Origin: Planctomycetota bacterium | GTDB lineage: Bacteria; Planctomycetota; B15-G4; JADJEK01 | Assembly (NCBI GenBank): GCA_044225365.1 | Contig: JBGAIQ010000001.1 | Span: forward strand, 320,001-384,000 | Direction: 5' to 3' | DNA: 64,000 nucleotides | Part shown: positions 1 through 64,000 of the stretch, piece by piece | Layout of the letters: each line of letters starts with the position of its first letter | How positions within the stretch are numbered: the stretch's first letter is position 1 | Notes under the pieces: model-generated | What the model was told of the DNA's origin: nothing | The model's input: the letters and a program-made list of their open reading frames with translations, nothing else | The model's database searches: none | Program-made: the position numbers and the translations under genes

Positions 1-324
1 GTAGCAAGTGAGCGTGAGGAGGAGGCTCGGTACGAAGGTCAGCACCGTGAGGAGGAGCATGACCTTGAGCGGAGCGGAGAGCTCGGAGGGCTTGCGGCCG
101 AGCAGCTCGGTGAGGCTGTCCTTCGCCTCGCCGTTCTCACCTTCGATCGGATCGACGTGGCGCGGTGTCTCGATCGGCGCCGATTCACCCGGGGGGTCGA
201 TGGGGCCGGTCTGCTGCGCGTGGAGCGGCAAGGTGGGGACGAGGATCACGAACGCGATCCACAGGAGGGCCGTGACGCGCCCGAGTCCGGATCGAATCGC
301 GGCGGCGGGGTTCGCGAGGTTCAT
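1..324 (-). CDS. fliP: Flagellar export protein FliP (5' part; runs off window edge)
   Basis: Not in the ORF track. Manual translation from ATG at 324 (ATGA overlap with the fliO stop) gives a signal-like N-terminus, then ELSAPLKVMLLLTVLTFVPSLLLTLTCY, matching FliP TM1. Directly follows fliO. Confidence 0.88.
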   Translation of the reverse strand, partial: MNLANPAAAIRSGLGRVTALLWIAFVILVPTLPLHAQQTGPIDPPGESAPIETPRHVDPIEGENGEAKDSLTELLGRKPSELSAPLKVMLLLTVLTFVPSLLLTLTCY

Positions 325-980
325 CGGCGCGCGTTCCCGAGATTTCCCGCGAGCAGGTGATCGAACGTCGGCTCGCCCTCGATCGCCTTCTCCTCATCGG
401 CCGTGGCGTCGAGCGAAGCATCGATCGAGCGCTCGAAGTCGTTCTGCGGGATCGACGCGAGGAAGTGGACTCCACGCTCCGAATTTCCGAGCAGGAACTT
501 TCGGCCGTCGACGCGGACGAGATGGACGAGACGGCCGGCGCCGAGATGCAGGGTATCGACGAGATGGACCGAGCCGTTGCCCGGCCGAGCGCCCTTCGTC
601 CGCTTCATCAGCAGAGCGGCGCCCGCGAGGAACACGCCGAGCACGCCGCCCGCGATGTACAGGCCACGCATGTCGGGGGTGAAGATGCCGGGCTCGCTAT
701 GCGGCGCCGGCGGATCGTTCTCGGCGTGGCTCGGGTCCGGCTTCGTCGCGGCGTCGGACGGGGCGCTCGATCGAGATTCGAGAGCAGAGAGCGCGGAGTC
801 GATCTTGTCGCTCTTGTCGCTCTTGTTGCCTTGGACCTTCGCGGCATCCGCGGAGGCAGTTTTGCCGAGCGGTTCGGTGATGAGGCCGATCAGCGCGCCG
901 ATCAGGCAAGCCGATGCGAGTAGAAGCACGAAGCGAAGAAGGCCCTTCGGAGAGAGGCCGAAGCGATTCGGAGCCGGCAT
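321..980 (-). CDS. fliO: Flagellar biosynthesis protein FliO
   Basis: TM helix followed by VHLVDTLHLGAGRLVHLVRVDGRKFLLGNSERGVHFL, the FliO cytoplasmic motif; precedes fliP. Confidence 0.85.
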   Translation of the reverse strand: MPAPNRFGLSPKGLLRFVLLLASACLIGALIGLITEPLGKTASADAAKVQGNKSDKSDKIDSALSALESRSSAPSDAATKPDPSHAENDPPAPHSEPGIFTPDMRGLYIAGGVLGVFLAGAALLMKRTKGARPGNGSVHLVDTLHLGAGRLVHLVRVDGRKFLLGNSERGVHFLASIPQNDFERSIDASLDATADEEKAIEGEPTFDHLLAGNLGNARR

Positions 981-1118
981 GTGCGACCGTGTCTCTTTTC
1001 AGGAACGGTCGTGGACATCCATCGTCCGCGGAGCGTTCCGTGGACTCTGGTCGGCAAGAATGGCATCGGGTCTTTACCCGTTCAGGAAGTTTTTTCCGGC
1101 GCTCCTCGAATTCCAACC

Positions 1119-1472
1119 TCAGGACGAGAGGTCGAGATGCGCCCCGACGACCTGGTCGTCGGCGAGGACATCGGGATCGAGGCGCATCAGTTCACAGCGG
1201 ACCTTGTCGCGTTCGTCGAGCATCTCCTCGAGCAGGCGGCGCGTGACGACGCCTGTCTTGTCGATCTCGGCGCGAACCGCGGGATGGGCTCCGTTCGTCG
1301 ATTCGGACCGCGCGAGCAGCCAGGTGGCGTGTTCGAGCCGGTCGAGCGCGGCGGCGACGGCATCGAGATCCTCGGCCGAGGCGACCACGAGCGCCGTGGA
1401 GGCCTCGCGCATCGCGAGGATGACCTCAGACGGAGACGGTGTGTTGCTCTGCGCCGGCTGCGAGGATGACAT
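1119..1472 (-). CDS. Small helical protein, possible FliT-like chaperone
   Basis: 117-aa helical ORF directly after fliD-fliS (the fliDST position) ending in HLDLSS; overlaps the fliS 3' end. Confidence 0.5.
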   Translation of the reverse strand: MSSSQPAQSNTPSPSEVILAMREASTALVVASAEDLDAVAAALDRLEHATWLLARSESTNGAHPAVRAEIDKTGVVTRRLLEEMLDERDKVRCELMRLDPDVLADDQVVGAHLDLSS

Positions 1473-1827
1473 CGAATCCCTCCTTGATCTTCTTCATGAG
1501 TTCGGCCGCCGTCGAGAGCGCGGCGAGATCCGGTGCGACGCCCGGCTTCAGCAGATTCGCGAGCATGAACTCGTAGAGACTGCCGAGGTTCTCGGCGATC
1601 TCGCCACCGGTGTTGCGATCGAGCGCGCCCAGCAACTCGCAGACGATCGCGCGCGCCGTGTTGAGATGAGTGCGATATCCCGCGAGATCGCGGGCCTCGA
1701 CCGCCCGTCGCGCGCGTTCGGCGCGATTCAAGAACCCGTTCATCGTCAGTACGACGAGTCGAAGTGGTGACGCCGTGAGGACGTCGTCGCGCCGGTAGGC
1801 GGCGCTGCCCATCATGTTGTAGCTCAT
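1426..1827 (-). CDS. fliS: Flagellin chaperone FliS
   Basis: AY...VLTASPLRLVVL and ELLGALD...GGEIAENLGSLYEFM motifs; follows fliD. Confidence 0.93.
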   Translation of the reverse strand: MSYNMMGSAAYRRDDVLTASPLRLVVLTMNGFLNRAERARRAVEARDLAGYRTHLNTARAIVCELLGALDRNTGGEIAENLGSLYEFMLANLLKPGVAPDLAALSTAAELMKKIKEGFDVILAAGAEQHTVSV

Positions 1828-1834
1828 GGTCTCC

Positions 1835-3715
1835 TCAGCCCGTGCCGATCTTGACGGCGGCGATGTAGCTCTGCTGCTCTTGCAGCCTTCCGATGATCTG
1901 TTCGAGTGCCGTGAAGCGCTTGCGCAGCAACTCTTCGTACTGGTCGTTGCGCTTCGTGAGTTCGTCGATGCGATCGCTGATGTTGTCGATGTTCTTGCCG
2001 AGGCCGTCGACTCGCGCCGCGATCGGACCGGAGACCGAGGCGAGGACGTTCGTGAGCCGGGCTTTCAGCTTGACGAAGAAACCGTCGGCGCCGAGCGTGA
2101 GCTTCGAGTTCGCGGGCACGGTCGTGCCGGTGTAGCGGAACTCCAGGCCCTTGTAGTCGCTCGTCGAAGTTCCCTTCAACTGCTGCCCGTCCCCGGTGAG
2201 CGCCACGCCGTTGATCGTTCCCGCGGCATCGACGCCTGCGGCATTCACGAGCGTGGTACCGACACCTGACGTTCCAGCACCAGCGGCGACGTTCGATTGG
2301 ACGGAGAACCCGTACTTCGAGCCGAAGGCCGACGCCGTGAACTTGAGGCTGCCGCCGCTGTCCGTGACGTTCAGCGTGAACTTCGCCTTCTGGAGATCGG
2401 TCTGGATCTTCGTCACGGCGTTGGCGAGAGTCGTTCCCGCCGCCAGCGTGATGTCGACGGTCTTGCCGTTCTGCTTGAAGGTGAGCTTCTCCTCTTGCGC
2501 GAGAGTGGCATACGCGGCGCCCGCGGTCGTCGTGGCCTTCGTCGCGACCTGTGTGACCTGGACGTTGTACGTGCCCGAACCCAGGTTGGTCGGCGGCGTG
2601 TAGAGCGTGAAACCGTCGGTGTCGAAGGACTTCCCGAGCTTCGTCATCAGGTTGGTGACGCCGTCGAGGTTGCTCTTCGCCGCGGTCTCGAACTTCGTCT
2701 TGTCGAAGTTGAGCGTGCCGTCCTTGTCCAGGCTGATGCCGATCGAGGCGAGAGTGCTGTTCGAACCGCCGGGCAGGCTCCCCGCCGTCGTGAGCTGGAG
2801 CAAGCCGTTCTTGATGTTCCGCACCGTCGATTCGCCGTTGAACCAGCCGCCCTGGTTGTTCACGGCGGCGATCTGACTGTTGATGAAGCTGACGAGGTCC
2901 GACTGGGAGTCGACGTACTTCTGGATCTTGGTCTCGATCGCGCCGTAGTCGGGATTCAGCGTCACCGTTACGGGGGAGGCGTTCTGGGAGAGGAGATTGA
3001 GCGTCACGCCGGGAACCACGTCGGAAACGACGTTCGACTGGCGGGTGAGCGTGAGACCGTTGATCGAGATCGAGGCGTTCGCGGCGCCCTGGGTCTGACC
3101 GAGTGCGAGCGTCCCGGTGAACGCGGTCGCATCGATCGTGAACGCGTTGTCGGTCCCGGTCTTGTTCGACTGCAGGACGAGCTTGTAGGGCGTGGTGCCC
3201 GTTCCTTCCGACACGATCGTCGCGGTGACGCCGAACTTGGCGTCGTTGATCGCGTCGCGAACCTTCTCGAGCGTGTCCTTGCCCGAGGCGATCGAGATCG
3301 TCGTCGTGGTCGAGCCGATCGTGAACTTGAGGTCGCCCGTGCCGGCCGAGGTCGTCGTGTAGTCGGCGAATCCGGCGCTCGTGCTCACCTGCGCCTTCGC
3401 GAGCGCGTTCACCGCGACGTTGAAGGAGCCGGCCGCCGCAGAACCGCTGGCCGTGGCAGTCAGGATGTTCGTGTTGCTCGAGGTGGCCGAGAACGACAGG
3501 AGGTCCGTGGACTTCGCGATGTCGGAAACCGTGTCCTGGAGGGTCTGGAGCTTTCCCCGAAGCTGTTCGTAGCGCTGCTTCAGACCGGCGAACTGCGAAG
3601 CCTTGTTCTGGAGGAGATCGATCGGCTTCTTGTTGATCGCCGAGAGGGCGGCGATGATCGCCTTGGTGTCGAGGCCGGACGCGATGCCGCCGAAAGAGAT
3701 GGTAGGTTCGGCCAT
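1835..3715 (-). CDS. fliD: Flagellar filament cap FliD
   Basis: N-terminal ISFGGIASGLDTKAII, C-terminal LRKRFTALEQIIGRLQEQQSY; start placed at ATG 3715 (MAEPT). Confidence 0.95.
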   Translation of the reverse strand: MAEPTISFGGIASGLDTKAIIAALSAINKKPIDLLQNKASQFAGLKQRYEQLRGKLQTLQDTVSDIAKSTDLLSFSATSSNTNILTATASGSAAAGSFNVAVNALAKAQVSTSAGFADYTTTSAGTGDLKFTIGSTTTTISIASGKDTLEKVRDAINDAKFGVTATIVSEGTGTTPYKLVLQSNKTGTDNAFTIDATAFTGTLALGQTQGAANASISINGLTLTRQSNVVSDVVPGVTLNLLSQNASPVTVTLNPDYGAIETKIQKYVDSQSDLVSFINSQIAAVNNQGGWFNGESTVRNIKNGLLQLTTAGSLPGGSNSTLASIGISLDKDGTLNFDKTKFETAAKSNLDGVTNLMTKLGKSFDTDGFTLYTPPTNLGSGTYNVQVTQVATKATTTAGAAYATLAQEEKLTFKQNGKTVDITLAAGTTLANAVTKIQTDLQKAKFTLNVTDSGGSLKFTASAFGSKYGFSVQSNVAAGAGTSGVGTTLVNAAGVDAAGTINGVALTGDGQQLKGTSTSDYKGLEFRYTGTTVPANSKLTLGADGFFVKLKARLTNVLASVSGPIAARVDGLGKNIDNISDRIDELTKRNDQYEELLRKRFTALEQIIGRLQEQQSYIAAVKIGTG

Positions 3716-3849
3716 GGGGAGACTTTCCAGTGGAGGGGCCTGCGGCGATGCGGGCGATTTCGAACTTCGAGGCGCGTCGCCTCGGATGCTTCTTCCCATC
3801 GAGCGCCATCCACCGGTGCCCTCGCGGGCTGCGCTCGAGAGATCCGCGA

Positions 3850-3907
3850 GCCGGCGCGAAGAACTCGCGCCGGCCCACGGATGCGGCTCGTGATCGGATC
3901 ACGAGCC
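3850..3907. terminator. Two GC-rich hairpins just downstream of fliC (terminator or mRNA-stabilising structure)
   Basis: GCCGGCGCGA-AGAAC-TCGCGCCGGC (3850-3874) and GGCTCGTGATC-G-GATCACGAGCC (3885-3907); no clear U-tract. Confidence 0.5.
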
Positions 3908-3917
3908 TCGCGGTCGA

Positions 3918-4748
3918 TCAACCACGGAGGAGCGTCAGAGCCGACTGCGGCTGCTGGTTCGCCTGCGCGAGGATCGCGAGCGACGCCTGCTGGATGATCT
4001 GGTTACGGGTCAGGTCGGCCGACTCGTGCGCGACGTCGACGTCACGGATGCGGGATTCCGCGGCCGTGATGTTCTCGATCTGCGTACCGAGGTTCGCGAT
4101 GGCCGAATTGACGCGATTCTCCGCGGCGCCAAGACGAGCGCGGAACGACGACACCGTATCGATGGCGTTGTCGATCGCGGCGAGAGCGGCCGACACGTCG
4201 CCCGTCGAACCGATGTCGATCGAGGCGATGTTGAGGGCGCTCGTACGGACGGAGTCGAGGGTCACGGAGACCGTGTCGACGCCGGACTGCGCGTTCAAGC
4301 CGATGCCGAACTCGACGGACGTGTTGCTGCCGTCGAGGACGTTGATCGAGTTGAACTGGACCTGCTGAGCGATGCGGTCGACTTCCGACACGAGCTGACC
4401 GAGTTCCGACTGGAGCGTGTCCTTGTCGTTGGCCGAGGTCGTATCGCTGTTCGACTGGATCGCGAGCTCGCGCAGACGACCGAGGATGTTCGAAACCTCG
4501 TTCAGACCACCTTCCGCGACCTGCGTGAGCGAGATCGCGTCGTTGGCGTTGCGCGAGGCCTGGTCGAGCGAGCGGATCTGCGCACGCAGACGCTCGCTGA
4601 TGGCCAGACCTGCCGCGTCGTCGGAGGCCGTCGCAATGCGAAGACCGGACGACAAACGCTTGAAGTTGCCCTCGAGGCGGTGCGTCACGCTGGAGAGGTT
4701 CTTCTGAGCCGTCAGCGAGGCGATGTTGTTGTTGATGCGAAGTGACAT
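3918..4748 (-). CDS. fliC: Flagellin (short, 276 aa)
   Basis: MSLRINNNIASL...RLSSGLRIATASDDAAGLAISE and AESRIRDVDVAHE...QANQQPQSALTLLR; start ATG 4748. Confidence 0.98.
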   Translation of the reverse strand: MSLRINNNIASLTAQKNLSSVTHRLEGNFKRLSSGLRIATASDDAAGLAISERLRAQIRSLDQASRNANDAISLTQVAEGGLNEVSNILGRLRELAIQSNSDTTSANDKDTLQSELGQLVSEVDRIAQQVQFNSINVLDGSNTSVEFGIGLNAQSGVDTVSVTLDSVRTSALNIASIDIGSTGDVSAALAAIDNAIDTVSSFRARLGAAENRVNSAIANLGTQIENITAAESRIRDVDVAHESADLTRNQIIQQASLAILAQANQQPQSALTLLRG

Positions 4749-4842
4749 GTTGTTCCCACCTGTCCGCGGCAGCCGACTCGGCGCTGCCAACCCGGAAGTA
4801 GGACGTCCGCTTGACGGCGGTAGCCCAAAGCTTCGACACGGT

Positions 4843-4869
4843 TGTTCGGCGGGAATTTGGACGGCTTGA
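4843..4869 (-). promoter_or_regulatory. Sigma-28 (FliA)-type promoter for fliC
   Basis: Minus strand reads TCAAG-N14-GCCGAACA, about 95 nt upstream of the fliC ATG; consensus TAAA-N15-GCCGATAA. Confidence 0.7.
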
Positions 4870-4931
4870 GGGGACGAATCGCCATTCTCACGACGAGGGT
4901 GGGCGACGGCGAGATTTGCCGCGATACGACT

Positions 4932-4959
4932 TCAGGTCGAGGAAGGCAGCGTTCGATAA
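4932..4959 (+). promoter_or_regulatory. Possible sigma-28-type promoter for motA
   Basis: TCAG-N16-TTCGATAA about 80 nt upstream of motA; weaker match. Confidence 0.35.
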
Positions 4960-5038
4960 GCGAGGACGGCCCCGGATCGATCGCCAGAGCGATAGCCAGA
5001 GCGATCGTTAGAGAAGTGGGGTCGCAAGAGGTTCACCC

Positions 5039-5821
5039 GTGGACAAGTTCTCGCTCATCGGCGCCATTCTCGGCCTCTTCGCCGTCTTCGGCGGCGCGTT
5101 GATGGAAGGTCTCCATTTCGACGCGATCATGATTCCGACTGCCGCGATCATCGTGTACGGCGGAACGATCGGCGCCGTCTTCCTCCAGTCGAGCGCGGAA
5201 GAGGTGAAGTTCGCGCGAACCATGCTGGGGCAGGTATTCAAGGAGAGCAAGCTCGACGCGGAATCGATCCTCGGGGAGATCCTCGAACTGTCGAAGATCG
5301 CGCGCCGCGACGGCATGCTCGCGCTCGAGACGAAACTCGCCACGATCTCCGACCCCTTCCTCGTGAAGGCCCTCGGACTGCTGATCGATGGAGTGGCCAG
5401 TAAGGAACTGCGCGAGCGGCTCGAGATCGCGATGGAGAAGGAAGAGGAGAAATTCGGGGACGCGGCCCGCGTGTACGAGGCGGCCGGTGGTTACGCCCCG
5501 ACGGTCGGGATTCTCGGCGCCGTGCTCGGCCTCATCCACGTCATGAAGTCCCTCGACGATCCCTCGAAGCTCGGTCCCGGTATCGCCGTCGCCTTCGTCG
5601 CGACGATCTACGGGGTCGCGACCGCGAACCTCATCGCGCTGCCGATCGCCGGAAAATTGAAGGCCCGGGGTCGAGCCCTGAAGGCCGCGCAGTCGATGAT
5701 CCTGGAGGGCGTCGCCGGCATCGCCGACGGGCAGCCCACCTCGGCGCTCGAATCCACGCTGCGCTTGATGCTCGGCGATCATGGCGGCGGCAAGCACGAG
5801 GGCGAGAAGAAGGCGGCCTGA
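5039..5821 (+). CDS. motA: Flagellar stator protein MotA
   Basis: ARRDGMLALE torque-residue motif, GYAPTVGILGAVLGLI, GIAVAFVATIYG; GTG start. Confidence 0.96.
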   Translation: MDKFSLIGAILGLFAVFGGALMEGLHFDAIMIPTAAIIVYGGTIGAVFLQSSAEEVKFARTMLGQVFKESKLDAESILGEILELSKIARRDGMLALETKLATISDPFLVKALGLLIDGVASKELRERLEIAMEKEEEKFGDAARVYEAAGGYAPTVGILGAVLGLIHVMKSLDDPSKLGPGIAVAFVATIYGVATANLIALPIAGKLKARGRALKAAQSMILEGVAGIADGQPTSALESTLRLMLGDHGGGKHEGEKKAA

Positions 5822-5847
5822 CGCGGGGATCCCGCAGGAAGTGAGTC

Positions 5848-6576
5848 ATGGCGAGGAAGCACAAGCACGAAGAACACGTGAATCACGAGCGCTGGCTCGT
5901 GTCGTACGCCGACTTCATCACCCTCTTGTTCGCGTTCTTCGTGATCATGTACGCGCTCTCCGAGGTCGACAAGAACAAGCTGAAGAAGTTCGCGAACTCG
6001 GTGCAGTTCGCCTTCGCGCACGTCGGAACGGGCGGCACGCAGGCGATGGGGAAGAACCCGAATCAGAAGAAACCGAACATCATCGGCGATGCGTTTCCCA
6101 AGGGCGAGCGCAGTTCCGATCCGGGTCCGTACGAGAGTCTGCAAGGCGTCGTGAAGTACCTCGAGGAATCGCTCGTGAAGCATTTCCTCAAGGAAGAGAA
6201 GAGCAAGGCCGAGCTCATCGACGATGGAAAGGCCGTGATCGTCCGAATGCCCGTCGAGCGCCTGTTCGCGCCGTCGGGCGCGCAGCTGCGGCCCGACCGC
6301 TATCAGTTCCTGCAGGACCTCGGGTGGTGCATCCTGACCTATCACCTCAAGATCGAGGTGAACAATGAGGTCGAGCTGCCCTTCGGAGATCTCGAGCTCG
6401 GTCAGAACGATCTCGCCTGCCGCCGCGTGAATGCATTGGTGAGCGGGATCTGGAAGTCCAACGTAAGGAACAAGGTGAACATCATCTCGCGGGTGCTCCT
6501 CAAGGAACTGGACGAAGTGAAGCACTCCGAGGCGGAGAACGGTCGCTCGATCGTCGAATTCCGCTTCACGCGCTGA
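5848..6576 (+). CDS. motB: MotB-family stator subunit with degenerate OmpA-like domain
   Basis: HERWLVSYADFITLLFAFFVIMYALS (conserved Asp) follows motA; the C-terminal domain lacks GHTD, NWELS and NRRVE motifs. Confidence 0.85.
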   Translation: MARKHKHEEHVNHERWLVSYADFITLLFAFFVIMYALSEVDKNKLKKFANSVQFAFAHVGTGGTQAMGKNPNQKKPNIIGDAFPKGERSSDPGPYESLQGVVKYLEESLVKHFLKEEKSKAELIDDGKAVIVRMPVERLFAPSGAQLRPDRYQFLQDLGWCILTYHLKIEVNNEVELPFGDLELGQNDLACRRVNALVSGIWKSNVRNKVNIISRVLLKELDEVKHSEAENGRSIVEFRFTR

Positions 6577-6582
6577 GACGAC

Positions 6583-7296
6583 ATGGCGCATCGGACGGAG
6601 GTACGTGATCCCCTGCGCTCGGACCGGCCCTGGTCGTGGCGCGACTTCGTCGTCCTGCTCTATGCGCTGCTGTGGGTCCATCGCGGATTCGCCGATCTCG
6701 ATCGCGTTCACGCGGTGCGCAGCTCGTATGTCGCGCGAGCCGAAGCCGTTTCCGCAAGGGCGGAGCCGGCTCGGAAGCCAAGGATCGCGACGCCGCGGAT
6801 CGTCACTTGCGCGTGGCCATCCGGCGAACGTGTCCCCGAACCGGGCCCGTTCGTGACCCTCGAGGGCGTCATGAAGTTCCTCGAAGAGTCGATCGTGAAG
6901 AACTTCCGCAGGGAAGAGAAGATCAAGGCGCAGCTCATCGACGACGGGAAGGCCGTGATCGTCCGGATGCCCGTCGAGCGACTGTTCGCCCCGTCGGGCG
7001 CGGAGGTCCGAGCGGACCGCCGCCGGTTCCTCGAGGACCTCGGGTGGGTCATCGGGACCTACCGCGTGATGATCGAGGTGGACCATCGAATCGAACTCCC
7101 TCTGGGGGACCCGCAGGTCGGTCAGGACGATCTCACCACGCGGCGCTCGAATGCGGTGGTCCGCGTAATCTCGAAGGCGGACGCAGCGACCGGCGTGAAC
7201 GTCGTCTCCCGGGTCTGCCTCGAGGAATTCGGTGGCGGAAGGCCCGCCGGTGCCGAGCCCAGCCGATCGGTGTTCGAGTTCCGTTTCACGCGCTGA
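6583..7296 (+). CDS. Second MotB-like paralog (divergent TM segment)
   Basis: C-terminal half closely parallels 5848-6576 (identical LIDDGKAVIVRMPVERLFAPSGA, both end EFRFTR); N-terminal WSWRDFVVLLYALLWV aligns to WLVSYADF. Confidence 0.75.
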   Translation: MAHRTEVRDPLRSDRPWSWRDFVVLLYALLWVHRGFADLDRVHAVRSSYVARAEAVSARAEPARKPRIATPRIVTCAWPSGERVPEPGPFVTLEGVMKFLEESIVKNFRREEKIKAQLIDDGKAVIVRMPVERLFAPSGAEVRADRRRFLEDLGWVIGTYRVMIEVDHRIELPLGDPQVGQDDLTTRRSNAVVRVISKADAATGVNVVSRVCLEEFGGGRPAGAEPSRSVFEFRFTR

Positions 7297-7301
7297 GACT
7301 T

Positions 7302-7401
7302 GGCGGCGGCGGCTGCGATCCGTGACCGCCGAAATCGGCGGCGGCGGCTGCGATCCGTGACCGCCGAAATCGGCGGCGGCGGCTGCGATCCGTGACCGCC
7401 G
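7302..7401. repeat. 35-bp tandem repeat (~2.9 copies), REP-like
   Basis: Unit GGCGGCGGCGGCTGCGATCCGTGACCGCCGAAATC at 7302, 7337 and 7372 (partial); fills the gap between convergent genes; junctions form CCGCCG-AAAT-CGGCGG hairpins. Confidence 0.92.
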
Positions 7402-7403
7402 GG

Positions 7404-8918
7404 TCAGCGGCCGACGGTCTGGAGGGCGCGGTCGACGAGTTTTCGCCAGGGGCGCAGCGCGGGAGTCGAGAAGCGCGGGGTCGAGCGCGGGTCCTTGCCC
7501 TCGGAGAGGAGGGTGAGGAGTTCGATGCCCATACGACAATCGGGATCGGCGGGAAGGGAGGCGAACGCATCGAGCGCGCGCTCGAACTCGCCGCAACCGA
7601 GGCGAGCTTGGCCAAGGCGGGGCATGACGAGACTCGCCTCCGCACCGTCCACCAGCGCTCTCTCGAGTTGCTCGGCGGCACCCGCGCAATCCCCGCAATG
7701 CAACAACAACTGCGCGAGGCGCAACCGTGTGCCGAAATCCTTCGGATGTGCAGCAAGGGCGTTCGCGTAGTCCGATGCGGCGCCGACGAGATCATTCCCC
7801 TCGAGGCGCAGCCGCGCGCGAAGCAGGTACGGATCGAGTTTCCCCGCGTCGAGAGCGATGGAGCGATCGAGGCAACGCATTGCGGCGCGACGGTGTGACA
7901 GGTTCGCCAGCGCACGGCCCATCCCGAAATACGCGTACGGCCCCGTGACGCCCGGCTCCGGCGGAATGGCGTGGAGCTGGCGATCCGCGAGCCGCAAGCG
8001 AGCGTACGTCCGGAACGAAGCGCGGTGATCGCCGGTCTTCGCCTGGAGGTGACCGAGGACGAACAGCAGATTAGGGGTCTCGCCGAAGCGCTTGCGACCG
8101 TCCGTGACGATCGCCAGTGCTCCCTCCACGTCGCCCCGATGTTCGGCCTCGAGAGCGAGCAGCGCGTAGATCTCGGGACAGAACGACAGGTCCTTCGAGT
8201 CGGAATGGGGCATCGACTCGACGAGTTTTCGCGCCGTGTTCAGGGCTCTCTCAGCCTCGTCGCGCTTGTCGTCGAAACGGCGCAAGAAGTCACCGTACTT
8301 GTACCAGGAGTACGCGTGATTCGGATGGAGCTCGATCTGACGCTGGAAGAGTCGCATGTTGCGCGCATCCTTGTCACGATCGAGGACTCGCTGTTTCAGG
8401 TAGCCATCGTGATGGACGACCGCGGAATCGAGCGGCCCGAGTTTCATTCCACGGCGCTTCGCGTAACCGATGAGCGACGGGATCACCTGCTCATGGATGC
8501 AGAACTCGAAGCGAATCGAGGGATCTCGGCGGAAGAGGCGCAGGATCCCACACTGATGGATGCGATCGCCGCCGAGGTGATTCAGGAACTTCAGGTAGTA
8601 GCCGCACACGCGCCGATTCTCGATCGCAGCGACGATCGCCTCGCCCGCGCCGGGCTCCAGCCACTCATCGGCGTCGAGTACCAGGATCCAGTCCTTCGTC
8701 GCGGACGCGAGGGAGAGGTTGCGGACGGCGGCAAAGTCGTCCTCGAACCGAGTCGTGATGACCTTGTCGGTGTAACGCCGCGCGACGGCAACGGTGTCAT
8801 CGGTCGATCCCGTGTCGACGATCACGATCTCGTCGACGAAGCGCTTCACCGAGTCGAGCATTCGCGGAAGCAGATCCGCTTCATTGCGAACGATCGCGGC
8901 GAGGGTGAGGGTCGTCAT
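7404..8918 (-). CDS. GT2 glycosyltransferase with C-terminal TPRs (flagellin glycosyltransferase-like)
   Basis: IVRNEA...VDTGSTDDT...DDFAAVRN...WILVLDADE, IHEQ, HHDGY, then TPR helices; start ATG 8918. Confidence 0.88.
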   Translation of the reverse strand: MTTLTLAAIVRNEADLLPRMLDSVKRFVDEIVIVDTGSTDDTVAVARRYTDKVITTRFEDDFAAVRNLSLASATKDWILVLDADEWLEPGAGEAIVAAIENRRVCGYYLKFLNHLGGDRIHQCGILRLFRRDPSIRFEFCIHEQVIPSLIGYAKRRGMKLGPLDSAVVHHDGYLKQRVLDRDKDARNMRLFQRQIELHPNHAYSWYKYGDFLRRFDDKRDEAERALNTARKLVESMPHSDSKDLSFCPEIYALLALEAEHRGDVEGALAIVTDGRKRFGETPNLLFVLGHLQAKTGDHRASFRTYARLRLADRQLHAIPPEPGVTGPYAYFGMGRALANLSHRRAAMRCLDRSIALDAGKLDPYLLRARLRLEGNDLVGAASDYANALAAHPKDFGTRLRLAQLLLHCGDCAGAAEQLERALVDGAEASLVMPRLGQARLGCGEFERALDAFASLPADPDCRMGIELLTLLSEGKDPRSTPRFSTPALRPWRKLVDRALQTVGR

Positions 8919-9091
8919 GGGCGGGTGCTCTCGAATCGATTCGTCGCGATGTCGCACGCGAGATGCCGCAAGGATTGCGGGTAGAGAGCGCACGCTCTCC
9001 ACAATCTCTCATCGGCGTTTCGATCGTCGAACTTGGGAGGAACCGAGTTCGCTCTCGCCGCGAGTGACGCGAAGGTTTTTCCCTGATCGCC

Positions 9092-9119
9092 TCAAGTTTC
9101 GAGCGAGATCTTCCGAATC
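9092..9119 (+). promoter_or_regulatory. Possible sigma-28-like promoter for the long flagellar operon
   Basis: TCAAGTTT...TCCGAATC (TCAA-N16-TCCGAATC) upstream of 9173/9203; weak match. Confidence 0.25.
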
Positions 9120-9172
9120 GTGTCGAGCGAAGATTCTTCCCTTTCGCACGAGCGAGGCGGAAGAGATCGCAA

Positions 9173-10960
9173 GTGGACCCACGAGAGACCCGAGCGCAGA
9201 AGATGAGCGACGACGAAGAGAACGTGAGCGGGAGCGGCGCTGAGGACGTCGGCGGTGAGCCGACGAATCCGATGCAGCCGCAAGACCTCGCCGCGGAGTC
9301 GAGCGAGGCGCTGCCGATGGGCGACGACTTCGAGGAGCTGCCGGAAAGCGACTCGAACGTCGACGACTCGCCGGAATCGCTGGACGAGAGTTCGCAGTTG
9401 CTCGATGCGTTCAAGTCGCTCGAAGCGGATCCGCTCGCGGACGAACTCGCTGGGGACGAGGCTTCATCCTCGCACGAGACGCCTCGGGACGTGCCCGAAC
9501 TCGACGAGGAAAAGCCGAAGAAGAAGCGTGCGACGCGATCCCGTTCCAGCAAGACGAAGAAGCCGCGCAAGCCGTCCGGGCGCAAGCGGACGAAGAAGTC
9601 CAAGGACGAACTGGTCGAGACGCCGAGGGAGCCGGCCGACGAATCAGCGGTCACGGGGGCACGAGAAGCGGAATTCGCTTCGATGTCGGAGGAGGTCGCT
9701 GCCGCGCCGGAAACGCGTACCGAGTCGAATCCTCCGGAGGATCGGCGTGCAGCGGAGAGTGCAGTCGGAGCCGCTGAGGCCGCTCCCGTCGGAGCCGACG
9801 GTTCGGCTTTCCCGTTCATGAACGACGGAGAACACTCGCTCGACGATCTCGTGATCGACAGTGCGGATCTGACCGACACCGAATTCGCCGCGGCCGAGAC
9901 CGTTGCGATCGAAGACGCGGCCCGCGCCGCTGTCGCCGAAGCTCGCGCATCCCGCACGTCGAACAACGCGCGAAGCGAGGATTCCGCTGCGGCCCACGAC
10001 TCGGTCGAGCCGGTCACCGACGCCCACACCGACGCGCCGGCGACGCCGTTCGCCAAGCGCCTGCTTTCGCGCCTCTCGTCCGCGTGGGCATCCAACACGG
10101 CCGCCGCGACCGCGAGTCGCTTTCGGCGAACGATCGTTCGATCGGTCGCGGTGGGTGTCTTCGCCATGGCCGCCGGATTCGGCTATGGCGCCGCGGTGAA
10201 GCTGTTCTTCGGCAAGAAGCACGCCGACTTGAACGGGAATCAGATCGCGAGTTCGGCGCCGACGAACTCGAACGATGCGGACCCCGCGACGCCCGTGATG
10301 AAGGGTGCGAAGCAGGACGAGCCCGCGTCCACCAAGGGCGACGCGAGCAAGACCGACGAGAAGTCGCCGCCTTCGACCCCGAGTACCGACCCCGAGTCGG
10401 TGACCGAGAAACCGCAGGCGGAACCAGCCGTGAACGATTCGCAGAAGAGCGAATCGGCTTCGTCGACCGCCGAATCGAAGGGCGAGAACTCCGAGCCTTC
10501 CACCGCGAAGACGACACCCGTCGCCCCTTCGAACGACGAGAAGGCGGATCCCGCTACGGCGAATCCGCTGTCGCAATCCGGCGACTCGAAAGCCCATGAT
10601 GCCGCGCCAGCGCGTTCGAAGGGCGCAGGGGGGTTCGAGATGCCTCCGCTGAAATCCGCGGTTCAGGACCCGAATCACCCGCTCGCGAAGGGCCGACGAG
10701 CCCTGGAGACCGGCGACTTCGTCGCAGCCCGCCGCATGGCGGCCGGCTACCTGCTCCGCGAGGACGGCCTCTCCGAACAAGATCGGTTGCTGGTTCCGCA
10801 AGCGTACGCGCTCCTCGCCGACGTGATGAAGCGGGAATGGACGGAGGCGCACTCCGCCGATCGGAAGCCCGCGGCGAAGGAGCCGGCGGCGGAGTCGCAG
10901 GGCGAGAAGCACGGTGGCGGCGAGAACGAGGGTGAGCATCTCGGAGGCGAGAAACCATGA
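9173..10960 (+). CDS. Hypothetical bitopic membrane protein: acidic disordered N-terminus, one TM, low-complexity linker, C-terminal TPR-like helices
   Basis: TM VAVGVFAMAAGFGYGAAVKLFF; C-terminal LAKGRRALETGDFVAARR...QAYALLAD; ATGA-coupled to the next gene; alternative start ATG 9203. Confidence 0.75.
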   Translation: MDPRETRAQKMSDDEENVSGSGAEDVGGEPTNPMQPQDLAAESSEALPMGDDFEELPESDSNVDDSPESLDESSQLLDAFKSLEADPLADELAGDEASSSHETPRDVPELDEEKPKKKRATRSRSSKTKKPRKPSGRKRTKKSKDELVETPREPADESAVTGAREAEFASMSEEVAAAPETRTESNPPEDRRAAESAVGAAEAAPVGADGSAFPFMNDGEHSLDDLVIDSADLTDTEFAAAETVAIEDAARAAVAEARASRTSNNARSEDSAAAHDSVEPVTDAHTDAPATPFAKRLLSRLSSAWASNTAAATASRFRRTIVRSVAVGVFAMAAGFGYGAAVKLFFGKKHADLNGNQIASSAPTNSNDADPATPVMKGAKQDEPASTKGDASKTDEKSPPSTPSTDPESVTEKPQAEPAVNDSQKSESASSTAESKGENSEPSTAKTTPVAPSNDEKADPATANPLSQSGDSKAHDAAPARSKGAGGFEMPPLKSAVQDPNHPLAKGRRALETGDFVAARRMAAGYLLREDGLSEQDRLLVPQAYALLADVMKREWTEAHSADRKPAAKEPAAESQGEKHGGGENEGEHLGGEKP

Positions 10961-12537
10961 GTCCCGTCGCACGCACGCTACCGCTCGCCACACTGTTCCT
11001 CGCGATCGTCCCGAGCCTGACGAGAGCACAGTCGGAGATCGAACTCCTGCCGCGACACCCCGAGGTGGTTGCGCGCGAGGGCAAGGATCACTCGATGCGC
11101 TTCACCGTTCGTGGTCGCGATTGTGCGATCGTCGACTACCTCGCGGTGCTCGCGGAGCGCGGCGGGATCTCGATCGTGAGCGATGAGATCGCGAAGATCC
11201 AGTTGAAGGCGACGCTCGCGACGGTCGAGCTCTACGACCGACGGATCGATCAGATCATCGAGCTGCTCGCCGCCGACGCCGGAGTCGACTCGGAAGTGGA
11301 TTCGACGGGCGAGAAGTTCAAGCTCGTCGGGGTCGCAGCGGGAAGCGATCGCGCCCTGCTTCGCAACTCGATCGAGCAGTTCTACAAGATGGCGCTCGCT
11401 CGCCAGGGCGACGACGAGACGAACGCGCGCTGCCTCGCGGGTCTGGCCGAGATCCTGGAGAGATCCGGTGACTATGCCGGGGCGTACGCGTCCTTCGAGC
11501 AGTTGCTCGCGGAGCACTCGAGCTCGCCGTTCTCCACGGACGCCGAACTCAATCTCGCCGACTGCTACATGCAGCTCGATCAGAATGCACGCGCCAATCG
11601 GGTGCTGCGATCGTTCCTCGCCAAGTGCTCCGACCCAAAGCGCGCGGAGAAGGCGCTGCGTCGACTCGTGAAGCTCCTACTCGAGCAGAAGCGCTTCCCG
11701 GAGTTGGTGACGATGCATGAGGCGTTCGAGCGCATCGGCGTCCTCGAGGGCGAAACACTCGTGGAACTCGCCGATGCGGGCGCCGTGATGATCGAGGAGA
11801 GCGACGTCGACGTCTCCACGTTCCTCCTCGGCTGCTTCCGTGCGTTTCCGAAGGAGCACGCGATGCTCGGTCCCGTCCTCGCGCTCGCCTTCACGAAGCG
11901 CGGTGACGACGAGGCTTCTCGCATCATCCTCGAGAAAACCGCCCAGTCGCTCGACAATACGATCGATTCGACGTCGGCGCTCCTCGCGTACAGCGAGCTC
12001 TCGCGACGCGCCGGTCACTTCCCCGCGGCGTTGCTGTTCGCCGAACGTGCAGTGATGAAGTCCGAGAACAATCCCGTCCTTCGTCGCCGCGCGCATCTGC
12101 TGCTCGTCGACGTCTACGACGCTCTCGGCGACGCACCGCGCGTCTACCACCATCTCTGGGAGGCCGAGCAACTGTCGTCGCTCGAAGATGCACCGAAGCT
12201 CGCTCTCCGCGCCGCCGAGTTCGCGATGGATCGCAACGAACCCGAGCATGCGCGACTGCTGTTCCATTCCGCGGGCCAGTACGAGGGTGTCGGCCTCGAC
12301 GCCAGTCTCGGCGAAGCTCGCGCGCTGCTCCTCGCCGGGGACACCGATCGAGCCATGATGCATCTCGAGGCCCTCCTCCGCGACGACATGAGCGCAACGG
12401 AGCGCCGACGGGTCGAACTCTTGATGGTCGACTGTCATCGTGTCGCGCACGAGTACGACAAGGCCCTGGCCGCTCTCGAAGGCAATCCGCCGGAAACGAA
12501 GACGCCGGACGCGAAGGCGCCGGAGGCGAAGAAATGA
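10957..12537 (+). CDS. Secreted TPR protein with N-terminal STN-like domain
   Basis: Signal peptide (..SLTRA-Q), then FTVRGRDCAIVDYLAVLAERGGISIV...TVELYDRRIDQIIELLAADAGV (STN-like), then many TPRs. Confidence 0.75.
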   Translation: MSPVARTLPLATLFLAIVPSLTRAQSEIELLPRHPEVVAREGKDHSMRFTVRGRDCAIVDYLAVLAERGGISIVSDEIAKIQLKATLATVELYDRRIDQIIELLAADAGVDSEVDSTGEKFKLVGVAAGSDRALLRNSIEQFYKMALARQGDDETNARCLAGLAEILERSGDYAGAYASFEQLLAEHSSSPFSTDAELNLADCYMQLDQNARANRVLRSFLAKCSDPKRAEKALRRLVKLLLEQKRFPELVTMHEAFERIGVLEGETLVELADAGAVMIEESDVDVSTFLLGCFRAFPKEHAMLGPVLALAFTKRGDDEASRIILEKTAQSLDNTIDSTSALLAYSELSRRAGHFPAALLFAERAVMKSENNPVLRRRAHLLLVDVYDALGDAPRVYHHLWEAEQLSSLEDAPKLALRAAEFAMDRNEPEHARLLFHSAGQYEGVGLDASLGEARALLLAGDTDRAMMHLEALLRDDMSATERRRVELLMVDCHRVAHEYDKALAALEGNPPETKTPDAKAPEAKK

Positions 12538-13691
12538 AGACCGCCATCGTCTGTTTTGCCCTGGGAGTGGGTTTCGCCTACACGGTGTTCGACGGCGAGT
12601 CGCCGGCGCCGGTCCAGGCACCCGCGAAGCCCGAGACCGACCCCAAGAAGGCCAAGGAGCCCGCAGCGGAGCCCGCACCGGCGCCAGATGCGTCGAAGAA
12701 GCCAGCGGATCCAAACGCGAAGCCCGCCGAGCCGGACGCGAAGCCTGCGGATCCGAATGCAAAGAAAGAAGAGAAGCCGGAAGCGGCGGTTCCGGAAGCG
12801 AAGGACGTTGCGCGGCCCCTCCCGCACGACGGAACGGAGGAAACCGGTCCGAGTGTGTCGGTGCCGACGGTGACGGCGACCGCGACCGGTGGATCCCTCG
12901 CGCCCGACATCGGGTCCTACGAGAACGGACAGGAAGAGGCCGCGCGCATCGTCGCGGAGGCGACGAGCGGACTCGAGAGCCAGACACCGCTCAGCGATCA
13001 GGAGATGAAGGCGCTCCTCCGCGACGTCCTCGGCGGCGCCGATAGCGACGTCAGCGCGCTGGACGTGCTCGAGAAGCAAGTCCTCCAGGAACGGCTCGAA
13101 CTGAACGCCCTCATCGGCCAGGGACCCGACGCAAAGAGCCTCCTCGACAAGATCCCGGGATTCAACGACGAACTCGAGAAGATCGGGATTCCGGCCGACA
13201 TCGCGGAGCAGATTCGCAATCTCTCCGCCAAGGTCATCGAGCTGCACGGCGAGAAGAGTCTGCGCGACTGGACCAAGTACGAAGAGATCGGCAAGAAATC
13301 CGAGCCCGAGGGCTTCAAGTCGATCACGGATCCGAGCGCTACCGCGGAAGCGGCGCCGCCTCCGCCCAAGACCCGGCCGCGGTCCTCGCTTCCGAAGCTC
13401 GAAGCCGCATTGCTCTTCCAATCGGGCAACGCGGACGAGGCTCTCGAGATCCTCTCGAAGCTGCCCGAGGGCGACCTCGCTGCGCAGGATCGGTTCATCC
13501 TCGGAAGCTGCCTCGTCGCGAAGCGACAGTTCGAGCAGGCCGCGGCCGTCCTGAAGCCGCTCGCCGAGTCGAAGGACAGCGACATGCTCGCACAGGCTGC
13601 GAAACGTCAATTGAAGCGCATGGAGATGATCGAAGCCGGACTCGTCGGCCTCGATCCGCTCGAGAAGGCGCGCGTGGAGAATCAGAAATGA
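12534..13691 (+). CDS. Membrane-anchored or secreted Pro/Ala-linker protein with C-terminal TPR
   Basis: Hydrophobic N-terminus, Pro/Ala/Lys-rich linker, C-terminal LLFQSGNADEALEIL...FILGSCLVAKRQFEQAAAVL; ATGA overlaps on both sides. Confidence 0.75.
   Translation: MKTAIVCFALGVGFAYTVFDGESPAPVQAPAKPETDPKKAKEPAAEPAPAPDASKKPADPNAKPAEPDAKPADPNAKKEEKPEAAVPEAKDVARPLPHDGTEETGPSVSVPTVTATATGGSLAPDIGSYENGQEEAARIVAEATSGLESQTPLSDQEMKALLRDVLGGADSDVSALDVLEKQVLQERLELNALIGQGPDAKSLLDKIPGFNDELEKIGIPADIAEQIRNLSAKVIELHGEKSLRDWTKYEEIGKKSEPEGFKSITDPSATAEAAPPPPKTRPRSSLPKLEAALLFQSGNADEALEILSKLPEGDLAAQDRFILGSCLVAKRQFEQAAAVLKPLAESKDSDMLAQAAKRQLKRMEMIEAGLVGLDPLEKARVENQK
12699..12764 (+). repeat. 21-bp coding repeat x3 (KPA[DE]P[ND]A)
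   Basis: KPADPNA-KPAEPDA-KPADPNA-K in the linker of 12534-13691. Confidence 0.7.
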
Positions 13692-14950
13692 CCAAGTCTC
13701 CTTCCACCCTCGAGAAGGGCGGCGATCTCGCCGCGCTCCGCGCCCTCTCGGACGCTGCGCGCCGCGTCGAGGCCGCATACTCCAAGCTGCGCCACGGCGC
13801 TGCGCGGCTCGATCAGGAACTCGCCGACGCGAATCGCCGACTCGAGCAGAAGGTCGTCGAGTTGGAACACCTCTCGGGGTCGCTCGCCGCCGTGCTCTCC
13901 GCGATCCCGTGCGGGGTCGTGGTCGCGGATGGCGACGGCGTGGTGATCATGGCGAATCCCGCGGCGCAGCGGATCCTCGGCGTGAGCCAGAAGGATCTGC
14001 TGGGACGGCCGGCCGCCTCGGTCGTCGACGAGAACGGCCAGAAGCTCCTGCTCCTGCCGCGCGGTGAATGTTCCGACATCGAGCGGCCGGTCGCTTCCCC
14101 CGACTCCAAGGAAGGGGCTCGGATCGTTCGCGGCAGCGTGGTTGCCGTGAAGGACGCCGCCGGCGAATTCCTCGGTCGCGTCGAACTGCTCGACGATCGG
14201 ACCGAAGTGAAGACATTGGAGGAAGAAGTGCGACGCCTCGACCGGCTGGCCGAGCTCGGTCGCGTCGCCGCGATCCTCGCCCATGAGATCCGCAATCCGC
14301 TCTCCGGCATCCGGGGCTTCGCCGGGATGCTCGAGCGAAAGCTCAAGGATGGGGACGGTCGTGAATCCGAACTTCGCTACGCCCGCCGGATCTGCGAGGG
14401 CGCGGATCGCGCCGACGCGATCATCGACAGCGTGCTCTTCCTCGCTCGCCCGCGCCCGCTGCGTCACGAGACCGTCGACGTCGAGAGCTTCTTCTGCGAT
14501 TGCTGGGAGAGCGTTGCGCATGCCGATCCCGCTCGCGCCAGGGGCGTCGAGGTCAAGCTCGACGTCTCGCCCCGCGGCCTCGCGATCCACGCCGATCGAG
14601 TGCGCCTCGCTCAGGGCGTCTCCAACCTCCTCACGAATGCTCTCCATGCGACGAGCTCGACCGGTGGCAAGGGACACATCGAACTCTCGGCGCGGGTGAA
14701 CGGCGAATTCATGACCCTGCGAATCGCGGACGACGGCCCGGGCATCGATCGGGAATCGTTGCCGCATCTCTTCGAACCGTTCTTCACGACGAAGAGCGAG
14801 GGCGCGGGCCTCGGCCTCGCGCTGGTCCAGCGCGTCGCGGAGCTGCATGGCGGCAAGGTCCGCGTGACGAGCGAGAAGGGCAAGGGCGCGGCGTTCTGCC
14901 TCGACCTCCCGATGCACAAGAACCTCGAGACGGAAACGGCCTGCGCATGA
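13688..14950 (+). CDS. Cytoplasmic PAS histidine kinase, FleS/FlgS-like
   Basis: N-terminal coiled coil, PAS (ANPAAQRILG), H-box LAHEIRNPL, DDGPG, FEPFFTTK, GAGLGL; no TM. Confidence 0.9.
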   Translation: MTKSPSTLEKGGDLAALRALSDAARRVEAAYSKLRHGAARLDQELADANRRLEQKVVELEHLSGSLAAVLSAIPCGVVVADGDGVVIMANPAAQRILGVSQKDLLGRPAASVVDENGQKLLLLPRGECSDIERPVASPDSKEGARIVRGSVVAVKDAAGEFLGRVELLDDRTEVKTLEEEVRRLDRLAELGRVAAILAHEIRNPLSGIRGFAGMLERKLKDGDGRESELRYARRICEGADRADAIIDSVLFLARPRPLRHETVDVESFFCDCWESVAHADPARARGVEVKLDVSPRGLAIHADRVRLAQGVSNLLTNALHATSSTGGKGHIELSARVNGEFMTLRIADDGPGIDRESLPHLFEPFFTTKSEGAGLGLALVQRVAELHGGKVRVTSEKGKGAAFCLDLPMHKNLETETACA

Positions 14951-16416
14951 TCGAGAACGTACTGATCGTCGACGACGAACCGCTGGCGCGCGAGTTCCTC
15001 GCGGAGTTCCTCTCCGACAAGGGAATCCACGTGGTCGCCTGCGACAACGCGCAGGACGCTTTCTCCCGGCTCACCGAAGGCCGCTTCGACCTGGTGATCA
15101 CGGATCTGCGGATGCCCGGCGACGATGGGTTCGCGCTCTTGCGCCGGATCCGACTTTCCGGCCGCGAGCTTCCGGTGATCGTGAACACGGCGTACGGCTC
15201 GGTCGACGCCGCAGTGAAGGCCCTGAAGGAAGGCGCGTTCGACTTCCTCACCAAGCCGCTGCGACCGGAGCTCATCGATTCGGTGCTGGCGAACGTCTCG
15301 CAGTACATCGCTCAATCGAATTCGAGCGGTGTCGCCGGTACGGCCGGACTCGCCGCGCCGCCGATCGACCGCGCTCGCGCGTGTCTCTCGGCTGGCATGC
15401 CGCTCGTCGGCAAGTCGCAGGCGCTGCGCGGACTCGTCGACACCGCGATCCGTGTCGCGAGGTCGCGCGCCACGGTCCTGATCACGGGCGAGAGCGGCAC
15501 GGGCAAGGAGTTGTTCGCCCGCCTCATCCACAAGGAATCGCCGCGGCGCGACCGGCCGTTCGTGCGCGTCAACTGCGCGGCGCTCGCGGAGACGCTCCTC
15601 GAGAGCGAGTTGTTCGGACATGAGCGCGGCGCGTTCACCGGTGCGGTCGCGCGGCGCGAGGGTCGCTTCGAACTGGCGGATGGTGGCACGTTGTTCCTCG
15701 ACGAGATCGGAGAGACGAGTCCCGCGCTGCAGGCGAAGCTCCTGCGCGTGCTCGAAGAGCGGGAGTTCGAGCGTGTCGGCGGCAGCAAGACGCTGACGAC
15801 CGACGTCCGCGTCATCGCGGCGACGAATCGCGACCTCGAGAAGGAGATCGCCGCCGGCAAGTTCCGCGACGACCTGTTCTATCGCCTGAAGGTGGTACAG
15901 CTCGCGATCCCCGCGCTGCGGGAGCGTCGCGACGACATCGAAGCGCTCGCGCTGCACTTCCTCGAGAAGTACGCCCGCGAGAACGGCTCGCGCGTGAAGC
16001 GCATCAGCGACGCTGCGATGACAATGCTGAAGACGCAGGGCTGGCAGGGCAACGTGCGCGAGCTCGAGAACGCGATCGAGCGCGCCGTCGTCCTCGATCC
16101 CGGCGAGACCCTCGAGCCGAGGCACTTCGGCATCGCCGGCGTCAGCGGAACGGGTGACGAGGCGGGCGCGACGGGCGTGCCCGACGTCTCGGCGCACGTC
16201 GGATGCACGCTCGAGCGGGTCGAACGCGCGCTCATCCTGCGAACGCTCGAGAGCACGGGCAATCGCCGCAAGGAAGCGGCGCGCATCCTCGGCGTCACGC
16301 CGCGCACGCTCACGAACAAGATCGCTCAATTCCGTCGCGAAGGGATCCATGTCGGGCCGCCGCAGCGCCAGCGCGCGGGGGTCGGTGCGATGGCCTTCCA
16401 CTCCGAGGAGGTTTGA
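14947..16416 (+). CDS. Sigma-54-dependent response regulator, FleR/FlgR/FlrC-like
   Basis: REC (LIVDDE, TDLRMP), GESGTGKE, GAFTGA, FRDDLFYRL, HTH; true start ATG 14947. Confidence 0.93.
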   Translation: MIENVLIVDDEPLAREFLAEFLSDKGIHVVACDNAQDAFSRLTEGRFDLVITDLRMPGDDGFALLRRIRLSGRELPVIVNTAYGSVDAAVKALKEGAFDFLTKPLRPELIDSVLANVSQYIAQSNSSGVAGTAGLAAPPIDRARACLSAGMPLVGKSQALRGLVDTAIRVARSRATVLITGESGTGKELFARLIHKESPRRDRPFVRVNCAALAETLLESELFGHERGAFTGAVARREGRFELADGGTLFLDEIGETSPALQAKLLRVLEEREFERVGGSKTLTTDVRVIAATNRDLEKEIAAGKFRDDLFYRLKVVQLAIPALRERRDDIEALALHFLEKYARENGSRVKRISDAAMTMLKTQGWQGNVRELENAIERAVVLDPGETLEPRHFGIAGVSGTGDEAGATGVPDVSAHVGCTLERVERALILRTLESTGNRRKEAARILGVTPRTLTNKIAQFRREGIHVGPPQRQRAGVGAMAFHSEEV

Positions 16417-16418
16417 TC

Positions 16419-16754
16419 ATGCAAGCCGATAGCACTCGTTTGTTGACCGCGGCCCTCGACGGGCTCGCAGCTCGCCAGCGCGCGATCTCCGCGAACCTCG
16501 CGAACAGCAGCACGCCGGGGTACAAGCGCATGACCGTCAGTTTCGAGGATCAGCTCGAGAGCGCGAAGAAGGGCATCTCCATCGCGCCGAAGTTCGATCG
16601 CGACTCTGCACAGGGTGGCCCGGACGGCAACAACGTCGACCCCGCTACCGAAGTCGGGCAGCTCACGCGCGTCGAGCTCAGTTACCAGGTGATCGCCCGG
16701 GCCGTGGCGATGGAATCGAATCAACTCCGCGCCGCGATCAGCGGTCACGCGTGA
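16419..16754 (+). CDS. flgB: Flagellar basal-body rod protein FlgB
   Basis: RQRAISANLANSSTPGYK, DGNNVD; start ATG 16419. Confidence 0.93.
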   Translation: MQADSTRLLTAALDGLAARQRAISANLANSSTPGYKRMTVSFEDQLESAKKGISIAPKFDRDSAQGGPDGNNVDPATEVGQLTRVELSYQVIARAVAMESNQLRAAISGHA

Positions 16755-16777
16755 ATCGAGAAAGCAGGCAAGCGAAC

Positions 16778-17197
16778 ATGTCGAACAAGATCGAACCCTT
16801 TCGCGCACTCGACATCGCCGGCTCCGGCCTCTCGGCCGAGCAGAAGCGGCTCGAGATCATCGCCGGCAACCTCGCAAACGCGCAGACGACGAAGACTCCC
16901 GAGGGTGGCCCGTACCGTCGCAAGGAAGTCGTTTTCAAGACGATCTACGACGGACAGGACCGTGCGCCGATCGTCAAGGTCGCGGGCGTCCACTCGGACG
17001 ACAGCGACTTCAAGCGCGTCTTCAAGGGCGTGGGGGCGCCCGATGCGGACAAGGACGGATACGTCGCGTATCCCAACGTCGACGCCGTCTACGAGATGGT
17101 GGACATGATGGAGGCGATGCGCTCCTACGAGGCGAATCTGCGCTCGATCAAGACGTTCCGGACGATGGCGGACGCAGCCCTGCAGATCGGTCGCTGA
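16778..17197 (+). CDS. flgC: Flagellar basal-body rod protein FlgC
   Basis: GSGLSAEQKRLEIIAGNLANA, PYRRK, YPNVD...EMVDMMEAMRSYEAN. Confidence 0.96.
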   Translation: MSNKIEPFRALDIAGSGLSAEQKRLEIIAGNLANAQTTKTPEGGPYRRKEVVFKTIYDGQDRAPIVKVAGVHSDDSDFKRVFKGVGAPDADKDGYVAYPNVDAVYEMVDMMEAMRSYEANLRSIKTFRTMADAALQIGR

Positions 17198-17208
17198 GGA
17201 GGAATCCC

Positions 17209-17529
17209 ATGGAAGCACTCGCACTCGATGCCATCTCGAACGGTCTGTCCAACATCACGAGGCCGGAGCGGAACTCGTCGGTCACCCCCGCGCGTGGCGA
17301 CGGCTTCGGTACGACGTTTCGCGACCTGCTCGGCAACGTGCTCGAGACGTCGGAGACGAAGCAGAACGAAGCGACGCAGATCACCGAGTCGTTCGCGAAG
17401 GGCGAGTCCCAGGACCTCCATCGCGTGATGACCGCGCTCAACGAAGCCGACGTCTCCTTCCGCCTCGTGCTCGAAGTGCGCAACAAGCTCGTCGACGCCT
17501 GGCAAGAGATCAAGCGGATGCCGATCTGA
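17209..17529 (+). CDS. fliE: Flagellar hook-basal body protein FliE
   Basis: DLHRVM...LVLEVRNKLVDAWQEIKRMPI. Confidence 0.95.
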   Translation: MEALALDAISNGLSNITRPERNSSVTPARGDGFGTTFRDLLGNVLETSETKQNEATQITESFAKGESQDLHRVMTALNEADVSFRLVLEVRNKLVDAWQEIKRMPI

Positions 17530-17579
17530 GGTTCGCCTCGTAGGCGAATGGGAACGAATAGGAATCGCGGAGAGACCCC

Positions 17580-19187
17580 TTGAAGCAGTTGCTCGCACAA
17601 CTCACGCAGATCTGGTCGGGCGGAACGCCGACCCAGCGCGTGCTCGGAATCCTGTCGCTCGTCATCGTCGGGCTCGGGATCGGCGGCGGCGTCTGGTTCG
17701 CGATGCGGCCGGATCATGCGCTCCTGTTCGGCAATCTCGATCCCGCGGACGCGGGTCTCGTCGTCGAGCAGGTTCGCAAAGCCGGCGTCGAGGCCGAGGT
17801 CCGCGGCGGCGGCACGGCCGTCTACGTCCCGTCGAACAAGGTCGACGAGATGCGCATGATCGTCGCGCAGGCCGGACTGCCGAAGACGAGCGGGACGGGA
17901 TGGGAGCTGTTCGATACTTCCAGCTTCGGGATCTCCGACTTCGTGCAGAACATCAACTTCCTGCGCGCCAAGCAGACTTCGCTCGAGCGGGCGATCGCGA
18001 AGTTCGACGGCGTCGAGAGCGCGACCGTCGAGATCACGAAGGCGAAGGAATCGGCGTTCGTCGCGGCCTCCGAGCCGGCGAAGGCGTCGGTGATGGTGGC
18101 CCTCAAGGCCGGACGGCAGCTCAGCCCGGAAAGCGTTCGCGCCATCACGCACCTCGTGGCCGGTGCGATCGACGGCCTCGACGCGAGCAACGTCAGCGTG
18201 ATGGACACCAAGATGCACCTGCTGTCGGAAGCCGGCGGCGGGCCGCTCGCGATCAACACCAGCAACCAGATCGACTATCAGCGCAACTCCGAGGACTACC
18301 TCGGCCACAAGGCGGAGGGCCTCCTCGCGCTCGCGGGAATCGCGGGTGCGGTGCGAGTGAATCTCGACATCGATTTCCAGCACGTGAAGCAGACTTCCGA
18401 GAAATTCGATCCCGTAGGAACTGCGACCAGCGAGACGCTGGAGACCTCCTCGACGCAGAGCGGTACCAATGGCAACAAGGGCGCCGTCTCCGCGAAGGAG
18501 CAGATCGATCCGAAGACCCAGGACACGAGCGGGGGCGAGACGTCGAACGAGACGAAGGAGACGAGCAAGACCGAGAAGAAGGTCGGCCGCACCGTCAAGT
18601 CCGAGGAGAACGCGACGCCCGTCGTGAAGCGTCTGTCCGTCAGCCTCGTCGTCCAGGACCAGTTCAAGGACAAGCTGAAGGACATCGAGAAGATCGTGAA
18701 GAGCGCGGTCGGCTTCGACGACAAGCGCGGCGACGTCCTGAACTCGATGGTGGGTGCGCTGGAAGCGGCGAAGCCCGTCACGGATCTTCCCGTCGCGGCG
18801 CCGATGTGGCCCGCCCTCGTCGAGCGCGGCATCCAGATCGTCGGCGTCCTCGGCGCGCTGTTCGTCCTCCTCAAGCTGATCAAGGCGATCGAGAGCAAGC
18901 CGGGCACGGTCCGCGCGGTCCCGATCATCTCCGCGAACGGCACCGTCATCCAGGTGGAGCCTGGCGCTCCGCTGCCACCCGGCGCGCGCAGCATCGCGCC
19001 AGAGGCCGCGAATCCGCAGGTGCTGACTGCACCGACCCGGGGCGGAGTGGTGACGGCGGCGTCGGCCGCGGTCCAGGCCGAGCACTCGCCGAATCTTCCG
19101 GACTTCGTCCGCGAGACCGTGAAGACGGATCCCGCCGGCGCGACGCGCGTCCTCCAGAGCTGGCTGCGTGAAGGGGAGCACAACTGA
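17580..19187 (+). CDS. fliF: Flagellar MS-ring protein FliF
   Basis: Two TMs, LFGNLDPADAG, GWELFD, PAKASVMV, VAGAIDGL, SAVGFDDKRGD; TTG start. Confidence 0.94.
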   Translation: MKQLLAQLTQIWSGGTPTQRVLGILSLVIVGLGIGGGVWFAMRPDHALLFGNLDPADAGLVVEQVRKAGVEAEVRGGGTAVYVPSNKVDEMRMIVAQAGLPKTSGTGWELFDTSSFGISDFVQNINFLRAKQTSLERAIAKFDGVESATVEITKAKESAFVAASEPAKASVMVALKAGRQLSPESVRAITHLVAGAIDGLDASNVSVMDTKMHLLSEAGGGPLAINTSNQIDYQRNSEDYLGHKAEGLLALAGIAGAVRVNLDIDFQHVKQTSEKFDPVGTATSETLETSSTQSGTNGNKGAVSAKEQIDPKTQDTSGGETSNETKETSKTEKKVGRTVKSEENATPVVKRLSVSLVVQDQFKDKLKDIEKIVKSAVGFDDKRGDVLNSMVGALEAAKPVTDLPVAAPMWPALVERGIQIVGVLGALFVLLKLIKAIESKPGTVRAVPIISANGTVIQVEPGAPLPPGARSIAPEAANPQVLTAPTRGGVVTAASAAVQAEHSPNLPDFVRETVKTDPAGATRVLQSWLREGEHN

Positions 19188-20197
19188 TGATCTCCGCGAA
19201 GGGAGCTGCAAAGGTCGCGACGTTGCTCTTGTCCCTCGACAAGGGCACGGCCACCGCATTGCTGAAGCGGCTTCCCGAGGAAGATCGTCGGGCGGTCACG
19301 AAGGCGCTCGCGGACATGCCGGACGTCGTGATCCATCGTGAACAGCAGGAGACGCTGCTGAAGGAATTCCGGCTCACACTCGATGCATCCGAAGGCGCCG
19401 CGGCGGGGGCCGAGCAGATCTGCTCGCTCTTGTCCGAAGCGCTCGGCAACGAGGCCGCGTCCGTCGCCGATCGGCTGAAGACGCAGGAGCGACTGAATCG
19501 GGCGCGCGGCGCGCTGATGGAGCTCGACGCCTCGGCGCTCAGCTTCCTGCTGCGCGGCGAACATCCGCAGGCGGTCGCGGTGGTGCTCTTCGAACTCGGG
19601 CCCGAGCTCGCAGCCGGCGTGATGCCGTCCTTCGAGGAGATGATGCAGCAGGAGTTGATCGAGCGCATGGTGACGATGCGCCCCGCGCCTCCCGAACTCG
19701 TGTGCGAGCTGCTCGACGCCGCGCTCGCAAAGGCGGCTTCGATCGAGCGGACGCAGACCGGCAGCGCGATCAGCACCGAGTCGCGGCTCAAGACCGTCGC
19801 GACGATCCTCAACAAGTTCCGTGACGAGGCGCAGCAGAGCCTCCTCATGAACCTGGAGATCAACGCTCCCGAACTCGCGGACCAGGTTCGCCAGCAGCTC
19901 TTCACGTTCGACGACTTGATGAAGCTCGGCCCGCGCGACCTGCAAAAGGTGCTGTCGGGTGTCGACACGAAGGTCCTCGCGACGGCTCTCAAGGGCGCGA
20001 GCAAGGAACAGCAGGACTTCCTGCTCGGCAACGTCAGCAAGCGCACGGTCGAGCGCGTCCAGGAAGAGCGCGAGACGATGGGCGCGGTGAAGCTCTCGGA
20101 AGTCCGCCAGGCCCAGACCGACATGGCCGGCGTGGCGCGCGATCTGATCCAGCGCGGCGAGATCCAATTCGGCGGAGGAGACGAGCTTGTCGCCTGA
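19187..20197 (+). CDS. fliG: Flagellar motor switch protein FliG
   Basis: KVATLLLSL, EHPQ motif, LFTFDDL, LATALKGAS. Confidence 0.94.
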   Translation: MISAKGAAKVATLLLSLDKGTATALLKRLPEEDRRAVTKALADMPDVVIHREQQETLLKEFRLTLDASEGAAAGAEQICSLLSEALGNEAASVADRLKTQERLNRARGALMELDASALSFLLRGEHPQAVAVVLFELGPELAAGVMPSFEEMMQQELIERMVTMRPAPPELVCELLDAALAKAASIERTQTGSAISTESRLKTVATILNKFRDEAQQSLLMNLEINAPELADQVRQQLFTFDDLMKLGPRDLQKVLSGVDTKVLATALKGASKEQQDFLLGNVSKRTVERVQEERETMGAVKLSEVRQAQTDMAGVARDLIQRGEIQFGGGDELVA

Positions 20198-20861
20198 ACC
20201 CTCGAAGTCTGCACCCGCGAAGGAACCGGAGAAGGTCTTCGTGCCATCGATCCACTTCGATCGCCTGCCGATCCGACTCAAAGTGGCGGGCGAGAGCCAG
20301 AGCGTCGTCGACTTCGTGCCGGAGCTCGACGAGAGCGGCAAAGCGCGGGTCCGCGAGGAAGCGGAGCGTCGTGCTCGCGCCGAGGCGGAGGCCGCTGCGC
20401 AGCGGGCGGACGTCGATCGCAACAAGCGCCTCGAGGCCGGAATCGCGGCGCTCGTCGCGAGCGCGCAGCACGTGCGATCGGAGCTGACCGCCGAGATCGC
20501 GGCGATGGAACCCGAGCTCGCGAAGCTCTCCTTCGCGATCGCCGCGCGGGCGCTCAAGACCTCGATGGAGGGCGATCCGCTCCATCTCCTTCCCGCGATC
20601 GAGAACGCGATCGCCAAGCTTCGCGCGGGCCTCGACGACGCCGACGTCGTCACGGTCCATGTTGCCGCGAGCGACGTCGAAAGGATCACGGCCGCGGTCG
20701 GTCCGTCCTACGCCGACGGAAAGGTTCGGATCGTCGCCGAGGCGGGCTACGAGCCGGGCCGGTTCGAAGCGCGATGTGACATCCGCAGGATCCGTCACGC
20801 CATCGCGTCCGAACTTGCGTCGATCGCCGCGGAGCTGGCGGAGGACGGAAGCCATGGTTGA
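20187..20861 (+). CDS. fliH: Flagellar assembly protein FliH
   Basis: Sits between fliG and fliI; coiled coil plus VTVHVAASD C-terminal domain; start uncertain. Confidence 0.75.
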   Translation: MSPEPSKSAPAKEPEKVFVPSIHFDRLPIRLKVAGESQSVVDFVPELDESGKARVREEAERRARAEAEAAAQRADVDRNKRLEAGIAALVASAQHVRSELTAEIAAMEPELAKLSFAIAARALKTSMEGDPLHLLPAIENAIAKLRAGLDDADVVTVHVAASDVERITAAVGPSYADGKVRIVAEAGYEPGRFEARCDIRRIRHAIASELASIAAELAEDGSHG

Positions 20862-22182
20862 TCGCCTGGCGTCTTCTCTCGCTCGGCGCGCGAGCCCCAT
20901 GCTCCGCAAGGCCGACCTCGTCGTCGAAGGCAGCGTGACCCGCGTGATCGGGATCACGGCGGAGTGCCGCGGACTGTCCCTCGACCTCGGGGAACTCGCC
21001 GCGATCGAGCGTCGCGACGGCACCGAGCTGCTCGCCGAGGCGATCGGATTCCACGGCGACGTCACGGTGCTGATGCCGCTCTCCGAGCTGCGCGGAATCG
21101 GGCCCGGCGCCCACGTGCGTAGCGTCGGATCGCGCCTCGACGCCCCCGCGGGCAACGGCCTCCTCGGTCGCGTGCTCGACGGACTCGGACGACCCCAGGA
21201 CGGCGGCAAGGCCCTCGCCCATTGCGAGCGCGTCGCCGTCGATCGCGATGCTCCGGACCCTCACACCCGCCGCCCGATCCGCGAGGCGTGCGTGACGGGC
21301 GTCAAATCGATCGACGGATTGCTCACGCTCGGCAAGGGCCAGCGCATCGGCATCTTCGCGGGCGCCGGCGTCGGCAAGAGCACGCTGCTCGGCGCTCTCG
21401 CCGCGCGCAGCCGTGCGGACGTGACCGTGATCTGCCTCATCGGCGAGCGCGGTCGCGAGGTGTACGACTTCGTGCGCGACTCGCTCGGACCCGAGGGATT
21501 GCGCAAGTCCGTCGTGATCGCGGCGCCTTCGGACTCGCCGCCGCTCGAGCGCTTCAAGGCGCCGTTCGTGGCGACCGCGATCGCCGAGTGGTTCCGCGAT
21601 CAGGGCAAGGATGTCCTGCTCGTGATGGACTCGCTGACCCGTTTCGGATTCGCAGCTCGCGAAGTCGGTCTCGCCCTCGGCGAGCCGCCGACCGCGAAGG
21701 GATACCCGCCGTCGTTGTTCTCGCAACTGCCGCGGCTCGTCGAACGCGTCGGCGCGCTGGAGAAGGGCAGCATCACCGGGATCTACACGGTCCTCGTCGA
21801 AGGCGACGATCTCACCGATCCGGTCGCCGACTCGGTGCGCTCGTTGATCGACGGCCACATCGTCCTGCGGCGCGCGCTCGCCGAGAAGGGCCAGTATCCG
21901 GCGGTCGACGTCCTCGCGTCGGTCAGTCGCTTGATGTCGCACGTCACGACGCCGGAGCACCGGAAGCTCGCGGAGCGATTCCGCCGCCTCCTCGCGCTAC
22001 ATCGCGACCACAAGGATCTGATCGACGTCGGCGCGTATCGTCCGGGCGCCGACAAGGCGGTCGACGAAGCGATCGCGCGGATCGCCCATCTCGAGGAGTT
22101 CCTGAGGCAGGATCTCTCTGCGCCGTTCGACTTCAAGGCGACGCTCTCCGCGATCGCGACCGCGATCGGAGGCGCACGATGA
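20854..22182 (+). CDS. fliI: Flagellar export ATPase FliI
   Basis: GQRIGIFAGAGVGKS, LIGERGREV, MDSLTRF, GEPPTAKGYPPS, DGHIVL; start ATG 20854. Confidence 0.96.
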   Translation: MVDRLASSLARRASPMLRKADLVVEGSVTRVIGITAECRGLSLDLGELAAIERRDGTELLAEAIGFHGDVTVLMPLSELRGIGPGAHVRSVGSRLDAPAGNGLLGRVLDGLGRPQDGGKALAHCERVAVDRDAPDPHTRRPIREACVTGVKSIDGLLTLGKGQRIGIFAGAGVGKSTLLGALAARSRADVTVICLIGERGREVYDFVRDSLGPEGLRKSVVIAAPSDSPPLERFKAPFVATAIAEWFRDQGKDVLLVMDSLTRFGFAAREVGLALGEPPTAKGYPPSLFSQLPRLVERVGALEKGSITGIYTVLVEGDDLTDPVADSVRSLIDGHIVLRRALAEKGQYPAVDVLASVSRLMSHVTTPEHRKLAERFRRLLALHRDHKDLIDVGAYRPGADKAVDEAIARIAHLEEFLRQDLSAPFDFKATLSAIATAIGGAR

Positions 22183-22685
22183 GTCTCGCCCGCGAATTGA
22201 AGGACGGCGTCCAGCGAGTTGCGCGACTCCTGCGCCTCCGCGAATTCGAAGAGCGCGCGCGTCGTCAGGACTGGGGCGCGGCGCTCGCAGTCGAAGTCGA
22301 TGCACAGCGCAAGGTCGACGATGTCCGCGGCGACATCGTCCGCTTGCGGGATGGCCTGCGTCAGTCGCTCGCGAAAGGCGAGGTCGCGGGGAGTGCACTC
22401 CTCGACTTCCAGGCGGCGATGGACGCCGCCGAGGAACGCGTCGATCGCGCGCTCGTGGGTCTCGATCGTGCTCGTCGCGATCGCATCGCGAAGGAATCGA
22501 TCTGGCGCGACAGCCGACGCCGCGCGCTCGCGCTCGAGCGCCTTCGCGACCGCCGCAAGGAGCGGTATGGCGAGGAAGTCGCGCGTCTCGAACGCAAGGA
22601 GAGCGACGAGGTCGCGATCCTCCGCTTCGTGCGGCAGAAGCAAGACACCGAACACACCCGGTCGGAAACGACCGCGAAGAGCTGA
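22179..22685 (+). CDS. fliJ: Flagellar export protein FliJ
   Basis: Coiled-coil ORF coupled to fliI; RLLRLRE...LERLRDRR...ERKESDEVA. Confidence 0.82.
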   Translation: MSLARELKDGVQRVARLLRLREFEERARRQDWGAALAVEVDAQRKVDDVRGDIVRLRDGLRQSLAKGEVAGSALLDFQAAMDAAEERVDRALVGLDRARRDRIAKESIWRDSRRRALALERLRDRRKERYGEEVARLERKESDEVAILRFVRQKQDTEHTRSETTAKS

Positions 22686-22697
22686 GAAGGAATCGTC

Positions 22698-23543
22698 ATG
22701 GGCAACGTGATCTCACGCGTCGTACTCGTCGCATTCGCCGTGGTCGGCCTGTTCACCGCCGGCCTCATCGGGACGCTCGGCGTCCGCGGCAAGCTGAACC
22801 GCGAATCGCTCGCGGAACTCGCGGGAGTGAAGGACGAGAACGCCGAGAAGCCAGCGGGCGAGGAAAGCGCGACGGGCGACGTTTCGAAGGACGCGGCCAA
22901 GTCGAACGCCGAGGACGGCAAGGAGCACGGCAAGGAGGCGGCCCCGAACGGAGGGCGTGCCGAATCGTCGCCGCATGCCGTAGCTTCGCTCGCCAGCGCG
23001 GGCCTCGATCGCATCGTGCTGCCCGATCCGTTCTCGAGCGAGAAGACTCACGAACTCTTCGAAGAGCTCGAAGCGACCCGCAGCGAGCTGAAGAACCAAC
23101 TGATCGCCGCACGGCAGAAGGAAGCCGATCTCGAGCTCATCCGGGCGGACCTGAATCGCCGCTGGGACGAGCTCGATCAGCGCGAACAGGAGCTCGAGGA
23201 GTCCCGCAAGGGTGTCGAGGCCGACAAGGTCGACCTGCGCGACAAAACGGTCCTTCTCGAAGAAGCCGAAGATGCGAACTTGAGAGATGCAGCCAAAAAG
23301 ATCGAAAAGATGAAAGCGCAGGCGGCCGCCGCCCTGCTCGAGACGAAGGATCCGGCCATGGCGGCGAAGATCCTGAGCAGTATCGGTGACCGCGAGGCGG
23401 GCAAGATCATGGAGAACCTGAAGCCGGAGTTCCTGAGCAAGGTCCTCGAGAAGGCGATCAACATCATCCGACCGAAGTCGGTGGGATCGAGTTCGACGTC
23501 GAAGGACGGTTCGGGCAGCGCGCCAGGCCAGGACAAGCCGTGA
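22698..23543 (+). CDS. YlxF/MotE/FlbB-like protein (TM, coiled coil, MgtE_N-like domain)
   Basis: IEKMKAQAAAALL...AAKILSSIGDREAGKIMENL; position after fliJ. Confidence 0.75.
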   Translation: MGNVISRVVLVAFAVVGLFTAGLIGTLGVRGKLNRESLAELAGVKDENAEKPAGEESATGDVSKDAAKSNAEDGKEHGKEAAPNGGRAESSPHAVASLASAGLDRIVLPDPFSSEKTHELFEELEATRSELKNQLIAARQKEADLELIRADLNRRWDELDQREQELEESRKGVEADKVDLRDKTVLLEEAEDANLRDAAKKIEKMKAQAAAALLETKDPAMAAKILSSIGDREAGKIMENLKPEFLSKVLEKAINIIRPKSVGSSSTSKDGSGSAPGQDKP

Positions 23544-23565
23544 CGGAATCGAGTCGGAGAGAGCG

Positions 23566-24096
23566 ATGAGTGACGCCAAACAAGAGAATGCGGAAGCTCC
23601 GGCGGCGGCGCCCCCGGCGGGCGGCGGCGGAAAAGCCACCTTCATCGGCGGCCTCTTCGGAGTGCTGCTGGTGATCGGCGGCGGTGTCGCGATCGGGATC
23701 GTCGGATTCCCCGGCAAGCACCACGAGCCGAAGGAGGAGCATCACGATCCGATGGTGGACCCGGAGGCCAAGAAGCCGAGTGCGGTGATGACCGTGCCGC
23801 AACTCATCGTGAATCTCTCGGACACCTCCGGCAAGCACATCCTGCAGTCGCAGTGGTCACTCGAGGTGACCGCGACCGATATTGCCGCGGCATCCACGAA
23901 ATTCTCGGATTGGTTGCCCAGGGTCCAGGACCAGATGATCAAGATCATCTCGTCGAAGCGCTCGATCGATCTGGAAGGACAACAGAACAAGGATTTCCTT
24001 CAGACACAGATCAAGGACCGGTTGAATGAGTCGGTCTTCGCGACCGAGGAAGCCAAGGTCCGCGGCGTCTACTTCACCGAGTTCGTGATCCAGTGA
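23566..24096 (+). CDS. fliL: Flagellar basal body-associated protein FliL
   Basis: N-terminal TM, LIVNLSD, C-terminal VRGVYFTEFVIQ. Confidence 0.93.
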   Translation: MSDAKQENAEAPAAAPPAGGGGKATFIGGLFGVLLVIGGGVAIGIVGFPGKHHEPKEEHHDPMVDPEAKKPSAVMTVPQLIVNLSDTSGKHILQSQWSLEVTATDIAAASTKFSDWLPRVQDQMIKIISSKRSIDLEGQQNKDFLQTQIKDRLNESVFATEEAKVRGVYFTEFVIQ

Positions 24097-24118
24097 AACC
24101 GTTCCGTTCGAGGCAGGC

Positions 24119-25135
24119 ATGAGCGACACGACGAGCGAGAGCTCCGCGAGCGAGGGAGCCGAGGAAGCGCCTCGGATCTTCGGGCGTCGCCACGAGCGCG
24201 GCACTCCGACGGTGGAGACTCGCGATTTCCGCGGCGCGCCGCGTCCGGGGCTCGCGGAGCGCAAGGAACTGGAGGATCTCGCCGCGCGAATCGGGAAGCG
24301 GATCGAGCGCGGCATCGGTAACTACCTGCGCCAGGTCGCGCGCGTCGAATCCGTCGCGCCCGAGGTGCTCGAGTACCAGGAGGCCGTGCGCGGCTTCTCC
24401 GAGAAGGATTGGATCGTTCCGCTGCTCGCCGACGGCGGCGATCGCGGCGTCCTGCGCATCGACGATGCGCTCCAGAACATGCTCCTCACGCGAGTTCTCG
24501 GCGGCGGACCCGTCCCCAAGACGGAGGGCCAGCCCGACGCCGCGCCCGAGGAGGAATTCTTCGAGTACGAGACTGCACTCTCGATCGAAGTCGGCATGAT
24601 CAGTCGCGCGGCACTGAAGCCGCTCGTTCGTGCGATCCTGAGGGAGTGGAACCTGCAGCTCCGTGAGAGCAAGCCTCCCTACGCGCTCGATACGGCCCGC
24701 GAAACCCTGCCCGCGGCGCGGCAACTGCGCTCGAGCGATGTCGTCATTGCGTTCGAGAGCGAACTCTATCTCGGCACCGACCACGGCCGCATCCAGCTCC
24801 TGCTGCAGGCGTCGTCGCTCGCCGAGATGTTGAATTCGGCCGCGTCGGAGCGCAACGTGAAGGCGCCGGTCGATCCGAAGACGCGTCGTGGCATGGAATC
24901 CGTGGTGCGGTCGATCGATGTCGGAATGGCGGTTGTGCTCGGCGGCGCGTCCATCGAATTGAAGGACTACATGAAGCTCGGCGTCGGAGACGTGATGATC
25001 CTCGATCGCAAGGTCGGCGAGCCGCTGCGCGTGCTCGCGGGTGATGCGGGTGAATTCACTGGCCAGCCCGGTCGGATCGGCAACAAGATCGCCGTGCGCA
25101 TCCTCGAGCGACTGGATTCGGAGACCTCATCATGA
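24119..25135 (+). CDS. fliM: Flagellar switch protein FliM (divergent; no N-terminal CheY-binding motif)
   Basis: RDFR, RVLGGG loop, C-terminal SpoA domain (LGVGDVMILD...GQPGRIGNKIAVRI); between fliL and fliN. Confidence 0.85.
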   Translation: MSDTTSESSASEGAEEAPRIFGRRHERGTPTVETRDFRGAPRPGLAERKELEDLAARIGKRIERGIGNYLRQVARVESVAPEVLEYQEAVRGFSEKDWIVPLLADGGDRGVLRIDDALQNMLLTRVLGGGPVPKTEGQPDAAPEEEFFEYETALSIEVGMISRAALKPLVRAILREWNLQLRESKPPYALDTARETLPAARQLRSSDVVIAFESELYLGTDHGRIQLLLQASSLAEMLNSAASERNVKAPVDPKTRRGMESVVRSIDVGMAVVLGGASIELKDYMKLGVGDVMILDRKVGEPLRVLAGDAGEFTGQPGRIGNKIAVRILERLDSETSS

Positions 25136-25521
25136 GCGACAGCGAAGTCATCGAGGGCAACGACCCCACGCGGGGCGCCGACCCGGCGGCGGCGACGCTC
25201 GACGCGCCGTCTTCCGAGAGCGAGGGTCCCAAGGCTGCACCGGTGCGTTTCCCCGAACTCCATGGATCGGCCGCCAAGAGCGGCGAAACGGCTCTCGATC
25301 GCATCTACGACCTCACCGTTCCCGTCACGGTCGAACTCGGCCGCGCGACGCTCTCGGTTCAGGAGATCCTCGAACTATCGCCCGGCGCCGTCGTCGAACT
25401 CGACCGCGCGGCGGATGCTCCCGTCGAGCTCTTCGTCCACGGCAAGTGCGTCGCCAAGGGTCAGATCGTCGTCGTCGACGGCTACTACGGCATCCGCATC
25501 ACGGCGCTGAAGGAGAATTGA
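25132..25521 (+). CDS. fliN: Flagellar switch protein FliN
   Basis: VPVTVELGR...ILELSPGAVVELDR...AKGQIVVVDGYYGIRIT. Confidence 0.95.
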   Translation: MSDSEVIEGNDPTRGADPAAATLDAPSSESEGPKAAPVRFPELHGSAAKSGETALDRIYDLTVPVTVELGRATLSVQEILELSPGAVVELDRAADAPVELFVHGKCVAKGQIVVVDGYYGIRITALKEN

Positions 25522-25676
25522 GGGCGCGCGTCCGTTTCCGTCAAGACCGGATCAGCCTTCGATCAAGTCGGTGCGGCGTCCTTGAGGGACGAGGAGAGCG
25601 GCCATAGGGTCGCACGCACGCGCCCCCAAGGTCTGTGAATCTCGCAGCTCCCTCGGAGCGCGCAGGCATCCTCGAC

Positions 25677-26984
25677 ATGCGCCGCGCTCCTGTTCGCATC
25701 GCCGCGTTGTTCGCTGCCGGATTCGTCGCCCTCGCGGGCGCCGCGAACGGCTGGTTGCGTCCCTCGCTCTTCGTCGTCGATCGCTTCGTGCTGCCGAGGA
25801 TCCCCTTGAGGGCGGCCCAGCCGACCCTGCTCGACGATCGCGGTATCGTGCTCGGCGGGATCGGCAGCGATCTGTGGCGTGCGCCGGAAGACCCGCCCGG
25901 CGAGTTCTACATGGTCACCGACCGCGGCCCGAACGGTGAGGTCGACGTCCTCGGCAAGAAGCGACGGACCTTTCTCGTTCCCGACTTCGCACCGATGATC
26001 CTGAAGGTGAGGGCACGCGACGGCCTCCTTGAGATCGAGGAGTCGATCGTGCTGAAGGATCCGTTCGGAAAGCCGCTCAGCGGGCTTTCCAACGAGAGCG
26101 ATCGCGATGAGACGCCCTACGACCACGACGGCGCGAGTCCTCTTCGATACGACCGCAACGGAGTGGACACCGAAGGGCTCGTGCGACTTCCCGACGGCTC
26201 GTTCTTCGTCGCCGAGGAGTATGCGCCGTCGCTGCTGCATGTTGCGGCCGATGGCTCCGTGATCGAACGCTTCGTACCGCACGGCACGAAACAGGAGGGC
26301 GCCACGGTCCGCATGACGGATGCATTGCCCGCGATCCTGTCGCGACGGAGCAAGAACCGTGGGTTCGAGGCGCTCGCACTCGACTGCATGGACCCGCGGG
26401 GGATCACGCTCTACGCCGCGATGCAGAGCCCGCTGGCGAACCCCGACTCGGATACCGCGAAGAATTCGCGCAACACTCGGATCCTCGCATTCGACGTCGC
26501 GCGCGGTGAGGTCACCGCCGAGTACGTGTTCCGATTCGCCGACTGGAAGCGATTCGACCCGCGCGCGAGATCGGCGGCCGACTTGAAGATCGGGGCGCTC
26601 GCGTGCAATGCGCCCGGTCGTCTGCTCGTCCTCGAGCGCACCGACGAGGTGGCTCGGCTCGTCGAGGTCGAGATCGATCCTGCGAAGAGCATCCTCGGCG
26701 GAGACTTCGATGGCATGACGACCCGGCCGACACTCGAGCAGATACCCGACACCGAGAGGGCGGGTGTGCCATGCCTCGTCCGACACGACCTCGCCCGACT
26801 CGATCCGGAGGCGATCGGATCGCCTCGCAAGATCGAAGGTATCGCGATCGTGGACGACCACACGATCGCGATCTCGAACGACGACGATTTCGGCGTCGGC
26901 GAGGCGACCTCCGACGCGAGCGCGTGGAACCGCGAGGGCCGCAGCGAGATCGTGTACGTCAGGATCCCGTTCGCATTGCGCTGA
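25677..26984 (+). CDS. Esterase-like activity of phytase family secreted protein
   Basis: Signal peptide, TDRGPN, DTEG, EEYAP, NRGFEALA, MQSPL, KIEGI, NDDDFG motifs; start may be 25635. Confidence 0.85.
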   Translation: MRRAPVRIAALFAAGFVALAGAANGWLRPSLFVVDRFVLPRIPLRAAQPTLLDDRGIVLGGIGSDLWRAPEDPPGEFYMVTDRGPNGEVDVLGKKRRTFLVPDFAPMILKVRARDGLLEIEESIVLKDPFGKPLSGLSNESDRDETPYDHDGASPLRYDRNGVDTEGLVRLPDGSFFVAEEYAPSLLHVAADGSVIERFVPHGTKQEGATVRMTDALPAILSRRSKNRGFEALALDCMDPRGITLYAAMQSPLANPDSDTAKNSRNTRILAFDVARGEVTAEYVFRFADWKRFDPRARSAADLKIGALACNAPGRLLVLERTDEVARLVEVEIDPAKSILGGDFDGMTTRPTLEQIPDTERAGVPCLVRHDLARLDPEAIGSPRKIEGIAIVDDHTIAISNDDDFGVGEATSDASAWNREGRSEIVYVRIPFALR

Positions 26985-26993
26985 ATGGACCCG

Positions 26994-29435
26994 TTACGGC
27001 AGGAGCGCGATCTGGATCGCGTTGCTGATGCCGTAGCCGTGCGCCTGCGTCGGATCGACGTAGACGATCTGCGTGTAGATCGAGAGCGGACCTCCGCCGC
27101 CGGGAACTCCTGGAATGGAGAGACTGCCGGTGGAGTCCGTCGGCAACGAGATCAGCACCGCGGTGGGGATCGGGAGGAGAGTGCCTCCGGCGAACGGTGT
27201 CGGATGGCTCGTCGTCGCGGCCAGGATGAACGCGAGTTGGGACGGAGCGGCGCCGGTGAGCTTCAACGTGGCGTTCGTCCCGAGCGAGAGATTGCCGCCA
27301 CATATCGACAGCACGCTCGGACCGGGGCCACCGAAACCGAGGCTCGCCTGGCAGGTCGTGACCGCCGGCAGTCCGCGATCGGTGACCGTGATCGTCACGG
27401 TGTCGCTGCTCGTTTGATTGCTCGAATCGCGGCCGGTGAGCGTGATCACATGCGTGCCCACGGAGAGCGAGGCCGTCGAAGTGAGTCGGCCGTGACCGAT
27501 CACGCCGTCGATGTTCGAGGTCCATTCGAGGCTGTCGCCGTCGAGCTTGCGGTCCTCGATGTCGAAACCCGAGCCGTGGAGGATCTCGTTGGCGCCCTTC
27601 CAGTGCTGCGTGCCGGCGTCGGGAGTGAGGATGTAGACCCACGGAGCGTTGCCGGTGGCGGCTTGGGGCAGGAGTGCCGCGAGCGCAGTGTCGGACTCGA
27701 CTGCGGTCGTGCGCAGGCCGTCGCTCGCGAGGAGGAGGAAGCGGGCGTCCGACTTGGGCGCGGGGAGCTTGCCGAGGTCGACGTCGAATTGCGTCGCCGC
27801 GAGGTTCGTCGCAACCGGGATCGCGCGCCCCTTCGTCGGCGAATAGACGACGTAGTAACGCAGTGAGTCGCCATCGGCGTCGCTCGCGGTCCACGTGAGA
27901 TGAACCATCCCAGACGTCGAGCCGGGCGCGATCGCGGCGAATGCGACCATGGGGGCCGTGGCCGAGCGAGACAGCGAGGTGGTCATGCCGGCGCGACCAT
28001 TCTCGATGCGCGCGATCTCGACTCGATCGATCGGCGATCCGTTCGGATCGAGCGCGGGGATCACGGCGCTGAACGCGGCGTGCGGATCGAATTTCGTCGA
28101 ATCCGATCCGCCGCCGCAGGCCGCGCAGCCGTCGAGCGACGTCGCTGCGCCGACGAAGACCTCGGTCACCAAACGGTCGTTCACGAAGCTGCGGACCCGG
28201 ACGTCGGCGACGCTCGGATCGATCGACGGCGAGAGTTCGCCGGTCGTCACGGTGAGTGCCTGCGACACCTCGACGGTTCCGGCGTCTCGATCGCAGAAGC
28301 CCGTCACCATGAACGTCGGATCCGACTGCGCGCTCTTCAGTCCGGAGCACGCGAGGTACGAGTGCCCGTAGAACCAGGAGTAGGTCGAGGGAGCGACCCA
28401 CGCTTCGGGCGTGAGGAGCCCGGCGTACATGATGTCCTTCAGCGTGCTGTCCTTGATCGTCAGCAGATTGTTCGGAACGAGCAGCTCGTCCTCGACGTCG
28501 ACGCCGAAATAACCGACCGTGACCGTGTTGTGCTGCAGTCCGAAGTCGTGACCGAGTTCGTGGGCGAGCGTTCGCTGGTAACGCGTCGGTTCGGTGTTGC
28601 CCATCGCCACATGGCCGTTGATGATCGACTGGCCGTTGTACGGCAAGCCACCGGGGACGAAGGCGTAGAGGAAGTCGGGCTTCGGTACCATGAGCTGCAG
28701 ATCGACGTCGAGCGCCGAGAGTAGGCCCGAACCCGAACCGTCGAGCGAAGACGTCCAGAGCTTGCTCGGCGCATCCGTGCGGTGGTAGTCGAGGTCGCGC
28801 GTCGGATAGATGCCCTGGAAGAACGTGTCGCCCATCCCCGGCTCGATGAGGGTCGGATTCGGCAGGTTCGGGACACTGCCGCCATTCGGGCGATAGTCGA
28901 GCGGGACGTAGGCGAACTCGGGGACCTTTCGGCACGCGAACGAATAGGCCGGCGAGGACTTCACGTTGTTCGTGACGTCGGTCTCGGGGTAGAAGTTCGG
29001 GCCCGGGGGATTCAGTTCGACCGACACGACGACGTTCGACGCGGTGGGCGGCAGGAACGTGAAATTCAAGGTGTCGTTCTCGAGACCCGGGTTCACCGAA
29101 GTCTTCACGACGATGGGGCCGTTCTTCGAGAAGAACGGCGAGCCCGCGATCTCCTGCCCATTCGTGAAGACCCGCATGATCCCGTCGACCAGCACCGTTC
29201 CGGTCGGCGTGCCCGAGTACTTCACCGTCGTTCGAACGAAGGTCGATCGACCGCCGACGAAGATCCCGGAGCCATCCTGGATCGCTTGATTCACTTCCAC
29301 GCGGGCGATCGACAGATCGATCGTCGGTGCTTGGCCGAAGGCTTGGCTCGCTGCGCTGAGCAGAAGGGCTGCGGTGAGCGACCGCGCCAGGTCGGCGCGA
29401 CGGTGGGTGGGAGAACGAAGGAGAGAGGCGCGCAT
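26994..29435 (-). CDS. Secreted metzincin-type zinc metallopeptidase-domain protein with Ig-like and C-terminal beta domains
   Basis: Signal peptide; HELGHDFGLQH (28530-28562) and Met-turn DIMY. Confidence 0.8.
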   Translation of the reverse strand: MRASLLRSPTHRRADLARSLTAALLLSAASQAFGQAPTIDLSIARVEVNQAIQDGSGIFVGGRSTFVRTTVKYSGTPTGTVLVDGIMRVFTNGQEIAGSPFFSKNGPIVVKTSVNPGLENDTLNFTFLPPTASNVVVSVELNPPGPNFYPETDVTNNVKSSPAYSFACRKVPEFAYVPLDYRPNGGSVPNLPNPTLIEPGMGDTFFQGIYPTRDLDYHRTDAPSKLWTSSLDGSGSGLLSALDVDLQLMVPKPDFLYAFVPGGLPYNGQSIINGHVAMGNTEPTRYQRTLAHELGHDFGLQHNTVTVGYFGVDVEDELLVPNNLLTIKDSTLKDIMYAGLLTPEAWVAPSTYSWFYGHSYLACSGLKSAQSDPTFMVTGFCDRDAGTVEVSQALTVTTGELSPSIDPSVADVRVRSFVNDRLVTEVFVGAATSLDGCAACGGGSDSTKFDPHAAFSAVIPALDPNGSPIDRVEIARIENGRAGMTTSLSRSATAPMVAFAAIAPGSTSGMVHLTWTASDADGDSLRYYVVYSPTKGRAIPVATNLAATQFDVDLGKLPAPKSDARFLLLASDGLRTTAVESDTALAALLPQAATGNAPWVYILTPDAGTQHWKGANEILHGSGFDIEDRKLDGDSLEWTSNIDGVIGHGRLTSTASLSVGTHVITLTGRDSSNQTSSDTVTITVTDRGLPAVTTCQASLGFGGPGPSVLSICGGNLSLGTNATLKLTGAAPSQLAFILAATTSHPTPFAGGTLLPIPTAVLISLPTDSTGSLSIPGVPGGGGPLSIYTQIVYVDPTQAHGYGISNAIQIALLP

Positions 29436-29561
29436 CGAGGAACTCCGGGAGGTGCAGGGTGGGTCGTGTGGAGATGGCGCAGGCGGGCGCTCATCCTACC
29501 GTCCTCCGCGAGTCTCGACAGGCTTCGATCGGTTGGCCGCCCTGGTAATCTCGCCGCCCTC

Positions 29562-31334
29562 ATGAGTTCCGTGCTGCTCGTCCTCGGGAGTCCTCCCGCA
29601 CGTGCGCTGCTCGCGGACGCGTTGGCGCGCGTCGCGACCGGCCGCGGGCGCGCGGCGCGCTTCGCGAACGACTTCCTCGAGATCGCGTTTGATCTCGAGG
29701 CGCATGATGACGCGTTCGAAGCGACCGAGCGTTCGTGCGTCGTGCAGCTCGGCGTCGCCGTTTCGCCACCCGGCGCGTCGGCGCCGCGCGAAGGTCGCTT
29801 CGTCCGAATCGAAGCCGACGCTGCCGGAAATGCGACGATCGAGACCGACGCGCTCGGAATGTTCCCGCTCTACGGTTGCGAACTCGAGAGCGATCACGGG
29901 CCGATCACCGTCGTGACGAGCCATCTCTCGATCGTCCGCCGCCCCGACGAGAGAGCGAGCGATCCGGTCGGAATCGCGTCGTTCCTCGCTCTCGGTTGGC
30001 CGCTCGCGCACCGGACGCTCGATCGACGGTTCCATGTCCTGCCCGCGGGGATCACGCGGTTCACCGCGGGTCGGAGGGGCGCGATAGCCTTCGGACTCGA
30101 CAGCGCTCGATCGCTGCTGCCATCGCGTCGGGAGCGCGAGCCGACGCGCGAACTCGCGAGGCGCACGCTGGACGAGTTGAGCGCGCTCGCGCGCATGCGC
30201 TACGCGACGCGGCCGGACACCGTCGTGCAATTGACCGGCGGACAGGATTCGCGACTCGTGCTCGCGGTCTGCATTGCGGCGGGCTTCCGCCCCGAATGCG
30301 TCACCCGAGGAGATTCGAACGATCCCGAGGTGCGAATCGCGAGCGCGGTCGCGCGACGAGTGGGAAGTCCGCATCGGGTGCTCGCGGAGGAAGATTGCAC
30401 TCTCGACTGGCGGGAGCGCGCGCGGGAATTGCTCGCGCGGACCGACGGGATGGTGAGTCTCTGGCAGCTCGCCGACGTGCGCGTGCGAGGAGACGATCGG
30501 CCTCGTGGTCTTTCCAATCCGTCCAATCCCTCCAATCCCTCCAATCCTTCCAATCCTTCCAATCCTTCCATGCTCGGCGGAATCGGCGGGGAGACCGCGC
30601 GGCGCTACTATCGACAGGCGTCGACCCTCGATGCTCGCGCGAGTGGGGCGGAGATCGTCTCGCGGCTCCACCGACGCCTCGCGAAGAACCCGGGGGAACT
30701 CATCGCTCTGGACGTCTTCAGAATCTTCGAGTCGGCGCTCCGCGAACGTCTCCTGGAATTCGTCGAGCCGCTCGTCGATCCTCGCGACCTGCCGGACGTG
30801 TTCTACGCGTTCGAGCGCGTGAGGCGCTGGGGCGGCAACAACGCGCGGAAGATCGATCCGGCCGCGACCACGTTGCCCTTACTCGCGACCGCGACGTTCA
30901 CTCGGTCCGCCCTCGCCCTCGATCCGAACGCGAGGCTCGAGAGCGCGCTCCATCGCGAGATGCTGTTCGCTGCCCACCGGTCGCTCGCGGAGCTTCCCCT
31001 GCTCGGTTCGGACTGGGGTTCGGATCGGTACCGTGGTCGATCGAAGCTCGGGCGCGCGATCGCGCGCTGGCGCGATCGCGAACTGGCGCGAGTCGCCGCC
31101 GCGGGGACCGCGACGACGATCGAGAGCGGCCGAGATCGCTTGATGGCCTCCCTCGTCCGCGAACTCGCTCCGCGGATCCTCGATTCGCCGAGTTCGTGGT
31201 TCTTCGAGATCGTCGATCGGGGTGCGTTCGAACGCGAACTCCGGCGCGGGGATTCGCGCTCGCGAGACGCTGCCTCGCAAGCCCTCGTCGCGGCGCTCAC
31301 GGTCTGGCTCGCGGTCGAGGGATCGTCGCCGTGA
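29562..31334 (+). CDS. Asparagine synthase-related protein lacking the N-terminal catalytic Cys
   Basis: TDALGMFPLY, LTGGQDSR PP-loop, GGIGGE; start ATG 29562 (MSSVLL); the ORF-track extension to 28782 overlaps an opposite-strand gene. Confidence 0.78.
   Translation: MSSVLLVLGSPPARALLADALARVATGRGRAARFANDFLEIAFDLEAHDDAFEATERSCVVQLGVAVSPPGASAPREGRFVRIEADAAGNATIETDALGMFPLYGCELESDHGPITVVTSHLSIVRRPDERASDPVGIASFLALGWPLAHRTLDRRFHVLPAGITRFTAGRRGAIAFGLDSARSLLPSRREREPTRELARRTLDELSALARMRYATRPDTVVQLTGGQDSRLVLAVCIAAGFRPECVTRGDSNDPEVRIASAVARRVGSPHRVLAEEDCTLDWRERARELLARTDGMVSLWQLADVRVRGDDRPRGLSNPSNPSNPSNPSNPSNPSMLGGIGGETARRYYRQASTLDARASGAEIVSRLHRRLAKNPGELIALDVFRIFESALRERLLEFVEPLVDPRDLPDVFYAFERVRRWGGNNARKIDPAATTLPLLATATFTRSALALDPNARLESALHREMLFAAHRSLAELPLLGSDWGSDRYRGRSKLGRAIARWRDRELARVAAAGTATTIESGRDRLMASLVRELAPRILDSPSSWFFEIVDRGAFERELRRGDSRSRDAASQALVAALTVWLAVEGSSP
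30513..30569 (+). repeat. 9-bp tandem repeat TCCAATCCN x6.3 encoding (SNP)6
   Basis: tccaatccg tccaatccc tccaatccc tccaatcct tccaatcct tccaatcct tcc. Confidence 0.93.
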
Positions 31335-31439
31335 AGCGAGGGAGGCGGTCGTTCGAAGCGTCGTCGTACTCGACTTTCCGGCGAGACGGGTAGGATCCCG
31401 CTTCCTCGTCGAACCGAGTTCAGCAGGAGCAGTGCGCGC

Positions 31440-33320
31440 GTGTGCGGGATCGCCGGGTTGTTCGAACATCGAGGGGCTGCGGTCCCGGATCCCAGCTCGC
31501 TCCGCGCGGTGGCGGATCGACTGGCGCATCGCGGGCCGGATGGCCGAGGCCAGTTCGTCGCTCCGGGGATCGGACTCGTCCATACCCGTCTCTCGTTGCT
31601 CGATCCCAATCCGCGCAGCAACCAGCCGTTTCCCGTTGCCTCGGGGACCGGCGACGCCCGCACGAGTGTCCTCGTCTACAACGGCGAGATCTACAACTTC
31701 CGTGAACTGCGCAAGGAGCTCGAAGGGCTGGGAGTGCACTTCCGGACGACGAGCGACACCGAAGTCCTCTTCGAGATGCTTTCGCGCTTCGGCGTGGCGA
31801 GCACTCTGCCGCGACTCGAGGGCATGTTCGCGTTCGCATACTACGACCCGGTTCGCGATACGCTGACGATCGCTCGCGATCGATTCGGCATCAAGCCGTT
31901 GTTCTTCATCGAGACGGCGGATCGCTTCGCGTTCGCATCGGAAGTCGCCGCGCTCGAACCCCTCTTGGTACGCGAGCCCGACCCGCTTGCGATCACGGCG
32001 TATCTCCAGGGCTACGAGCATCCGGCCCGCGGCGCTCTACCCCTGCGCGGAGTGCGTTTCGTCGCGCCTGGCACGAGTCTCGAGATCGGGCGCGGACGAC
32101 GAAGCGTGGAGAGCACGTTCTCGCAACTCACCGCGAACTTCGATCGCGAGCAAGCGGACGAGCTCGAGCGAACTCGCGACTCCGAACTCGTCGATCGCGT
32201 CGACGCGATGTTGAACGAGAGCGTCGAGAGCCAGTTGTTCGCGGATGCACCCGTCGGGGCCTTCTGCAGTGGCGGCGTCGACTCCTCCCTGCTGCTCGCG
32301 ATCGCGAAGCGCCATCGCAAGGACTTCCAGATCTTCCACGCCAACGTCGTCGGTCGCGGCAGTGAGCTCGACGCCGCGACGGCGCTCTCTCGTCATCTCG
32401 GACTCGAATTGAAGAAGGTCGACGTGGTCGCACAGGACTTCGTCGATCTCATGCCGGACGTGATCCGTCACTACGGATTCCCCTACTCGGGACATCCCAA
32501 CTCGATTCCATTCCTGCGCGTGTCCCAACTCGTGCGCGAGAATGGAGTGAAGGGGGTTCTTTCGGGCGAAGGCTCCGACGAGTGCTACCTCGGATACGAG
32601 TGGATGCGGCCGGGGCTGCGCGAGACGATCGCGGCGCAAATGCCGTTCGCACGTTCTTCGAGCGGCCCACGAAATGCACGCCGCGAGTCTTCATCGCGGA
32701 GTCGGGCGCAGGACCTCGTCGAGGGGATCCCTTCGCGTTTCGAGCACGAGCTGACGTTCGAGCCCCTGCGCGAGTGGGTCGCGCAGTCCGACGGGCTGCG
32801 CGACAGCGCCCGCAAGACGATGCGTCATCTCGCGCATCACCTGCTCACGCTGCTGCATCGCAACGACTGTCTCGGTATGGCGGCATCGGTGGAAGCGCGT
32901 TTTCCCTTCCTCGACAGTCGACTCGTTCGATTCGCCGTCAACCTTCCCGCGCGTTGCAAGCTGCGTTGGTCCCCGCGATTCGGAGGCGAGGGTCTGCTGC
33001 GCCATGTCGACAAGTGGATCGTCCGAGAAGTGGCGAAGCGCTACCTCCCGAAAGAACTCCACGCGCGACCGAAACGGGGCTTCCAGGTCCACGCCTATCA
33101 TCGCACGAAGATCGAAACCGATTGGCTCGTCCGCTCGGCGGCGATGGACGTCCTCGGCATGGATTCCCGCGAAGCGAGTTTCCTGCTCGAACGAGCGCCG
33201 CGCCCGCTGCTCCTGAAGCTCGTTCAGGTCGAGGTCTGGGTGCGCCTCTTCCTACAGGGTGAGTCCTGTGCGAACGTACAGGCGGTCTTGCGGCAGCACT
33301 TGAAGGTCGAAGCGGAGTGA
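31440..33320 (+). CDS. asnB: Asparagine synthase (glutamine-hydrolysing) family amidotransferase
   Basis: MCGIAG, HRGPD, NGEIYN, SDTEV, RDRFGIKPL, SGGVDSS, SGEGSDE, EARFPFLD; GTG start. Confidence 0.93.
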   Translation: MCGIAGLFEHRGAAVPDPSSLRAVADRLAHRGPDGRGQFVAPGIGLVHTRLSLLDPNPRSNQPFPVASGTGDARTSVLVYNGEIYNFRELRKELEGLGVHFRTTSDTEVLFEMLSRFGVASTLPRLEGMFAFAYYDPVRDTLTIARDRFGIKPLFFIETADRFAFASEVAALEPLLVREPDPLAITAYLQGYEHPARGALPLRGVRFVAPGTSLEIGRGRRSVESTFSQLTANFDREQADELERTRDSELVDRVDAMLNESVESQLFADAPVGAFCSGGVDSSLLLAIAKRHRKDFQIFHANVVGRGSELDAATALSRHLGLELKKVDVVAQDFVDLMPDVIRHYGFPYSGHPNSIPFLRVSQLVRENGVKGVLSGEGSDECYLGYEWMRPGLRETIAAQMPFARSSSGPRNARRESSSRSRAQDLVEGIPSRFEHELTFEPLREWVAQSDGLRDSARKTMRHLAHHLLTLLHRNDCLGMAASVEARFPFLDSRLVRFAVNLPARCKLRWSPRFGGEGLLRHVDKWIVREVAKRYLPKELHARPKRGFQVHAYHRTKIETDWLVRSAAMDVLGMDSREASFLLERAPRPLLLKLVQVEVWVRLFLQGESCANVQAVLRQHLKVEAE

Positions 33321-33331
33321 GTGGATCCCCG

Positions 33332-34036
33332 ATGAAGCACGACGACATCAAGAGTCTGTTGAAGGCGAGCCTCGAGGATCACGCGTTGTCGCGCGGTGAG
33401 AGCAAGACGCTGAAGGCGCTGCTCGACGACGCGAAGGCATCGGTCGGCGATCGGCGCGCTCTCGTTTCGCATGCGTTCGGGCTCGCCTCTGCGGATTCCG
33501 CGAATTCCGGGTCGCTCCCGGTCCTCGCCTGGCTCGAGAGCGTTTGCGTCGCGATGGTCGCCGAGGGGCGAGTCGAGTCGTCGGCGCGGAGCATGGCAGA
33601 AGTTCACTTCTCTCCGGGCGATGGTTGTCGGCGACGGATCGAAGCGCTGTTCGATGCCGCAAGGATTTCGGTCGACGTCTGCGTCTTCACGATCACCGAC
33701 GATCGAATCACCGACACGATCCTGAAGGCAAGGCGCCGTGGCGTCGTCGTTCGAGTGGTCTCCGACAACGAGAAGGGGCTCGACCCGGGCTCGGATCTGG
33801 AGCGCCTGCGGGACGGCGGGGTGGGCGTCGCGGTCGACGATTCGCCGCACCACATGCACCACAAGTTCGCTGTGTTCGACGGCAGGATCGTGCTCGCAGG
33901 GAGCTACAACTGGACGCGTTCCGCGGCGGACTGCAACGAGGAAGACCTCGTCGTCAGTGACGACTCGCGCTTCGTTGCGGCGTTCCGATCGGAGTTCGAT
34001 CGATTGTGGAATCGCTTCGCCAAGACCGCGAGTTGA
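33332..34036 (+). CDS. Phospholipase D-family protein with single HKD motif (Nuc/Zucchini-like nuclease)
   Basis: FSPG, CVFTITDD, HMHHKFAVFDG...GSYNWT...NEE; alternative GTG start 33317 overlapping the asnB stop. Confidence 0.88.
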   Translation: MKHDDIKSLLKASLEDHALSRGESKTLKALLDDAKASVGDRRALVSHAFGLASADSANSGSLPVLAWLESVCVAMVAEGRVESSARSMAEVHFSPGDGCRRRIEALFDAARISVDVCVFTITDDRITDTILKARRRGVVVRVVSDNEKGLDPGSDLERLRDGGVGVAVDDSPHHMHHKFAVFDGRIVLAGSYNWTRSAADCNEEDLVVSDDSRFVAAFRSEFDRLWNRFAKTAS

Positions 34037-34123
34037 AGCGTCCTACACTCCGCGGCTTTACTTCATGTCCCCTGCGCGGTCGAATGGATTGCGAATCGTT
34101 CGTCCGGGTCCTTGGAGATACGT

Positions 34124-34714
34124 ATGTCGAATGCTCTCGTTCGTCTCCTGCGTAGCGCGTTCGTCGCGCTCCTCAGTCTCCCCGGTTGTTCCTACTTCTT
34201 CGAGAGCAAGACCACGAAGGACGGCGCGATGCAAGACCAATCGATTCATTCGATCGAGTACACCACGCTCGAGGGGAAGAAGGCTTCGTTCCAGGACTAC
34301 AAGGGCAAGGTCGTCCTCGTCGTCAACGTCGCGAGCGAGTGCGGATTCACGCCTCAATACGAGGGACTCGAGAAGCTCTACGAAGAGCTCTCGCCGAAGG
34401 GCTTCGTCGTGATCGGCTTCCCGAGCAATGAATTCGGAGGCCAGGAGCCCGGAGACGCCGCGCAGATCCAGACGTTTTGCAGTACGAAGTACGGCGTGAA
34501 GTTCCCGCTCGCCGCGAAGATCGAGACCAAGGTCGGTCCGACGCAGTCGCCGGTCTACAAGTTCCTCGGCGGGGCAACGGGTTCGCTTCCGAAGTGGAAC
34601 TTCGGGAAGTACCTGATCGGGAAGGATGGCAAGGTCGTCGCCTTCTACGCGAGCAACGTGACCCCGGAGAGCGCAGAGTTGCGCAAGGCGATCGACATCG
34701 CGCTCGGGGCGTGA
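34124..34714 (+). CDS. Glutathione peroxidase family protein, probable lipoprotein
   Basis: NVASECG, GFPSNEFGGQEPG, WNFGKYL; N-terminal ALLSLPG-C lipobox-like sequence. Confidence 0.92.
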   Translation: MSNALVRLLRSAFVALLSLPGCSYFFESKTTKDGAMQDQSIHSIEYTTLEGKKASFQDYKGKVVLVVNVASECGFTPQYEGLEKLYEELSPKGFVVIGFPSNEFGGQEPGDAAQIQTFCSTKYGVKFPLAAKIETKVGPTQSPVYKFLGGATGSLPKWNFGKYLIGKDGKVVAFYASNVTPESAELRKAIDIALGA

Positions 34715-34962
34715 GCTCGCTCTGACGAAGAGTCCACGCCGCGGCGTCGGTCACAGGCCGGGAAGGATCGCAAGGACGCACGAGGCTCGGCAAGCGCCGA
34801 GGTTTCGTGGTTGAACCATTCGCGTGCTAGATTTCAGGCTCATCGACCGCTTATCTTTCGCGTCGGTCGGAATGCTTGGGTGCCGCAAGAATCGGCGGGA
34901 ATCAACTGCGCTCTCGTTGGCGAGCGTTCCCGCGACCCTACCGCGACTCGTTCGGGGCAACG

Positions 34963-36948
34963 ATGGAATCCGAAGACACACCGTCGTCTCCTCGCCCTGC
35001 CGGGCGATCGACGCGGGGCAACGACAAACGAACGGAAAGAACCGTGGAACAGCGTCTGCGGGCTGCGGTGGAGTCGTCCCTCACGGGGATCCTGATGATC
35101 GACTCCGACGGGCACATCGTGCTCGTGAACCGCGAGGTGGAGCGGCTCTTCGGTTACTCCCGCGAGGAGTTGCTCGGCCGCTCGGTCGAACTGCTCGTGC
35201 CGGAACGCTTCCGGGCGATCCACGTGGAGCAACGCGCGCAGTTCCTCGCCCATCCCCGGATGCGAGCGATGGGAGCCGGTCGCGATCTCTTCGGGATCTC
35301 GAAGTCCGGGGTGGAGGTTCCCGTCGAGATCGGGCTCGCTCCGATCGTCACCGAAGAAGGACTCTTCGTCCTCGCATCGATCGTCGACGTTCGATCGCGT
35401 CGGCGTGCGGAGGAACGCTTCCGTATCGCGGTCGAGTCGTCGCCGAACGGCATGGTGATGATCGATCGCGAAGGAAGAATCGTCCTGGTGAATCGTGAGT
35501 TCGAGCGGATGTTCGGCTACTCGCGGGACGAACTGCTGGGGTCGATGATCGAGATGTTGGTGCCCGAGCGCTTCCGCGCTCGCCATCCATTGCACCGCCT
35601 GACCTACTTCGAGGAGCCGACCGAGCGGGCGATGGGCGCCGGGCGCGACCTGTTCGGAGTCCGCAAGGACGGCAGTGAGATCCCCGTCGAGATCGGTCTG
35701 AATCCCATCGAAACCGATGATGGTGTATTCGTCCTCGGATCGATCGTCGACATCAGCTCCCGCAAGAGTGCGGAGGCCGAACACAGGCGGCTCGAGAGTC
35801 AGCTGAGGCATTCGCAGAAGATGGAAGCGATCGGCACGCTCGCGGGCGGGATCGCCCACGACTTCAACAACGTGCTGAGTGCCATCGTCGGTTACGCCGA
35901 GATGATCGGCGAGGAGGTGCCCGCCGGTTCCCGCGCAGCCTCCGATCTCGCCGTATTGCTGAAGGCAGCGGAGCGAGGTCGCCAGTTGATCGCGCGGATC
36001 CTCACCTTCAGCCGGCGACAGGGGACTGTTCGCAAACCGGTCGCGTTGGGCGGCGCCATCCGCGATGCAGTCGATCTCCTTCGCGCGACGATCCCGACTT
36101 CGATCCAACTGCGAGTCACGATCGATCCCTCGACGCCTCGTGTCCTCGCCGACTCGACGTCGCTGCACCAGATCGTGATGAATCTCGCAACGAATTCGGC
36201 GCATGCGATGCCGAAGGGCGGCAGCGTCGACATCCAGGTCGAACCGTTCTACGTGCGCGACAGCATGGTTCGCCTGCATCCCGAACTCCACGAGGGTTGG
36301 TACGGGCGACTCTCGGTGCGGGACGACGGTCAGGGGATGGACCGCACGATCCTGGATCGCGCGTTCGAACCCTTCTTCACGACGAAGTCGACCGGGATGG
36401 GAAGCGGACTCGGTCTCACGATGGTCCTTGCGATCATGCGCGATCACGACGGCCTCGTCGAAGTGGAGAGCGAGGTCGGCCGTGGCACCCACGTGACTTG
36501 CCTGTTCCCCGCGCTCGATACCGAGAGCGACGACGTGGGCGTGAAGGAGAACTCGCTCGTTCCCGGGCGTGGGGAACTCGTGCTGTTCGTCGACGACGAA
36601 CCCGATATCGCTCGCCTCGGCGAGCGTCGGCTCGCGAGCCTCGGCTACCGAGTCGTGGTTTGCGAAGACGCCGTCGAGGCGCTGCGACTCTTCCAGGAAC
36701 GTCGGGACGAATTCGCTCTCGTCATCACCGACTACACGATGCCGAAGATGACCGGCACCGAGTTCGCCACCGCGATCCGGGAACTCCGCAAGGACTTGCC
36801 GATCATGCTGCTCACGGGCTTCGTCGATGGTCTCGATGCGGACGCGATTCGACGGGCGGGCATCGTGCACGTGCTGTCGAAGCCGATCACGATCAGCGCT
36901 CTTGCCAGGACCGTTCGCGATGTCCTGGACGCGGAGAAGCTCGCCTGA
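34963..36948 (+). CDS. Hybrid sensor kinase PAS-PAS-HisKA-HATPase-REC
   Basis: Two near-duplicate PAS/PAC domains, AGGIAHDFNN, FEPFFTTK, REC FVDDE...TDYTMP; start uncertain. Confidence 0.92.
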   Translation: MESEDTPSSPRPAGRSTRGNDKRTERTVEQRLRAAVESSLTGILMIDSDGHIVLVNREVERLFGYSREELLGRSVELLVPERFRAIHVEQRAQFLAHPRMRAMGAGRDLFGISKSGVEVPVEIGLAPIVTEEGLFVLASIVDVRSRRRAEERFRIAVESSPNGMVMIDREGRIVLVNREFERMFGYSRDELLGSMIEMLVPERFRARHPLHRLTYFEEPTERAMGAGRDLFGVRKDGSEIPVEIGLNPIETDDGVFVLGSIVDISSRKSAEAEHRRLESQLRHSQKMEAIGTLAGGIAHDFNNVLSAIVGYAEMIGEEVPAGSRAASDLAVLLKAAERGRQLIARILTFSRRQGTVRKPVALGGAIRDAVDLLRATIPTSIQLRVTIDPSTPRVLADSTSLHQIVMNLATNSAHAMPKGGSVDIQVEPFYVRDSMVRLHPELHEGWYGRLSVRDDGQGMDRTILDRAFEPFFTTKSTGMGSGLGLTMVLAIMRDHDGLVEVESEVGRGTHVTCLFPALDTESDDVGVKENSLVPGRGELVLFVDDEPDIARLGERRLASLGYRVVVCEDAVEALRLFQERRDEFALVITDYTMPKMTGTEFATAIRELRKDLPIMLLTGFVDGLDADAIRRAGIVHVLSKPITISALARTVRDVLDAEKLA

Positions 36949-36987
36949 ATCACGGTTCGCGATTCGTTACGATCTGCGACCTGTTCT

Positions 36988-37668
36988 TCAGGTCGGTCGA
37001 GCCTTCGAGCGGGCGCGGGCCCATCGGATCTTGATGCTGAGCAGTAGGAGAAGGATGGGAAGGGCACATAGGAGCGCGATCTGCGGGCTGCGGCGGGCCA
37101 TCAGCAGGAAGTCGTAGGTTCCGTGCAGAAGGATCGCGTACATCGCCCCGAACAGGAGTCCGGCGGTCGGACGCAGTTGGCGCAGGCGGGAGAGTCCGAC
37201 GAAGAACCCGAACCCCGAAGAGAAGGCGACGTGCGCGAGAGTCGAGGTGAATCCGCGCCAGAGTACGACCGAGTCCTCACCGGTCACCGCGAGGAAGTAC
37301 GCGTTCTCGATCGAGGCGAAGCCGAGCCCTGCCGCCGCGCCGTAGACGATGCCATCGAGCGGCTCGTCCCATTCCTTGCTCCAGAGTGCACCGAACGCGA
37401 ACGCCAGGAACTTGACGAACTCCTCCGGGATCGCGGTGACGAAGTACGCATCGAGCAGGACTTCATGCATTCCCGCCGAAGTGCCGAGAATCCGGCCCTC
37501 GAGGCGCGGGCGCAGGTAGCCGATCACGAGCGCGCCGAGCGCACCGAGCAAGAAGACGCCAAGGACGAGGAGGAGCGGCTCGGGCTCCTTGTCGTCCTTG
37601 CGGCGGATCCAGAACAGCCAGGCGATTCCCGGTACGGCTCCGATCAGCACGTCGGAGAGAGAGAGCAT
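36988..37668 (-). CDS. PrsW-family intramembrane glutamic protease
   Basis: D-KEPEP, PEEFVK, DGIVYG...GLGFASIEN, AH, LHGTYD. Confidence 0.9.
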   Translation of the reverse strand: MLSLSDVLIGAVPGIAWLFWIRRKDDKEPEPLLLVLGVFLLGALGALVIGYLRPRLEGRILGTSAGMHEVLLDAYFVTAIPEEFVKFLAFAFGALWSKEWDEPLDGIVYGAAAGLGFASIENAYFLAVTGEDSVVLWRGFTSTLAHVAFSSGFGFFVGLSRLRQLRPTAGLLFGAMYAILLHGTYDFLLMARRSPQIALLCALPILLLLLSIKIRWARARSKARPT

Positions 37669-37810
37669 GCTGCTTCATCGACTTCAGGAGGCGGCGGACT
37701 GAATCGGGAGTCGGAGGACGACGTGCGATTCCGTGTTCGAGTCCCGTAGTCTGTTCGCCATCGTCTCCGTTCGGCGGGGATGCATCCAGTCGTGGTGCGG
37801 AGGATCGAAG

Positions 37811-38155
37811 ATGAGCGACGACTTCTACTGTGACGAAGTCCTTTCGAAGCGGACGGCCGTTCGCGTGGTCCACGAGACGGAGGATGTCCTCGCGTATCAC
37901 CATACGCGGCCGTTCTGGCCCGTCCATATCGTGGTGATTCCGAAGCGCCACGTCCCCTCGTTGATCGATCTCGGAGACCCTTTCGACGCGGGCGAGGCGA
38001 CCCTCGCCGCGGTCCTGCGGGTCGTGCGGATCGTGGCCGCGAGAGTCGCGTCGGAACACGGCGCGGCGCGTGTCCTCACGAACGTGGGGCAATACCAGGA
38101 TTCGAAGCACCTGCACTTCCACGTGAACTACGGCGAACCGCTGCGCGCGTCTTGA
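37811..38155 (+). CDS. HIT family protein
   Basis: DFYCDEVL, HIVVIPKRH, QDSKHLHFH. Confidence 0.9.
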   Translation: MSDDFYCDEVLSKRTAVRVVHETEDVLAYHHTRPFWPVHIVVIPKRHVPSLIDLGDPFDAGEATLAAVLRVVRIVAARVASEHGAARVLTNVGQYQDSKHLHFHVNYGEPLRAS

Positions 38156-38227
38156 AATCGGGAAGGGCGAGATGGGGCGCGTGATATCCTTCCGCCAACC
38201 CTGTTCCGGACACAGAACGACTCCCGC

Positions 38228-39322
38228 TTGATCTCGCCTTCCACGAAGCACGCTGCCGCGGCGATTCCGCTCTTCGCGATCGATGGAGAACTGCTGCGCA
38301 TCGTTCCGTACGAGCGCGGCCACATCCACAACACGTTCATCTCGGAGTGGAAACAGGATTACGGAATTCGCCGGTATCTGCATCAGCAGATGAACGACCG
38401 CGTCTTCCGCGACGTGGCGGGCTTGATGCATAACATCGAGGTCGTGACCCGCCACATCGATCGCAGGATGCAGCACGAGCACGCGGCACAGGCGTTCCAC
38501 ACGCTCCACCTCGTGGCGCCGAAGACCGGCGGCTCGTTCCTGCAGCATGCGAGCGGACCGTGGCGCACGTATCGGTTCATCGAGAACACCGAGACGTTCG
38601 ATCTCTGTCGCGACGAGAAACAGGCGTTCGAAGCAGCTCGTGCGTTCGGACGTTTTCAGTGGCAGCTGTCCGATCTCGATGCTTCCACGCTGAAGGAGAC
38701 CATTCCGGATTTCTTCAGCTCGCCGCACCGCTTGCGTCAGCTCGAATCCGCGATCGAGGGCGCGACGGACGACCGCAAACGCGAATCGAACGCCGCGATC
38801 GACTTCGTGCTCGAACGCCGGGCGATGATCTTCACGTTCGCGGATTTGATGGAGCGCGGCGAATTGCCGGTGCGCATCGTGCACGGCGATACGAAGCTGA
38901 ACAACGTCCTGTTCGATCGGGGTTCGGGACGCGCCGTGAGCATCGTCGACCTCGATACGTGCATGCCGTCGTATTCACTCTACGACTTCGGCGATCTCGT
39001 GCGATTCACCGCAGCGACCTCCGCGGAGGACGAAGTCGATTTGAAGCGCGTGGGGATGAACCTGAAGCTCTATCGCGCGCTGGTCCTGGGTTATCTCGAT
39101 GGGACTCGTGGATTCCTCTCGAAGGACGAGGTCGAGTGGATGCCGCTCGCGGCGCGCCTCGTGACCTTGACGATCGGGATGAGGTTCCTCGCCGACTACT
39201 TGAACGGCGACGTGTACTTCAAGATCGACCCGTCGCGCCCTTCGCACAATCTCGATCGTGCGCGAGTCCAGTTCGAGATGGTGAAGGCGATGGAGCGGCA
39301 GAGCGACGAGATGCGACCCTGA
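38228..39322 (+). CDS. Aminoglycoside-phosphotransferase family kinase (N-acetylhexosamine 1-kinase-like)
   Basis: GHIHNTF, ETIPDF, HGDTKLNN, VDLDT, YDFGD, RFLADYLNGDVYFK, HNLDRA. Confidence 0.85.
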   Translation: MISPSTKHAAAAIPLFAIDGELLRIVPYERGHIHNTFISEWKQDYGIRRYLHQQMNDRVFRDVAGLMHNIEVVTRHIDRRMQHEHAAQAFHTLHLVAPKTGGSFLQHASGPWRTYRFIENTETFDLCRDEKQAFEAARAFGRFQWQLSDLDASTLKETIPDFFSSPHRLRQLESAIEGATDDRKRESNAAIDFVLERRAMIFTFADLMERGELPVRIVHGDTKLNNVLFDRGSGRAVSIVDLDTCMPSYSLYDFGDLVRFTAATSAEDEVDLKRVGMNLKLYRALVLGYLDGTRGFLSKDEVEWMPLAARLVTLTIGMRFLADYLNGDVYFKIDPSRPSHNLDRARVQFEMVKAMERQSDEMRP

Positions 39323-39334
39323 GGGGCCCGCGCG

Positions 39335-40240
39335 TCAGGACCGTCGCTTGCGCTCCTCCAGTTCCTCGAGGGTCTTCGGCCAGTCGCCGCGCAGCAGTCG
39401 GGACAGCGCCCGATCGGCGAGTAGTTTTCCTCCGGTCTGGCACTGCGGGCAGTAGTTCGACTCGTTTTCGGCGTGGACGATCCGTTGCACCTTGGTGCCG
39501 CAGCGCGGGCACGGCTCGCCGAACCGGCCGTGGACGGCCATTCCCTCGCGGAAGGCCGTCACCTTCGACGGGAATTCCATTCCGGCCTCGTCTCGCGAGC
39601 GAGCGATCCACTCTTCGAGCACCTCGACCGTCGCGGCATGCAGGCTCCCGGCCTCGGTGTTGGTGAGGCGCTGCGTGAGCATGACGGGCGAGAGCCGTGC
39701 GCGGTGCAGGATCTCGTCGGAGTACGCGTTGCCGATCGCGGCGAACAACGACGGATCGGTGAGAGCGCGCTTCAAGGTGTGGTTCTCGCTGCGCAACCGC
39801 GCTTCGAACTCCGCGGCGGAGCAGGTCAGCGGCTCGAGACCTCCGGGATCGTGGAGGAGGAGCGCGCTTCGACCCGCGACGGCATGAAGCGACGCCCGCT
39901 TCTTCTTCGACGCTTCGGTGAGATGGAGCGACCCCCGTTCGAAATCGAACGCGGCGAGCGTGAGAGGCTTCCTCAGGGGCGCATCGCGCGGGCGCCACTG
40001 CAGACGCCCGGCGATCATGAGATGGAGGACGAAGTAACGGTCCGTTTTGCCGAACTCGAAGACGAGCCGCTTGCCGATGCGGGAGAATCCGGTGACGACG
40101 TCGCCGTGGAAGCTCGGTATCGGCGGATCCACCGTGCGCACGAGGAACGGGGACACGATGCGGCTTGCCACGAGCGAGGAGGCTTGGACACGCGTGCGCA
40201 ACGCTTCGAGATAGATCGTGAGATCGGGCAGCTCCGGCAT
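39335..40240 (-). CDS. Fpg/Nei family DNA glycosylase
   Basis: N-terminal PELPD, RIGKR, HLMIAG, IGNAYSDE (H2TH), zinc finger CPRC...CPQCQ. Confidence 0.92.
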   Translation of the reverse strand: MPELPDLTIYLEALRTRVQASSLVASRIVSPFLVRTVDPPIPSFHGDVVTGFSRIGKRLVFEFGKTDRYFVLHLMIAGRLQWRPRDAPLRKPLTLAAFDFERGSLHLTEASKKKRASLHAVAGRSALLLHDPGGLEPLTCSAAEFEARLRSENHTLKRALTDPSLFAAIGNAYSDEILHRARLSPVMLTQRLTNTEAGSLHAATVEVLEEWIARSRDEAGMEFPSKVTAFREGMAVHGRFGEPCPRCGTKVQRIVHAENESNYCPQCQTGGKLLADRALSRLLRGDWPKTLEELEERKRRS

Positions 40241-40244
40241 CGGA

Positions 40245-40649
40245 TCAAGGCCGGAAGCGCGCGCGTTGATCGGGTGTCGGGATCGGGCAACTCTCGTGCT
40301 TGCCGAACCATCGATAGCGGTGGCGGGCGACGAAGTCGTAGCAAAGGTCGATGAGTCCCGTCGGCAGGATCGAGAACACGGCGAGGAGTTTCCACGGCCA
40401 GCCGAGGTTCTTGACGATCATGAGGATCGCACGACCCTTCCACAGCACCTTCTCGTTCGGGCCGTCCGGATCGAGGACGAGATAGACCGTGTCGAGGTCC
40501 TTCGGATCCTTGCCGTGCCGCGGCAGGATGCGCGAAGCGGTCTCTCCCTGGAGGGGTGCGAAGGTGAAGCGCTTCTCGACGTCGCGGCGGAGCACGAATT
40601 GCACCCAGTCGTTGCAGAGGCCGCAGACGCCGTCGTAGAGCAGGATCAT
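40245..40649 (-). CDS. DCC1-like thiol-disulfide oxidoreductase (DUF393)
   Basis: LYDGVCGLC, FAPLQ, YDFVARHRYRWFG...CPIP; start ATG 40649. Confidence 0.92.
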   Translation of the reverse strand: MILLYDGVCGLCNDWVQFVLRRDVEKRFTFAPLQGETASRILPRHGKDPKDLDTVYLVLDPDGPNEKVLWKGRAILMIVKNLGWPWKLLAVFSILPTGLIDLCYDFVARHRYRWFGKHESCPIPTPDQRARFRP

Positions 40650-41566
40650 GCTGCCGCCGATGCCGCGTCGGGCGCTCTTGATTCGCGCGTCCCGCGATCC
40701 CTCCAACGGAGGATCCAGTGCGGCACGTTCACGAAGAACAGCGCGAGCACGATGATGTTGAGGTAGAAATCGATGAACATCAGGTGGTAGACGGAGAGGT
40801 GGAAGACGATCAGCGATGCCCCGATGAATAGCGCGGGAATGCGACCCATCAGCGCCGCGAACGCGAACATCTCGAGCACCATCGCCGACCCGAACAAGAG
40901 CTTCGTGAATCCGCGGTGTTCGAGCAGGAAATTACCGACGGCGAGCCAGTGGTGAAGGCCGTCCGCCGGAGTGAGGTGCGAGTAGTACTCGTTGTGTTGG
41001 GTGCGCACGACTTGCAGCGCAACGAGTGGGCAGTCGTGGATCCACTCGCCGCCCGTCTTGATCATCTTCGTGATGCCCGAGAGTACGTACATCGCCGCGA
41101 TCATCTGCATGCCGTAGTAGACCGCGAGATCGTCTCGCGATCGTTGGCCGAAGCGAGCGTTCGGGTCGCCGCGTCGAGCGACCCATTGCCAATGCACGTG
41201 GGCGATGAGTTGGCCGAGCAGGACCAGTGCGACGATGTTCGTGTCGTGCCGGGTCTTCGAGATGTGGGACATCCCAAAGGTGAAGACGGCGACGGTGAAA
41301 GCGAGGAGGTAGGCGAGCGCCGGGATCATGAAGCGACCTGCGGCGTAGAGCGCGACCGCGAGTGCAGCGAGTGCGAACAGCGGCCAATACACTTTGGGGT
41401 CGGCGAGGAACGTGAGGTCGAAGTAGAGCGTCACTCCCTTGGGAAAGAGTTGGTCCTTGCCCTGGATCGGTTTCGTGAGGTACGCGAGGAGGAGCGTCGC
41501 CGCGAATCCGACTCGCAGGAGCGCATGTTCCGTTCGGCTCGCCTTCAGCTCGGGTGCGAGGTCCAT
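40646..41566 (-). CDS. HTTM-domain multi-pass membrane protein
   Basis: Multiple TMs with KTRH, YVLSGITK...W, LEMFAF, FHL motifs typical of the HTTM family; start ATG 41566. Confidence 0.68.
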   Translation of the reverse strand: MDLAPELKASRTEHALLRVGFAATLLLAYLTKPIQGKDQLFPKGVTLYFDLTFLADPKVYWPLFALAALAVALYAAGRFMIPALAYLLAFTVAVFTFGMSHISKTRHDTNIVALVLLGQLIAHVHWQWVARRGDPNARFGQRSRDDLAVYYGMQMIAAMYVLSGITKMIKTGGEWIHDCPLVALQVVRTQHNEYYSHLTPADGLHHWLAVGNFLLEHRGFTKLLFGSAMVLEMFAFAALMGRIPALFIGASLIVFHLSVYHLMFIDFYLNIIVLALFFVNVPHWILRWRDRGTRESRAPDAASAAA

Positions 41567-42120
41567 CAGCGACTCTCCCCGTCGTCGTCGTTCGCATCGG
41601 TGTCGTCGTCGGAGTCGTTCTGATTCCTCTTGGTCGCCGCTTGCGCGGCTGTCGACCGACCGAGTTCGCGATCCTCGAGGACGAGTCGGCCATCCACGAG
41701 GCGCACGTCGGTGCGCCATACCGCGCGCGTCTCGCTCGGGTCCGGATGCGCGACGCGCCACTTCGGATCATTGAGGAGGCGCCGCAATGTCTCCTGGCTC
41801 GCTCCGACGAGGGCATCTTCCGGGGAGAGATTCGGATCGAGTTTTCGCGAGCGCTTGTAGTGGGCCTTGAAGAAGTTGTCGGTGTGATCACCGGTCCAGC
41901 CGAATTCGTCCTCGATCGGGATCTTCTTCCCCGCGCCGTCGGTGAGGAAGATGTACCAGGTGTTCTTCTCGAGGTTCGTGAACATCGGGAACCAGGAGAA
42001 CGGATAGAACTCCTGGATCCAGAGGCTGAACGCAATCGTCAGGATCATCAGCTTCCACGGGATGCGATGCAGGAAGCTCGATCGCCCCGCAGGCGTGGGA
42101 GCGGAGTGGGCCGAATTCAT
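41566..42120 (-). CDS. Membrane-anchored hypothetical protein (HTTM partner-like)
   Basis: TM then EFYPFSWFPMF motif; TGATG coupling to the HTTM gene. Confidence 0.62.
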   Translation of the reverse strand: MNSAHSAPTPAGRSSFLHRIPWKLMILTIAFSLWIQEFYPFSWFPMFTNLEKNTWYIFLTDGAGKKIPIEDEFGWTGDHTDNFFKAHYKRSRKLDPNLSPEDALVGASQETLRRLLNDPKWRVAHPDPSETRAVWRTDVRLVDGRLVLEDRELGRSTAAQAATKRNQNDSDDDTDANDDDGESR

Positions 42121-42211
42121 TTCGAGGCTGGGACTCCGAATCGAAGGGGGATCACGATGCGTGGGTACGTTCGCGCGGCGTCGGGCCGGCCGTACGGTCC
42201 GAGGGCGGAAT

Positions 42212-42286
42212 TGGTTGGTGTGACAGGGTTCGAACCTGTGACCCTCTGCTTGTAAGGCAGATGCTCTGCCGCTGAGCTACACACCA
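42212..42286 (-). tRNA. trnV: tRNA-Val(TAC)
   Basis: TGGTGTGTAGCTCAGCGGCAGAGCATCTGCCT-TAC-AAGCAGAGGGTCACAGGTTCGAACCCTGTCACACCAACCA; cloverleaf with encoded CCA. Confidence 0.97.
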
Positions 42287-42322
42287 ATCACGAACACGAC
42301 GCAGAGAAACGAAGAACGGAGA

Positions 42323-42397
42323 TGGTCGGGGCGACAGGATTTGAACCTGCGACTTCATGCTCCCAAAGCATGCACTCTACCCCTGAGCTACGCCCCG
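42323..42397 (-). tRNA. trnP: tRNA-Pro(TGG)
   Basis: CGGGGCGTAGCTCAGGGGTAGAGTGCATGCTT-TGG-GAGCATGAAGTCGCAGGTTCAAATCCTGTCGCCCCGACCA. Confidence 0.97.
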
Positions 42398-42475
42398 ACG
42401 GATGCAGATGCACAGGGTGGTTCCAGCGTAGCAAGAGCACATGGCCAATACCATGCGTGCGCGATCCCTCGACCC

Positions 42476-43969
42476 TTACTTTGGCGGCGCGTCGTCGTTG
42501 ATCGCGGCCATTGGGTCGCGCTCGAGAGCGCGTAGCCACGGCTGGGCTCCCTCGGGTTCGGCGGCGCCGCGGGCGGCGTACCCCAGTTCCGCGATCTCCT
42601 GATTCGCGGCGTTCGAGAGTCGGGCTTCACCGGCCCCGCGAAATCGCGTCTCGGCCGCACACTCCTTGATCCAGCCGGCCAGCAGATCCCCGAGCTTCTT
42701 GCCGATCTCCGGCTGAGTCGCGAGCACATCGTTTTTTTCGGCCGGATCCGCGTTGAGATCGAACAACTGCCGGAACGGGCGGCGCAGCGAGACGACGAGC
42801 TTGAAATTGTGGTAGCGGATCGCCTTGTAGGGGAGGTGTGCACTCTCGGAGAACGCGGGAAGGTCGCGCTTCTCCCCGGCGACGATCTTCGTGAGGTCCT
42901 CACCGAGCCAACTCGATCCCGGTGCGATGTGCGCGAGTGCGGCAATCGTAGGTGCGATGTCGATCGAGCGCACCTGGTTCGCGATCCGCGCAGCGGGAAG
43001 GCCGGGACCCTTCATCAGCAACGGCACGCGCAGGTTCTCGTCGTAGAGGTTGTAGCCGTGGCCAGTACGACCATGTTCCCAGAACTCCTCGCCGTGATCC
43101 GACGTGATCACGACGAGCGTATCGGCAAGGAGTCCGCGCACGCGAAGGCCGTCGAAGAGGCGCGCGATCTCCCGATCGACCGAATGGATCGAAGCGTCGT
43201 AGAGCTGTCGCGCGTACAGGTGATCGCGGGGGAAGAGCGCCTTGAGGAAATCCGAGTTGTCGTTGCGTTGCAGTTGATCCGCGACCTTGCGCTCGGGCAA
43301 CTTCGCGAGCGTGGAGTCCTTCACCGTGATGTAGTGCGCGCGGTCTTCTTGCGTCGGGTCGTAGCGATGGACCTCGTAGGTGTGGAGGAAGCCGAAGAAG
43401 GACTGATCCCGCGGCGTGGCATCGATGCGCGCCAGCGCCTTGTCGACGATCGCGGCCATGTTCTGACCGTCTTCGTCGTAGGACTGGAAGCCCTGGTCGA
43501 ACCCGAGTTCGGAGTGCAGGAAGCCGCCGGCGACCGCGCCAAACGTCGCGTACCCCTCCGCCCGCATCGCTTCGGCGAGGGTCGTCGCGTTCTCGTGAAT
43601 GCGCGTGGGCTTCGCGAACGAACCGAGATCGAGTTCCGACGGATAGAGCGAGCAGAGCATCGCCGCATGCGAGGGGAGCGTCCAGGGTGCCTGGGCGATC
43701 GCGGAGTCGAAGACGGTCGCCGATCTCGCGAGCTGGTCGAGGAAGGGCGAGCACGTCGAGCGCGACTCGTAGAGGCCGAGTGCATCGCGGCGCAACGTAT
43801 CGATCGAGATGAGGAGGACGTTGGGCCGATCGGCCGGGCGCTGCCGGCCACAGCTCGACAGGAACGGCATCGCAAGTCCGAGCACAAGGCAGGACCCTGC
43901 ACGCGCGAGCGACGACGAATGGAGCGTACGGGATTCGCTCGAGGTCGAAACGAGGTGAGTCACTCGCAT
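42476..43969 (-). CDS. Sulfatase-like hydrolase/transferase, probable lipoprotein
   Basis: PNVLLISIDTLRRD, APWTLPSHAAM, TSDHGEEF, GHG...LYDE...VPL; lipobox FLSS-C. Confidence 0.9.
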   Translation of the reverse strand: MRVTHLVSTSSESRTLHSSSLARAGSCLVLGLAMPFLSSCGRQRPADRPNVLLISIDTLRRDALGLYESRSTCSPFLDQLARSATVFDSAIAQAPWTLPSHAAMLCSLYPSELDLGSFAKPTRIHENATTLAEAMRAEGYATFGAVAGGFLHSELGFDQGFQSYDEDGQNMAAIVDKALARIDATPRDQSFFGFLHTYEVHRYDPTQEDRAHYITVKDSTLAKLPERKVADQLQRNDNSDFLKALFPRDHLYARQLYDASIHSVDREIARLFDGLRVRGLLADTLVVITSDHGEEFWEHGRTGHGYNLYDENLRVPLLMKGPGLPAARIANQVRSIDIAPTIAALAHIAPGSSWLGEDLTKIVAGEKRDLPAFSESAHLPYKAIRYHNFKLVVSLRRPFRQLFDLNADPAEKNDVLATQPEIGKKLGDLLAGWIKECAAETRFRGAGEARLSNAANQEIAELGYAARGAAEPEGAQPWLRALERDPMAAINDDAPPK

Positions 43970-44078
43970 GGCGAGAGACTAAATGGGCGCGGGCGATCCT
44001 GTAAATCACCGATCTTCCAAGGCCGTTTCTTGGTGGTAGATCCGGGGACGTAGATCGGGGACCGCGATCGGCGACGGA

Positions 44079-44678
44079 TCACATCTGTCGCAACAGGCCG
44101 ACGACAACGCCGCGCACCTCGGCGTTGTCGAAGTACATCGGCTCCATCGACGAGTTCGACGGCTGGAGTCGCACGCGATGGCCCTCGCGAAAGATGCGCT
44201 TCAACGTGACGCCGCCATCTGGAGTAGCGGCGACCACGATGTCCCCATCGCGGGGCGACTTGCGCCGATCGACGAGCACGAGATCGCCCTCGGCGATGTG
44301 ATCCTCGATCATGCTCTCTCCCGTCACCCGGAGGAGATGCAGATCGCCGGGACGGTCGAGCCACGAGTTGAGGCTGAACTCCTCGGGATTCTCGTAGGGT
44401 TCGTGCGGACTGCCGGCCTGGATGAGTCCGAGGATCGGCAGCACGAGGCGTGCATCCGCGGGGTCGGCCTCGGGTTCGACCAGTTCGATGGCGCGCGCTC
44501 GATTCTTCGCCTTCCGGAGAACTCCCTTCTCCTCGAGAGTCTTCACGTGGTCGTGAATCGTGATCTTGGAGACCTGGAAGTGATCCGCCATCTCTTCGAG
44601 GGTCGGCGCCACGCGGAACTTCGCGATGTACTGCCGCAAGAAGTCGAGGATCTCGAGCTGACGCTTCGTGAAGTACAT
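44079..44678 (-). CDS. lexA: SOS repressor LexA
   Basis: TKRQ..IL wHTH, PTLEE, Ala-Gly cleavage site (QAGSP), catalytic Ser (GESM) and Lys (TLKR). Confidence 0.95.
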   Translation of the reverse strand: MYFTKRQLEILDFLRQYIAKFRVAPTLEEMADHFQVSKITIHDHVKTLEEKGVLRKAKNRARAIELVEPEADPADARLVLPILGLIQAGSPHEPYENPEEFSLNSWLDRPGDLHLLRVTGESMIEDHIAEGDLVLVDRRKSPRDGDIVVAATPDGGVTLKRIFREGHRVRLQPSNSSMEPMYFDNAEVRGVVVGLLRQM

Positions 44679-44807
44679 GCCTTATGGGGCTCCGGTGGGA
44701 AAGTCGGTCGCGACCCGATTCCCGATGGGTGGACGCAGAACGAAGGTAGGTCGAACGACCTCTCGCGCTCGAGCGCGCGAACGTGTGAACTCGGAACGAA
44801 CGGTCGG

Positions 44808-44837
44808 GTTATAAGAACAGGATCACGGCGAGAACAA
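44808..44837 (-). promoter_or_regulatory. Possible sigma-70 promoter of lexA
   Basis: Minus strand TTGTTC-N18-TATAAC, overlapped by AGAACA direct repeats. Confidence 0.35.
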
Positions 44838-44906
44838 GCGTCATCAGCATCGCGGCCAGACCATCCCGTCCAAACAGGTTCAAGAACGTGCGAACCATTT
44901 CCATGC

Positions 44907-45098
44907 CTCCTGCAGTTGCCTGCGATACGGTTTTGAGCTGCTGCCCGCCACTTCGGCGGGCTCTCCGATTCGTCTCCTTGCCCCCAGTGAGTGAGCGAGC
45001 GGGCGTGCGAGCGAGGGAACGGGGACGACTCGGAGCCGAAAGGTGCGGGTTCGGGATGCGCTTCGAGCTACGTTTGAGAGAACCGTCAGGACCAGGAG
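44907..45098 (+). ncRNA. Rod-shaped structured RNA candidate, 6S RNA-like
   Basis: Nested pairings CTCCTG/CAGGAG, CCTG/CAGG, ACGGTTTT/AGAACCGT, internal bubble, GCCCG/CGGGT, TTCGG/CCGAA, CTCCGA/TCGGAG, CGTCTCC/GGGGACG; G-U pairs favour the + strand; 192 nt. Confidence 0.45.
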
Positions 45099-45233
45099 AT
45101 CGCAGCTGTGGATCGAGTCGAGCGCTGAACCGAACCGAACACCTTCCGAACTTCGCGCGATGTTAGGGTAACGGAAGGCGAACGCCAAGCGAAAAAGGCT
45201 AACTTTTAACGAACATCCGCGAGGTGCGCGCAA

Positions 45234-46922
45234 ATGTCGAATTCACAAAGAGCTACGGGGAGCGAACGAAGCCTTTCCGGATCCGCGAGCGAGATTCCGA
45301 TCCCGCAAAGCCCAGTGAAGGCCAGCATTCGCGGCCCGCGTTATCTCTCGTTGCGGCCGGAGGAGTGCTCGACGATCGTGGCGAGCGAGGTGGTCGTGAT
45401 CGGTGGGGGCGTCGCCGGATCGTGCGCGGCGCTGGAAGCGGCGAAGCACGGCAGCGTGACGCTGGTGACGAAGAGCTCGCTCGAAGAGTCCAATACGCGT
45501 TACGCACAGGGCGGCGTCGCCGCGGTGCTCGGGCGCGACGATTCGTTCGACGCCCATGTCCGCGATACGCTGGCGGTCGGCGGGGGCCTCTGCCACGAGG
45601 ACGCGGTTCGGGCGATCGTCGAAGAAGGGCCGCGCGCGATCGAGCGCCTCATCGAGATGGGCGGCAACTTCGATCGCGTCGATCAGAAGATCGCACTTTC
45701 GCTCGAAGGCGGTCACAGTCACGGTCGCATCGTGCATGCGCGCGGAGATGCGACAGGACTCGAGATCCAGACGGTGCTCGCGGCGCGCGTGCGAGGCGAG
45801 CCGCGCATTCGGGTCGTCGAGCACTGCTTCGCGATCGACCTCGTGACGATCGAAGGCGCGGTGGCCGGAGTCATCGTCATGGGGGCGGATCGACGCCCCC
45901 AGTTGCTGCGCTGTCGCGCCGTGATCCTCGCCGCTGGCGGCGCGGGTCAGATCTATCGCGAGACGACGAATCCCCCCGTCGCGACGGGCGATGGAGTGGC
46001 TCTCGCGTTTCGAGCCGGCGCGGAGCTACGCGGCCTCGAGTTCTTCCAATTCCATCCCACGACGCTCTACGTCGCGGGCGCACCGCGCGTGCTGATCTCG
46101 GAGACGGTGCGCGGTGAAGGTGGGATCCTGCGCGATCGCGACGGCGTCGCGTTCATGCGCGAGGTCCACCCGCTCGCCGACCTGGCGGGGCGCGACGTGG
46201 TGAGCCGCGAGATCGTGCGCCGCATCATCGAGACGGGGGATTCGTGCGTCTACCTCGATGTGCGACACCTCGGCGAGGCCCATTTCCGGAAACGGTTCCC
46301 CGGCATCGCGCGCGCGCTCGATGCGGCGTTCGTCGATTTCACGAGGGAACCGATTCCGGTCCATCCCGCGGCGCACTACATGGTCGGCGGCGTCGTGGCG
46401 GACGTTCAGGGTCGTACGTCGGTGCCGGGTCTCTTCGCGGTCGGTGAGGTCGCGTCGACGGGCCTGCATGGCGCGAACCGACTCGGCTCCAACTCCCTCC
46501 TCGAAGGACTGGTGAGCGGCGGGCACGCGGGGCGTCTTGCTGCCACCCATCCAGGCCCGGGCGCGGGAGAGTACGACAGTGGCGACGTACCCGGGGAACG
46601 AGCTCCGCACGATCTCGATCGTGTCGACCTGTGGAATTCTCTGCGGGCCGTGATGTGGAAGCGCGTCTCCATCGAACGCGATTCCGGCGGCCTGCGATTC
46701 GCGCGCGAGAATCTCGAGCGCTGGGCGAATCGGTTGTTCCGCATCCGCTTCGACGATGCCGCCGGATTGGAACTCGTCAACGCGCTCACGCTGTCGTGCC
46801 TCGTCGCGAACTTCGCGCTCGCGAGGAACGAGAGCCGCGGCACGCATTTCCGCTCGGATCATCCCGAACGCGACGACGCGGCCTGGCGACTCGATCTGGT
46901 CACTGCACGCGCGCCGGCGTGA
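45234..46922 (+). CDS. nadB: L-aspartate oxidase
   Basis: VIGGGVAG, SNTRYAQGG, EGGHS, QFHPT, LISETVRGEG, AAHYMVGG, GLHGANRLGSNSLLE, ESRGTHFRSD; start uncertain. Confidence 0.95.
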   Translation: MSNSQRATGSERSLSGSASEIPIPQSPVKASIRGPRYLSLRPEECSTIVASEVVVIGGGVAGSCAALEAAKHGSVTLVTKSSLEESNTRYAQGGVAAVLGRDDSFDAHVRDTLAVGGGLCHEDAVRAIVEEGPRAIERLIEMGGNFDRVDQKIALSLEGGHSHGRIVHARGDATGLEIQTVLAARVRGEPRIRVVEHCFAIDLVTIEGAVAGVIVMGADRRPQLLRCRAVILAAGGAGQIYRETTNPPVATGDGVALAFRAGAELRGLEFFQFHPTTLYVAGAPRVLISETVRGEGGILRDRDGVAFMREVHPLADLAGRDVVSREIVRRIIETGDSCVYLDVRHLGEAHFRKRFPGIARALDAAFVDFTREPIPVHPAAHYMVGGVVADVQGRTSVPGLFAVGEVASTGLHGANRLGSNSLLEGLVSGGHAGRLAATHPGPGAGEYDSGDVPGERAPHDLDRVDLWNSLRAVMWKRVSIERDSGGLRFARENLERWANRLFRIRFDDAAGLELVNALTLSCLVANFALARNESRGTHFRSDHPERDDAAWRLDLVTARAPA

Positions 46923-47531
46923 TCAGCGCGGAATGAAGACCGTGAAGCCGACCGGGATCGGGGTGGTCGGGTCCTTCGGCAGGTTCGGATTGGCGTGGCG
47001 CAGCGGCGCGAGGATCGAGTCCGCTTTGTAGTAGCGCTTCGCGACGTCGCGCGAGTTGCGACGACCATCGGCGATGAATCGCTCGAAATGATCGACCGGG
47101 ATCTTGAGTTCGACGCCGATCTTCAGATCCCTCGCGCTCTTCAGGTTGTTCGCCTTCAGGATGCGATCGACGAGTTCGGGAGTGCCCGCGCCGAAGAACT
47201 CGGTGGCGATCTTCATCGGGTTGTCGCCCTTCTCGATCTTGTAGCGCAGGATCGGGTCGGGCGCTTTCCATGGGAGTTTCGGCGCCTTGGACGTCGGGGC
47301 CGAGTTCGAAGCCCGGTCGGTCGGTTTTTTCTCGCGCGCCTCGGCGACCGGATCGCTCTCGGAGTCGCCGCTCTTCGAGCGTGGGTTGTTGCCGCCGATC
47401 ATGAACTTCAGAGTGCGATCGACATCCGGGTCCGCGTTGGGCGCGTCACCGCTACCCGCCGTTTCGACCAGGATGATGCCGCAGACGGCGATCAGGAACA
47501 GGATCAGGATCCCAACGGCGACTCGTTGCAT
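46923..47531 (-). CDS. Membrane-anchored LysM-domain protein (one clear and one degenerate LysM)
   Basis: N-terminal TM; YKIEKGDN..KIA...ILKANNL...LKIGVELKIP. Confidence 0.8.
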   Translation of the reverse strand: MQRVAVGILILFLIAVCGIILVETAGSGDAPNADPDVDRTLKFMIGGNNPRSKSGDSESDPVAEAREKKPTDRASNSAPTSKAPKLPWKAPDPILRYKIEKGDNPMKIATEFFGAGTPELVDRILKANNLKSARDLKIGVELKIPVDHFERFIADGRRNSRDVAKRYYKADSILAPLRHANPNLPKDPTTPIPVGFTVFIPR

Positions 47532-47644
47532 GCGTCCTCATTCCGCGCGACGAACTCACCAGCACGCGCCCATCGACGCGCGCAGTGTGGCGAACCCAGG
47601 GATCGTACTCAAGCGAGAAGTGGAGTCGGCCTCGAGCCGATCCG

Positions 47645-50557
47645 TCAAGCGGCGGGGGCTTGCGCCGGCGGTGCGCCCTTCGTGCCGGAGTTCTTGCTCG
47701 CCTTGGCGCGCGTCTCCAGCCATTCGACGAGCGGACTCGCGATGTAGATACTCGAGTAGGTACCGATGACGACGCCGACGAGCATGATGAAGGCGAAGCC
47801 TTCGAGCACGTTGCGCTGGCCGTAGTTGACGATGAAGAGCACGAGCACCGCGATGAACACCGTCATCGAGGTCATGATCGTGCGCGACAGCGTCTGATTG
47901 ATCGAGATGTCGATGATCTCCTTGAACGGCTTCTCCGGCGACCGCTGCAGGTTCTCGCGGAGTCGGTCGTAGACGACGATCGTGTCGTTCAACGAGTAGC
48001 CGATGAGAGTCATCAACGAACCGATCGCGACGAGGTCGAACTCGCAGTCGACGATCCCGAGATGGTGGACGACCGACATCGCCGCGAGGCAGATCGCGAG
48101 GTCGTGGATACAAGCGACGATCGCGGCGAAGCCCCAGATGAAGTCGTTGAACCGCACGCGGAGGTAGATGAGGATTCCGATCATCGCCCAGAAGACGGCG
48201 AGGATCGCGCTGTCGCGCAGCTCCTGGCCGACCTTGCCGGTGATGTACGAGCTTTCGGGCGTCGGGTCGGAGAGCTTCGCGCCGGCGGCGAGTTCGGTGA
48301 GGCCGCCCGCGACGATCGCGCGGAGCTTGTCCTCGGGGAGCACGTCGGCGACGGAGACGTCGACCTTGTACTGGCTCGCCGCCGCCTCGCCCTGCGGCTC
48401 GATCGACTGGACGGTCAGCACCGAGCGCAGGCGCTGCTCGACAATCTTCGCCGCGACCGGGCGGTCGAGGTTGAGCGTGAACTTCGCGTTCGTCTTCTTC
48501 GCCGCGTCATCGACCTTGAGATCGAGATCGACGATGCCCTGCGGCACGAGTTTGCCGGCGAAGGCCCCGGTGATCTTCGGCAGATACACCTTGCTCATGT
48601 CGCCCTTCGAGTCGGCGCCTTCAAGCGTGCGATCCGCGCGGATCTTGATGAGGAAGTCGCGGCCCGAGCCGCCGACGGCATTCGTGGCGCCGCCGACGCC
48701 CGCCATCGAGACGACCTGCGCGCCTTCGAAGACCGCGCCGATCTTCGATTCGACGTCGCCCTGCGTCATCGGCTCGGTGAGCTGGATGCGCGTCTGGAAA
48801 CCGCCGACGAAGTCGAGGCCGCGCAGCGAGTCGTAGTCCGCGAGGAAGAGCGCGAGACCGCCGACGATGCCGACGACCGACGCCGTACCGCACACCTTGA
48901 AGTACTTGGTGAACGGCACGTTCGCGTTGGCGAACGTGTGGCGCAGGTTCATGTGCTTGAACCAGTCGTACTGGATGCCGAGCGCGAAGAGGATCTTCTG
49001 GCCGACGATCGCCGCGTACATCGTGACGACGATGCCGAGCATCAGCGTGACCGCGAATCCCTTGATGGGACCGGTGCCGTAGAAGTAGAGGATCGCGCCG
49101 GTGAGGAACGTGGTGGCCTGGGCGTCGAAGATCGTGACGAACGCGCGGTCGAAACCGTTCTTGATCGACTGCGGGATCGTCTTGCCCTTCTGGCGCTCCT
49201 CGCGAATACGCTCGTTGATGAGGATGTTCTGGTCGATCGCCATGCCGACCGTGAGCACGATGCCGGCGATGCCGGGCATCGTCAATGTCGCTTCGAGGAA
49301 GCCGAGCCCGCCGAGCAGGTAGTAGATGCCGAGCACGAGCGTGAGCGCGGACAGGATCCCGACGAATCCGTAGTACCAGACGATGAAGCCGATGACGAGC
49401 ACGCTCGCGATCACGCCGGCGATGATGCCGCGGTGGATCGAGGCCTCACCGAGCGACGGACCGATCGTGGCCTTCGAGAGCAATGATGGCGTCACCTTCA
49501 GCGAGCCGGACTGGAACACCGAGATGAGGCCCTTCAGTTCCTCGGTCGTGAAGCCGCGCGCGCCACCTTCGATGATGCCCTGGGTCTCGATCGGGCTGTT
49601 CAGATTGGGCGCGGAGTGCACTTCGCCATCGAGGACGATCGCCATCTGACGCTGGTGGTACTTGGTGGTGAACTCCTTGAAGTCGCTACCACGCGTATCG
49701 ATGATGTGGAAGCCGAGCGCGGGACGTCCGCCCTGATCCGTCGTCTGGAAGACGCGCTCGATCGAGTCGCCCGCGAACTGTTCCTTCGGATTGTTGTCGA
49801 GCTCGAGCATCTCGAACGGGAAGGTGCGGCCGTAGCCGTTCTCGATCGCGCGCGCCGAGTACGGGTACCAGCGATAGGTCTTGCCGCTCACGCCCTTGAG
49901 GTCGAACTTCGTGAGTTCGAAGCTCTTCGGCGTCGCATTCGGATTCGTCTTCTTCCAGTCGTTCCACGCGGTCTCGACCTTGGTTTTTTCCTTCGTGAGG
50001 TCGAGGTTGTCCGCAAGCGCGTCCTTCGCGACGATGAGGAATTGCAAGGTGCCGAGGCGCTGGATCACCTGCTCGTACGCGATCGATTCTTCCATCGTCA
50101 CGGACGGGAGTTCGATCAGGATCTGATCGGGCGGCGCGGCGACGACCGAGAGTTCCTTCACGCCGATCGAGTCGAGACGCTTGCGGAAGGTGGCGACCGT
50201 CTGTTCGAGCGTCTCCTTGATCTTCGCCGGATCCGTCTCGGGGATGTCGAGCTTGTAGCGCAGCGAAGTGCCGCCACGCAGGTCGAGACCGAGGTTGAGG
50301 TCGACCTCGATGTTGAACCAGTTGCGCTCCTTGATGCGCGCCTTCTCGAGCTTCTGCACGTAGCCGGACGCGCGCTCGACCTCGACCGTGGTGTCGTCCT
50401 CGGCCTTGGCGTGGCCCATGATCACGGTGCCGTCGTCGAGGACGAATTTCGTTCGCTGCTCGAAGAGCCCGATCGTGAACAGCACGAACAGCCCGATCGT
50501 GGCATAGATCCACTTCGGAAGAGCGGGCATCAAGTTCTGCTTCTGCTTCATCGCCAT
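47645..50557 (-). CDS. secDF: Fused protein translocase subunit SecDF
   Basis: LGLDLRGG, IGPSLG, GMAIDQNILINERIREE, GLDFVGG, IGYSLNDTIVVYDRLREN. Confidence 0.96.
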   Translation of the reverse strand: MAMKQKQNLMPALPKWIYATIGLFVLFTIGLFEQRTKFVLDDGTVIMGHAKAEDDTTVEVERASGYVQKLEKARIKERNWFNIEVDLNLGLDLRGGTSLRYKLDIPETDPAKIKETLEQTVATFRKRLDSIGVKELSVVAAPPDQILIELPSVTMEESIAYEQVIQRLGTLQFLIVAKDALADNLDLTKEKTKVETAWNDWKKTNPNATPKSFELTKFDLKGVSGKTYRWYPYSARAIENGYGRTFPFEMLELDNNPKEQFAGDSIERVFQTTDQGGRPALGFHIIDTRGSDFKEFTTKYHQRQMAIVLDGEVHSAPNLNSPIETQGIIEGGARGFTTEELKGLISVFQSGSLKVTPSLLSKATIGPSLGEASIHRGIIAGVIASVLVIGFIVWYYGFVGILSALTLVLGIYYLLGGLGFLEATLTMPGIAGIVLTVGMAIDQNILINERIREERQKGKTIPQSIKNGFDRAFVTIFDAQATTFLTGAILYFYGTGPIKGFAVTLMLGIVVTMYAAIVGQKILFALGIQYDWFKHMNLRHTFANANVPFTKYFKVCGTASVVGIVGGLALFLADYDSLRGLDFVGGFQTRIQLTEPMTQGDVESKIGAVFEGAQVVSMAGVGGATNAVGGSGRDFLIKIRADRTLEGADSKGDMSKVYLPKITGAFAGKLVPQGIVDLDLKVDDAAKKTNAKFTLNLDRPVAAKIVEQRLRSVLTVQSIEPQGEAAASQYKVDVSVADVLPEDKLRAIVAGGLTELAAGAKLSDPTPESSYITGKVGQELRDSAILAVFWAMIGILIYLRVRFNDFIWGFAAIVACIHDLAICLAAMSVVHHLGIVDCEFDLVAIGSLMTLIGYSLNDTIVVYDRLRENLQRSPEKPFKEIIDISINQTLSRTIMTSMTVFIAVLVLFIVNYGQRNVLEGFAFIMLVGVVIGTYSSIYIASPLVEWLETRAKASKNSGTKGAPPAQAPAA

Positions 50558-50673
50558 GGCGCGTTGCGCTCCGTCACTCTCGGCTCAATTCGGACTTGGC
50601 AGCTTCGGCGTACTGCGCCTTCCTTCACGCACAGTACGCCGCGCTCGGCTCAGGATCGTCGGGGCAGATCGGG

Positions 50674-51045
50674 TCAGGGAGTCTCGCCTTCGCCCTCGAT
50701 CAGCTGGCGCTTCTCGGTGATGCGCGCGGCCTTGCCGGTGCGACCACGGAGATAGAACAGCTTCGAGCGGCGGACGCGGCCCTTGCGCTTGACATGGATG
50801 CCCGCAATCTTCGGCGAATGCGCCGGGAAGATGCGTTCGACACCCTCGCTCTGCACGATGCGACGCACCGTGAACATCTTGCGGATTCCCGAACCGCGCA
50901 TCGAGACGACGACGCCCGAGAAGATCTGGATGCGTTCCTTCTCGCCTTCCTGGATCTTCAGCTCGACGTCGACCGAGTCGCCGACCGAGAAGTCCGGGAC
51001 CGAGGGCTTCATGTGTTTCGTTTCGTACTTGCGAATCCGTTCCAT
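50674..51045 (-). CDS. rplS: 50S ribosomal protein L19
   Basis: EGEKERIQIFSG, GVERIFP, GRVRRSKLFYLR. Confidence 0.98.
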   Translation of the reverse strand: MERIRKYETKHMKPSVPDFSVGDSVDVELKIQEGEKERIQIFSGVVVSMRGSGIRKMFTVRRIVQSEGVERIFPAHSPKIAGIHVKRKGRVRRSKLFYLRGRTGKAARITEKRQLIEGEGETP

Positions 51046-51128
51046 CGTCGTGTCTCCAGCTCGATGCTCTGCTCGCGTTCATTGGCCGCGCGAGCGTGGC
51101 GTGTTCCTGTCGTTCGTTCGAAATACGG

Positions 51129-51920
51129 CTAGTGCGAATCGCTTCGCGCGGAAGGTCCGGTTCCGCCGGTCGCATCGCGAGGATCCGGGCCCTTGCCCGA
51201 ATCCGCCGCGAGCCGGCGCAGCCGTTCCTGCGTGCGCTCGATCGCTCGTGCTTTGCGCCACGCTTCGATCGCAGCGTGATCACCCGAGAGCAAGACTTCC
51301 GGCACTTCGAGATCCCGAATCACGCGCGGCCGCGTGTACTGCGGGAAGTCGAGGATTTCGCTGCCGCCGTGAAACGATTCGAGAGCGATGGACTCGGGCT
51401 CACCGAGTACACCGGGCAGAAGGCGAGCGATGGCGTCGATCACGACCATCGCGGGCACCTCGCCGCCCGACAGTACGAAGTCCCCGATGGAGATTTCCTC
51501 CCAGTCGAGGAGCTGTCGTACGCGTTCGTCGAATCCTTCGTAGCGGCCGCACAGAAGCACGAGCTCAGGCAGCTTCGCCAGTCGTTCCACGTCCGCTTGG
51601 CGCAGTGGAGCGCCGGAGGGCGTGAGCATGATTCGATGGATCCTGCGTTTGCTGGGATCCGTCGTGCTCGCGTCCGCCCCTGCGCTGGCTGCGTTCTCGA
51701 TCGACTCGACCGCGCGTAGGATGGGGTCCGCCATGAGCAACATGCCGGGCCCTCCTCCGAACGGGCGGTCGTCGACTTTTCGATGCCGATCCGTCGCGAA
51801 CTTCCGGAAGTCGACGAGGTCGATCTCCATTGCGCCCTTCTCCTGCGCGATCCGAACGATGGTCTCGTCGAGGAAACCGTCGAACAGTTGCGGGAAGAGA
51901 GTGAGCACATGTATTCGCAT
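51129..51920 (-). CDS. trmD: tRNA (guanine-N1)-methyltransferase
   Basis: VLTLFP, VDDRPFGGGPGM, CGRYEGFDER, SIGDFVLSGGE, PQYTRP. Confidence 0.98.
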   Translation of the reverse strand: MRIHVLTLFPQLFDGFLDETIVRIAQEKGAMEIDLVDFRKFATDRHRKVDDRPFGGGPGMLLMADPILRAVESIENAASAGADASTTDPSKRRIHRIMLTPSGAPLRQADVERLAKLPELVLLCGRYEGFDERVRQLLDWEEISIGDFVLSGGEVPAMVVIDAIARLLPGVLGEPESIALESFHGGSEILDFPQYTRPRVIRDLEVPEVLLSGDHAAIEAWRKARAIERTQERLRRLAADSGKGPDPRDATGGTGPSARSDSH

Positions 51921-52109
51921 CGGTCGGCGCCTTCACGCACCACCGTCGCCCAGCAACCGTGATTCATCCGGTCTGGCGAAAGGGGGTTATGCTACCACGG
52001 CGACCGCCCCTTGCAAGCGATGCGGGGACTCCCGAATCGAGATCGGGAATCTTCTGTTTCCGTCGGGGTTCACGGCCGGGCTCCCGGGCTCGAGGAGAGG
52101 TACTGAAAG

Positions 52110-52724
52110 ATGTTCACTGGAATCGTCGAGAGAACCGTTCCGGTCCGCAGTTGCGACGTATCGGAGGCTGGCGCACGCCTGGTGCTCGCGTTCGGCGGGA
52201 TCCCAACGAGTGAACCCAGGATCCGCCTCGGCGACTCGATCGCGGTCGACGGCTGCTGCCTCACGGTCGTCGCTCACGACGCCGGCGGCGCCGGGGACCT
52301 CTCGTTCGATGTCGCTCCGGAGTCGTTGTCGCGCACCACCCTCGGCGGGCTCCGCTCGGGACAGTGGGTGAACGTCGAGCGTTCGCTGCGGCTCGGGGAT
52401 CGGCTCGACGGTCACCTGGTCAGTGGCCACGTGGATGGGGTCGCCGTCGTCCGAACGGTGACCCGGCGCGGGATCGAGCTCGACCTCGACGTCGAGTTGC
52501 CTCCGGCTTTTCGGCGGCACGTGATCGAGAAAGGCTCCATCGCGCTCGCGGGCGTGAGCCTCACGGTCGCCGCGGTCCTGGAGTTCGGTTTTCGGGTGAT
52601 GTTGATCCCGCATACCGCGAGCGTCACCACGCTCGGCGAGGGCGTCGCGGGTACCCGACTCAACTTCGAAGTGGATCCAATCGGCAAGTGGGTCGCGCGT
52701 TGGATGGAACCGTACGCGCGGTGA
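52110..52724 (+). CDS. ribE: Riboflavin synthase
   Basis: MFTGIVE, GDSIAVDGCCLT, GHLVSGHVD, KGSIALAGVSLT, LIPHT. Confidence 0.96.
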   Translation: MFTGIVERTVPVRSCDVSEAGARLVLAFGGIPTSEPRIRLGDSIAVDGCCLTVVAHDAGGAGDLSFDVAPESLSRTTLGGLRSGQWVNVERSLRLGDRLDGHLVSGHVDGVAVVRTVTRRGIELDLDVELPPAFRRHVIEKGSIALAGVSLTVAAVLEFGFRVMLIPHTASVTTLGEGVAGTRLNFEVDPIGKWVARWMEPYAR

Positions 52725-52745
52725 GCGGTCGGTGCGGCATTGTGC

Positions 52746-53342
52746 TCAGTGCGAGAGCGTCGGTGAGTGAACCTTGCGAGCGAGCGTCAGGAACTCTTCG
52801 AGGTCGAAGTCGCCGGTCCGCGCACCCCCCGAGAGCAGGAGGGTCGCGTTCTCGTCCTCGCGCGTCGCGACGAAGAACGTGATCTCGGTCTGGCCGCCGA
52901 GCTTCACGCGAGTCACGGTGTACTTCGCGTCGGTTCCGTCGAACAGGTGGATCGATCCGGTCTCCCGCCCGCGCTGCGAGGCGCAGGATTCGATCGTCTG
53001 TCGCGTGGTCGAGAGCAGCGCCTCCATCTCGGAGTTCGTGCCGTAGATCGCGAAGAACTCGCCGTTTCCGGAGTCGCGTCGGAAATACGCGACGTGCGTC
53101 GTCAACGGGCAGATCGGTTCCGAGCAGGTGAGCGCGCCATGCGGCGTGGAGGTCGAGAAGGAGTCGTACACGCTCCAGCCGGGCGGCGCCTTGTAGCTCC
53201 CGCCGTTCGTCGCGAACGGTCGCCACGCCCAATTCGCCGCGGGACTCTCGCGCTCGGTCGATCGCGCGACGCCGATCACCGCGGCCATTCCGAGGACGAG
53301 GATCGTCGCGAGCAGGATCGTGACTCGTATGAGGCCGAGCAT
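52746..53342 (-). CDS. Hypothetical exported or membrane-anchored protein
   Basis: 198-aa ORF with N-terminal hydrophobic helix; fills the gap downstream of the SDR gene. Confidence 0.55.
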   Translation of the reverse strand: MLGLIRVTILLATILVLGMAAVIGVARSTERESPAANWAWRPFATNGGSYKAPPGWSVYDSFSTSTPHGALTCSEPICPLTTHVAYFRRDSGNGEFFAIYGTNSEMEALLSTTRQTIESCASQRGRETGSIHLFDGTDAKYTVTRVKLGGQTEITFFVATREDENATLLLSGGARTGDFDLEEFLTLARKVHSPTLSH

Positions 53343-53416
53343 GGCGTTCTCCGGTTCCCTCCATCGGAAGAACCGGGCGCGGATCTTTTGGGGGCAATTT
53401 CCGAGGTGAGCGACGC

Positions 53417-54325
53417 TCAGGCCGGCGCGCCGAACGCGCGATCGAGCATCTCGGAATAGCTGCGCGGAGCGAATCCGAGCAGAGCGCGGGGTTCGGCGAG
53501 CGAGTAGAGGTGGTCCTCACCGTAGTACGCCAGCGCGGCGCGCATCCCCTGGCCCTTGCCCGCGAGGGCGGCGAAGATCGAAGCGACGACGAGCGGGAAC
53601 CGCGGGATCGAGCGCAGCGGCGCGACGCCCTTCACCCGGCGTCGGACTTCCGTCACGAACTCGCGCCACTCGAGCCCGCCTTCGGGGCCGGCGAGCGGAA
53701 GGATCTTTCCGATCGTGTCCTTGCTCTCCACTGCGGCCACGGCCGCTGCGGCGACGTCGTCGACGTCGACCGGCTGGATCTTCGTTCGGCCGCCGCCGAC
53801 GAGCGGAAACGCCTTGGTTCCCCGCAGGCGTTCGACGAGGTGCTTCAGGTCGTTGCTCTCGCCGTACGGACCGACGACGAGCGTCGGACGCAGCAGGGTG
53901 AGATCGATCCCGTAGCTGCGCAGCGCGGCTTCCTGTCCGATCTTTGCCCGGCGATACGGCGTATCGCCGGCTTCGTCGACCGCCGCCGAGGTGAGCGCCA
54001 CGAGGCGGAACAGCTTCTGCTGCCGGCGCGCCGAGCCGGCGAGATGGCGCGAGGCCTGCACGTTGAGTTCGTGCATCTCCTTCTCGCTCGCCCACGGCCC
54101 GATGCCCGCAGCATGGATCCCCGCATCGCAATCCTGGATCGCCGGAAGGATCGCGTCGAGCACCATGAGATCGAGCTGTCGGACCTCGACGCCGGGAGCG
54201 GGACCCTTCGTGCCGAACTTCGCGGGATCGCGCGTCAGCGCGACGGCGGAGTGTCCCTTCCGGACGAGATGATCGACGATGCGGCGTCCGATGAAACCGC
54301 TGGCGCCCGTGACATAGACCTTCAT
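53417..54325 (-). CDS. NAD-dependent epimerase/dehydratase (atypical SDR, NDUFA9-like)
   Basis: VTGASGFIG, YRRAK, LRPTLVVG, QPVDVDDVA. Confidence 0.9.
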   Translation of the reverse strand: MKVYVTGASGFIGRRIVDHLVRKGHSAVALTRDPAKFGTKGPAPGVEVRQLDLMVLDAILPAIQDCDAGIHAAGIGPWASEKEMHELNVQASRHLAGSARRQQKLFRLVALTSAAVDEAGDTPYRRAKIGQEAALRSYGIDLTLLRPTLVVGPYGESNDLKHLVERLRGTKAFPLVGGGRTKIQPVDVDDVAAAAVAAVESKDTIGKILPLAGPEGGLEWREFVTEVRRRVKGVAPLRSIPRFPLVVASIFAALAGKGQGMRAALAYYGEDHLYSLAEPRALLGFAPRSYSEMLDRAFGAPA

Positions 54326-54429
54326 CGTGGAGGACCTTCTCGCGCCGCGCCCTTGGGACCGCCCGGTACAGCCGGTTCGGCGCAGCGCCGCGTGTGGATT
54401 CTGCGATCTCTACGTTGACGCGAAGCCCA

Positions 54430-56973
54430 TCACTTCGCGTTCCGCAGGCTCTCGATATAGCTCGTGCGCGCCTGACCGTAGCGTCCGGTTCTACGAATGT
54501 CTGCGACGAACGTGGCGGCGAGCGCTTTCAAGCGTCGTTGTCTCGTCGCGATCTCGTCGACGACGGCGAGCGGGAGCCCAGAAACGAGCGGCGGCACGTC
54601 GGGCGTGGCGGCGAGCCAATCGTAGACGTCGAGCGGGTAGGTGCCGAACGACACGAGAGGGGCGTGGAACTCGATCCAGGGATGCTCGTCCGTGTTCAGC
54701 GCGTCGGCCCGTCGTTCGAATTCCGCGAGACTCGCATCGGTCACGAAGCAGCATGCGACGAGATCCTTCGCGTCGCGCACGCCGACGCTCTCCAGCATCT
54801 TCTTCAACGTCGGATCGGCCGCGATGCGGGCTTCGATCGCCACGGGATCGAGTTCGATCGGAGCATCGGAACCGAGCAGCACCATGTCGTAGCCCGTGAC
54901 CCAGGCGGTGACGTGGGGGAAGACCGAGCGGAAGGTCTTCACGATGCCCGCGATGTCGGAGAGCGCGAGATCGTAGAGCGGGATCCACTGCGACATCATT
55001 CCCGCGGGGCGCAGGTGGTCGCGACCGAGTCGGTAGTACTCCTGGGTGTAGAGGTAGGCCGAACCGGAGACGCAGGGATCGATCGGATCCGCGGAGATGA
55101 CGTCGAACGTGCGCCCGCATCGCGTGAGATAGCTACGTCCGTCATCGCGCAGGATCGTGACGTCAGGGCGTTCGTGGAGCTGCGCGTTGAACGAGGCGAA
55201 CTCGCGGGCGGCGTCGATCACCGCGTCGCTGATCTCGACGACCGTTAGTTCGCCGCCGGCGACCGCGAGTGCGCCCGAGGTCATGCCGGTTCCGAGCCCG
55301 ATGCACAGCAGGTCCTGCGGGTCGCGATGAGTGAGCGTCGAGACGAATCCGAGCAGGAGCTGTAGTCGGCGATCGATGAAGATGGAGGTGGCCACCGCTT
55401 TGCCGCTCACCATGAGCGAGAGGATCGGCAACTCTTCGGCCTCGTCGTCGACCTCGTAGACCTTCGCGGCGGAGGCGGTGGCTTCGCGATAGAACACGGG
55501 GCGCAAGCCCTCCGCGGCGCCCGGATCCACACCGGGTTTCAGGAGGGCGCTACCGGGCAGGACGAAGAGGGCGGCGACGGCGGCGACGAGCCGGCCGCGC
55601 GGCGGTTCCTTCGCGCGCTGGGATGAGCGGAACAGGATGGCGCCCGCGAGCGCGCAGACGCCGACGAGCAGGAAGAGCGACGTGCGCAGGCCCAACATCG
55701 GCAGCAGCACGAAAGCCGCGGCGAGCGATCCCGCGATCGACCCGATCGTGTTCCACAGATAAAGGCGCCCGAGCGAGCCGCTGAGGTGGCGTCCCTGGCG
55801 ACAGACGACACGAATCGCGGCGGGCAGGAACGCTCCCGAGAGCGCGGTCGCGAGGAAGAGGCCGAGGAACGACAGCTTGAACGTGACCTTCAGGTACCGC
55901 AGGGGCGTGAAGACGTCGAGATGTTCACCCGGTTCGAGCAGTTCGATGTTCTTCCCGCCGGCGAGGACGTCGCCGCCGCCGATCTTCCATTCGATGAGCG
56001 CGATGCCGAATCCGATCGCGCCGCCGAAGGCGAGTGCGAGGCAGGCGAGGACGGCCCGGGGGGCCCGCGAGCGTTCCGCGAGCTCGCCGCCGAAAGCGCC
56101 GCCGATCGCGATGCCGAGCAAGAAGACGGCGAGCACGGCGCCGAAGACGTAGACGGTTCCGCCGAGCAGGGAGATGAGGATGCGGTTCGCGAGCACTTGC
56201 AACGCGATCGCGGTGAAGCCGATCGCACCGACCGCGAACGCGATGTCGACGAGGTACGGCGACTCCTCGCCGTTGCGCTTCGCGGGCTTCGTCTCGTCGG
56301 GAAGTTCCATCGGCGCGTCGAACGCGGGATTCGACGCGAGGAGGAACGCCGCGATCGCGATGGCGATATTGAGTCCCGCCGCCAGATGCGTGGCGCCGAG
56401 CAGCCCGAGCCGCGGAAGAGCGAAGTAGGAGGCGAGGAGCGCGCCGCCGCAAGCGCCGAGCGTGTTCACGCCGTAGAGCCAGCCGACGCGAGTCGCGATT
56501 CCGGTGGCCTCCTCGGCCGCCTCGCCCTCCCTTCCGCCCTTGGCGATTGCGCGACCGAGCACTGGGAACGTCGCTCCCATCAGGAACGTCGGGATCGCGA
56601 GCACGAGGAACGAGCCTACGAGTGCGAGCAGCGGAAAGCTCGCGGAGCCCACGGTGGGCAGCGCGCCGCTCTGCGCGAGATGACGCAAACCCCTGAAAAG
56701 AAATGGCGACGCATAGCCGAAAAGAGCGATGAGCGCCTCGAGGGCGGCATAGGCCTTGAGCGGTGGATGGCGTCCGAGGGCAGGCCCGAGGAAGCGCGCG
56801 CCGGCGCCGAGGCCGAGCAGGAACGACCCGACGACGGCAGCGATCGCATGGACCGCGACACCGAAGACGAGTCCGAGGCTGCGAAAGAACACGACTTCGT
56901 AGACGAGCGCCGCCGCTCCCGAGACGAAGGCGAGCAGGAGCAGGAGAGACGTGCAGAACCGATTCATCGCCAT
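54430..56973 (-). CDS. Fused MFS-like membrane domain / spermidine synthase-like protein
   Basis: SGAAALVYEV, LMGATFP, LYGVNTLG repeated membrane halves, then IGLGTGMT, VEIS, DDGR, FDVISADP; start ATG 56973 or 56967. Confidence 0.9.
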   Translation of the reverse strand: MAMNRFCTSLLLLLAFVSGAAALVYEVVFFRSLGLVFGVAVHAIAAVVGSFLLGLGAGARFLGPALGRHPPLKAYAALEALIALFGYASPFLFRGLRHLAQSGALPTVGSASFPLLALVGSFLVLAIPTFLMGATFPVLGRAIAKGGREGEAAEEATGIATRVGWLYGVNTLGACGGALLASYFALPRLGLLGATHLAAGLNIAIAIAAFLLASNPAFDAPMELPDETKPAKRNGEESPYLVDIAFAVGAIGFTAIALQVLANRILISLLGGTVYVFGAVLAVFLLGIAIGGAFGGELAERSRAPRAVLACLALAFGGAIGFGIALIEWKIGGGDVLAGGKNIELLEPGEHLDVFTPLRYLKVTFKLSFLGLFLATALSGAFLPAAIRVVCRQGRHLSGSLGRLYLWNTIGSIAGSLAAAFVLLPMLGLRTSLFLLVGVCALAGAILFRSSQRAKEPPRGRLVAAVAALFVLPGSALLKPGVDPGAAEGLRPVFYREATASAAKVYEVDDEAEELPILSLMVSGKAVATSIFIDRRLQLLLGFVSTLTHRDPQDLLCIGLGTGMTSGALAVAGGELTVVEISDAVIDAAREFASFNAQLHERPDVTILRDDGRSYLTRCGRTFDVISADPIDPCVSGSAYLYTQEYYRLGRDHLRPAGMMSQWIPLYDLALSDIAGIVKTFRSVFPHVTAWVTGYDMVLLGSDAPIELDPVAIEARIAADPTLKKMLESVGVRDAKDLVACCFVTDASLAEFERRADALNTDEHPWIEFHAPLVSFGTYPLDVYDWLAATPDVPPLVSGLPLAVVDEIATRQRRLKALAATFVADIRRTGRYGQARTSYIESLRNAK

Positions 56974-57003
56974 CGCAATCGGAGTGAGGGCCGTTCGTCC
57001 ACG

Positions 57004-57029
57004 CGAAGGCCGTCGCGCGACGGCCTTCG
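57004..57029. promoter_or_regulatory. Perfect 26-bp palindrome in a divergent intergenic region
   Basis: CGAAGGCCGTCGC-GCGACGGCCTTCG. Confidence 0.45.
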
Positions 57030-57210
57030 TCTCACCTGTTCGCGGGACGTGCGGGGCGTGCGCTCGGCCAGGGGAGGAAGCGAGGGAGCATAACAGCCCG
57101 TTGCAGAACTCGGCCGGCATTCGCGGAGCTGCGAGGTGCGGGGCGAATTCGACCGTGTTCCGTGAGCGAGCCGGTAGAGTCGGGGACCACGAACGAACGT
57201 GTGCCGTCCG

Positions 57211-58782
57211 ATGACCACCGCCACCGCGAGACAAGACGAGGACCTGGCCAAGAGTCCGCCGAAGGAGAGCGTCCAGCCGGTCGAACCCGCGCTCGTGCGC
57301 TGGCTCCGCCATTCGTTCGGCGCGATCGCAACGGGGACGCAGGTGGCGATCGACGTCGCCGCGATCCTCTCCGCGTGCGCGACGGCGTACGTGCTCTGGT
57401 CGCGCGTCCAGCCTCTGCGCCATCTCGTCCCGTTCTCCGAGTACGGGCCGCTGTTCGCGATCGTCGTGATCGTCGAGATCGCGCTCTTTTTCTGGCTCGG
57501 CATGTATCGCATGCAGAAGAGCATCCTCAACATCGAGGACTTCCGCGGCGCCTTGAAGGCCGTGATCTTCGGCTTCCTCATCGTGAGCTTCTTGCACTTC
57601 TCGTTGCAGGAGTCGGTCATCTATCCGCGCGCGACCGAGAGCGAATCGGGGCTCTATCGTCTCGTCGCGCAGGCCCATCACGCGATCGCCTTCCTGCCGG
57701 TCAACACGTACTCGCGGTACGTAATGGCGCTCGCGTTCCTGTTCGTCTTCTTCTTCGTCGCGATCGAGCGCTGGATCTGCTTCAAGGCGGTGCAGTACCT
57801 GCATCTGCGAGGGATCGGCACGAGCAACCTCCTGATCCTCGGCGCCGGCCCGCTCGGCCGCGCCCTTCAGAAGCGGCTCTTCATCTCGCCGCGGCTCGGC
57901 TACAACCTTGTCGGTTTCCTCGACGAGGATCCTTCGCGCGTCGGCCAGAGGATGATGAAGTCGCGCGTGCTCGGCACTTTTCACGACTTCGATCGGATCG
58001 TCACGGCCTACAAGGTCGGGATGGTGCTGATGGCGGATTCGGATTCCGGCTACGCGGATCCGCGACGGCGCGAGGCCGCCGAGCGCTGCCAACGCATGGG
58101 GATCGAGATCGCGTTCGTTCCGCCCCTCGTCGTCTCGCCGAATCTGCCGCCGTTGAAGTTGTCGCGGCTCGATACACAGCCGCTCCTCATGTTCGCGCGG
58201 GCGCGGTCCCGGCCGCTCTACAACTTCTATCAGCGAGCCTTCGATCTCGGCGTCGCCTCCCTGGCGATCCTGATCTTCTTGCCCTTCTTCCTGTTCTTCC
58301 CGTTCCTCATCAAGATGACCTCGAAGGGTCCCGCGTTCTTCCGGCAGACGCGGATCGGGAAGAACGGACGATCGTTCGAGATGCTGAAGTTCCGCACGAT
58401 GCACGTCGACGCGCCCAAGTACTCGGTGAGCCCGCGCACGAGCGACGACCCGCGGCTCACGCGCGTCGGTCGTTTCCTCCGTCGCACATCGGTCGACGAA
58501 CTGCCGCAGCTCATCAATGTTCTGCGCGGCGAGATGAGCATCGTCGGGCCGCGACCCGAGATGCCGTTCATCGTCGAGCACTACGACTCGCTGGTACGCC
58601 AGCGATTGAACGTGAAGCCGGGCATGACGGGCTTGTGGCAGATCTCGCACGCGCGCGAGGAGGACATCCACGAGAACGTGGACTTCGATCTCTACTACGT
58701 CGAGAACGCCTCGATCACGATGGATCTCGTCATCGTCATCCTCACGGTGTTCTCCGTGATCCGCGGAGTGGGCGCGTACTGA
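57211..58782 (+). CDS. Priming polyprenyl glycosylphosphotransferase (WcaJ/WbaP-like sugar transferase)
   Basis: TMs, ILGAG CoA-binding-like domain, KFRTM, DDPRLT.VGRFLRRTSVDELPQL, GPRPE, KPGMTGLWQ. Confidence 0.94.
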   Translation: MTTATARQDEDLAKSPPKESVQPVEPALVRWLRHSFGAIATGTQVAIDVAAILSACATAYVLWSRVQPLRHLVPFSEYGPLFAIVVIVEIALFFWLGMYRMQKSILNIEDFRGALKAVIFGFLIVSFLHFSLQESVIYPRATESESGLYRLVAQAHHAIAFLPVNTYSRYVMALAFLFVFFFVAIERWICFKAVQYLHLRGIGTSNLLILGAGPLGRALQKRLFISPRLGYNLVGFLDEDPSRVGQRMMKSRVLGTFHDFDRIVTAYKVGMVLMADSDSGYADPRRREAAERCQRMGIEIAFVPPLVVSPNLPPLKLSRLDTQPLLMFARARSRPLYNFYQRAFDLGVASLAILIFLPFFLFFPFLIKMTSKGPAFFRQTRIGKNGRSFEMLKFRTMHVDAPKYSVSPRTSDDPRLTRVGRFLRRTSVDELPQLINVLRGEMSIVGPRPEMPFIVEHYDSLVRQRLNVKPGMTGLWQISHAREEDIHENVDFDLYYVENASITMDLVIVILTVFSVIRGVGAY

Positions 58783-59969
58783 TGACGGGCGAACGGCCGA
58801 TCCGCGTCGCGGAGGTGATGGAATGCACGATCGGCGGGACGCGCCGCCACATCGGCGAGTTGACGACGGGGCTCGCGCGCCGCGGCTTCGACGTCACGTT
58901 GTTCGCCTCGGCCGAGCGTGACAAGACGTTCCAGGACGATCTCGAGCGCATCGCGGCAGCGGGCGTGAAGGTGACGACACTGCCGATGAGACGCGAGATC
59001 TCGCCACTTCGCGACGCGTGGCATCAGCTCCGCTTGATCGCAGCGTTCCTTCGCGGCGGTTTCGACGTCGTCCATACGCACTCGAGCAAGGCCGGTGCAC
59101 TCGGGCGGGTTGCCGCGCGGATCGCGGCGCGCCGCGCCGCCATCGTCCACACCCCGCATACCTTCGCGTTCAACTTCGCGGAACAGTTCAGTGCGCGGAA
59201 GCGCAAGATGTTCCTCGGGGTCGAGCGATTCCTCGGGCGCGTGACGGATCGCATGATCCACGTGTCGCGGAGCGAGCGGCTGGAGGGGATCGGCCTCGGC
59301 ATCATCGCCGAGGAACGGGCGATCGTGGTCGAGAATGGCGTCGATCCGCGGCCCTACGAAGAAGCGGCGCTCCACCGCGCTGTCGTGCGGAAGGAACTGT
59401 CGATCGCCGAGGACGCGCTGCTCGTCGGTGCGGTCGGATTGCTCAACGAGGCGAAGGGTCACGACTATCTGGTCGCCGCAATGGAGCGGGTGCGAGCCGT
59501 ACTGCCGCACGCGCAATGCGTCATCGTGGGCGAGGGCGCGCTGCGTCCTTCGCTCGAGGACAAGATCGCCCGCATGTCGCCGCCGGGCGGCGTGCGGCTC
59601 CTCGGCTATCGGCGCGACGTTCCGCGTGTCCTCGCCGCGCTCGACGTCTTCGCGATGCCATCGCTCTGGGAAGGAATGCCGTACGGCGTCCTCGAAGCGA
59701 TGGCGAGCGGATTGCCGGTGATCGCGAGCGATGTCAACGGCTGTCGGGATCTCGTCGCGGACGAAGTCACGGGACTCTTGATCCCGGCGCGCGATTCCAT
59801 GGCGCTCGCGAACGGGCTCCTGCGACTGCTCCGCGATGAACCCCTTCGTGCGCGGCTCGGCGCTGCCGGTAGGAAACTCGTGGCGACGCGCTACTCTCTC
59901 GAGACGATGATCGATCACTACGCCGAACTCTTCCGCTCGCTCTGCCGCCGCACGGGGACGACCTCGTGA
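58782..59969 (+). CDS. GT4 family glycosyltransferase
   Basis: GGTRRH, HTHSSKAG, NGVD, PSLWEGMPYGVLEAMASG. Confidence 0.92.
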   Translation: MTGERPIRVAEVMECTIGGTRRHIGELTTGLARRGFDVTLFASAERDKTFQDDLERIAAAGVKVTTLPMRREISPLRDAWHQLRLIAAFLRGGFDVVHTHSSKAGALGRVAARIAARRAAIVHTPHTFAFNFAEQFSARKRKMFLGVERFLGRVTDRMIHVSRSERLEGIGLGIIAEERAIVVENGVDPRPYEEAALHRAVVRKELSIAEDALLVGAVGLLNEAKGHDYLVAAMERVRAVLPHAQCVIVGEGALRPSLEDKIARMSPPGGVRLLGYRRDVPRVLAALDVFAMPSLWEGMPYGVLEAMASGLPVIASDVNGCRDLVADEVTGLLIPARDSMALANGLLRLLRDEPLRARLGAAGRKLVATRYSLETMIDHYAELFRSLCRRTGTTS

Positions 59970-61096
59970 TGGCGCTGCCGAACACCGCTCCAAGGCGCAT
60001 CCTCTACATCATCACCACGCTCGATGTCGGCGGCGCCGAGAAGCATCTGCTGTGGCTCGCACAGGGAATGATCGAGCGCGGCGCGCGATGCGACGTGCTG
60101 TATCTCAAGGGCGAAGGACGGCTCGTTCCGAGATTCAAGGAGTTGGGCTGTGAGGTCGCGAAGGTCGAGTTCGAGCGGCCGACGCAGGCCTTCTCGGCGG
60201 TGCTCGCGCTCGCGTCGCGCATGAAGCGCGGCGACTACGACGTCGTCCACTCGCACCTCTTGAAGGCCGATGCGCTCACCGCGCTCGCGGCGCGACTCTT
60301 CCGTCCGAAGCGCCTCATCGCCTCGAAGCACAACGAGGAGCAGGTGCTGAAGAAACGGCCCGTCGCGATCGTGCATCGCGTCCTGACGCGCGTCGTCGAT
60401 CGGGTCATTGCGCTCTCCGACTACGTCGCGCGCTACGTGGCGACGACCGGTCGGATCGACGAATCGAAGATCACGCGCGTGTACTACGGCATCGATCCGA
60501 AGCGATTCGCGAATGGGGACCGCGTGCGAGCCCGGGCGGCGCTCGGGCTCTCCGACGCCGTCCACGTCGGTCTCTGCGTCGCGCGTTTCCATCCTCAGAA
60601 GGACCACGCCACGCTGTTCCGCGCCGTCGATCGGCTGCGCAAGGCGAATCGAAACGTCGTTCTGCTGCTCGCCGGCGGCGACCCGTTCTACGGCTTCAAG
60701 GAACAGCTCGAGAAGCTGTGCGAGTCGATGGGTCTCACTCAGCACGTGCGGTTCCTCGGGATCCGCGACGACGTCCCCGAGCTGCTCGCGGCCTGCGATG
60801 TCTTCGTCCTGCCTTCGATCTACGAGGGACTCGGATTGGTGTACCTCGAGGCGATGGCGGCGTCGCGGCCCGTGCTCGCGACGAACGGGACGGCGATCCC
60901 CGAAGTCGTCGTCTCCGGCGAGACGGGCGAATTGATCACGATCGGCGACGACGCCGCGCTCGCGACGGCGTGGGAGAAGCTCGTCCTCGATCGGTCGCTC
61001 GGCGAACGCTACGGAAAGGCCGGAAGCCAACGGGTGGATCGCATGTTCACCTTGCCGCGCATGATCGACGAGACGCTCGCCGTCTACCGCGGCTGA
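59966..61096 (+). CDS. GT4 family glycosyltransferase
   Basis: GGAEKH, VHSHL, KDH, PSIYEGLGLVYLEAMAA. Confidence 0.92.
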   Translation: MMALPNTAPRRILYIITTLDVGGAEKHLLWLAQGMIERGARCDVLYLKGEGRLVPRFKELGCEVAKVEFERPTQAFSAVLALASRMKRGDYDVVHSHLLKADALTALAARLFRPKRLIASKHNEEQVLKKRPVAIVHRVLTRVVDRVIALSDYVARYVATTGRIDESKITRVYYGIDPKRFANGDRVRARAALGLSDAVHVGLCVARFHPQKDHATLFRAVDRLRKANRNVVLLLAGGDPFYGFKEQLEKLCESMGLTQHVRFLGIRDDVPELLAACDVFVLPSIYEGLGLVYLEAMAASRPVLATNGTAIPEVVVSGETGELITIGDDAALATAWEKLVLDRSLGERYGKAGSQRVDRMFTLPRMIDETLAVYRG

Positions 61097-61173
61097 GCGA
61101 CCATGCCTTCGAGTGCGGACGGGCCGGTGTGCCGATTCGGCGCAGCACGAGTTCGAAAATGCCGGCCTGGGCG

Positions 61174-61189
61174 CGGCACGTCCTATGCT
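61174..61189 (+). promoter_or_regulatory. Sigma-54 (-24/-12) promoter upstream of sppA
   Basis: CGGCACGTCCTATGCT = GG-N10-GC; consensus TGGCACG-N4-TTGCW. Confidence 0.5.
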
Positions 61190-61284
61190 CGCGGGGGAAC
61201 TGCTCGAGTGCCGATCCTCGATTCGACGAGGACTCGATCCCGCGCTCGGCGTCGCCATCCGAATTGGAGATACCAAGGAACACC

Positions 61285-63105
61285 ATGATCCTGCCTCGCA
61301 AGTCTCTCCTCCTCGCTCTCTCGATCCTTCCTGGCATCTACGGGTTCACGGCCGCGCTCGGCGCGGAGGACACCACGAAGACGCCCGTGAACGCTCCACA
61401 TCAGATCGTCGAGGTCAAGCTGAAGGGGACCTTCAGCGAGGATCCGAAGGCCGCGAATCCGTTCGGCCCGCAGGCGAAGAACTTCCGGGGGTTGCTGGAC
61501 GAGTTGCGCGCCATCGCGAAGGATCCGAGCGTGGTGGGTGTGAAGCTCATCGTCGAGGACGTGCCGGATTTCGCGCGCTCCCTCGATCTCCTGGATCAAC
61601 TCCGGGCAGTAAAGGCCGCGGGCAAGAAGATCGTGTCGTACGCCGAGGGACTCTCGCAGCGCAGTCTCATGTTCGCATCGGTCGCCGATGAGCTGTGGTT
61701 GCCGCCTTCGGGTCAGATCACGCTCGAAGGCCTCGCGATCCAGCCGATGTACCTCAAGAACCTGCTCGCGATGCTCGACGTGGAGATGAAGATCGTCCAC
61801 ATCGGGGAGTACAAGACCGCGTACGAGGACTATGCGCGCGATTCGATGAGTCCGCAGCAGCGCGAGGTGATCGAGCACCTCTTGAACGAGTACTGGTCGG
61901 AGATGCTCGATGCGATCGCGCACAATCGCGGCATCGGCCGTGAAGTCGTGGAGAAAGCCTTCGACTCGATCTTCGTGACGGCGGGCGAGGCGCAGAAGAT
62001 GGGCCTCGTGACGAACGTCGGCTACGAGGACGAATTCGACGCACGATGCACCGCGATGTTCTCCGGCGCGACGACCTCGAAGCACTACGGCGAATCCGAC
62101 TCGAAGGCGGAACTGGACAGGGCGCTCGAGAATCCGATCGCGGCGTTCGCGCTCCTGCCGAAGCTGCTCAATCCGCCGAAGGTCGAGCTGAAGGCGGAGC
62201 CCCGCATCGCGATCGTCTACGCCTCGGGCGCGATCCAGTCGGGCAAGAGCGCGGCCGGGCTCAACGGCGAAGTGACCTCGATGGGCAGCGAGACGATCGT
62301 GGAAGCGCTCGAAGCGGCGCTGAACGACGATTGGGTGAAGGCCGTCGTCCTGCGGATCAACAGTCCGGGCGGCAGCGCACTTGCTTCCGACATGATCTGG
62401 CGCGCGACCCAGCGCGTGAAGGCGAAGAAGCCGATCATCGCATCGATGGGTGGTGTGGCCGGCTCTGGCGGATACTGGATCGCGATGGGTTGCGACAAGA
62501 TCATCGCGCAGCCTTCGACGATCACGGGCTCGATCGGTGTCGTCGGCATGTTGCCCGACGTCTCGAAGGCGCTGAAGCGATTCGGCGTCAACGTCGAGAG
62601 CGTCGGCAAGGGGCCGCACGTCGAGGATCTCGCGCTGATGAAGAACGGGCCGACCGAAGCGCTCCAGCAGCGGTTGCGCGAATCGATGGAAGGTGTCTAC
62701 GGCGAGTTCATCAAGAAGGTGAGCTCGGGTCGTGGGCTGCCGCAGAAGAACGTCGAGGCGTTCGCGAAGGGCCGCGTGTGGACGGGCCGCGAGGCGCTCG
62801 ACATCGGTCTCGTCGATCAACTCGGCGGACTCGATGACGCGATCGCGATGGCCTGCAAGGCTGCGAACGGGCTCGATCCGAAGACGACGCCGATCGTGGA
62901 GTTGCCCGCTGCGAAGAACTTCGGCGACACGATCCAGGACCTGATGGACCAGTACGCAACGGTACGGTCGCCCGTCGCGCTCATGCTCGAGCAGCTCGGA
63001 CTGTCGACGGTCGCGCAGCAGATCGATGTCCTCGCTCACAACCTGCAGCCCGGTGGCGCCGACGCGATCCAGGCGGTGATGCCGCTCTTCGTGACGGCGC
63101 GCTGA
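61285..63105 (+). CDS. sppA: Signal peptide peptidase SppA (67K type)
   Basis: GEYKTA (catalytic Lys), LRINSPGGS, SMGGVAGSGGYWIA, TITGSIGV, GRVWTG; start ATG 61285. Confidence 0.94.
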   Translation: MILPRKSLLLALSILPGIYGFTAALGAEDTTKTPVNAPHQIVEVKLKGTFSEDPKAANPFGPQAKNFRGLLDELRAIAKDPSVVGVKLIVEDVPDFARSLDLLDQLRAVKAAGKKIVSYAEGLSQRSLMFASVADELWLPPSGQITLEGLAIQPMYLKNLLAMLDVEMKIVHIGEYKTAYEDYARDSMSPQQREVIEHLLNEYWSEMLDAIAHNRGIGREVVEKAFDSIFVTAGEAQKMGLVTNVGYEDEFDARCTAMFSGATTSKHYGESDSKAELDRALENPIAAFALLPKLLNPPKVELKAEPRIAIVYASGAIQSGKSAAGLNGEVTSMGSETIVEALEAALNDDWVKAVVLRINSPGGSALASDMIWRATQRVKAKKPIIASMGGVAGSGGYWIAMGCDKIIAQPSTITGSIGVVGMLPDVSKALKRFGVNVESVGKGPHVEDLALMKNGPTEALQQRLRESMEGVYGEFIKKVSSGRGLPQKNVEAFAKGRVWTGREALDIGLVDQLGGLDDAIAMACKAANGLDPKTTPIVELPAAKNFGDTIQDLMDQYATVRSPVALMLEQLGLSTVAQQIDVLAHNLQPGGADAIQAVMPLFVTAR

Positions 63106-63140
63106 TCCGCGCGAGGCATCGAGATTCACGACGCAGAATT

Positions 63141-63173
63141 GGAATAGGGACCGTCCTGTCGGTCCCTATTTCC
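63141..63173. terminator. Hairpin between convergent sppA and fur-like gene (probable bidirectional terminator)
   Basis: AATAGGGACCG-TCCTGT-CGGTCCCTATT stem-loop. Confidence 0.65.
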
Positions 63174-63212
63174 ATTCTCGGAATTCGTGTCGGGCGTGGC
63201 CCCGCACCGAGT

Positions 63213-63668
63213 TCAGAGGTCGCACGTCGGGGCGACGACGTCGCGGCAATCGGGGCAAGCGCCGATGCAGGTGACGAAGACGTGGCCCACGACGAATTCG
63301 GGAGGCGTCACGGGATCGAGACCATCGAGCGTCGAGTCGACGAAGTCGCTGATCCGCGCGCAATGCTGACAGATGAAGTGGTGGTGCGGATCGAGCCGCG
63401 CGTCGTAGCGAACGCCGACGCCGAAATGTCCGACCCGGCGCGCGAGGCCGATCTCGGCGAGCGTCTCGAGGCTGCGGAACACGGTTGCGCGTGACAATCC
63501 CGGAGCGAGTGCGATCACTCGCTCGAAGACCTGGTCGGCAGTCGGATGATCGCTCGCACCCCACAGCGTCTGCAATACCGCTTGGCGTTGCAAAGTGAAC
63601 GAACGATTCGCGCGCTTGCACACCTCTTGGGCGTGACTCCGCGCTTCGGTCCAAGTGTGATTACTCAT
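63213..63668 (-). CDS. Fur family transcriptional regulator (PerR-like)
   Basis: TLQRQAV, HPTADQV, LSRATVFRSL, HHHFICQHC, CPDC; start ATG 63668. Confidence 0.92.
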   Translation of the reverse strand: MSNHTWTEARSHAQEVCKRANRSFTLQRQAVLQTLWGASDHPTADQVFERVIALAPGLSRATVFRSLETLAEIGLARRVGHFGVGVRYDARLDPHHHFICQHCARISDFVDSTLDGLDPVTPPEFVVGHVFVTCIGACPDCRDVVAPTCDL

Positions 63669-63919
63669 GCGCAGATTCGCAGACTCTGGGGCGAGAGCCG
63701 GGATCTTCCGGACGCGACCCGATTCATCCATAGGTCGTTATGTCGTTCGAATTGCGACCACCCGTTCGGGTGATGGCGCGAACGGGATTCCATCTTAACT
63801 CGAATCCGCGGAGAATCGCGCACCCATCGTCGAGTGCTTCGCGGAGTGCTTTACGAACCCGGTCATGCATGTCGCAGGGGCAGAACGCAGCGCAATCGCA
63901 TCGCAGGTGAGAGCAAATC

Positions 63920-63947
63920 TTGAATGCGATTAGATCGCATATATGAT
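63920..63947 (+). promoter_or_regulatory. Sigma-70 promoter with an operator palindrome in the spacer
   Basis: TTGAAT-N16-TATGAT enclosing ATGCGAT-TAG-ATCGCAT (63924-63940). Confidence 0.6.
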
Positions 63948-64000
63948 CTTGCGCCCAAGGGGAAGCTGCCGACGCGCGAGCGATCGGCGCCCCTGACGAA

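Follow-up and report, generated by a model that had tools for sequence, protein, structure and literature searches.

In this planctomycete genome there is very probably a single flagellar stator, conserved and functional in appearance, whose B subunit, MotB1, has kept an OmpA-like periplasmic fold while largely losing the canonical signature for peptidoglycan recognition. In the textbook flagellar motor, MotB is anchored to peptidoglycan by a pocket of the canonical OmpA type. Anchoring of MotB1 to other proteins, as proposed in the initial annotation of this DNA, is plausible, and non-canonical binding to the wall is a serious rival to it. The window analyzed here is a stretch of 64,000 nucleotides from a Planctomycetota bacterium (assembly GCA_044225365.1, contig JBGAIQ010000001.1, positions 320,001 to 384,000), and coordinates are given within it unless a contig is named.

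The stator locus

The A subunit of the stator is encoded by motA (5039..5821, plus strand), a protein of 260 amino acids that matches Pfam MotA_ExbB (2.2e-29) and MotA_N (4.8e-10) and passes the NCBIfam model PRK09109 (274.5 bits, cut-off 237). The solved MotA 9luc aligns with residues 1-233 (E 2.4e-53), a span that includes the charged segment RRDGMLALE. This motif, whose retention had been noted initially, pairs with RREGVLALE of 9luc/9lu9. The gene motB1 (5848..6576, plus strand; 242 amino acids) is a real motB, an open reading frame directly downstream of motA and inside the flagellar genes. The pair is flanked on one side by flagellin and fliD and downstream by fliE through fliN, in a gene order identical in 7/7 loci of the family. 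The flagellin gene (3918..4790, minus strand; Pfam Flagellin_N 8.3e-41, Flagellin_C 6.6e-28) is divergent from motA. Flagellar genes in the window comprise fliF, fliG, fliH, fliI, fliL, fliM, fliN, flgC, fliE, fliD, fliS, and flagellin, and FlgI and FlgH are encoded elsewhere in the genome. The flagellar gene set is complete.

The assembly consists of 103 contigs with a completeness of 94.3%, and a MotB_plug search across it matched motB1 alone, so that the search for another canonical motB proposed with the initial annotation found none. Two other MotA_ExbB genes are present, and MotB was not found beside either; one has two ExbD genes immediately after it, and the other, on the upstream side that was scanned, comes after a TPR/YfiO-like gene.

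The plug and the transmembrane helix of MotB1 (residues 4-56; 5857..6015, plus strand) match PF13677 (MotB_plug, 1.3e-21). The canonical WLVSYADF region lies at residues 16-23 within this match, and the channel residue Asp22 is invariant in 120/120 aligned MotB sequences. With these canonical elements and a MotA above its NCBIfam cut-off, the earlier view that the stator looks functional holds. Scored as a whole protein, MotB1 fails the curated NCBIfam MotB/MotD equivalogs; its best match is PRK09038 (MotD), which extends over residues 2-172 only and whose score of 98.3 bits stays below the cut-off of 283. The linker that follows (residues 57-95; 6016..6132, plus strand) is modeled as disordered, with pLDDT <50 across residues 55-88 of the AF2 model. 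It is nevertheless unusually conserved, and in the clade P76, G80, P84, G86, G93, and P94 show little or no variation.

The periplasmic domain of MotB1

The divergent OmpA-like domain occupies residues 96-242 (6133..6573, plus strand). Three of its segments depart from the canonical sequence exactly as first read. IEVNNEVELP (residues 169-178; 6352..6381, plus strand) replaces the end of the EGHTD strand and its loop. In GQNDLACRR (residues 185-193; 6400..6426, plus strand) the Asn is lost (Q186), Leu189 and Arg193 are kept, and an extra Arg192 appears. GRSIVEF (residues 232-238; 6541..6561, plus strand) stands in place of NRRVEI. As these segments are a direct reading of a real sequence and not a statistical pattern, chance is not at issue. 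The profile comparison called for earlier gave no PF00691 (OmpA) match in MotB1 even at E<=1, while 78 of the best 120 MotB relatives listed carry this domain. A phmmer search with the C-terminal domain alone against 1.84 billion representatives returned 5 hits at E<=0.001, and no canonical OmpA protein was among them.

The core residues of the OmpA family have been described as Gly, Asp, Leu, Arg, and Arg, corresponding to G161, D164, L179, R183, and R226 in H. pylori, in the available part of PMC3080404. In MotB1, Leu189 and Arg193 are present, Gly and Asp are replaced, and the last Arg is displaced. The alignments differ in the register of GHTD: one MAFFT alignment (A1) places E174 at the Asp position, while a second (A2) and hhalign place E176 there, the latter pairing N173 with G, E174 with H, V175 with T, and E176 with D. 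The Asp position is therefore Glu in both registers, and the core Gly position holds Asn or Val according to the register. The NRR pair is reduced to a single Arg, R233, which is one position out of register and aligns with the Asn of NRR, and the Trp of the canonical NW is also replaced. The statement that no peptidoglycan-binding motif is left was thus too strong, since Leu189 and the helix Arg193 of the core remain. Of the two losses emphasized initially, that of the GHTD Asp stands, with Glu in its place, whereas the downstream Arg is retained.

These features are shared by the clade of 33 MotB sequences. R193 is kept in 33/33 members (and in 120/120 aligned MotBs), L189 in 32/33, R192 in 30/33, R233 in 32/33, and E237 in 29/33. 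Position 186, the Asn of NxxLS, is Asn in 0/33. An acidic residue is found at position 176 in 22/33 and at either 174 or 176 in 31/33. The canonical relatives, by comparison, have the canonical H, D, W, N, and R in 60/60 cases. Judged from these alignments, the canonical peptidoglycan-recognition signature is largely gone from MotB1.

The structure prediction that had been recommended gives a confident OmpA-like fold, and in the model the periplasmic fold is retained. For the greater part of residues 101-242, blocks of 10 residues have pLDDT values of 87-96; lower values occur at 111-120 (67), 201-210 (77), and 221-230 (73). Foldseek relates the model to OmpA-like and MotB-C structures with E values from 4.5e-8 to 1e-4. 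VIA gives Z scores of 13-15.6 to PomB, MotS, and MotB; PomB scores 14.9, with an rmsd of 2.9 across 139 residues, and Salmonella MotB scores 13.2, with an rmsd of 3.3 across 140. The top VIA match, at 15.6, is PA0833, the title of which refers to an enlarged peptidoglycan-binding pocket. In the MotB1 model a strand at residues 168-178 leads into a turn of 4 residues (beta2-alpha2), whereas in an AF2 model of a canonical MotB used as control the strand spans 165-170 and a 14-residue loop follows. The beta3-beta4 connection measures 11 residues against 18 in the same like-for-like comparison. Two of the three loops of the peptidoglycan groove are thus predicted to be shortened in MotB1.

Conservation of MotB1 and its tandem paralogue

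The same single form of motB1 is present in 10/11 genomes of the family, and 18 columns are invariant across the 33 clade sequences. Within the clade, pairwise identity averages 0.89 for the plug, 0.61 for the linker, 0.43 for the core, and 0.39 for the beta2-alpha2 segment, against 0.72, 0.31, 0.47, and 0.54 for the same regions in canonical MotBs; the two alignments are unequal in depth, which makes the contrast only indicative. With this reserve, the usual pattern appears inverted at the sequence level, the segment that usually binds peptidoglycan being the least conserved and the usually variable linker being conserved. Among other Planctomycetota, 12/24 MotBs examined are without any OmpA match, and the MotBs of the phylum form a graded series from canonical proteins through sub-threshold OmpA matches to none. 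When metagenome contigs were searched with MotB1, 42 loci were found, all of them distant MotBs matched mainly at the N-terminus. The matches that extend furthest are 32-41% identical, and the short ones, over roughly the first 20-110 residues, 44-81%; no close relative of MotB1 was found among these loci.

Immediately downstream lies motB2 (6583..7296, plus strand; 237 amino acids), a tandem paralogue 46% identical to motB1 with a degenerate N-terminus and without a transmembrane helix. Over 19 residues its hydropathy peaks at 1.24, compared with 2.02 in motB1, and it has no match in Pfam or NCBIfam. Residues 1-92 have a dN/dS ratio of 0.85-0.95 and residues 93-205 one of 0.28-0.39. In the MotB tree motB2 is sister to motB1, its branch measuring 0.68 against 0.031 for motB1. 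It was not found in the 7 family loci and is known from the source genome only. From its sequence, motB2 is a decaying duplicate beside motB1. Between motB2 and the convergent glycosyltransferase gene sits a perfect 35-bp tandem repeat of 2.9 copies (7302..7401; TRF, 100% matches), the unit of which occurs nowhere else in the genome.

Neighboring envelope proteins

The genes after motAB encode three conserved envelope proteins, of which two carry TPR repeats. A candidate for a stator scaffold is TPR526 (10957..12537, plus strand), a putatively secreted TPR protein (Pfam TPR) with a signal-peptide-like N-terminus ending in TRAQS. It adjoins motAB in 7/7 family loci and, within the order, occurs in 10/11 genomes of the family and in 0/30 genomes of other families. 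Among 300 genomes sampled from the phylum, the source not counted, it was found in 5/5 family genomes, with two weak matches among the other 295. The best hit of TPR526 among PDB sequences has an E of 0.12 and is uninformative, and no homology to MotX, PflB, or FlcA was found. A role as general partner of degenerate MotBs was considered for this protein and rejected, because it is confined to the family whereas degenerate MotBs are far more widespread.

TPR385 (12534..13691, plus strand) has an N-terminal hydrophobic anchor, judged from hydropathy, and C-terminal TPR repeats (Pfam TPR), with matches at 26-35% identity in 5/7 family loci. The protein orf595 (9173..10960, plus strand) has an N-terminus that is acidic, a single hydrophobic segment around residue 324, and a low-complexity periplasmic part. 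It belongs to no family in Pfam or NCBIfam, and only about 55-230 of its residues are conserved, in 6/7 family loci. A family-2 glycosyltransferase fused to TPR repeats (7404..9002, minus strand; Pfam Glycos_transf_2 9.4e-20 and TPR) is syntenic in 7/7 family loci. This protein has a weak, sub-threshold NCBIfam similarity to FlcA (21 bits, cut-off 300), and orf281 has one to FlbB (30 bits, cut-off 110).

The genome also encodes one fully canonical OmpA lipoprotein (C95:405979-406716), with GHTD, NWxLxxxRA, and NRRVE all in place, which is kept in 42/42 genomes of the order. It was considered as a dedicated stator anchor and rejected, since these 42 include 16/16 genomes of a family in the order that has no MotB match.

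How the stator may be held

In the proposed account, motA and motB1 would form the one working flagellar stator of this planctomycete. The OmpA-like fold would be held together by a buried core of Leu189 and Arg193. The GHTD turn would have become part of a longer amphipathic beta-strand, and the loop that cradles N-acetylmuramic acid would, in the model, be cut down to a turn of four residues. With neither the Asn of NxxLS nor the NRR pair left, the canonical recognition apparatus would be dismantled. This remodeled state would be inherited and maintained by selection across the family, with similar states elsewhere in the phylum, and would not represent decay. The stator would then most likely be positioned mainly via periplasmic proteins, namely the P ring and/or lineage-specific proteins such as the neighboring TPR proteins, with the conserved linker as a docking segment; this protein-anchor step is one that we infer. 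Any remaining contact with the wall would be of a kind other than the DAP pocket. Taken as a whole, from selected loss of the signature to positioning by periplasmic contacts, the account is tentative and falls a little short of an even chance.

One objection is that motB1 is itself decaying or non-functional, and that motility has been lost or is run by another stator. The missing OmpA match and the degenerating paralogue next to it would fit, and an assembly of this completeness, in 103 contigs, could in principle be missing a second stator. Nevertheless, motB1 is the only MotB_plug match of the genome, its form recurs with invariant columns throughout the family, and its terminal branch is short where that of motB2 is long. 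The reading frame is intact, with a third-position GC of 0.86, and so is the remaining flagellar cluster. This explanation is hardly credible, and the scenario of a canonical motAB elsewhere beside a decaying motB1, which had been named as the refutation of the initial proposal, was rejected; it is motB2 that decays instead. Another explanation is that the domain has specialized on a different kind of wall polymer or on a modified stem peptide, as has been proposed for the ornithine-type peptidoglycan of spirochaetes. The envelopes of planctomycetes are unusual, which speaks for this explanation. So does Tp0624 of Treponema pallidum, which links a divergent OmpA-like pocket to a non-DAP peptidoglycan, as described in the available text of PMC5104382. 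However, the genes for peptidoglycan synthesis are present, with ordinary Mur ligase and dcw genes, and the canonical lipoprotein kept throughout the order argues that ordinary DAP-type recognition still works. Altered wall chemistry is therefore an improbable cause of the change in motB1.

A more substantial possibility, though still a doubtful one, is that MotB1 binds peptidoglycan directly through a remodeled pocket and that its signature has merely drifted beyond detection by Pfam. Arg193 and Leu189 would act as in canonical proteins, Glu176 or Glu174 would take the place of Asp, and D150, R151, R192, and R233 would provide new contacts. In its favor, the organism does make peptidoglycan, the fold is close to that of peptidoglycan-binding domains including PA0833, whose title names an enlarged pocket, and the MotBs of the phylum form a graded series. 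R193, L189, R233, and an acidic residue at 174 or 176 are nearly constant in the clade, and the clade-invariant D150 and R151 could form a new ligand pocket together with R138, R148, R192, and R233. Against this, positions 174 and 176 lie on an exposed strand face where charges are common (R14/E8 at position 170, R8/N5 at 172), the glycan-binding loop is modeled with only 4 residues, and the segment concerned is the least conserved part of motB1. Moreover, the Asn of NxxLS, absent from 33/33 clade members, is among the three residues called most critical in the accessible portion of PMC5104382. The same source reports that domain 3 (D3) of Tp0624, an OmpA-like domain that kept the Arg and lost the Asp, does not bind DAP.

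If wall binding is lost, protein scaffolds must bear the torque of these motors, and scaffolded-stator designs would extend to Planctomycetota, a phylum for which imaged motors were not found in the literature. If binding is retained, the domain of MotB1 would represent a new minimal or alternative mode of peptidoglycan recognition. A wider form of protein anchoring supposes that much of the phylum gave up the peptidoglycan anchor of its stators, that the MotB domain became a protein-docking module, and that in this family both it and the conserved linker are held by the neighboring lineage-specific periplasmic TPR proteins. It is unlikely, but if true it would reveal a previously undescribed kind of stator scaffold, and motB2, lacking a transmembrane helix, could be a side product or could compete, as a soluble protein, for the docking site.

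Comparison with known stators

In the literature searched, no report of a planctomycete MotB losing its peptidoglycan-binding signature was found, and the available text of PMC1586193 and PMC12505986 makes no mention of such a loss. A recent broad survey takes the domain homologous to OmpA to be a conserved hallmark of flagellar stators, according to the accessible part of PMC12505986. MotB1 resembles the canonical MotB/MotD type (Salmonella MotB-C 2ZOV/2ZVY, Vibrio PomB 3WPW, Bacillus MotS 9LJK) in its plug, its transmembrane channel Asp, its position next to motA, the helix preceding the domain, the OmpA-like fold, and the Leu and Arg of LSxxR. It differs from this type in having no PF00691 match, in the replacement of GHTD, of the Asn and Trp of NW, and of NRR, in beta2-alpha2 and beta3-beta4 loops that are shorter in the models, and in a linker that is conserved instead of variable.

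Domain 3 of Tp0624, as far as the available text describes it, is similar in its OmpA/PomB-like fold, in keeping the essential Arg, in the non-conservation of the DAP-coordinating Asp, and in a divergence that is lineage-wide and not sporadic. Unlike MotB1, it is not part of a stator, it retains the TD(x)nNxxLSxxRA frame for the most part, and its organism has a non-DAP peptidoglycan, whereas the host of MotB1 retains a canonical OmpA protein.

Periplasmic protein scaffolds for stators include the spirochaete collar with FlbB/FlcA and PflA/PflB of Campylobacter. In Vibrio, the T ring of MotX and MotY is a scaffold of this kind that holds the stators, as stated in the available part of PMC9093738. 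These systems share with the present locus the presence of TPR or Sel1-type repeat proteins encoded with motor genes, and also the idea that the B subunit docks on proteins through its periplasmic domain. They differ in that their MotB or PomB retains the canonical peptidoglycan-binding signature. The B subunits ExbD/TolR and those of gliding motors belong to the same 5:2 motor superfamily and likewise are without an OmpA-type wall anchor. The ExbB/ExbD genes of this genome are separate from motAB, and MotB1 differs from all these subunits in possessing both a MotB plug and an OmpA-like fold.

The stator genes and their distribution

The stator genes lie on the forward strand, motA at 5039-5821 (260 aa) and motB1 at 5848-6576 (242 aa), with 27 bases between the motA stop and the motB1 start. 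MotA was identified by Pfam (MotA_ExbB, 2.2e-29; MotA_N, 4.8e-10), by the NCBIfam model PRK09109 'flagellar motor protein' (274.5 bits, cut-off 237) and by alignment of residues 1-233 with 9luc, a MotA of solved structure (E 2.4e-53). The charged motif that the initial annotation had read in MotA is confirmed, RRDGMLALE sitting opposite RREGVLALE of 9luc. The sole Pfam match of MotB1 is MotB_plug (residues 4-56, E 1.3e-21), and the OmpA domain (PF00691) gives no match in the Pfam scan even at E<=1. The top NCBIfam model, MotD, covers residues 2-172 only and stays at 98 bits, below its cut-off of 283.

The 6.53-Mb genome, assembled in 103 contigs at 94.3% completeness, holds exactly one MotB_plug match. 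Three genes match MotA_ExbB: the motA of the window, a second followed by two ExbD genes, and a third with a TPR/YfiO-like gene upstream, the side that was scanned. In a collection of 5.8 billion proteins, the best 32 matches after MotB1 itself (P0002-P0033) extend over its full or nearly full length, with 40-74% identity; together with MotB1 they are referred to here as the clade. One of them, P0031, is the tandem paralogue motB2 (46% identical), which has no Pfam domain; the others carry the plug domain only, and the named proteins are labelled 'Planctomycetes/Planctomycetota bacterium'. Canonical MotBs with PF00691 rank after P0033 and match about two-thirds of MotB1. A phmmer search with the C-terminal domain alone against 1.84 billion representatives returned five proteins at E<=0.001, none of them a canonical OmpA protein.

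Among 42 genomes of the order searched, full-length MotB1 matches were found in 10 of the 11 further genomes in the window's family, each of the ten having a single MotB_plug gene. In one of the ten, G023, the gene is divided between the ends of two contigs. The eleventh genome, at 81% completeness, carries TPR526, a gene from the same neighbourhood. Gene order is kept in all seven family loci fetched, as far as their contigs reach: fliS-fliD-fliC (left-facing), motA-motB (right-facing), GT2-TPR (left-facing), orf595-TPR526-TPR385, a sigma-54 activator, flgC and fliE. motB1 encodes the only B subunit of the stator, and it is conserved.

Peptidoglycan-recognition residues

Five residues are conserved in OmpA-like peptidoglycan binders, given in the available part of PMC3080404 as Gly161, Asp164, Leu179, Arg183 and Arg226 of H. 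pylori MotB. The corresponding excerpt of PMC5104382 describes a motif TD(x)7NxxLSxxRA, in which Asp, Asn and Arg are most critical. All 60 sequences of the canonical set used here share H, D, W, the helix Arg and, within the NRR motif, N and R. The strings quoted in the initial annotation are all present in MotB1, namely WLVSYADF (16-23), IEVNNEVELP (169-178), GQNDLACRR (185-193) and GRSIVEF (232-238), and its claim that the signature is lost holds for Gly, Asp (replaced by Glu), Asn and the NRR pair. It does not hold for Leu189 and the 'downstream Arg', R193; across a 120-sequence MotB alignment R193 is invariant and L189 nearly so, and both are therefore kept.

The register of GHTD depends on the method. 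MAFFT on 26 sequences places E174 opposite Asp, while MAFFT on 120 sequences and hhalign pair N173 with G, E174 with H, V175 with T and E176 with D. The hhalign comparison set the 33-sequence clade profile against one of 60 canonical sequences; at a probability of 100%, the alignment has 204 columns and runs to residue 208. In either register the Asp position is Glu and Gly is absent. D or E occupies position 176 in 22 of the 33 clade sequences, 174 in 16, and one or other in 31. Positions 171, 173, 175 and 177 are hydrophobic in the clade and the alternate ones generally charged, which by sequence is the ordinary pattern of an amphipathic strand. The Asn equivalent, Q186, is Asn in none of the 33, and NRR gives way to a single Arg, R233 (32/33), aligned with the Asn of NRR. 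New clade-invariant residues of the domain are D150, R151, F154 and G159, together with R138, R148 and R192.

Predicted fold and constraint

An AF2 model of MotB1 from the 120-sequence alignment has a mean pLDDT of 74. Ten-residue blocks of the C-terminal domain reach 87-96, except 111-120 (67), 201-210 (77) and 221-230 (73), and linker residues 55-88 fall below 50. The Foldseek matches of the model are OmpA-like domains: PA0833 (4.5e-8), a Desulfovibrio MotB-like protein, YiaD, Salmonella MotB-C, PomB and MotS. VIA-align superposes 133 residues on PA0833 at 2.6 Å rmsd (Z 15.6), followed by YiaD (15.3), PomB (14.9), MotS (13.6) and Salmonella MotB (13.2). As modelled, the OmpA-like fold is retained.

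A canonical relative, P0088 (source name Bdellovibrio sp. MotB), was modelled with AF2 from its own 60-sequence alignment as a like-for-like control. Strand beta2 spans 165-170 in P0088 and 168-178 in MotB1, and alpha2 starts at 185 and 183, leaving a beta2-alpha2 loop of 14 residues against 4. The beta3-beta4 connection has 18 residues with a short helix in P0088, against 11 and no helix in MotB1. In the available part of PMC3080404, the N-acetylmuramic-acid site is the beta2-alpha2 loop and the peptide groove lies between the beta1-alpha1 and beta2-alpha2 loops. Given these site assignments and the loop differences, the models predict remodelling in two of the three 'petal' loops.

Mean pairwise identity was compared between the clade (n=30, leaving out motB2 and P0032/33) and 60 canonical relatives. 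It is 0.89 against 0.72 in the plug/transmembrane region, 0.61 against 0.31 in the linker, 0.46 against 0.26 in the preceding helix, 0.43 against 0.47 in the OmpA-like core and 0.39 against 0.54 in the beta2-alpha2 segment, a contrast that is indicative only because the two alignments differ in depth. The pattern appears inverted: the beta2-alpha2 segment, strongly constrained in ordinary MotBs, would be the least constrained part in the clade, and the normally dispensable linker seems strongly conserved, with P76, G80, P84, G86, G93 and P94 invariant or nearly so.

The tandem paralogue motB2

motB2 (6583-7296, forward strand, 237 aa) starts 7 bases after the motB1 stop and has no NCBIfam match either. 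Hydropathy over 19 residues peaks at 1.24 in motB2, against 2.02 in motB1, so motB2 lacks a transmembrane helix; a plug is missing too. Pairwise dN/dS between the two genes is 0.95 (residues 1-56), 0.85 (57-92), 0.32 (93-120), 0.28 (121-165), 0.39 (166-205) and 0.67 (206-242), with a dS minimum of 0.46 in the gene centre. The N-terminal membrane part of motB2 evolves as if unconstrained, near neutrally. On a tree of C-domains motB2 is sister to motB1 (support 98), with a terminal branch of 0.68 against 0.031, about 20 times faster. No second motB copy was found in the seven family loci. By these comparisons motB2 is a recent duplicate, seen in this genome only. The initial annotation had named, as a refuting case, decay of this copy with a canonical motAB elsewhere driving the flagellum; the decaying gene is motB2, not motB1, which is the only MotB_plug match of its genome and has the form shared by 10/11 family genomes.

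No clear Shine-Dalgarno sequence was seen before the motB2 ATG. Between motB2 and the convergent glycosyltransferase gene, positions 7302-7401 hold 2.9 perfect tandem copies of a 35-bp unit. The repeat is GC-rich and internally complementary in part, and its unit was not found elsewhere in the genome.

MotB in other Planctomycetota

In a sample of 300 further genomes of the phylum (301 including the window's own), a MotB match at E<=1e-5 was found in 50/301, and matches spanning the whole of MotB1 in the window's family only. From 22 other loci 24 MotB ORFs were extracted; L020, L055, L056 and L060, having no ORF with the transmembrane motif, were dropped, and L021, with two tandem MotB-like ORFs, stood outside the Pfam scan. 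Seven of the 24 reach the OmpA gathering score, five fall below it (E<=0.01) and 12 give no match, which suggests a phylum-wide tendency. A quick maximum-likelihood tree was built from 56 MotBs (14/33 of the clade, the 24 phylum ORFs, 3/9 other plug-only and 15/78 canonical relatives). The family clade (support 99) nests in a 23-row starred group, all without a passing OmpA match and otherwise comprising two other families and metagenomes. The starred branches force at least four changes of the 'degenerate' label, on a tree built from all columns, the trait's own included, so that long-branch effects are possible.

Tandem motB pairs also occur at L052 (G148) and L021 (G039), with plug and transmembrane helix intact in both genes; the OmpA match is absent from both G148 copies. 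Tandem duplication of motB seems to recur in Planctomycetota.

Cell wall genes and neighbouring genes

The genome has six Mur-ligase-domain genes, three of them clustered with a transpeptidase gene on contig C90, three transpeptidase genes in all, and both FlgI and FlgH. As far as genes tell, its peptidoglycan is ordinary. It encodes exactly one PF00691 protein, a 246-aa lipoprotein with a coiled coil (G000:C95:405979-406716; locus L005 1099-1839). Its domain is fully canonical (AGHTD, NWALGAARA, NRRVE), and its best NCBIfam matches are MotD/MotB-type periplasmic regions, not Pal. One copy is present in each of 12 family genomes and a match in 42/42 genomes of the order, including 16/16 of a family without any MotB match. 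By this distribution it is a housekeeping wall tether and no part of the motor.

The genes orf595, TPR526 and TPR385 (9173-13691, forward strand) code for conserved envelope proteins of no named family and come after motAB in every family locus that extends so far. TPR526, a protein confined to the window's family, combines TPR repeats with a signal-peptide-like N-terminus, as of a secreted protein; TPR385 has an N-terminal hydrophobic anchor and TPR; orf595 has an acidic N-terminus and one hydrophobic segment. All three are candidate partners of MotB1 encoded next door. GT2-TPR (7404-9002, reverse strand), a family-2 glycosyltransferase with C-terminal TPR repeats found beside flagellin, fliD and motAB in 7/7 family loci, may modify flagellin. 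Between fliI/fliJ and fliL, orf281 (22698-23543, forward strand) combines a coiled coil with an N-terminal membrane anchor and matches MgtE_N weakly. Its similarity to FlbB of the spirochaete collar (30 bits, cut-off 110) and the weak one of GT2-TPR to FlcA are sub-threshold and serve as leads only. A PAS-HisKA sensor fragment and a sigma-54 activator with receiver domain (13700-16416, forward strand), between the TPR genes and flgC/fliE, suggest FlrBC/FleSR-type control of the cluster.

Anchoring of the stator

The canonical peptidoglycan signature of MotB1 is mostly lost. The initial annotation proposed anchorage to protein rather than to the cell wall, and we lean tentatively the same way, at slightly under an even chance: the stator would be held mainly by protein contacts, the torque reaction being taken up by the P ring and/or periplasmic proteins specific to the lineage, and the conserved linker would act as a docking segment. 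It is also quite conceivable, if on balance doubtful, that the remodelled, arginine-rich domain continues to bind the wall directly. That the domain has adapted to another wall polymer is improbable, as the OmpA lipoprotein is conserved throughout the order, which argues against a MotB change driven by a change of wall. Decay of motB1 is more improbable still, given its single form across the family.

No literature was found on planctomycete MotBs without the peptidoglycan-binding signature. A broad survey of MotAB (PMC12505986) has Planctomycetota among its flagellar stators and regards the OmpA-homologous domain as a conserved hallmark. MotB1 represents a real, lineage-wide remodelling of this textbook anchor. 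The proposed reading has two precedents: domain D3 of Tp0624, which retains the Arg without the Asp, fails to bind DAP (PMC5104382), and the T ring, not peptidoglycan, has been suggested as the seat of PomAB in Vibrio (PMC9093738).

Follow-up and report, generated by a model that had tools for sequence, protein, structure and literature searches.

A conserved three-gene cassette with a predicted secretin-type N0 domain heads a flagellar basal-body operon in Planctomycetota: candidate envelope components of the motor

Periplasmic TPR scaffolds explain the larger stator numbers and wider stator radius of some bacterial motors. They are currently proposed to be old and broadly distributed, but to our knowledge their characterisation is limited to Campylobacterota, spirochaetes and a few alpha-proteobacteria. 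PflA, a component of one of them, carries 16 TPRs. In the excerpts of PMC12222027 consulted, PflA uses its N-terminal domain and linker to dimerise with PflB, which is membrane-anchored. The MotK/MotC proteins of Cereibacter sphaeroides and Sinorhizobium meliloti are likewise periplasmic TPR proteins; according to excerpts of PMC10954123 and PMC13023049, they are needed for rotation and bind both MotB and the E-ring-type protein MotE. The spirochaete collar, formed by FlcA and FlcB, is TPR-rich, periplasmic and assembled on membrane-anchored FlbB (excerpt of PMC13023049), and E-ring proteins of the FlbB/FlgY kind are tied to TPR spokes (excerpts of PMC13023049 and PMC11870540). For Planctomycetes, supplementary-table rows of a 2025 survey list TPR proteins near flagellar genes as candidate PflA/PflB homologues (PMC11870540); in PMC7183148 the group appears solely in a figure legend.

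The first-pass annotation of the DNA described here had proposed a novel motor scaffold. PMC11870540 already contains the PflA/PflB-like spoke idea for TPR proteins beside flagellar genes, and the general proposal has to be given up as new. Our literature search turned up no account of the planctomycete trio, nor of a flagellar scaffold that contains an N0 domain; the novelty lies in the N0 domain in place of a beta-sandwich and in the three-part cassette.

The window, a stretch of 64,000 nucleotides from a Planctomycetota bacterium (contig JBGAIQ010000001.1, positions 320,001 to 384,000), contains the genes orfA, orfB and orfC, encoding proteins A, B and C (Table 1). The three genes are genuine and conserved, and their translation is coupled. 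ATGA overlaps at 10957, 12534, 13688 and 14947 link A, B, C, the kinase and the regulator in a chain. The run of three overlapping reading frames into a FleS/FleR-like pair and then flgBC-fliEFG was thus recovered as first described, with all four overlaps, and the trio indeed lacks classical fli/flg identity, as neither Pfam nor NCBIfam gave a fli/flg family for any of the three. No terminator-like site was found on the + strand in 8800-17600. Third-position GC was 0.80-0.82 in each gene and remained high from about position 9158 on, which makes the long N-terminus of orfA look coding; its true start could be the ATG at 9203. A scan for sigma-54 promoters allowing up to 2 mismatches returned 32 matches against 36.6 expected, with none useful upstream of orfA, and a sigma-70 scan returned 0 sites. 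The sequencing runs that contain the sequence are DNA runs of bioreactor metagenomes, with no RNA run listed.

Table 1. Genes of the cassette region and its surroundings, with domains of A, B and C, in nucleotide positions of the window.
Feature	Position	Strand	Remarks
MotA	5039-5821	+	
MotB	5848-6576	+	plug domain; Pfam OmpA unmatched
MotB C-terminal paralogue	6583-7296	+	
GT2 glycosyltransferase plus TPR gene	7404-9002	-	divergent
orfA	9173-10960	+	595 aa; GTG start
A, hydrophobic segment	~10142-10198		near aa 324-342
A, conserved hairpin	~10721-10852		aa ~517-560
orfB	10957-12537	+	526 aa
B, predicted N0/STN-fold domain	~11062-11328		aa 36-124
B, predicted TPR superhelix	~11353-12477		aa 133-507
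orfC	12534-13691	+	385 aa
C, C-terminal TPR	~13386-13628		aa ~285-365
Histidine kinase, FleS/FlrB-like	13688-14950	+	soluble; PAS-HisKA-HATPase; TM-less
Response regulator, FleR/FlrC-like	14947-16416	+	sigma-54 enhancer-binding; receiver/sigma-54/Fis
flgB	16203-16754	+	real start probably later
flgC	16751-17197	+	
fliE	17209-17529	+	
fliF	17580-19187	+	
fliG	19187-20197	+	
fliH + fliI	to 22182	+	operon runs on to this position
P0012, FlbB/FlgY-type E-ring candidate	22698-23543	+	TM; coiled coil; MgtE_N-like head

Stator genes occupy 5039 to 7296, just upstream of the cassette region, and the GT2-TPR gene that lies between them and the cassette is conserved in this neighbourhood across the window's order. 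Downstream, P0012 has an architecture that fits an FlbB/FlgY/MotE E-ring protein. It matched the NCBIfam model collar_FlbB at E 3.2e-7 (30 bits, under the cut-off of 110) and Pfam MgtE_N at E 8e-4 (under the Pfam cut-off). The genome also encodes ordinary FlgH and FlgI, and in view of their presence a replacement of the P and L rings by the trio was rejected. A link between the cassette and degenerate MotB proteins, suggested earlier, proved weak: the MotB of the window is without Pfam OmpA, but in locus L113 B and C directly follow an OmpA-bearing MotB.

Protein A is a bitopic inner-membrane protein. It has a single hydrophobic segment, an acidic low-complexity cytoplasmic N-terminus and a low-complexity periplasmic linker, and its conservation is confined to the ~60 C-terminal residues, which form a TPR-like helical hairpin. 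Relatives of 140-310 aa retain the TM and the C-terminal module, and A-like proteins in other lineages carry more TPRs than A of the window. Pfam gave zero matches to A, TPR included; the first description of A as bitopic and disordered with a C-terminal TPR nevertheless agrees with the one TM, the low complexity and the hairpin. Protein C likewise has the three features ascribed to it: a hydrophobic N-terminal segment that is a signal or an anchor, a Pro/Ala/Lys-rich linker (aa ~24-100) followed by a helical middle, and a C-terminal TPR. When the profile of C was compared with the PDB, consensus TPRs dominated; C matched 9hmf_L at E 0.014, and unrelated TPR proteins scored at least as well.

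Protein B was described as secreted, with an STN-like domain and TPR. Secretion and TPR are in keeping with a hydrophobic signal-like N-terminus and with the AF2 model (pLDDT 86.7), in which an alpha/beta domain precedes a TPR superhelix that Pfam TPR models also match. The N-terminal domain modelled alone reached pLDDT 94.3 with the topology b-a-b-a-b-a-b-b. Foldseek placed PilQ first (4av2, E 9.6e-4), then XcpQ, GspD, FecA, DotD and InvG N0. By VIA, Z was 7.5-8.8 and rmsd 2.0-3.6 over 71-85 residues for FecR-type, FoxA, DotD, FecA, XcpQ, GspD and PilQ N0 domains; among the best neighbours were periplasmic anti-sigma domains of the FecR type (Z 8.8, rmsd 2.0, 74 aligned) and the signalling domains of the TonB transducers FoxA (Z 8.7) and FecA (Z 8.4). 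Sequence profiles agreed, with secretins making up 13/16 PDB matches (PilQ 6w6m E 3.1e-6, HofQ 1.5e-4, PilQ N0 2.4e-4) and secretins and STN-repeat proteins retrieved from 1.84 billion representatives. By predicted fold and sequence profile, aa 36-124 can therefore be assigned to the secretin N0/STN superfamily (PF07660, PF21305). The STN likeness held at these two levels, but not in Pfam: for B of the window and 13 N-terminal domains at E<=10, Pfam STN was absent and only scattered chance matches appeared. The B of the L122 relative matched Pfam STN at E 5.4e-4 (20.2 bits, under the cut-off of 28.4).

Full-length B was less distinctive. Foldseek and VIA gave generic TPR neighbours, with no PflA, PflB or FlcA among the matches listed, and consensus TPRs dominated its profile matches in the PDB. 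A homologous-protein search with B returned 7 proteins, every one annotated as TPR.

The C-terminus of A and B are predicted to pair. Their complex model scored 0.80, against 0.21 for the best of 3 controls; in a calibration that is rough only, since in-house alignments were used, 0.80 was reached by 116/157 solved complexes and 2/215 mismatched pairs. Partner pLDDT was at least 67, and at least 64% of contacts were common to the runs. The model supports docking of A (aa ~517-560) at the junction of the N0 domain and first TPR of B, with residues 88-109 and 129-166 of B in the putative interface; an invariant Arg falls at aa ~520 of A. Conservation of the interface was barely over background (B 0.58 vs 0.51, A 0.49 vs 0.32) and shares its alignments with the model. 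Natural A-B fusions also occur: locus L069 has a 950-aa ORF without an internal signal peptide, and P0028, P0035, P0101 and P0123 are further fusions, of 756-1002 aa. In the three of these further fusions that measure 950-1002 aa, TPR matches flank the N0 stretch on both sides.

The trio is conserved in order and position among relatives far beyond chance. Within the window's family, the order GT2TPR(-)|A-B-C-HK-RR-flgBC-fliEFG was retained in 7/8 loci, and the contig of the eighth ends first. At the level of the order, the same three architectures occupied the same gap at 6/6 FliF-anchored loci from the other flagellated families. Among 42 genomes of the window's class, which are related and not independent samples, the N-terminal domain of B was found in 20/22 FliF-positive and 0/20 FliF-negative genomes; the two FliF-positive misses were G011, in which a contig end truncates B, and G009, a genome of 70% completeness. 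In family f5, the one flagellated genome was the sole carrier of the cassette. In a phylum-wide sample, cross-tabulated by hand, 70/401 genomes had the N-terminal domain, and 60 of these 70 had FliG_C (background 227/401). A, B and C co-occur and co-locate with flagellar genes.

Matches from outside the order told the same story: in 16 of the 20 fetched, HK/RR and/or flgB follow 2-3.5 kb downstream; of the other four, 2 show no such adjacency and 2 come from contigs whose shortness prevents a judgement. The cassette is found next to or between sigma-54 regulators in most lineages, often with a second one upstream, and in L113 the gene order is motA-motB-B-C-flgB. An alignment-based contig scan found 8 loci, all from the window's own family, and a single-protein pattern scan of genome contigs with B gave 21 stretches and no relative. 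The idea of a lineage-specific cassette does not survive these data, as the cassette extends beyond the window's family and is common across one large section of the phylum. Its association with flagellar loci does, extending across the window's class and to other Planctomycetota and missing where flagellar genes were not found, and the trio matched no described non-flagellar family.

The closest likeness is to PflA/PflB of Campylobacter jejuni and Helicobacter pylori (PMC12222027, PMC12054838, PMC11870540). B is like PflA in being secreted, with an N-terminal globular domain and long TPR, and A is like PflB in being a membrane-anchored TPR-type partner. Pairing involves the N-terminal region in both cases, modelled for A-B and measured for PflAB in the excerpts of PMC12222027, and flagellar gene linkage and a candidate FlgY/FlbB-type E-ring gene are also found here. 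PflA, however, has a beta-sandwich/AMIN N-terminal domain, whereas that of B is predicted to be alpha/beta N0/STN; PflB has ~800 aa of TPR, a TM and a central beta-strand pair, whereas A is far smaller, with one TM and one conserved hairpin in the window's family. A third protein, C, and the position of the trio at the head of a sigma-54 basal-body operon are further differences. The matches listed were generic TPR neighbours, and none pointed specifically to PflA, PflB or FlcA by sequence or fold; the NCBIfam model of FlcA did not match A, B or C at E<=0.1.

The other systems are less similar. MotK/MotC differ from the present set, in which there are three proteins, one of them membrane-anchored, and the extra N-terminal domain of MotK is AMIN, from the type IV pilus secretin region (excerpts of PMC10954123 and PMC13023049), in contrast to the predicted N0 of B. 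P0012 is TM-anchored, as is FlbB of the spirochaete collar. PilQ, HofQ, GspD and FecA-type signalling domains share fold and profile kinship with aa 36-124 of B; in B, neither a secretin nor a TonB-dependent barrel follows the domain, which is fused to a TPR superhelix.

We lean towards reading A, B and C as envelope motor components, a PflA/PflB-like periplasmic scaffold with an FlbB/FlgY-like partner. The periplasmic C-terminal hairpin of A would dock onto the junction of the N0 domain and first TPR of B, and the TPR superhelix of B would, with the exported TPR protein C, surround the basal body with a periplasmic scaffold. Functionally, the result would be comparable to the PflA spoke and PflB rim, MotK/MotC and the spirochaete collar. 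It would probably cooperate with P0012, FliL and the MotB periplasmic domains of the same supercluster, and stators would be positioned or stabilised as a result. From the earlier proposal of a periplasmic TPR scaffold, flagellar linkage and PflA/PflB-like architecture stood up, but location at the motor, like the scaffolding of stators and partners beyond A-B, is something we infer. Several points speak against the scaffold: all function is read from context and models, the fold of the N-terminal domain of B is unlike the beta-sandwich/AMIN of PflA/MotK, and the neighbourhood of sigma-54 regulators, notably in L122, is also compatible with a role in regulation or assembly. An N0-type B is moreover undetectable in many flagellated Planctomycetota, as in 11/12 FliG-anchored loci of other families.

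The kinase encoded just downstream of the cassette has no membrane segment and therefore needs an input. A-B(-C) might act as a trans-envelope sensor that reports periplasmic assembly state to this PAS kinase and the sigma-54 regulator, with STN/N0 used as in FecA-FecR-type signalling and the cytoplasmic N-terminus of A as output. We consider this unlikely. The cassette does stand straight before HK-RR in 7/8 family loci and most loci elsewhere, but in L113 and L109 it precedes flgB with no kinase or regulator between. The VIA neighbours include FecR-type, FoxA and FecA signalling domains, whereas the sequence profile puts the domain nearest to the N0 of PilQ, HofQ and GspD, not to transducers. 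Fused A-B has a FecR-like topology (cytoplasmic part, TM, periplasmic STN-containing part), and in L122 a sigma-54 regulator and a STAS gene accompany A-B, MltA comes next and flagellar structural genes are absent within ~10 kb. However, the cytoplasmic region of A is low-complexity and varies from ~30 to ~320 aa across relatives, with a loose acidic-hydrophobic motif in common, and Pfam and NCBIfam gave no TonB-dependent barrel, FecR anti-sigma domain or ECF sigma partner in A, B or C. A FecR/FecA-style checkpoint, in which B would sense a rod, E-ring or stator-docking intermediate and A would switch the kinase and sigma-54 regulator, is a shade more doubtful.

Assembly factors are known among TPR proteins, PilF/PilW and BamD for example, and secretins are docked to inner-membrane platforms by their N0 domains. 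The trio could be a TPR/N0 complex of pilotin or chaperone type that aids the rod or P/L rings past peptidoglycan or to the outer membrane and then leaves, an explanation to which we also give a low probability. PilF is a VIA fold neighbour of full-length B (Z 13.8, rmsd 6.1, 217 aligned) and BamD and PilW are among weak NCBIfam matches, but the TPR likeness is generic. The trio heads an early basal-body operon; FlgH and FlgI of the genome, however, are ordinary. The lytic transglycosylase MltA after A-B in L122 would suit such a role but is a neighbour in 1/20 loci, and the anchoring of A and the fusions suit a fixed structure equally with a transient one. That the trio consists of envelope TPR proteins with a general role (Tol-Pal/YbgF-like or polysaccharide-related) that are chance neighbours of flagellar genes, as weak NCBIfam matches to YbgF, PrsT and BcsC TPR regions, all far under cut-offs, and the conserved GT2-TPR neighbour might suggest, is very improbable in view of the domain's absence from FliF-negative genomes of the class and the coupling to flagellar regulators kept across distant lineages.

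The cassette gives a large part of Planctomycetota a conserved parts list, comprising a membrane anchor, an N0-TPR protein, a third TPR protein and, encoded in the same operon, an FlbB-like protein, and it supplies a testable docking interface together with natural fusions. The predicted N0 would be the third secretin-derived module recruited to a flagellar operon, besides AMIN (PflA/MotK) and N1 (PflD). Unless the signalling reading turns out to be correct, the finding adds only incrementally to a known theme; if it is correct, the cassette would be an envelope-to-cytoplasm assembly sensor of a kind undescribed for any flagellar hierarchy. The cassette also offers a route to asking how stators are held once the peptidoglycan-binding motif of MotB has decayed.

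The three ORFs heading the flagellar basal-body operon (orfA, orfB and orfC, encoding proteins A, B and C) lie on the plus strand as the first-pass annotation had described them, and the claimed chaining by ATGA stop/start overlaps was confirmed at four positions (10957, 12534, 13688 and 14947). They are followed by genes for a PAS-HisKA-HATPase kinase that lacks a membrane segment, a receiver/sigma-54/Fis-type regulator, and FlgB, FlgC, FliE, FliF, FliG, FliH and FliI; an FlbB/FlgY-like gene, fliL, fliM and fliN lie farther downstream in the same plus-strand run. Since the nearest upstream gene, encoding a glycosyltransferase-TPR protein (GT2TPR), is divergent, orfA is the head of the plus-strand unit. 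No terminator-like sites were found on the plus strand within 8800-17600. Beyond the GT2TPR gene are motA, motB and a paralogue of the MotB C-terminal half and, farther out, flagellin, fliD, fliS and fliO. Third-position GC is 0.80-0.82 in the three ORFs and is high from about 9158 on, which makes it probable that translation of A includes its long acidic N-terminus; the start could also be ATG 9203. The GT2TPR gene has a weak SunS-like NCBIfam match and accompanies the cassette at every locus of the family, in further families of the order and at locus L118; its product may glycosylate flagellin or envelope components.

Features of the trio and of the stator and E-ring genes in the window
Feature	Coordinates	Strand	Length	Remarks
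MotB	5848-6576			plug domain
MotB C-terminal-half paralogue	6583-7296		237 aa	directly after MotB; no plug, no family match
GT2TPR	7404-9002	-		GT2 glycosyltransferase fused to C-terminal TPRs; next gene upstream of A
A	9173-10960	+	595 aa	from GTG
B	10957-12537	+	526 aa
C	12534-13691	+	385 aa
FlbB/FlgY-type candidate	22698-23543		281 aa	after fliI and a fliJ-like ORF, before fliL

Protein A has a single hydrophobic segment near aa 324-342 and matched no Pfam family. Conservation among relatives is limited to this transmembrane (TM) segment and a C-terminal module spanning some 60 aa (aa ~517-560), in which the Arg of a G-x4-A-R context is invariant; the cytoplasmic part of the homologues is of low complexity and varies from ~30 to ~320 aa. 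Although the cytoplasmic N-termini are not conserved otherwise, a short acidic-hydrophobic motif (DLFNFDEL, DDFEEL, PPFDAVP and IEDELL types) recurs in them, at aa ~48-60 of A and in L107, L108, L114, L073, L074 and L013-L016; it might serve as a peptide to which a cytoplasmic partner binds. Protein C consists of an N-terminal hydrophobic segment that may act as signal peptide or as anchor, a Pro/Ala/Lys-rich linker seen only in the window's family, a helical middle and a C-terminal TPR.

Protein B has a signal-like N-terminus. Its AlphaFold2 model, built with 20 homologues (mean pLDDT 86.7), comprises an alpha/beta domain (aa 36-124) and a TPR superhelix (aa 133-507); modelled by itself, the N-domain reached pLDDT 94.3. 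Foldseek placed PilQ (4av2, E 9.6e-4) first, followed by XcpQ and GspD N0, FecA, DotD and InvG N0. VIA-align returned FecR-type periplasmic domains, FoxA/FecA signalling domains, DotD and XcpQ/GspD/PilQ N0 with rmsd 2.0-3.6 over 71-85 residues and Z 7.5-8.8, values that are middling taken alone and to which the sequence evidence adds. A profile of 25 N-domains drawn from across the phylum matched PilQ (6w6m, E 3.1e-6), HofQ (1.5e-4) and PilQ N0 (4ar0, 2.4e-4) in the PDB, secretins making up 13 of the 16 matches.

Searched against 1.84 billion cluster representatives, this profile matched 3151 proteins at E<=0.001, 295 of them at E<=1e-10. The best 150 of the 3151, read by eye, comprised 113 proteins with 2-15 matched stretches and 37 with a single one; of the latter, 25 were B-like (473-611 aa, stretch near the N-terminus), four were longer (756-1002 aa) with the stretch in mid-protein, one had 744 aa and seven were fragments. 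When 14 of these 150 were scanned with Pfam, STN was found in six of seven multi-stretch proteins, two of the seven being secretins, and TPR only in six of seven single-stretch proteins. The two secretins carry extra N0/STN copies, and the profile also retrieves giant proteins (P0019, 4694 aa; P0087, 7341 aa; P0080, 3250 aa), with up to 15 tandem STN/N0-like stretches. The first-pass label of B as STN-like is thus right at the superfamily level, as the fold neighbours and profile matches indicate, but the window protein did not reach the cut-off of Pfam STN; one relative, the B-like protein of L122, also fell below it (E 5.4e-4).

Complex prediction paired B aa 30-512 (alignment of 20) with the last 106 aa of A (alignment of 16). 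The two scored 0.80 over three runs versus 0.21 for the best control; 116 of 157 solved complexes reach this mark, as do 2 of 215 mismatched pairs, counts that are rough here given the custom alignments. Partner pLDDT was at least 67, and at least 64% of contacts were common to the runs. In the models, the A hairpin (aa ~517-560) is predicted to dock on the N0 domain (88-109) and the linker and first TPR helices (129-166) of B, which expresses prediction confidence rather than measurement, and conservation at this interface is only slightly raised. The model agrees with natural fusions, in which the A hairpin stands directly ahead of the B N0 domain. One such ORF of 950 aa in genome G015 (L069:10069-12921, minus strand) has one TM segment and no second signal peptide, which speaks for a true fusion and not an assembly error. 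Single-ORF A-B fusions of 756-1002 aa (the L069 ORF, P0028, P0101, P0123 and P0035) are laid out as an acidic N-terminus, one TM, a TPR-like part, the N0 domain and a TPR superhelix, again without a second signal peptide.

We examined the distribution of the cassette at increasing taxonomic distance. Within the family, the order GT2TPR (divergent), A-B-C, kinase, regulator, flgBC-fliEFG was found at seven of eight loci, the contig of the eighth ending first. At six loci from other flagellated families of the order, picked via FliF and not via B, the 3.2-4.4 kb between GT2TPR and the kinase is filled by ORFs of the same three architectures. B is apparently frameshifted in G012. Among the 42 genomes of the class, FliF was present in 22 and the B N-domain in 20, all FliF-positive; the two FliF-positive genomes without a match are G011, where a contig end cuts B (L020), and G009, a genome of 70% completeness. 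The 20 FliF-negative genomes (16 of family f3, 4 of f5) gave no N-domain match, and the sole flagellated genome of f5 is its sole cassette carrier.

In a phylum sample of 401 genomes, FliG_C was found in 227 and the N-domain (E<=0.001) in 70, of which 60 were FliG-positive by hand cross-tabulation. Matches in the other ten were all at E 2e-6 or weaker and may represent other STN proteins or incomplete genomes. The order-level N-domain profile under-detects, missing G072, which a broader model matched at E 4.7e-23. FliG_C scores form two groups (~1e-42 to 1e-47 and ~1e-22 to 1e-37); it is chiefly genomes of the second group, with the lower scores, that carry N-domain matches, a hint of two flagellar lineages in Planctomycetota.

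Of 20 fetched matches outside the order, 16 precede the kinase/regulator and/or flgB by 2-3.5 kb, two are on contigs too short to judge and two are non-adjacent. In the genomes sampled, the homologues do not lie mostly away from flagellar loci or in non-flagellated genomes, the pattern named in the first-pass annotation as counting against a motor scaffold. The trio is very probably flagellum-related. One non-adjacent locus (L122:7095-13408, minus strand) encodes a sigma-54 regulator, a STAS protein, A-like and B-like proteins, an MltA lytic transglycosylase and a hemerythrin protein; flagellar structural genes are absent within ~10 kb, and FliG is on another contig. No flagellar genes were seen at the other, L123. 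In another family, L113:7161-12047 (minus strand) holds motA, motB (plug and OmpA), B-like and C-like genes and flgB; an A-like gene is missing there, and neither a kinase nor a regulator gene intervenes. Many further lineages of the phylum (L107, L108, L110, L112, L114, L118, L120, L125, L126 and L136) have another sigma-54 enhancer-binding regulator immediately ahead of the cassette, so that the trio stands between two of them. At FliG-anchored loci of other planctomycete families, an N0-type gene was absent within ~17 kb in 11 of 12, and at least two of these 11 have a TM+TPR or large TPR protein at the trio's position. The N0-type trio is thus the mark of one large part of the phylum, and a TPR protein heading the flagellar operon appears to be more general.

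Drobnic et al. (PMC12222027) described PflA as a 16-TPR superhelix with an N-terminal beta-sandwich; PflA dimerises with membrane-anchored PflB by way of this domain and the linker, and 17 stators are held by spokes and rim. Feng et al. (PMC11870540) and a 2026 review (PMC13023049) argue that an FlgY/FlbB/MotE E-ring with PflA-like TPR spokes is ancient and widespread, with TPR proteins near flagellar genes in ~52% of flagellated species. MotK binds MotE and MotB2, is required for rotation (PMC10954123) and consists of an AMIN domain followed by TPRs (PMC13023049). The window fits: an FlbB-like gene, FliL, stator genes and the trio are all present. The product of 22698-23543, in which an N-terminal TM and a long coiled coil are combined with an MgtE_N-like head, is a candidate E-ring protein of the FlbB/FlgY type; its matches to Pfam MgtE_N (E 8e-4) and NCBIfam collar_FlbB (E 3.2e-7) are both below cut-offs. 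The proposed association of the trio with degenerate MotB held in part: the window MotB has no Pfam OmpA match and, aligned full-length with an OmpA-positive MotB, reads EVNNE versus EGHTE, but B and C stand beside an OmpA-positive MotB in L113.

We lean slightly towards a reading in which A would anchor B in the inner membrane, and B and C would build a periplasmic scaffold that positions the stators. The trio might instead serve signalling, given that a soluble kinase adjoins it, that it often lies between two sigma-54 regulators, that A-B accompany a sigma-54 regulator and a STAS gene in L122, and that the B N-domain has fold neighbours of the FecR/FecA type; we consider this unlikely, as the cytoplasmic part of A is unconserved, no anti-sigma, ECF or barrel partner was found, and cassettes at L113 and L109 lack the kinase. 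It is similarly improbable that the proteins act as transient assembly factors instead of a permanent scaffold. A non-flagellar envelope role is very improbable because of the phyletic pattern.

A literature search in a limited library found neither an account of the trio nor one of a flagellar scaffold with an N0 domain. Supplementary Table 5 of Feng et al. (PMC11870540) lists flagellum-proximal 'TPR-1..6' as candidate PflA/PflB homologues in many planctomycetes, including Phycisphaera mikurensis (493, 196 and 254 aa) and two anammox genera (608 and 611 aa, plus 167 and 312 aa). B- and A-like ORFs in L125 and L126 are identical in length to these anammox entries, so members of the family have probably been catalogued already, without domain analysis. 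Conservation of the trio extends over a large, mostly uncultured part of Planctomycetota. It would follow the logic of PflA/PflB, but a secretin N0 module stands where PflA has its beta-sandwich, the membrane anchor is minimal and a third TPR protein is added; this combination is what is new here.
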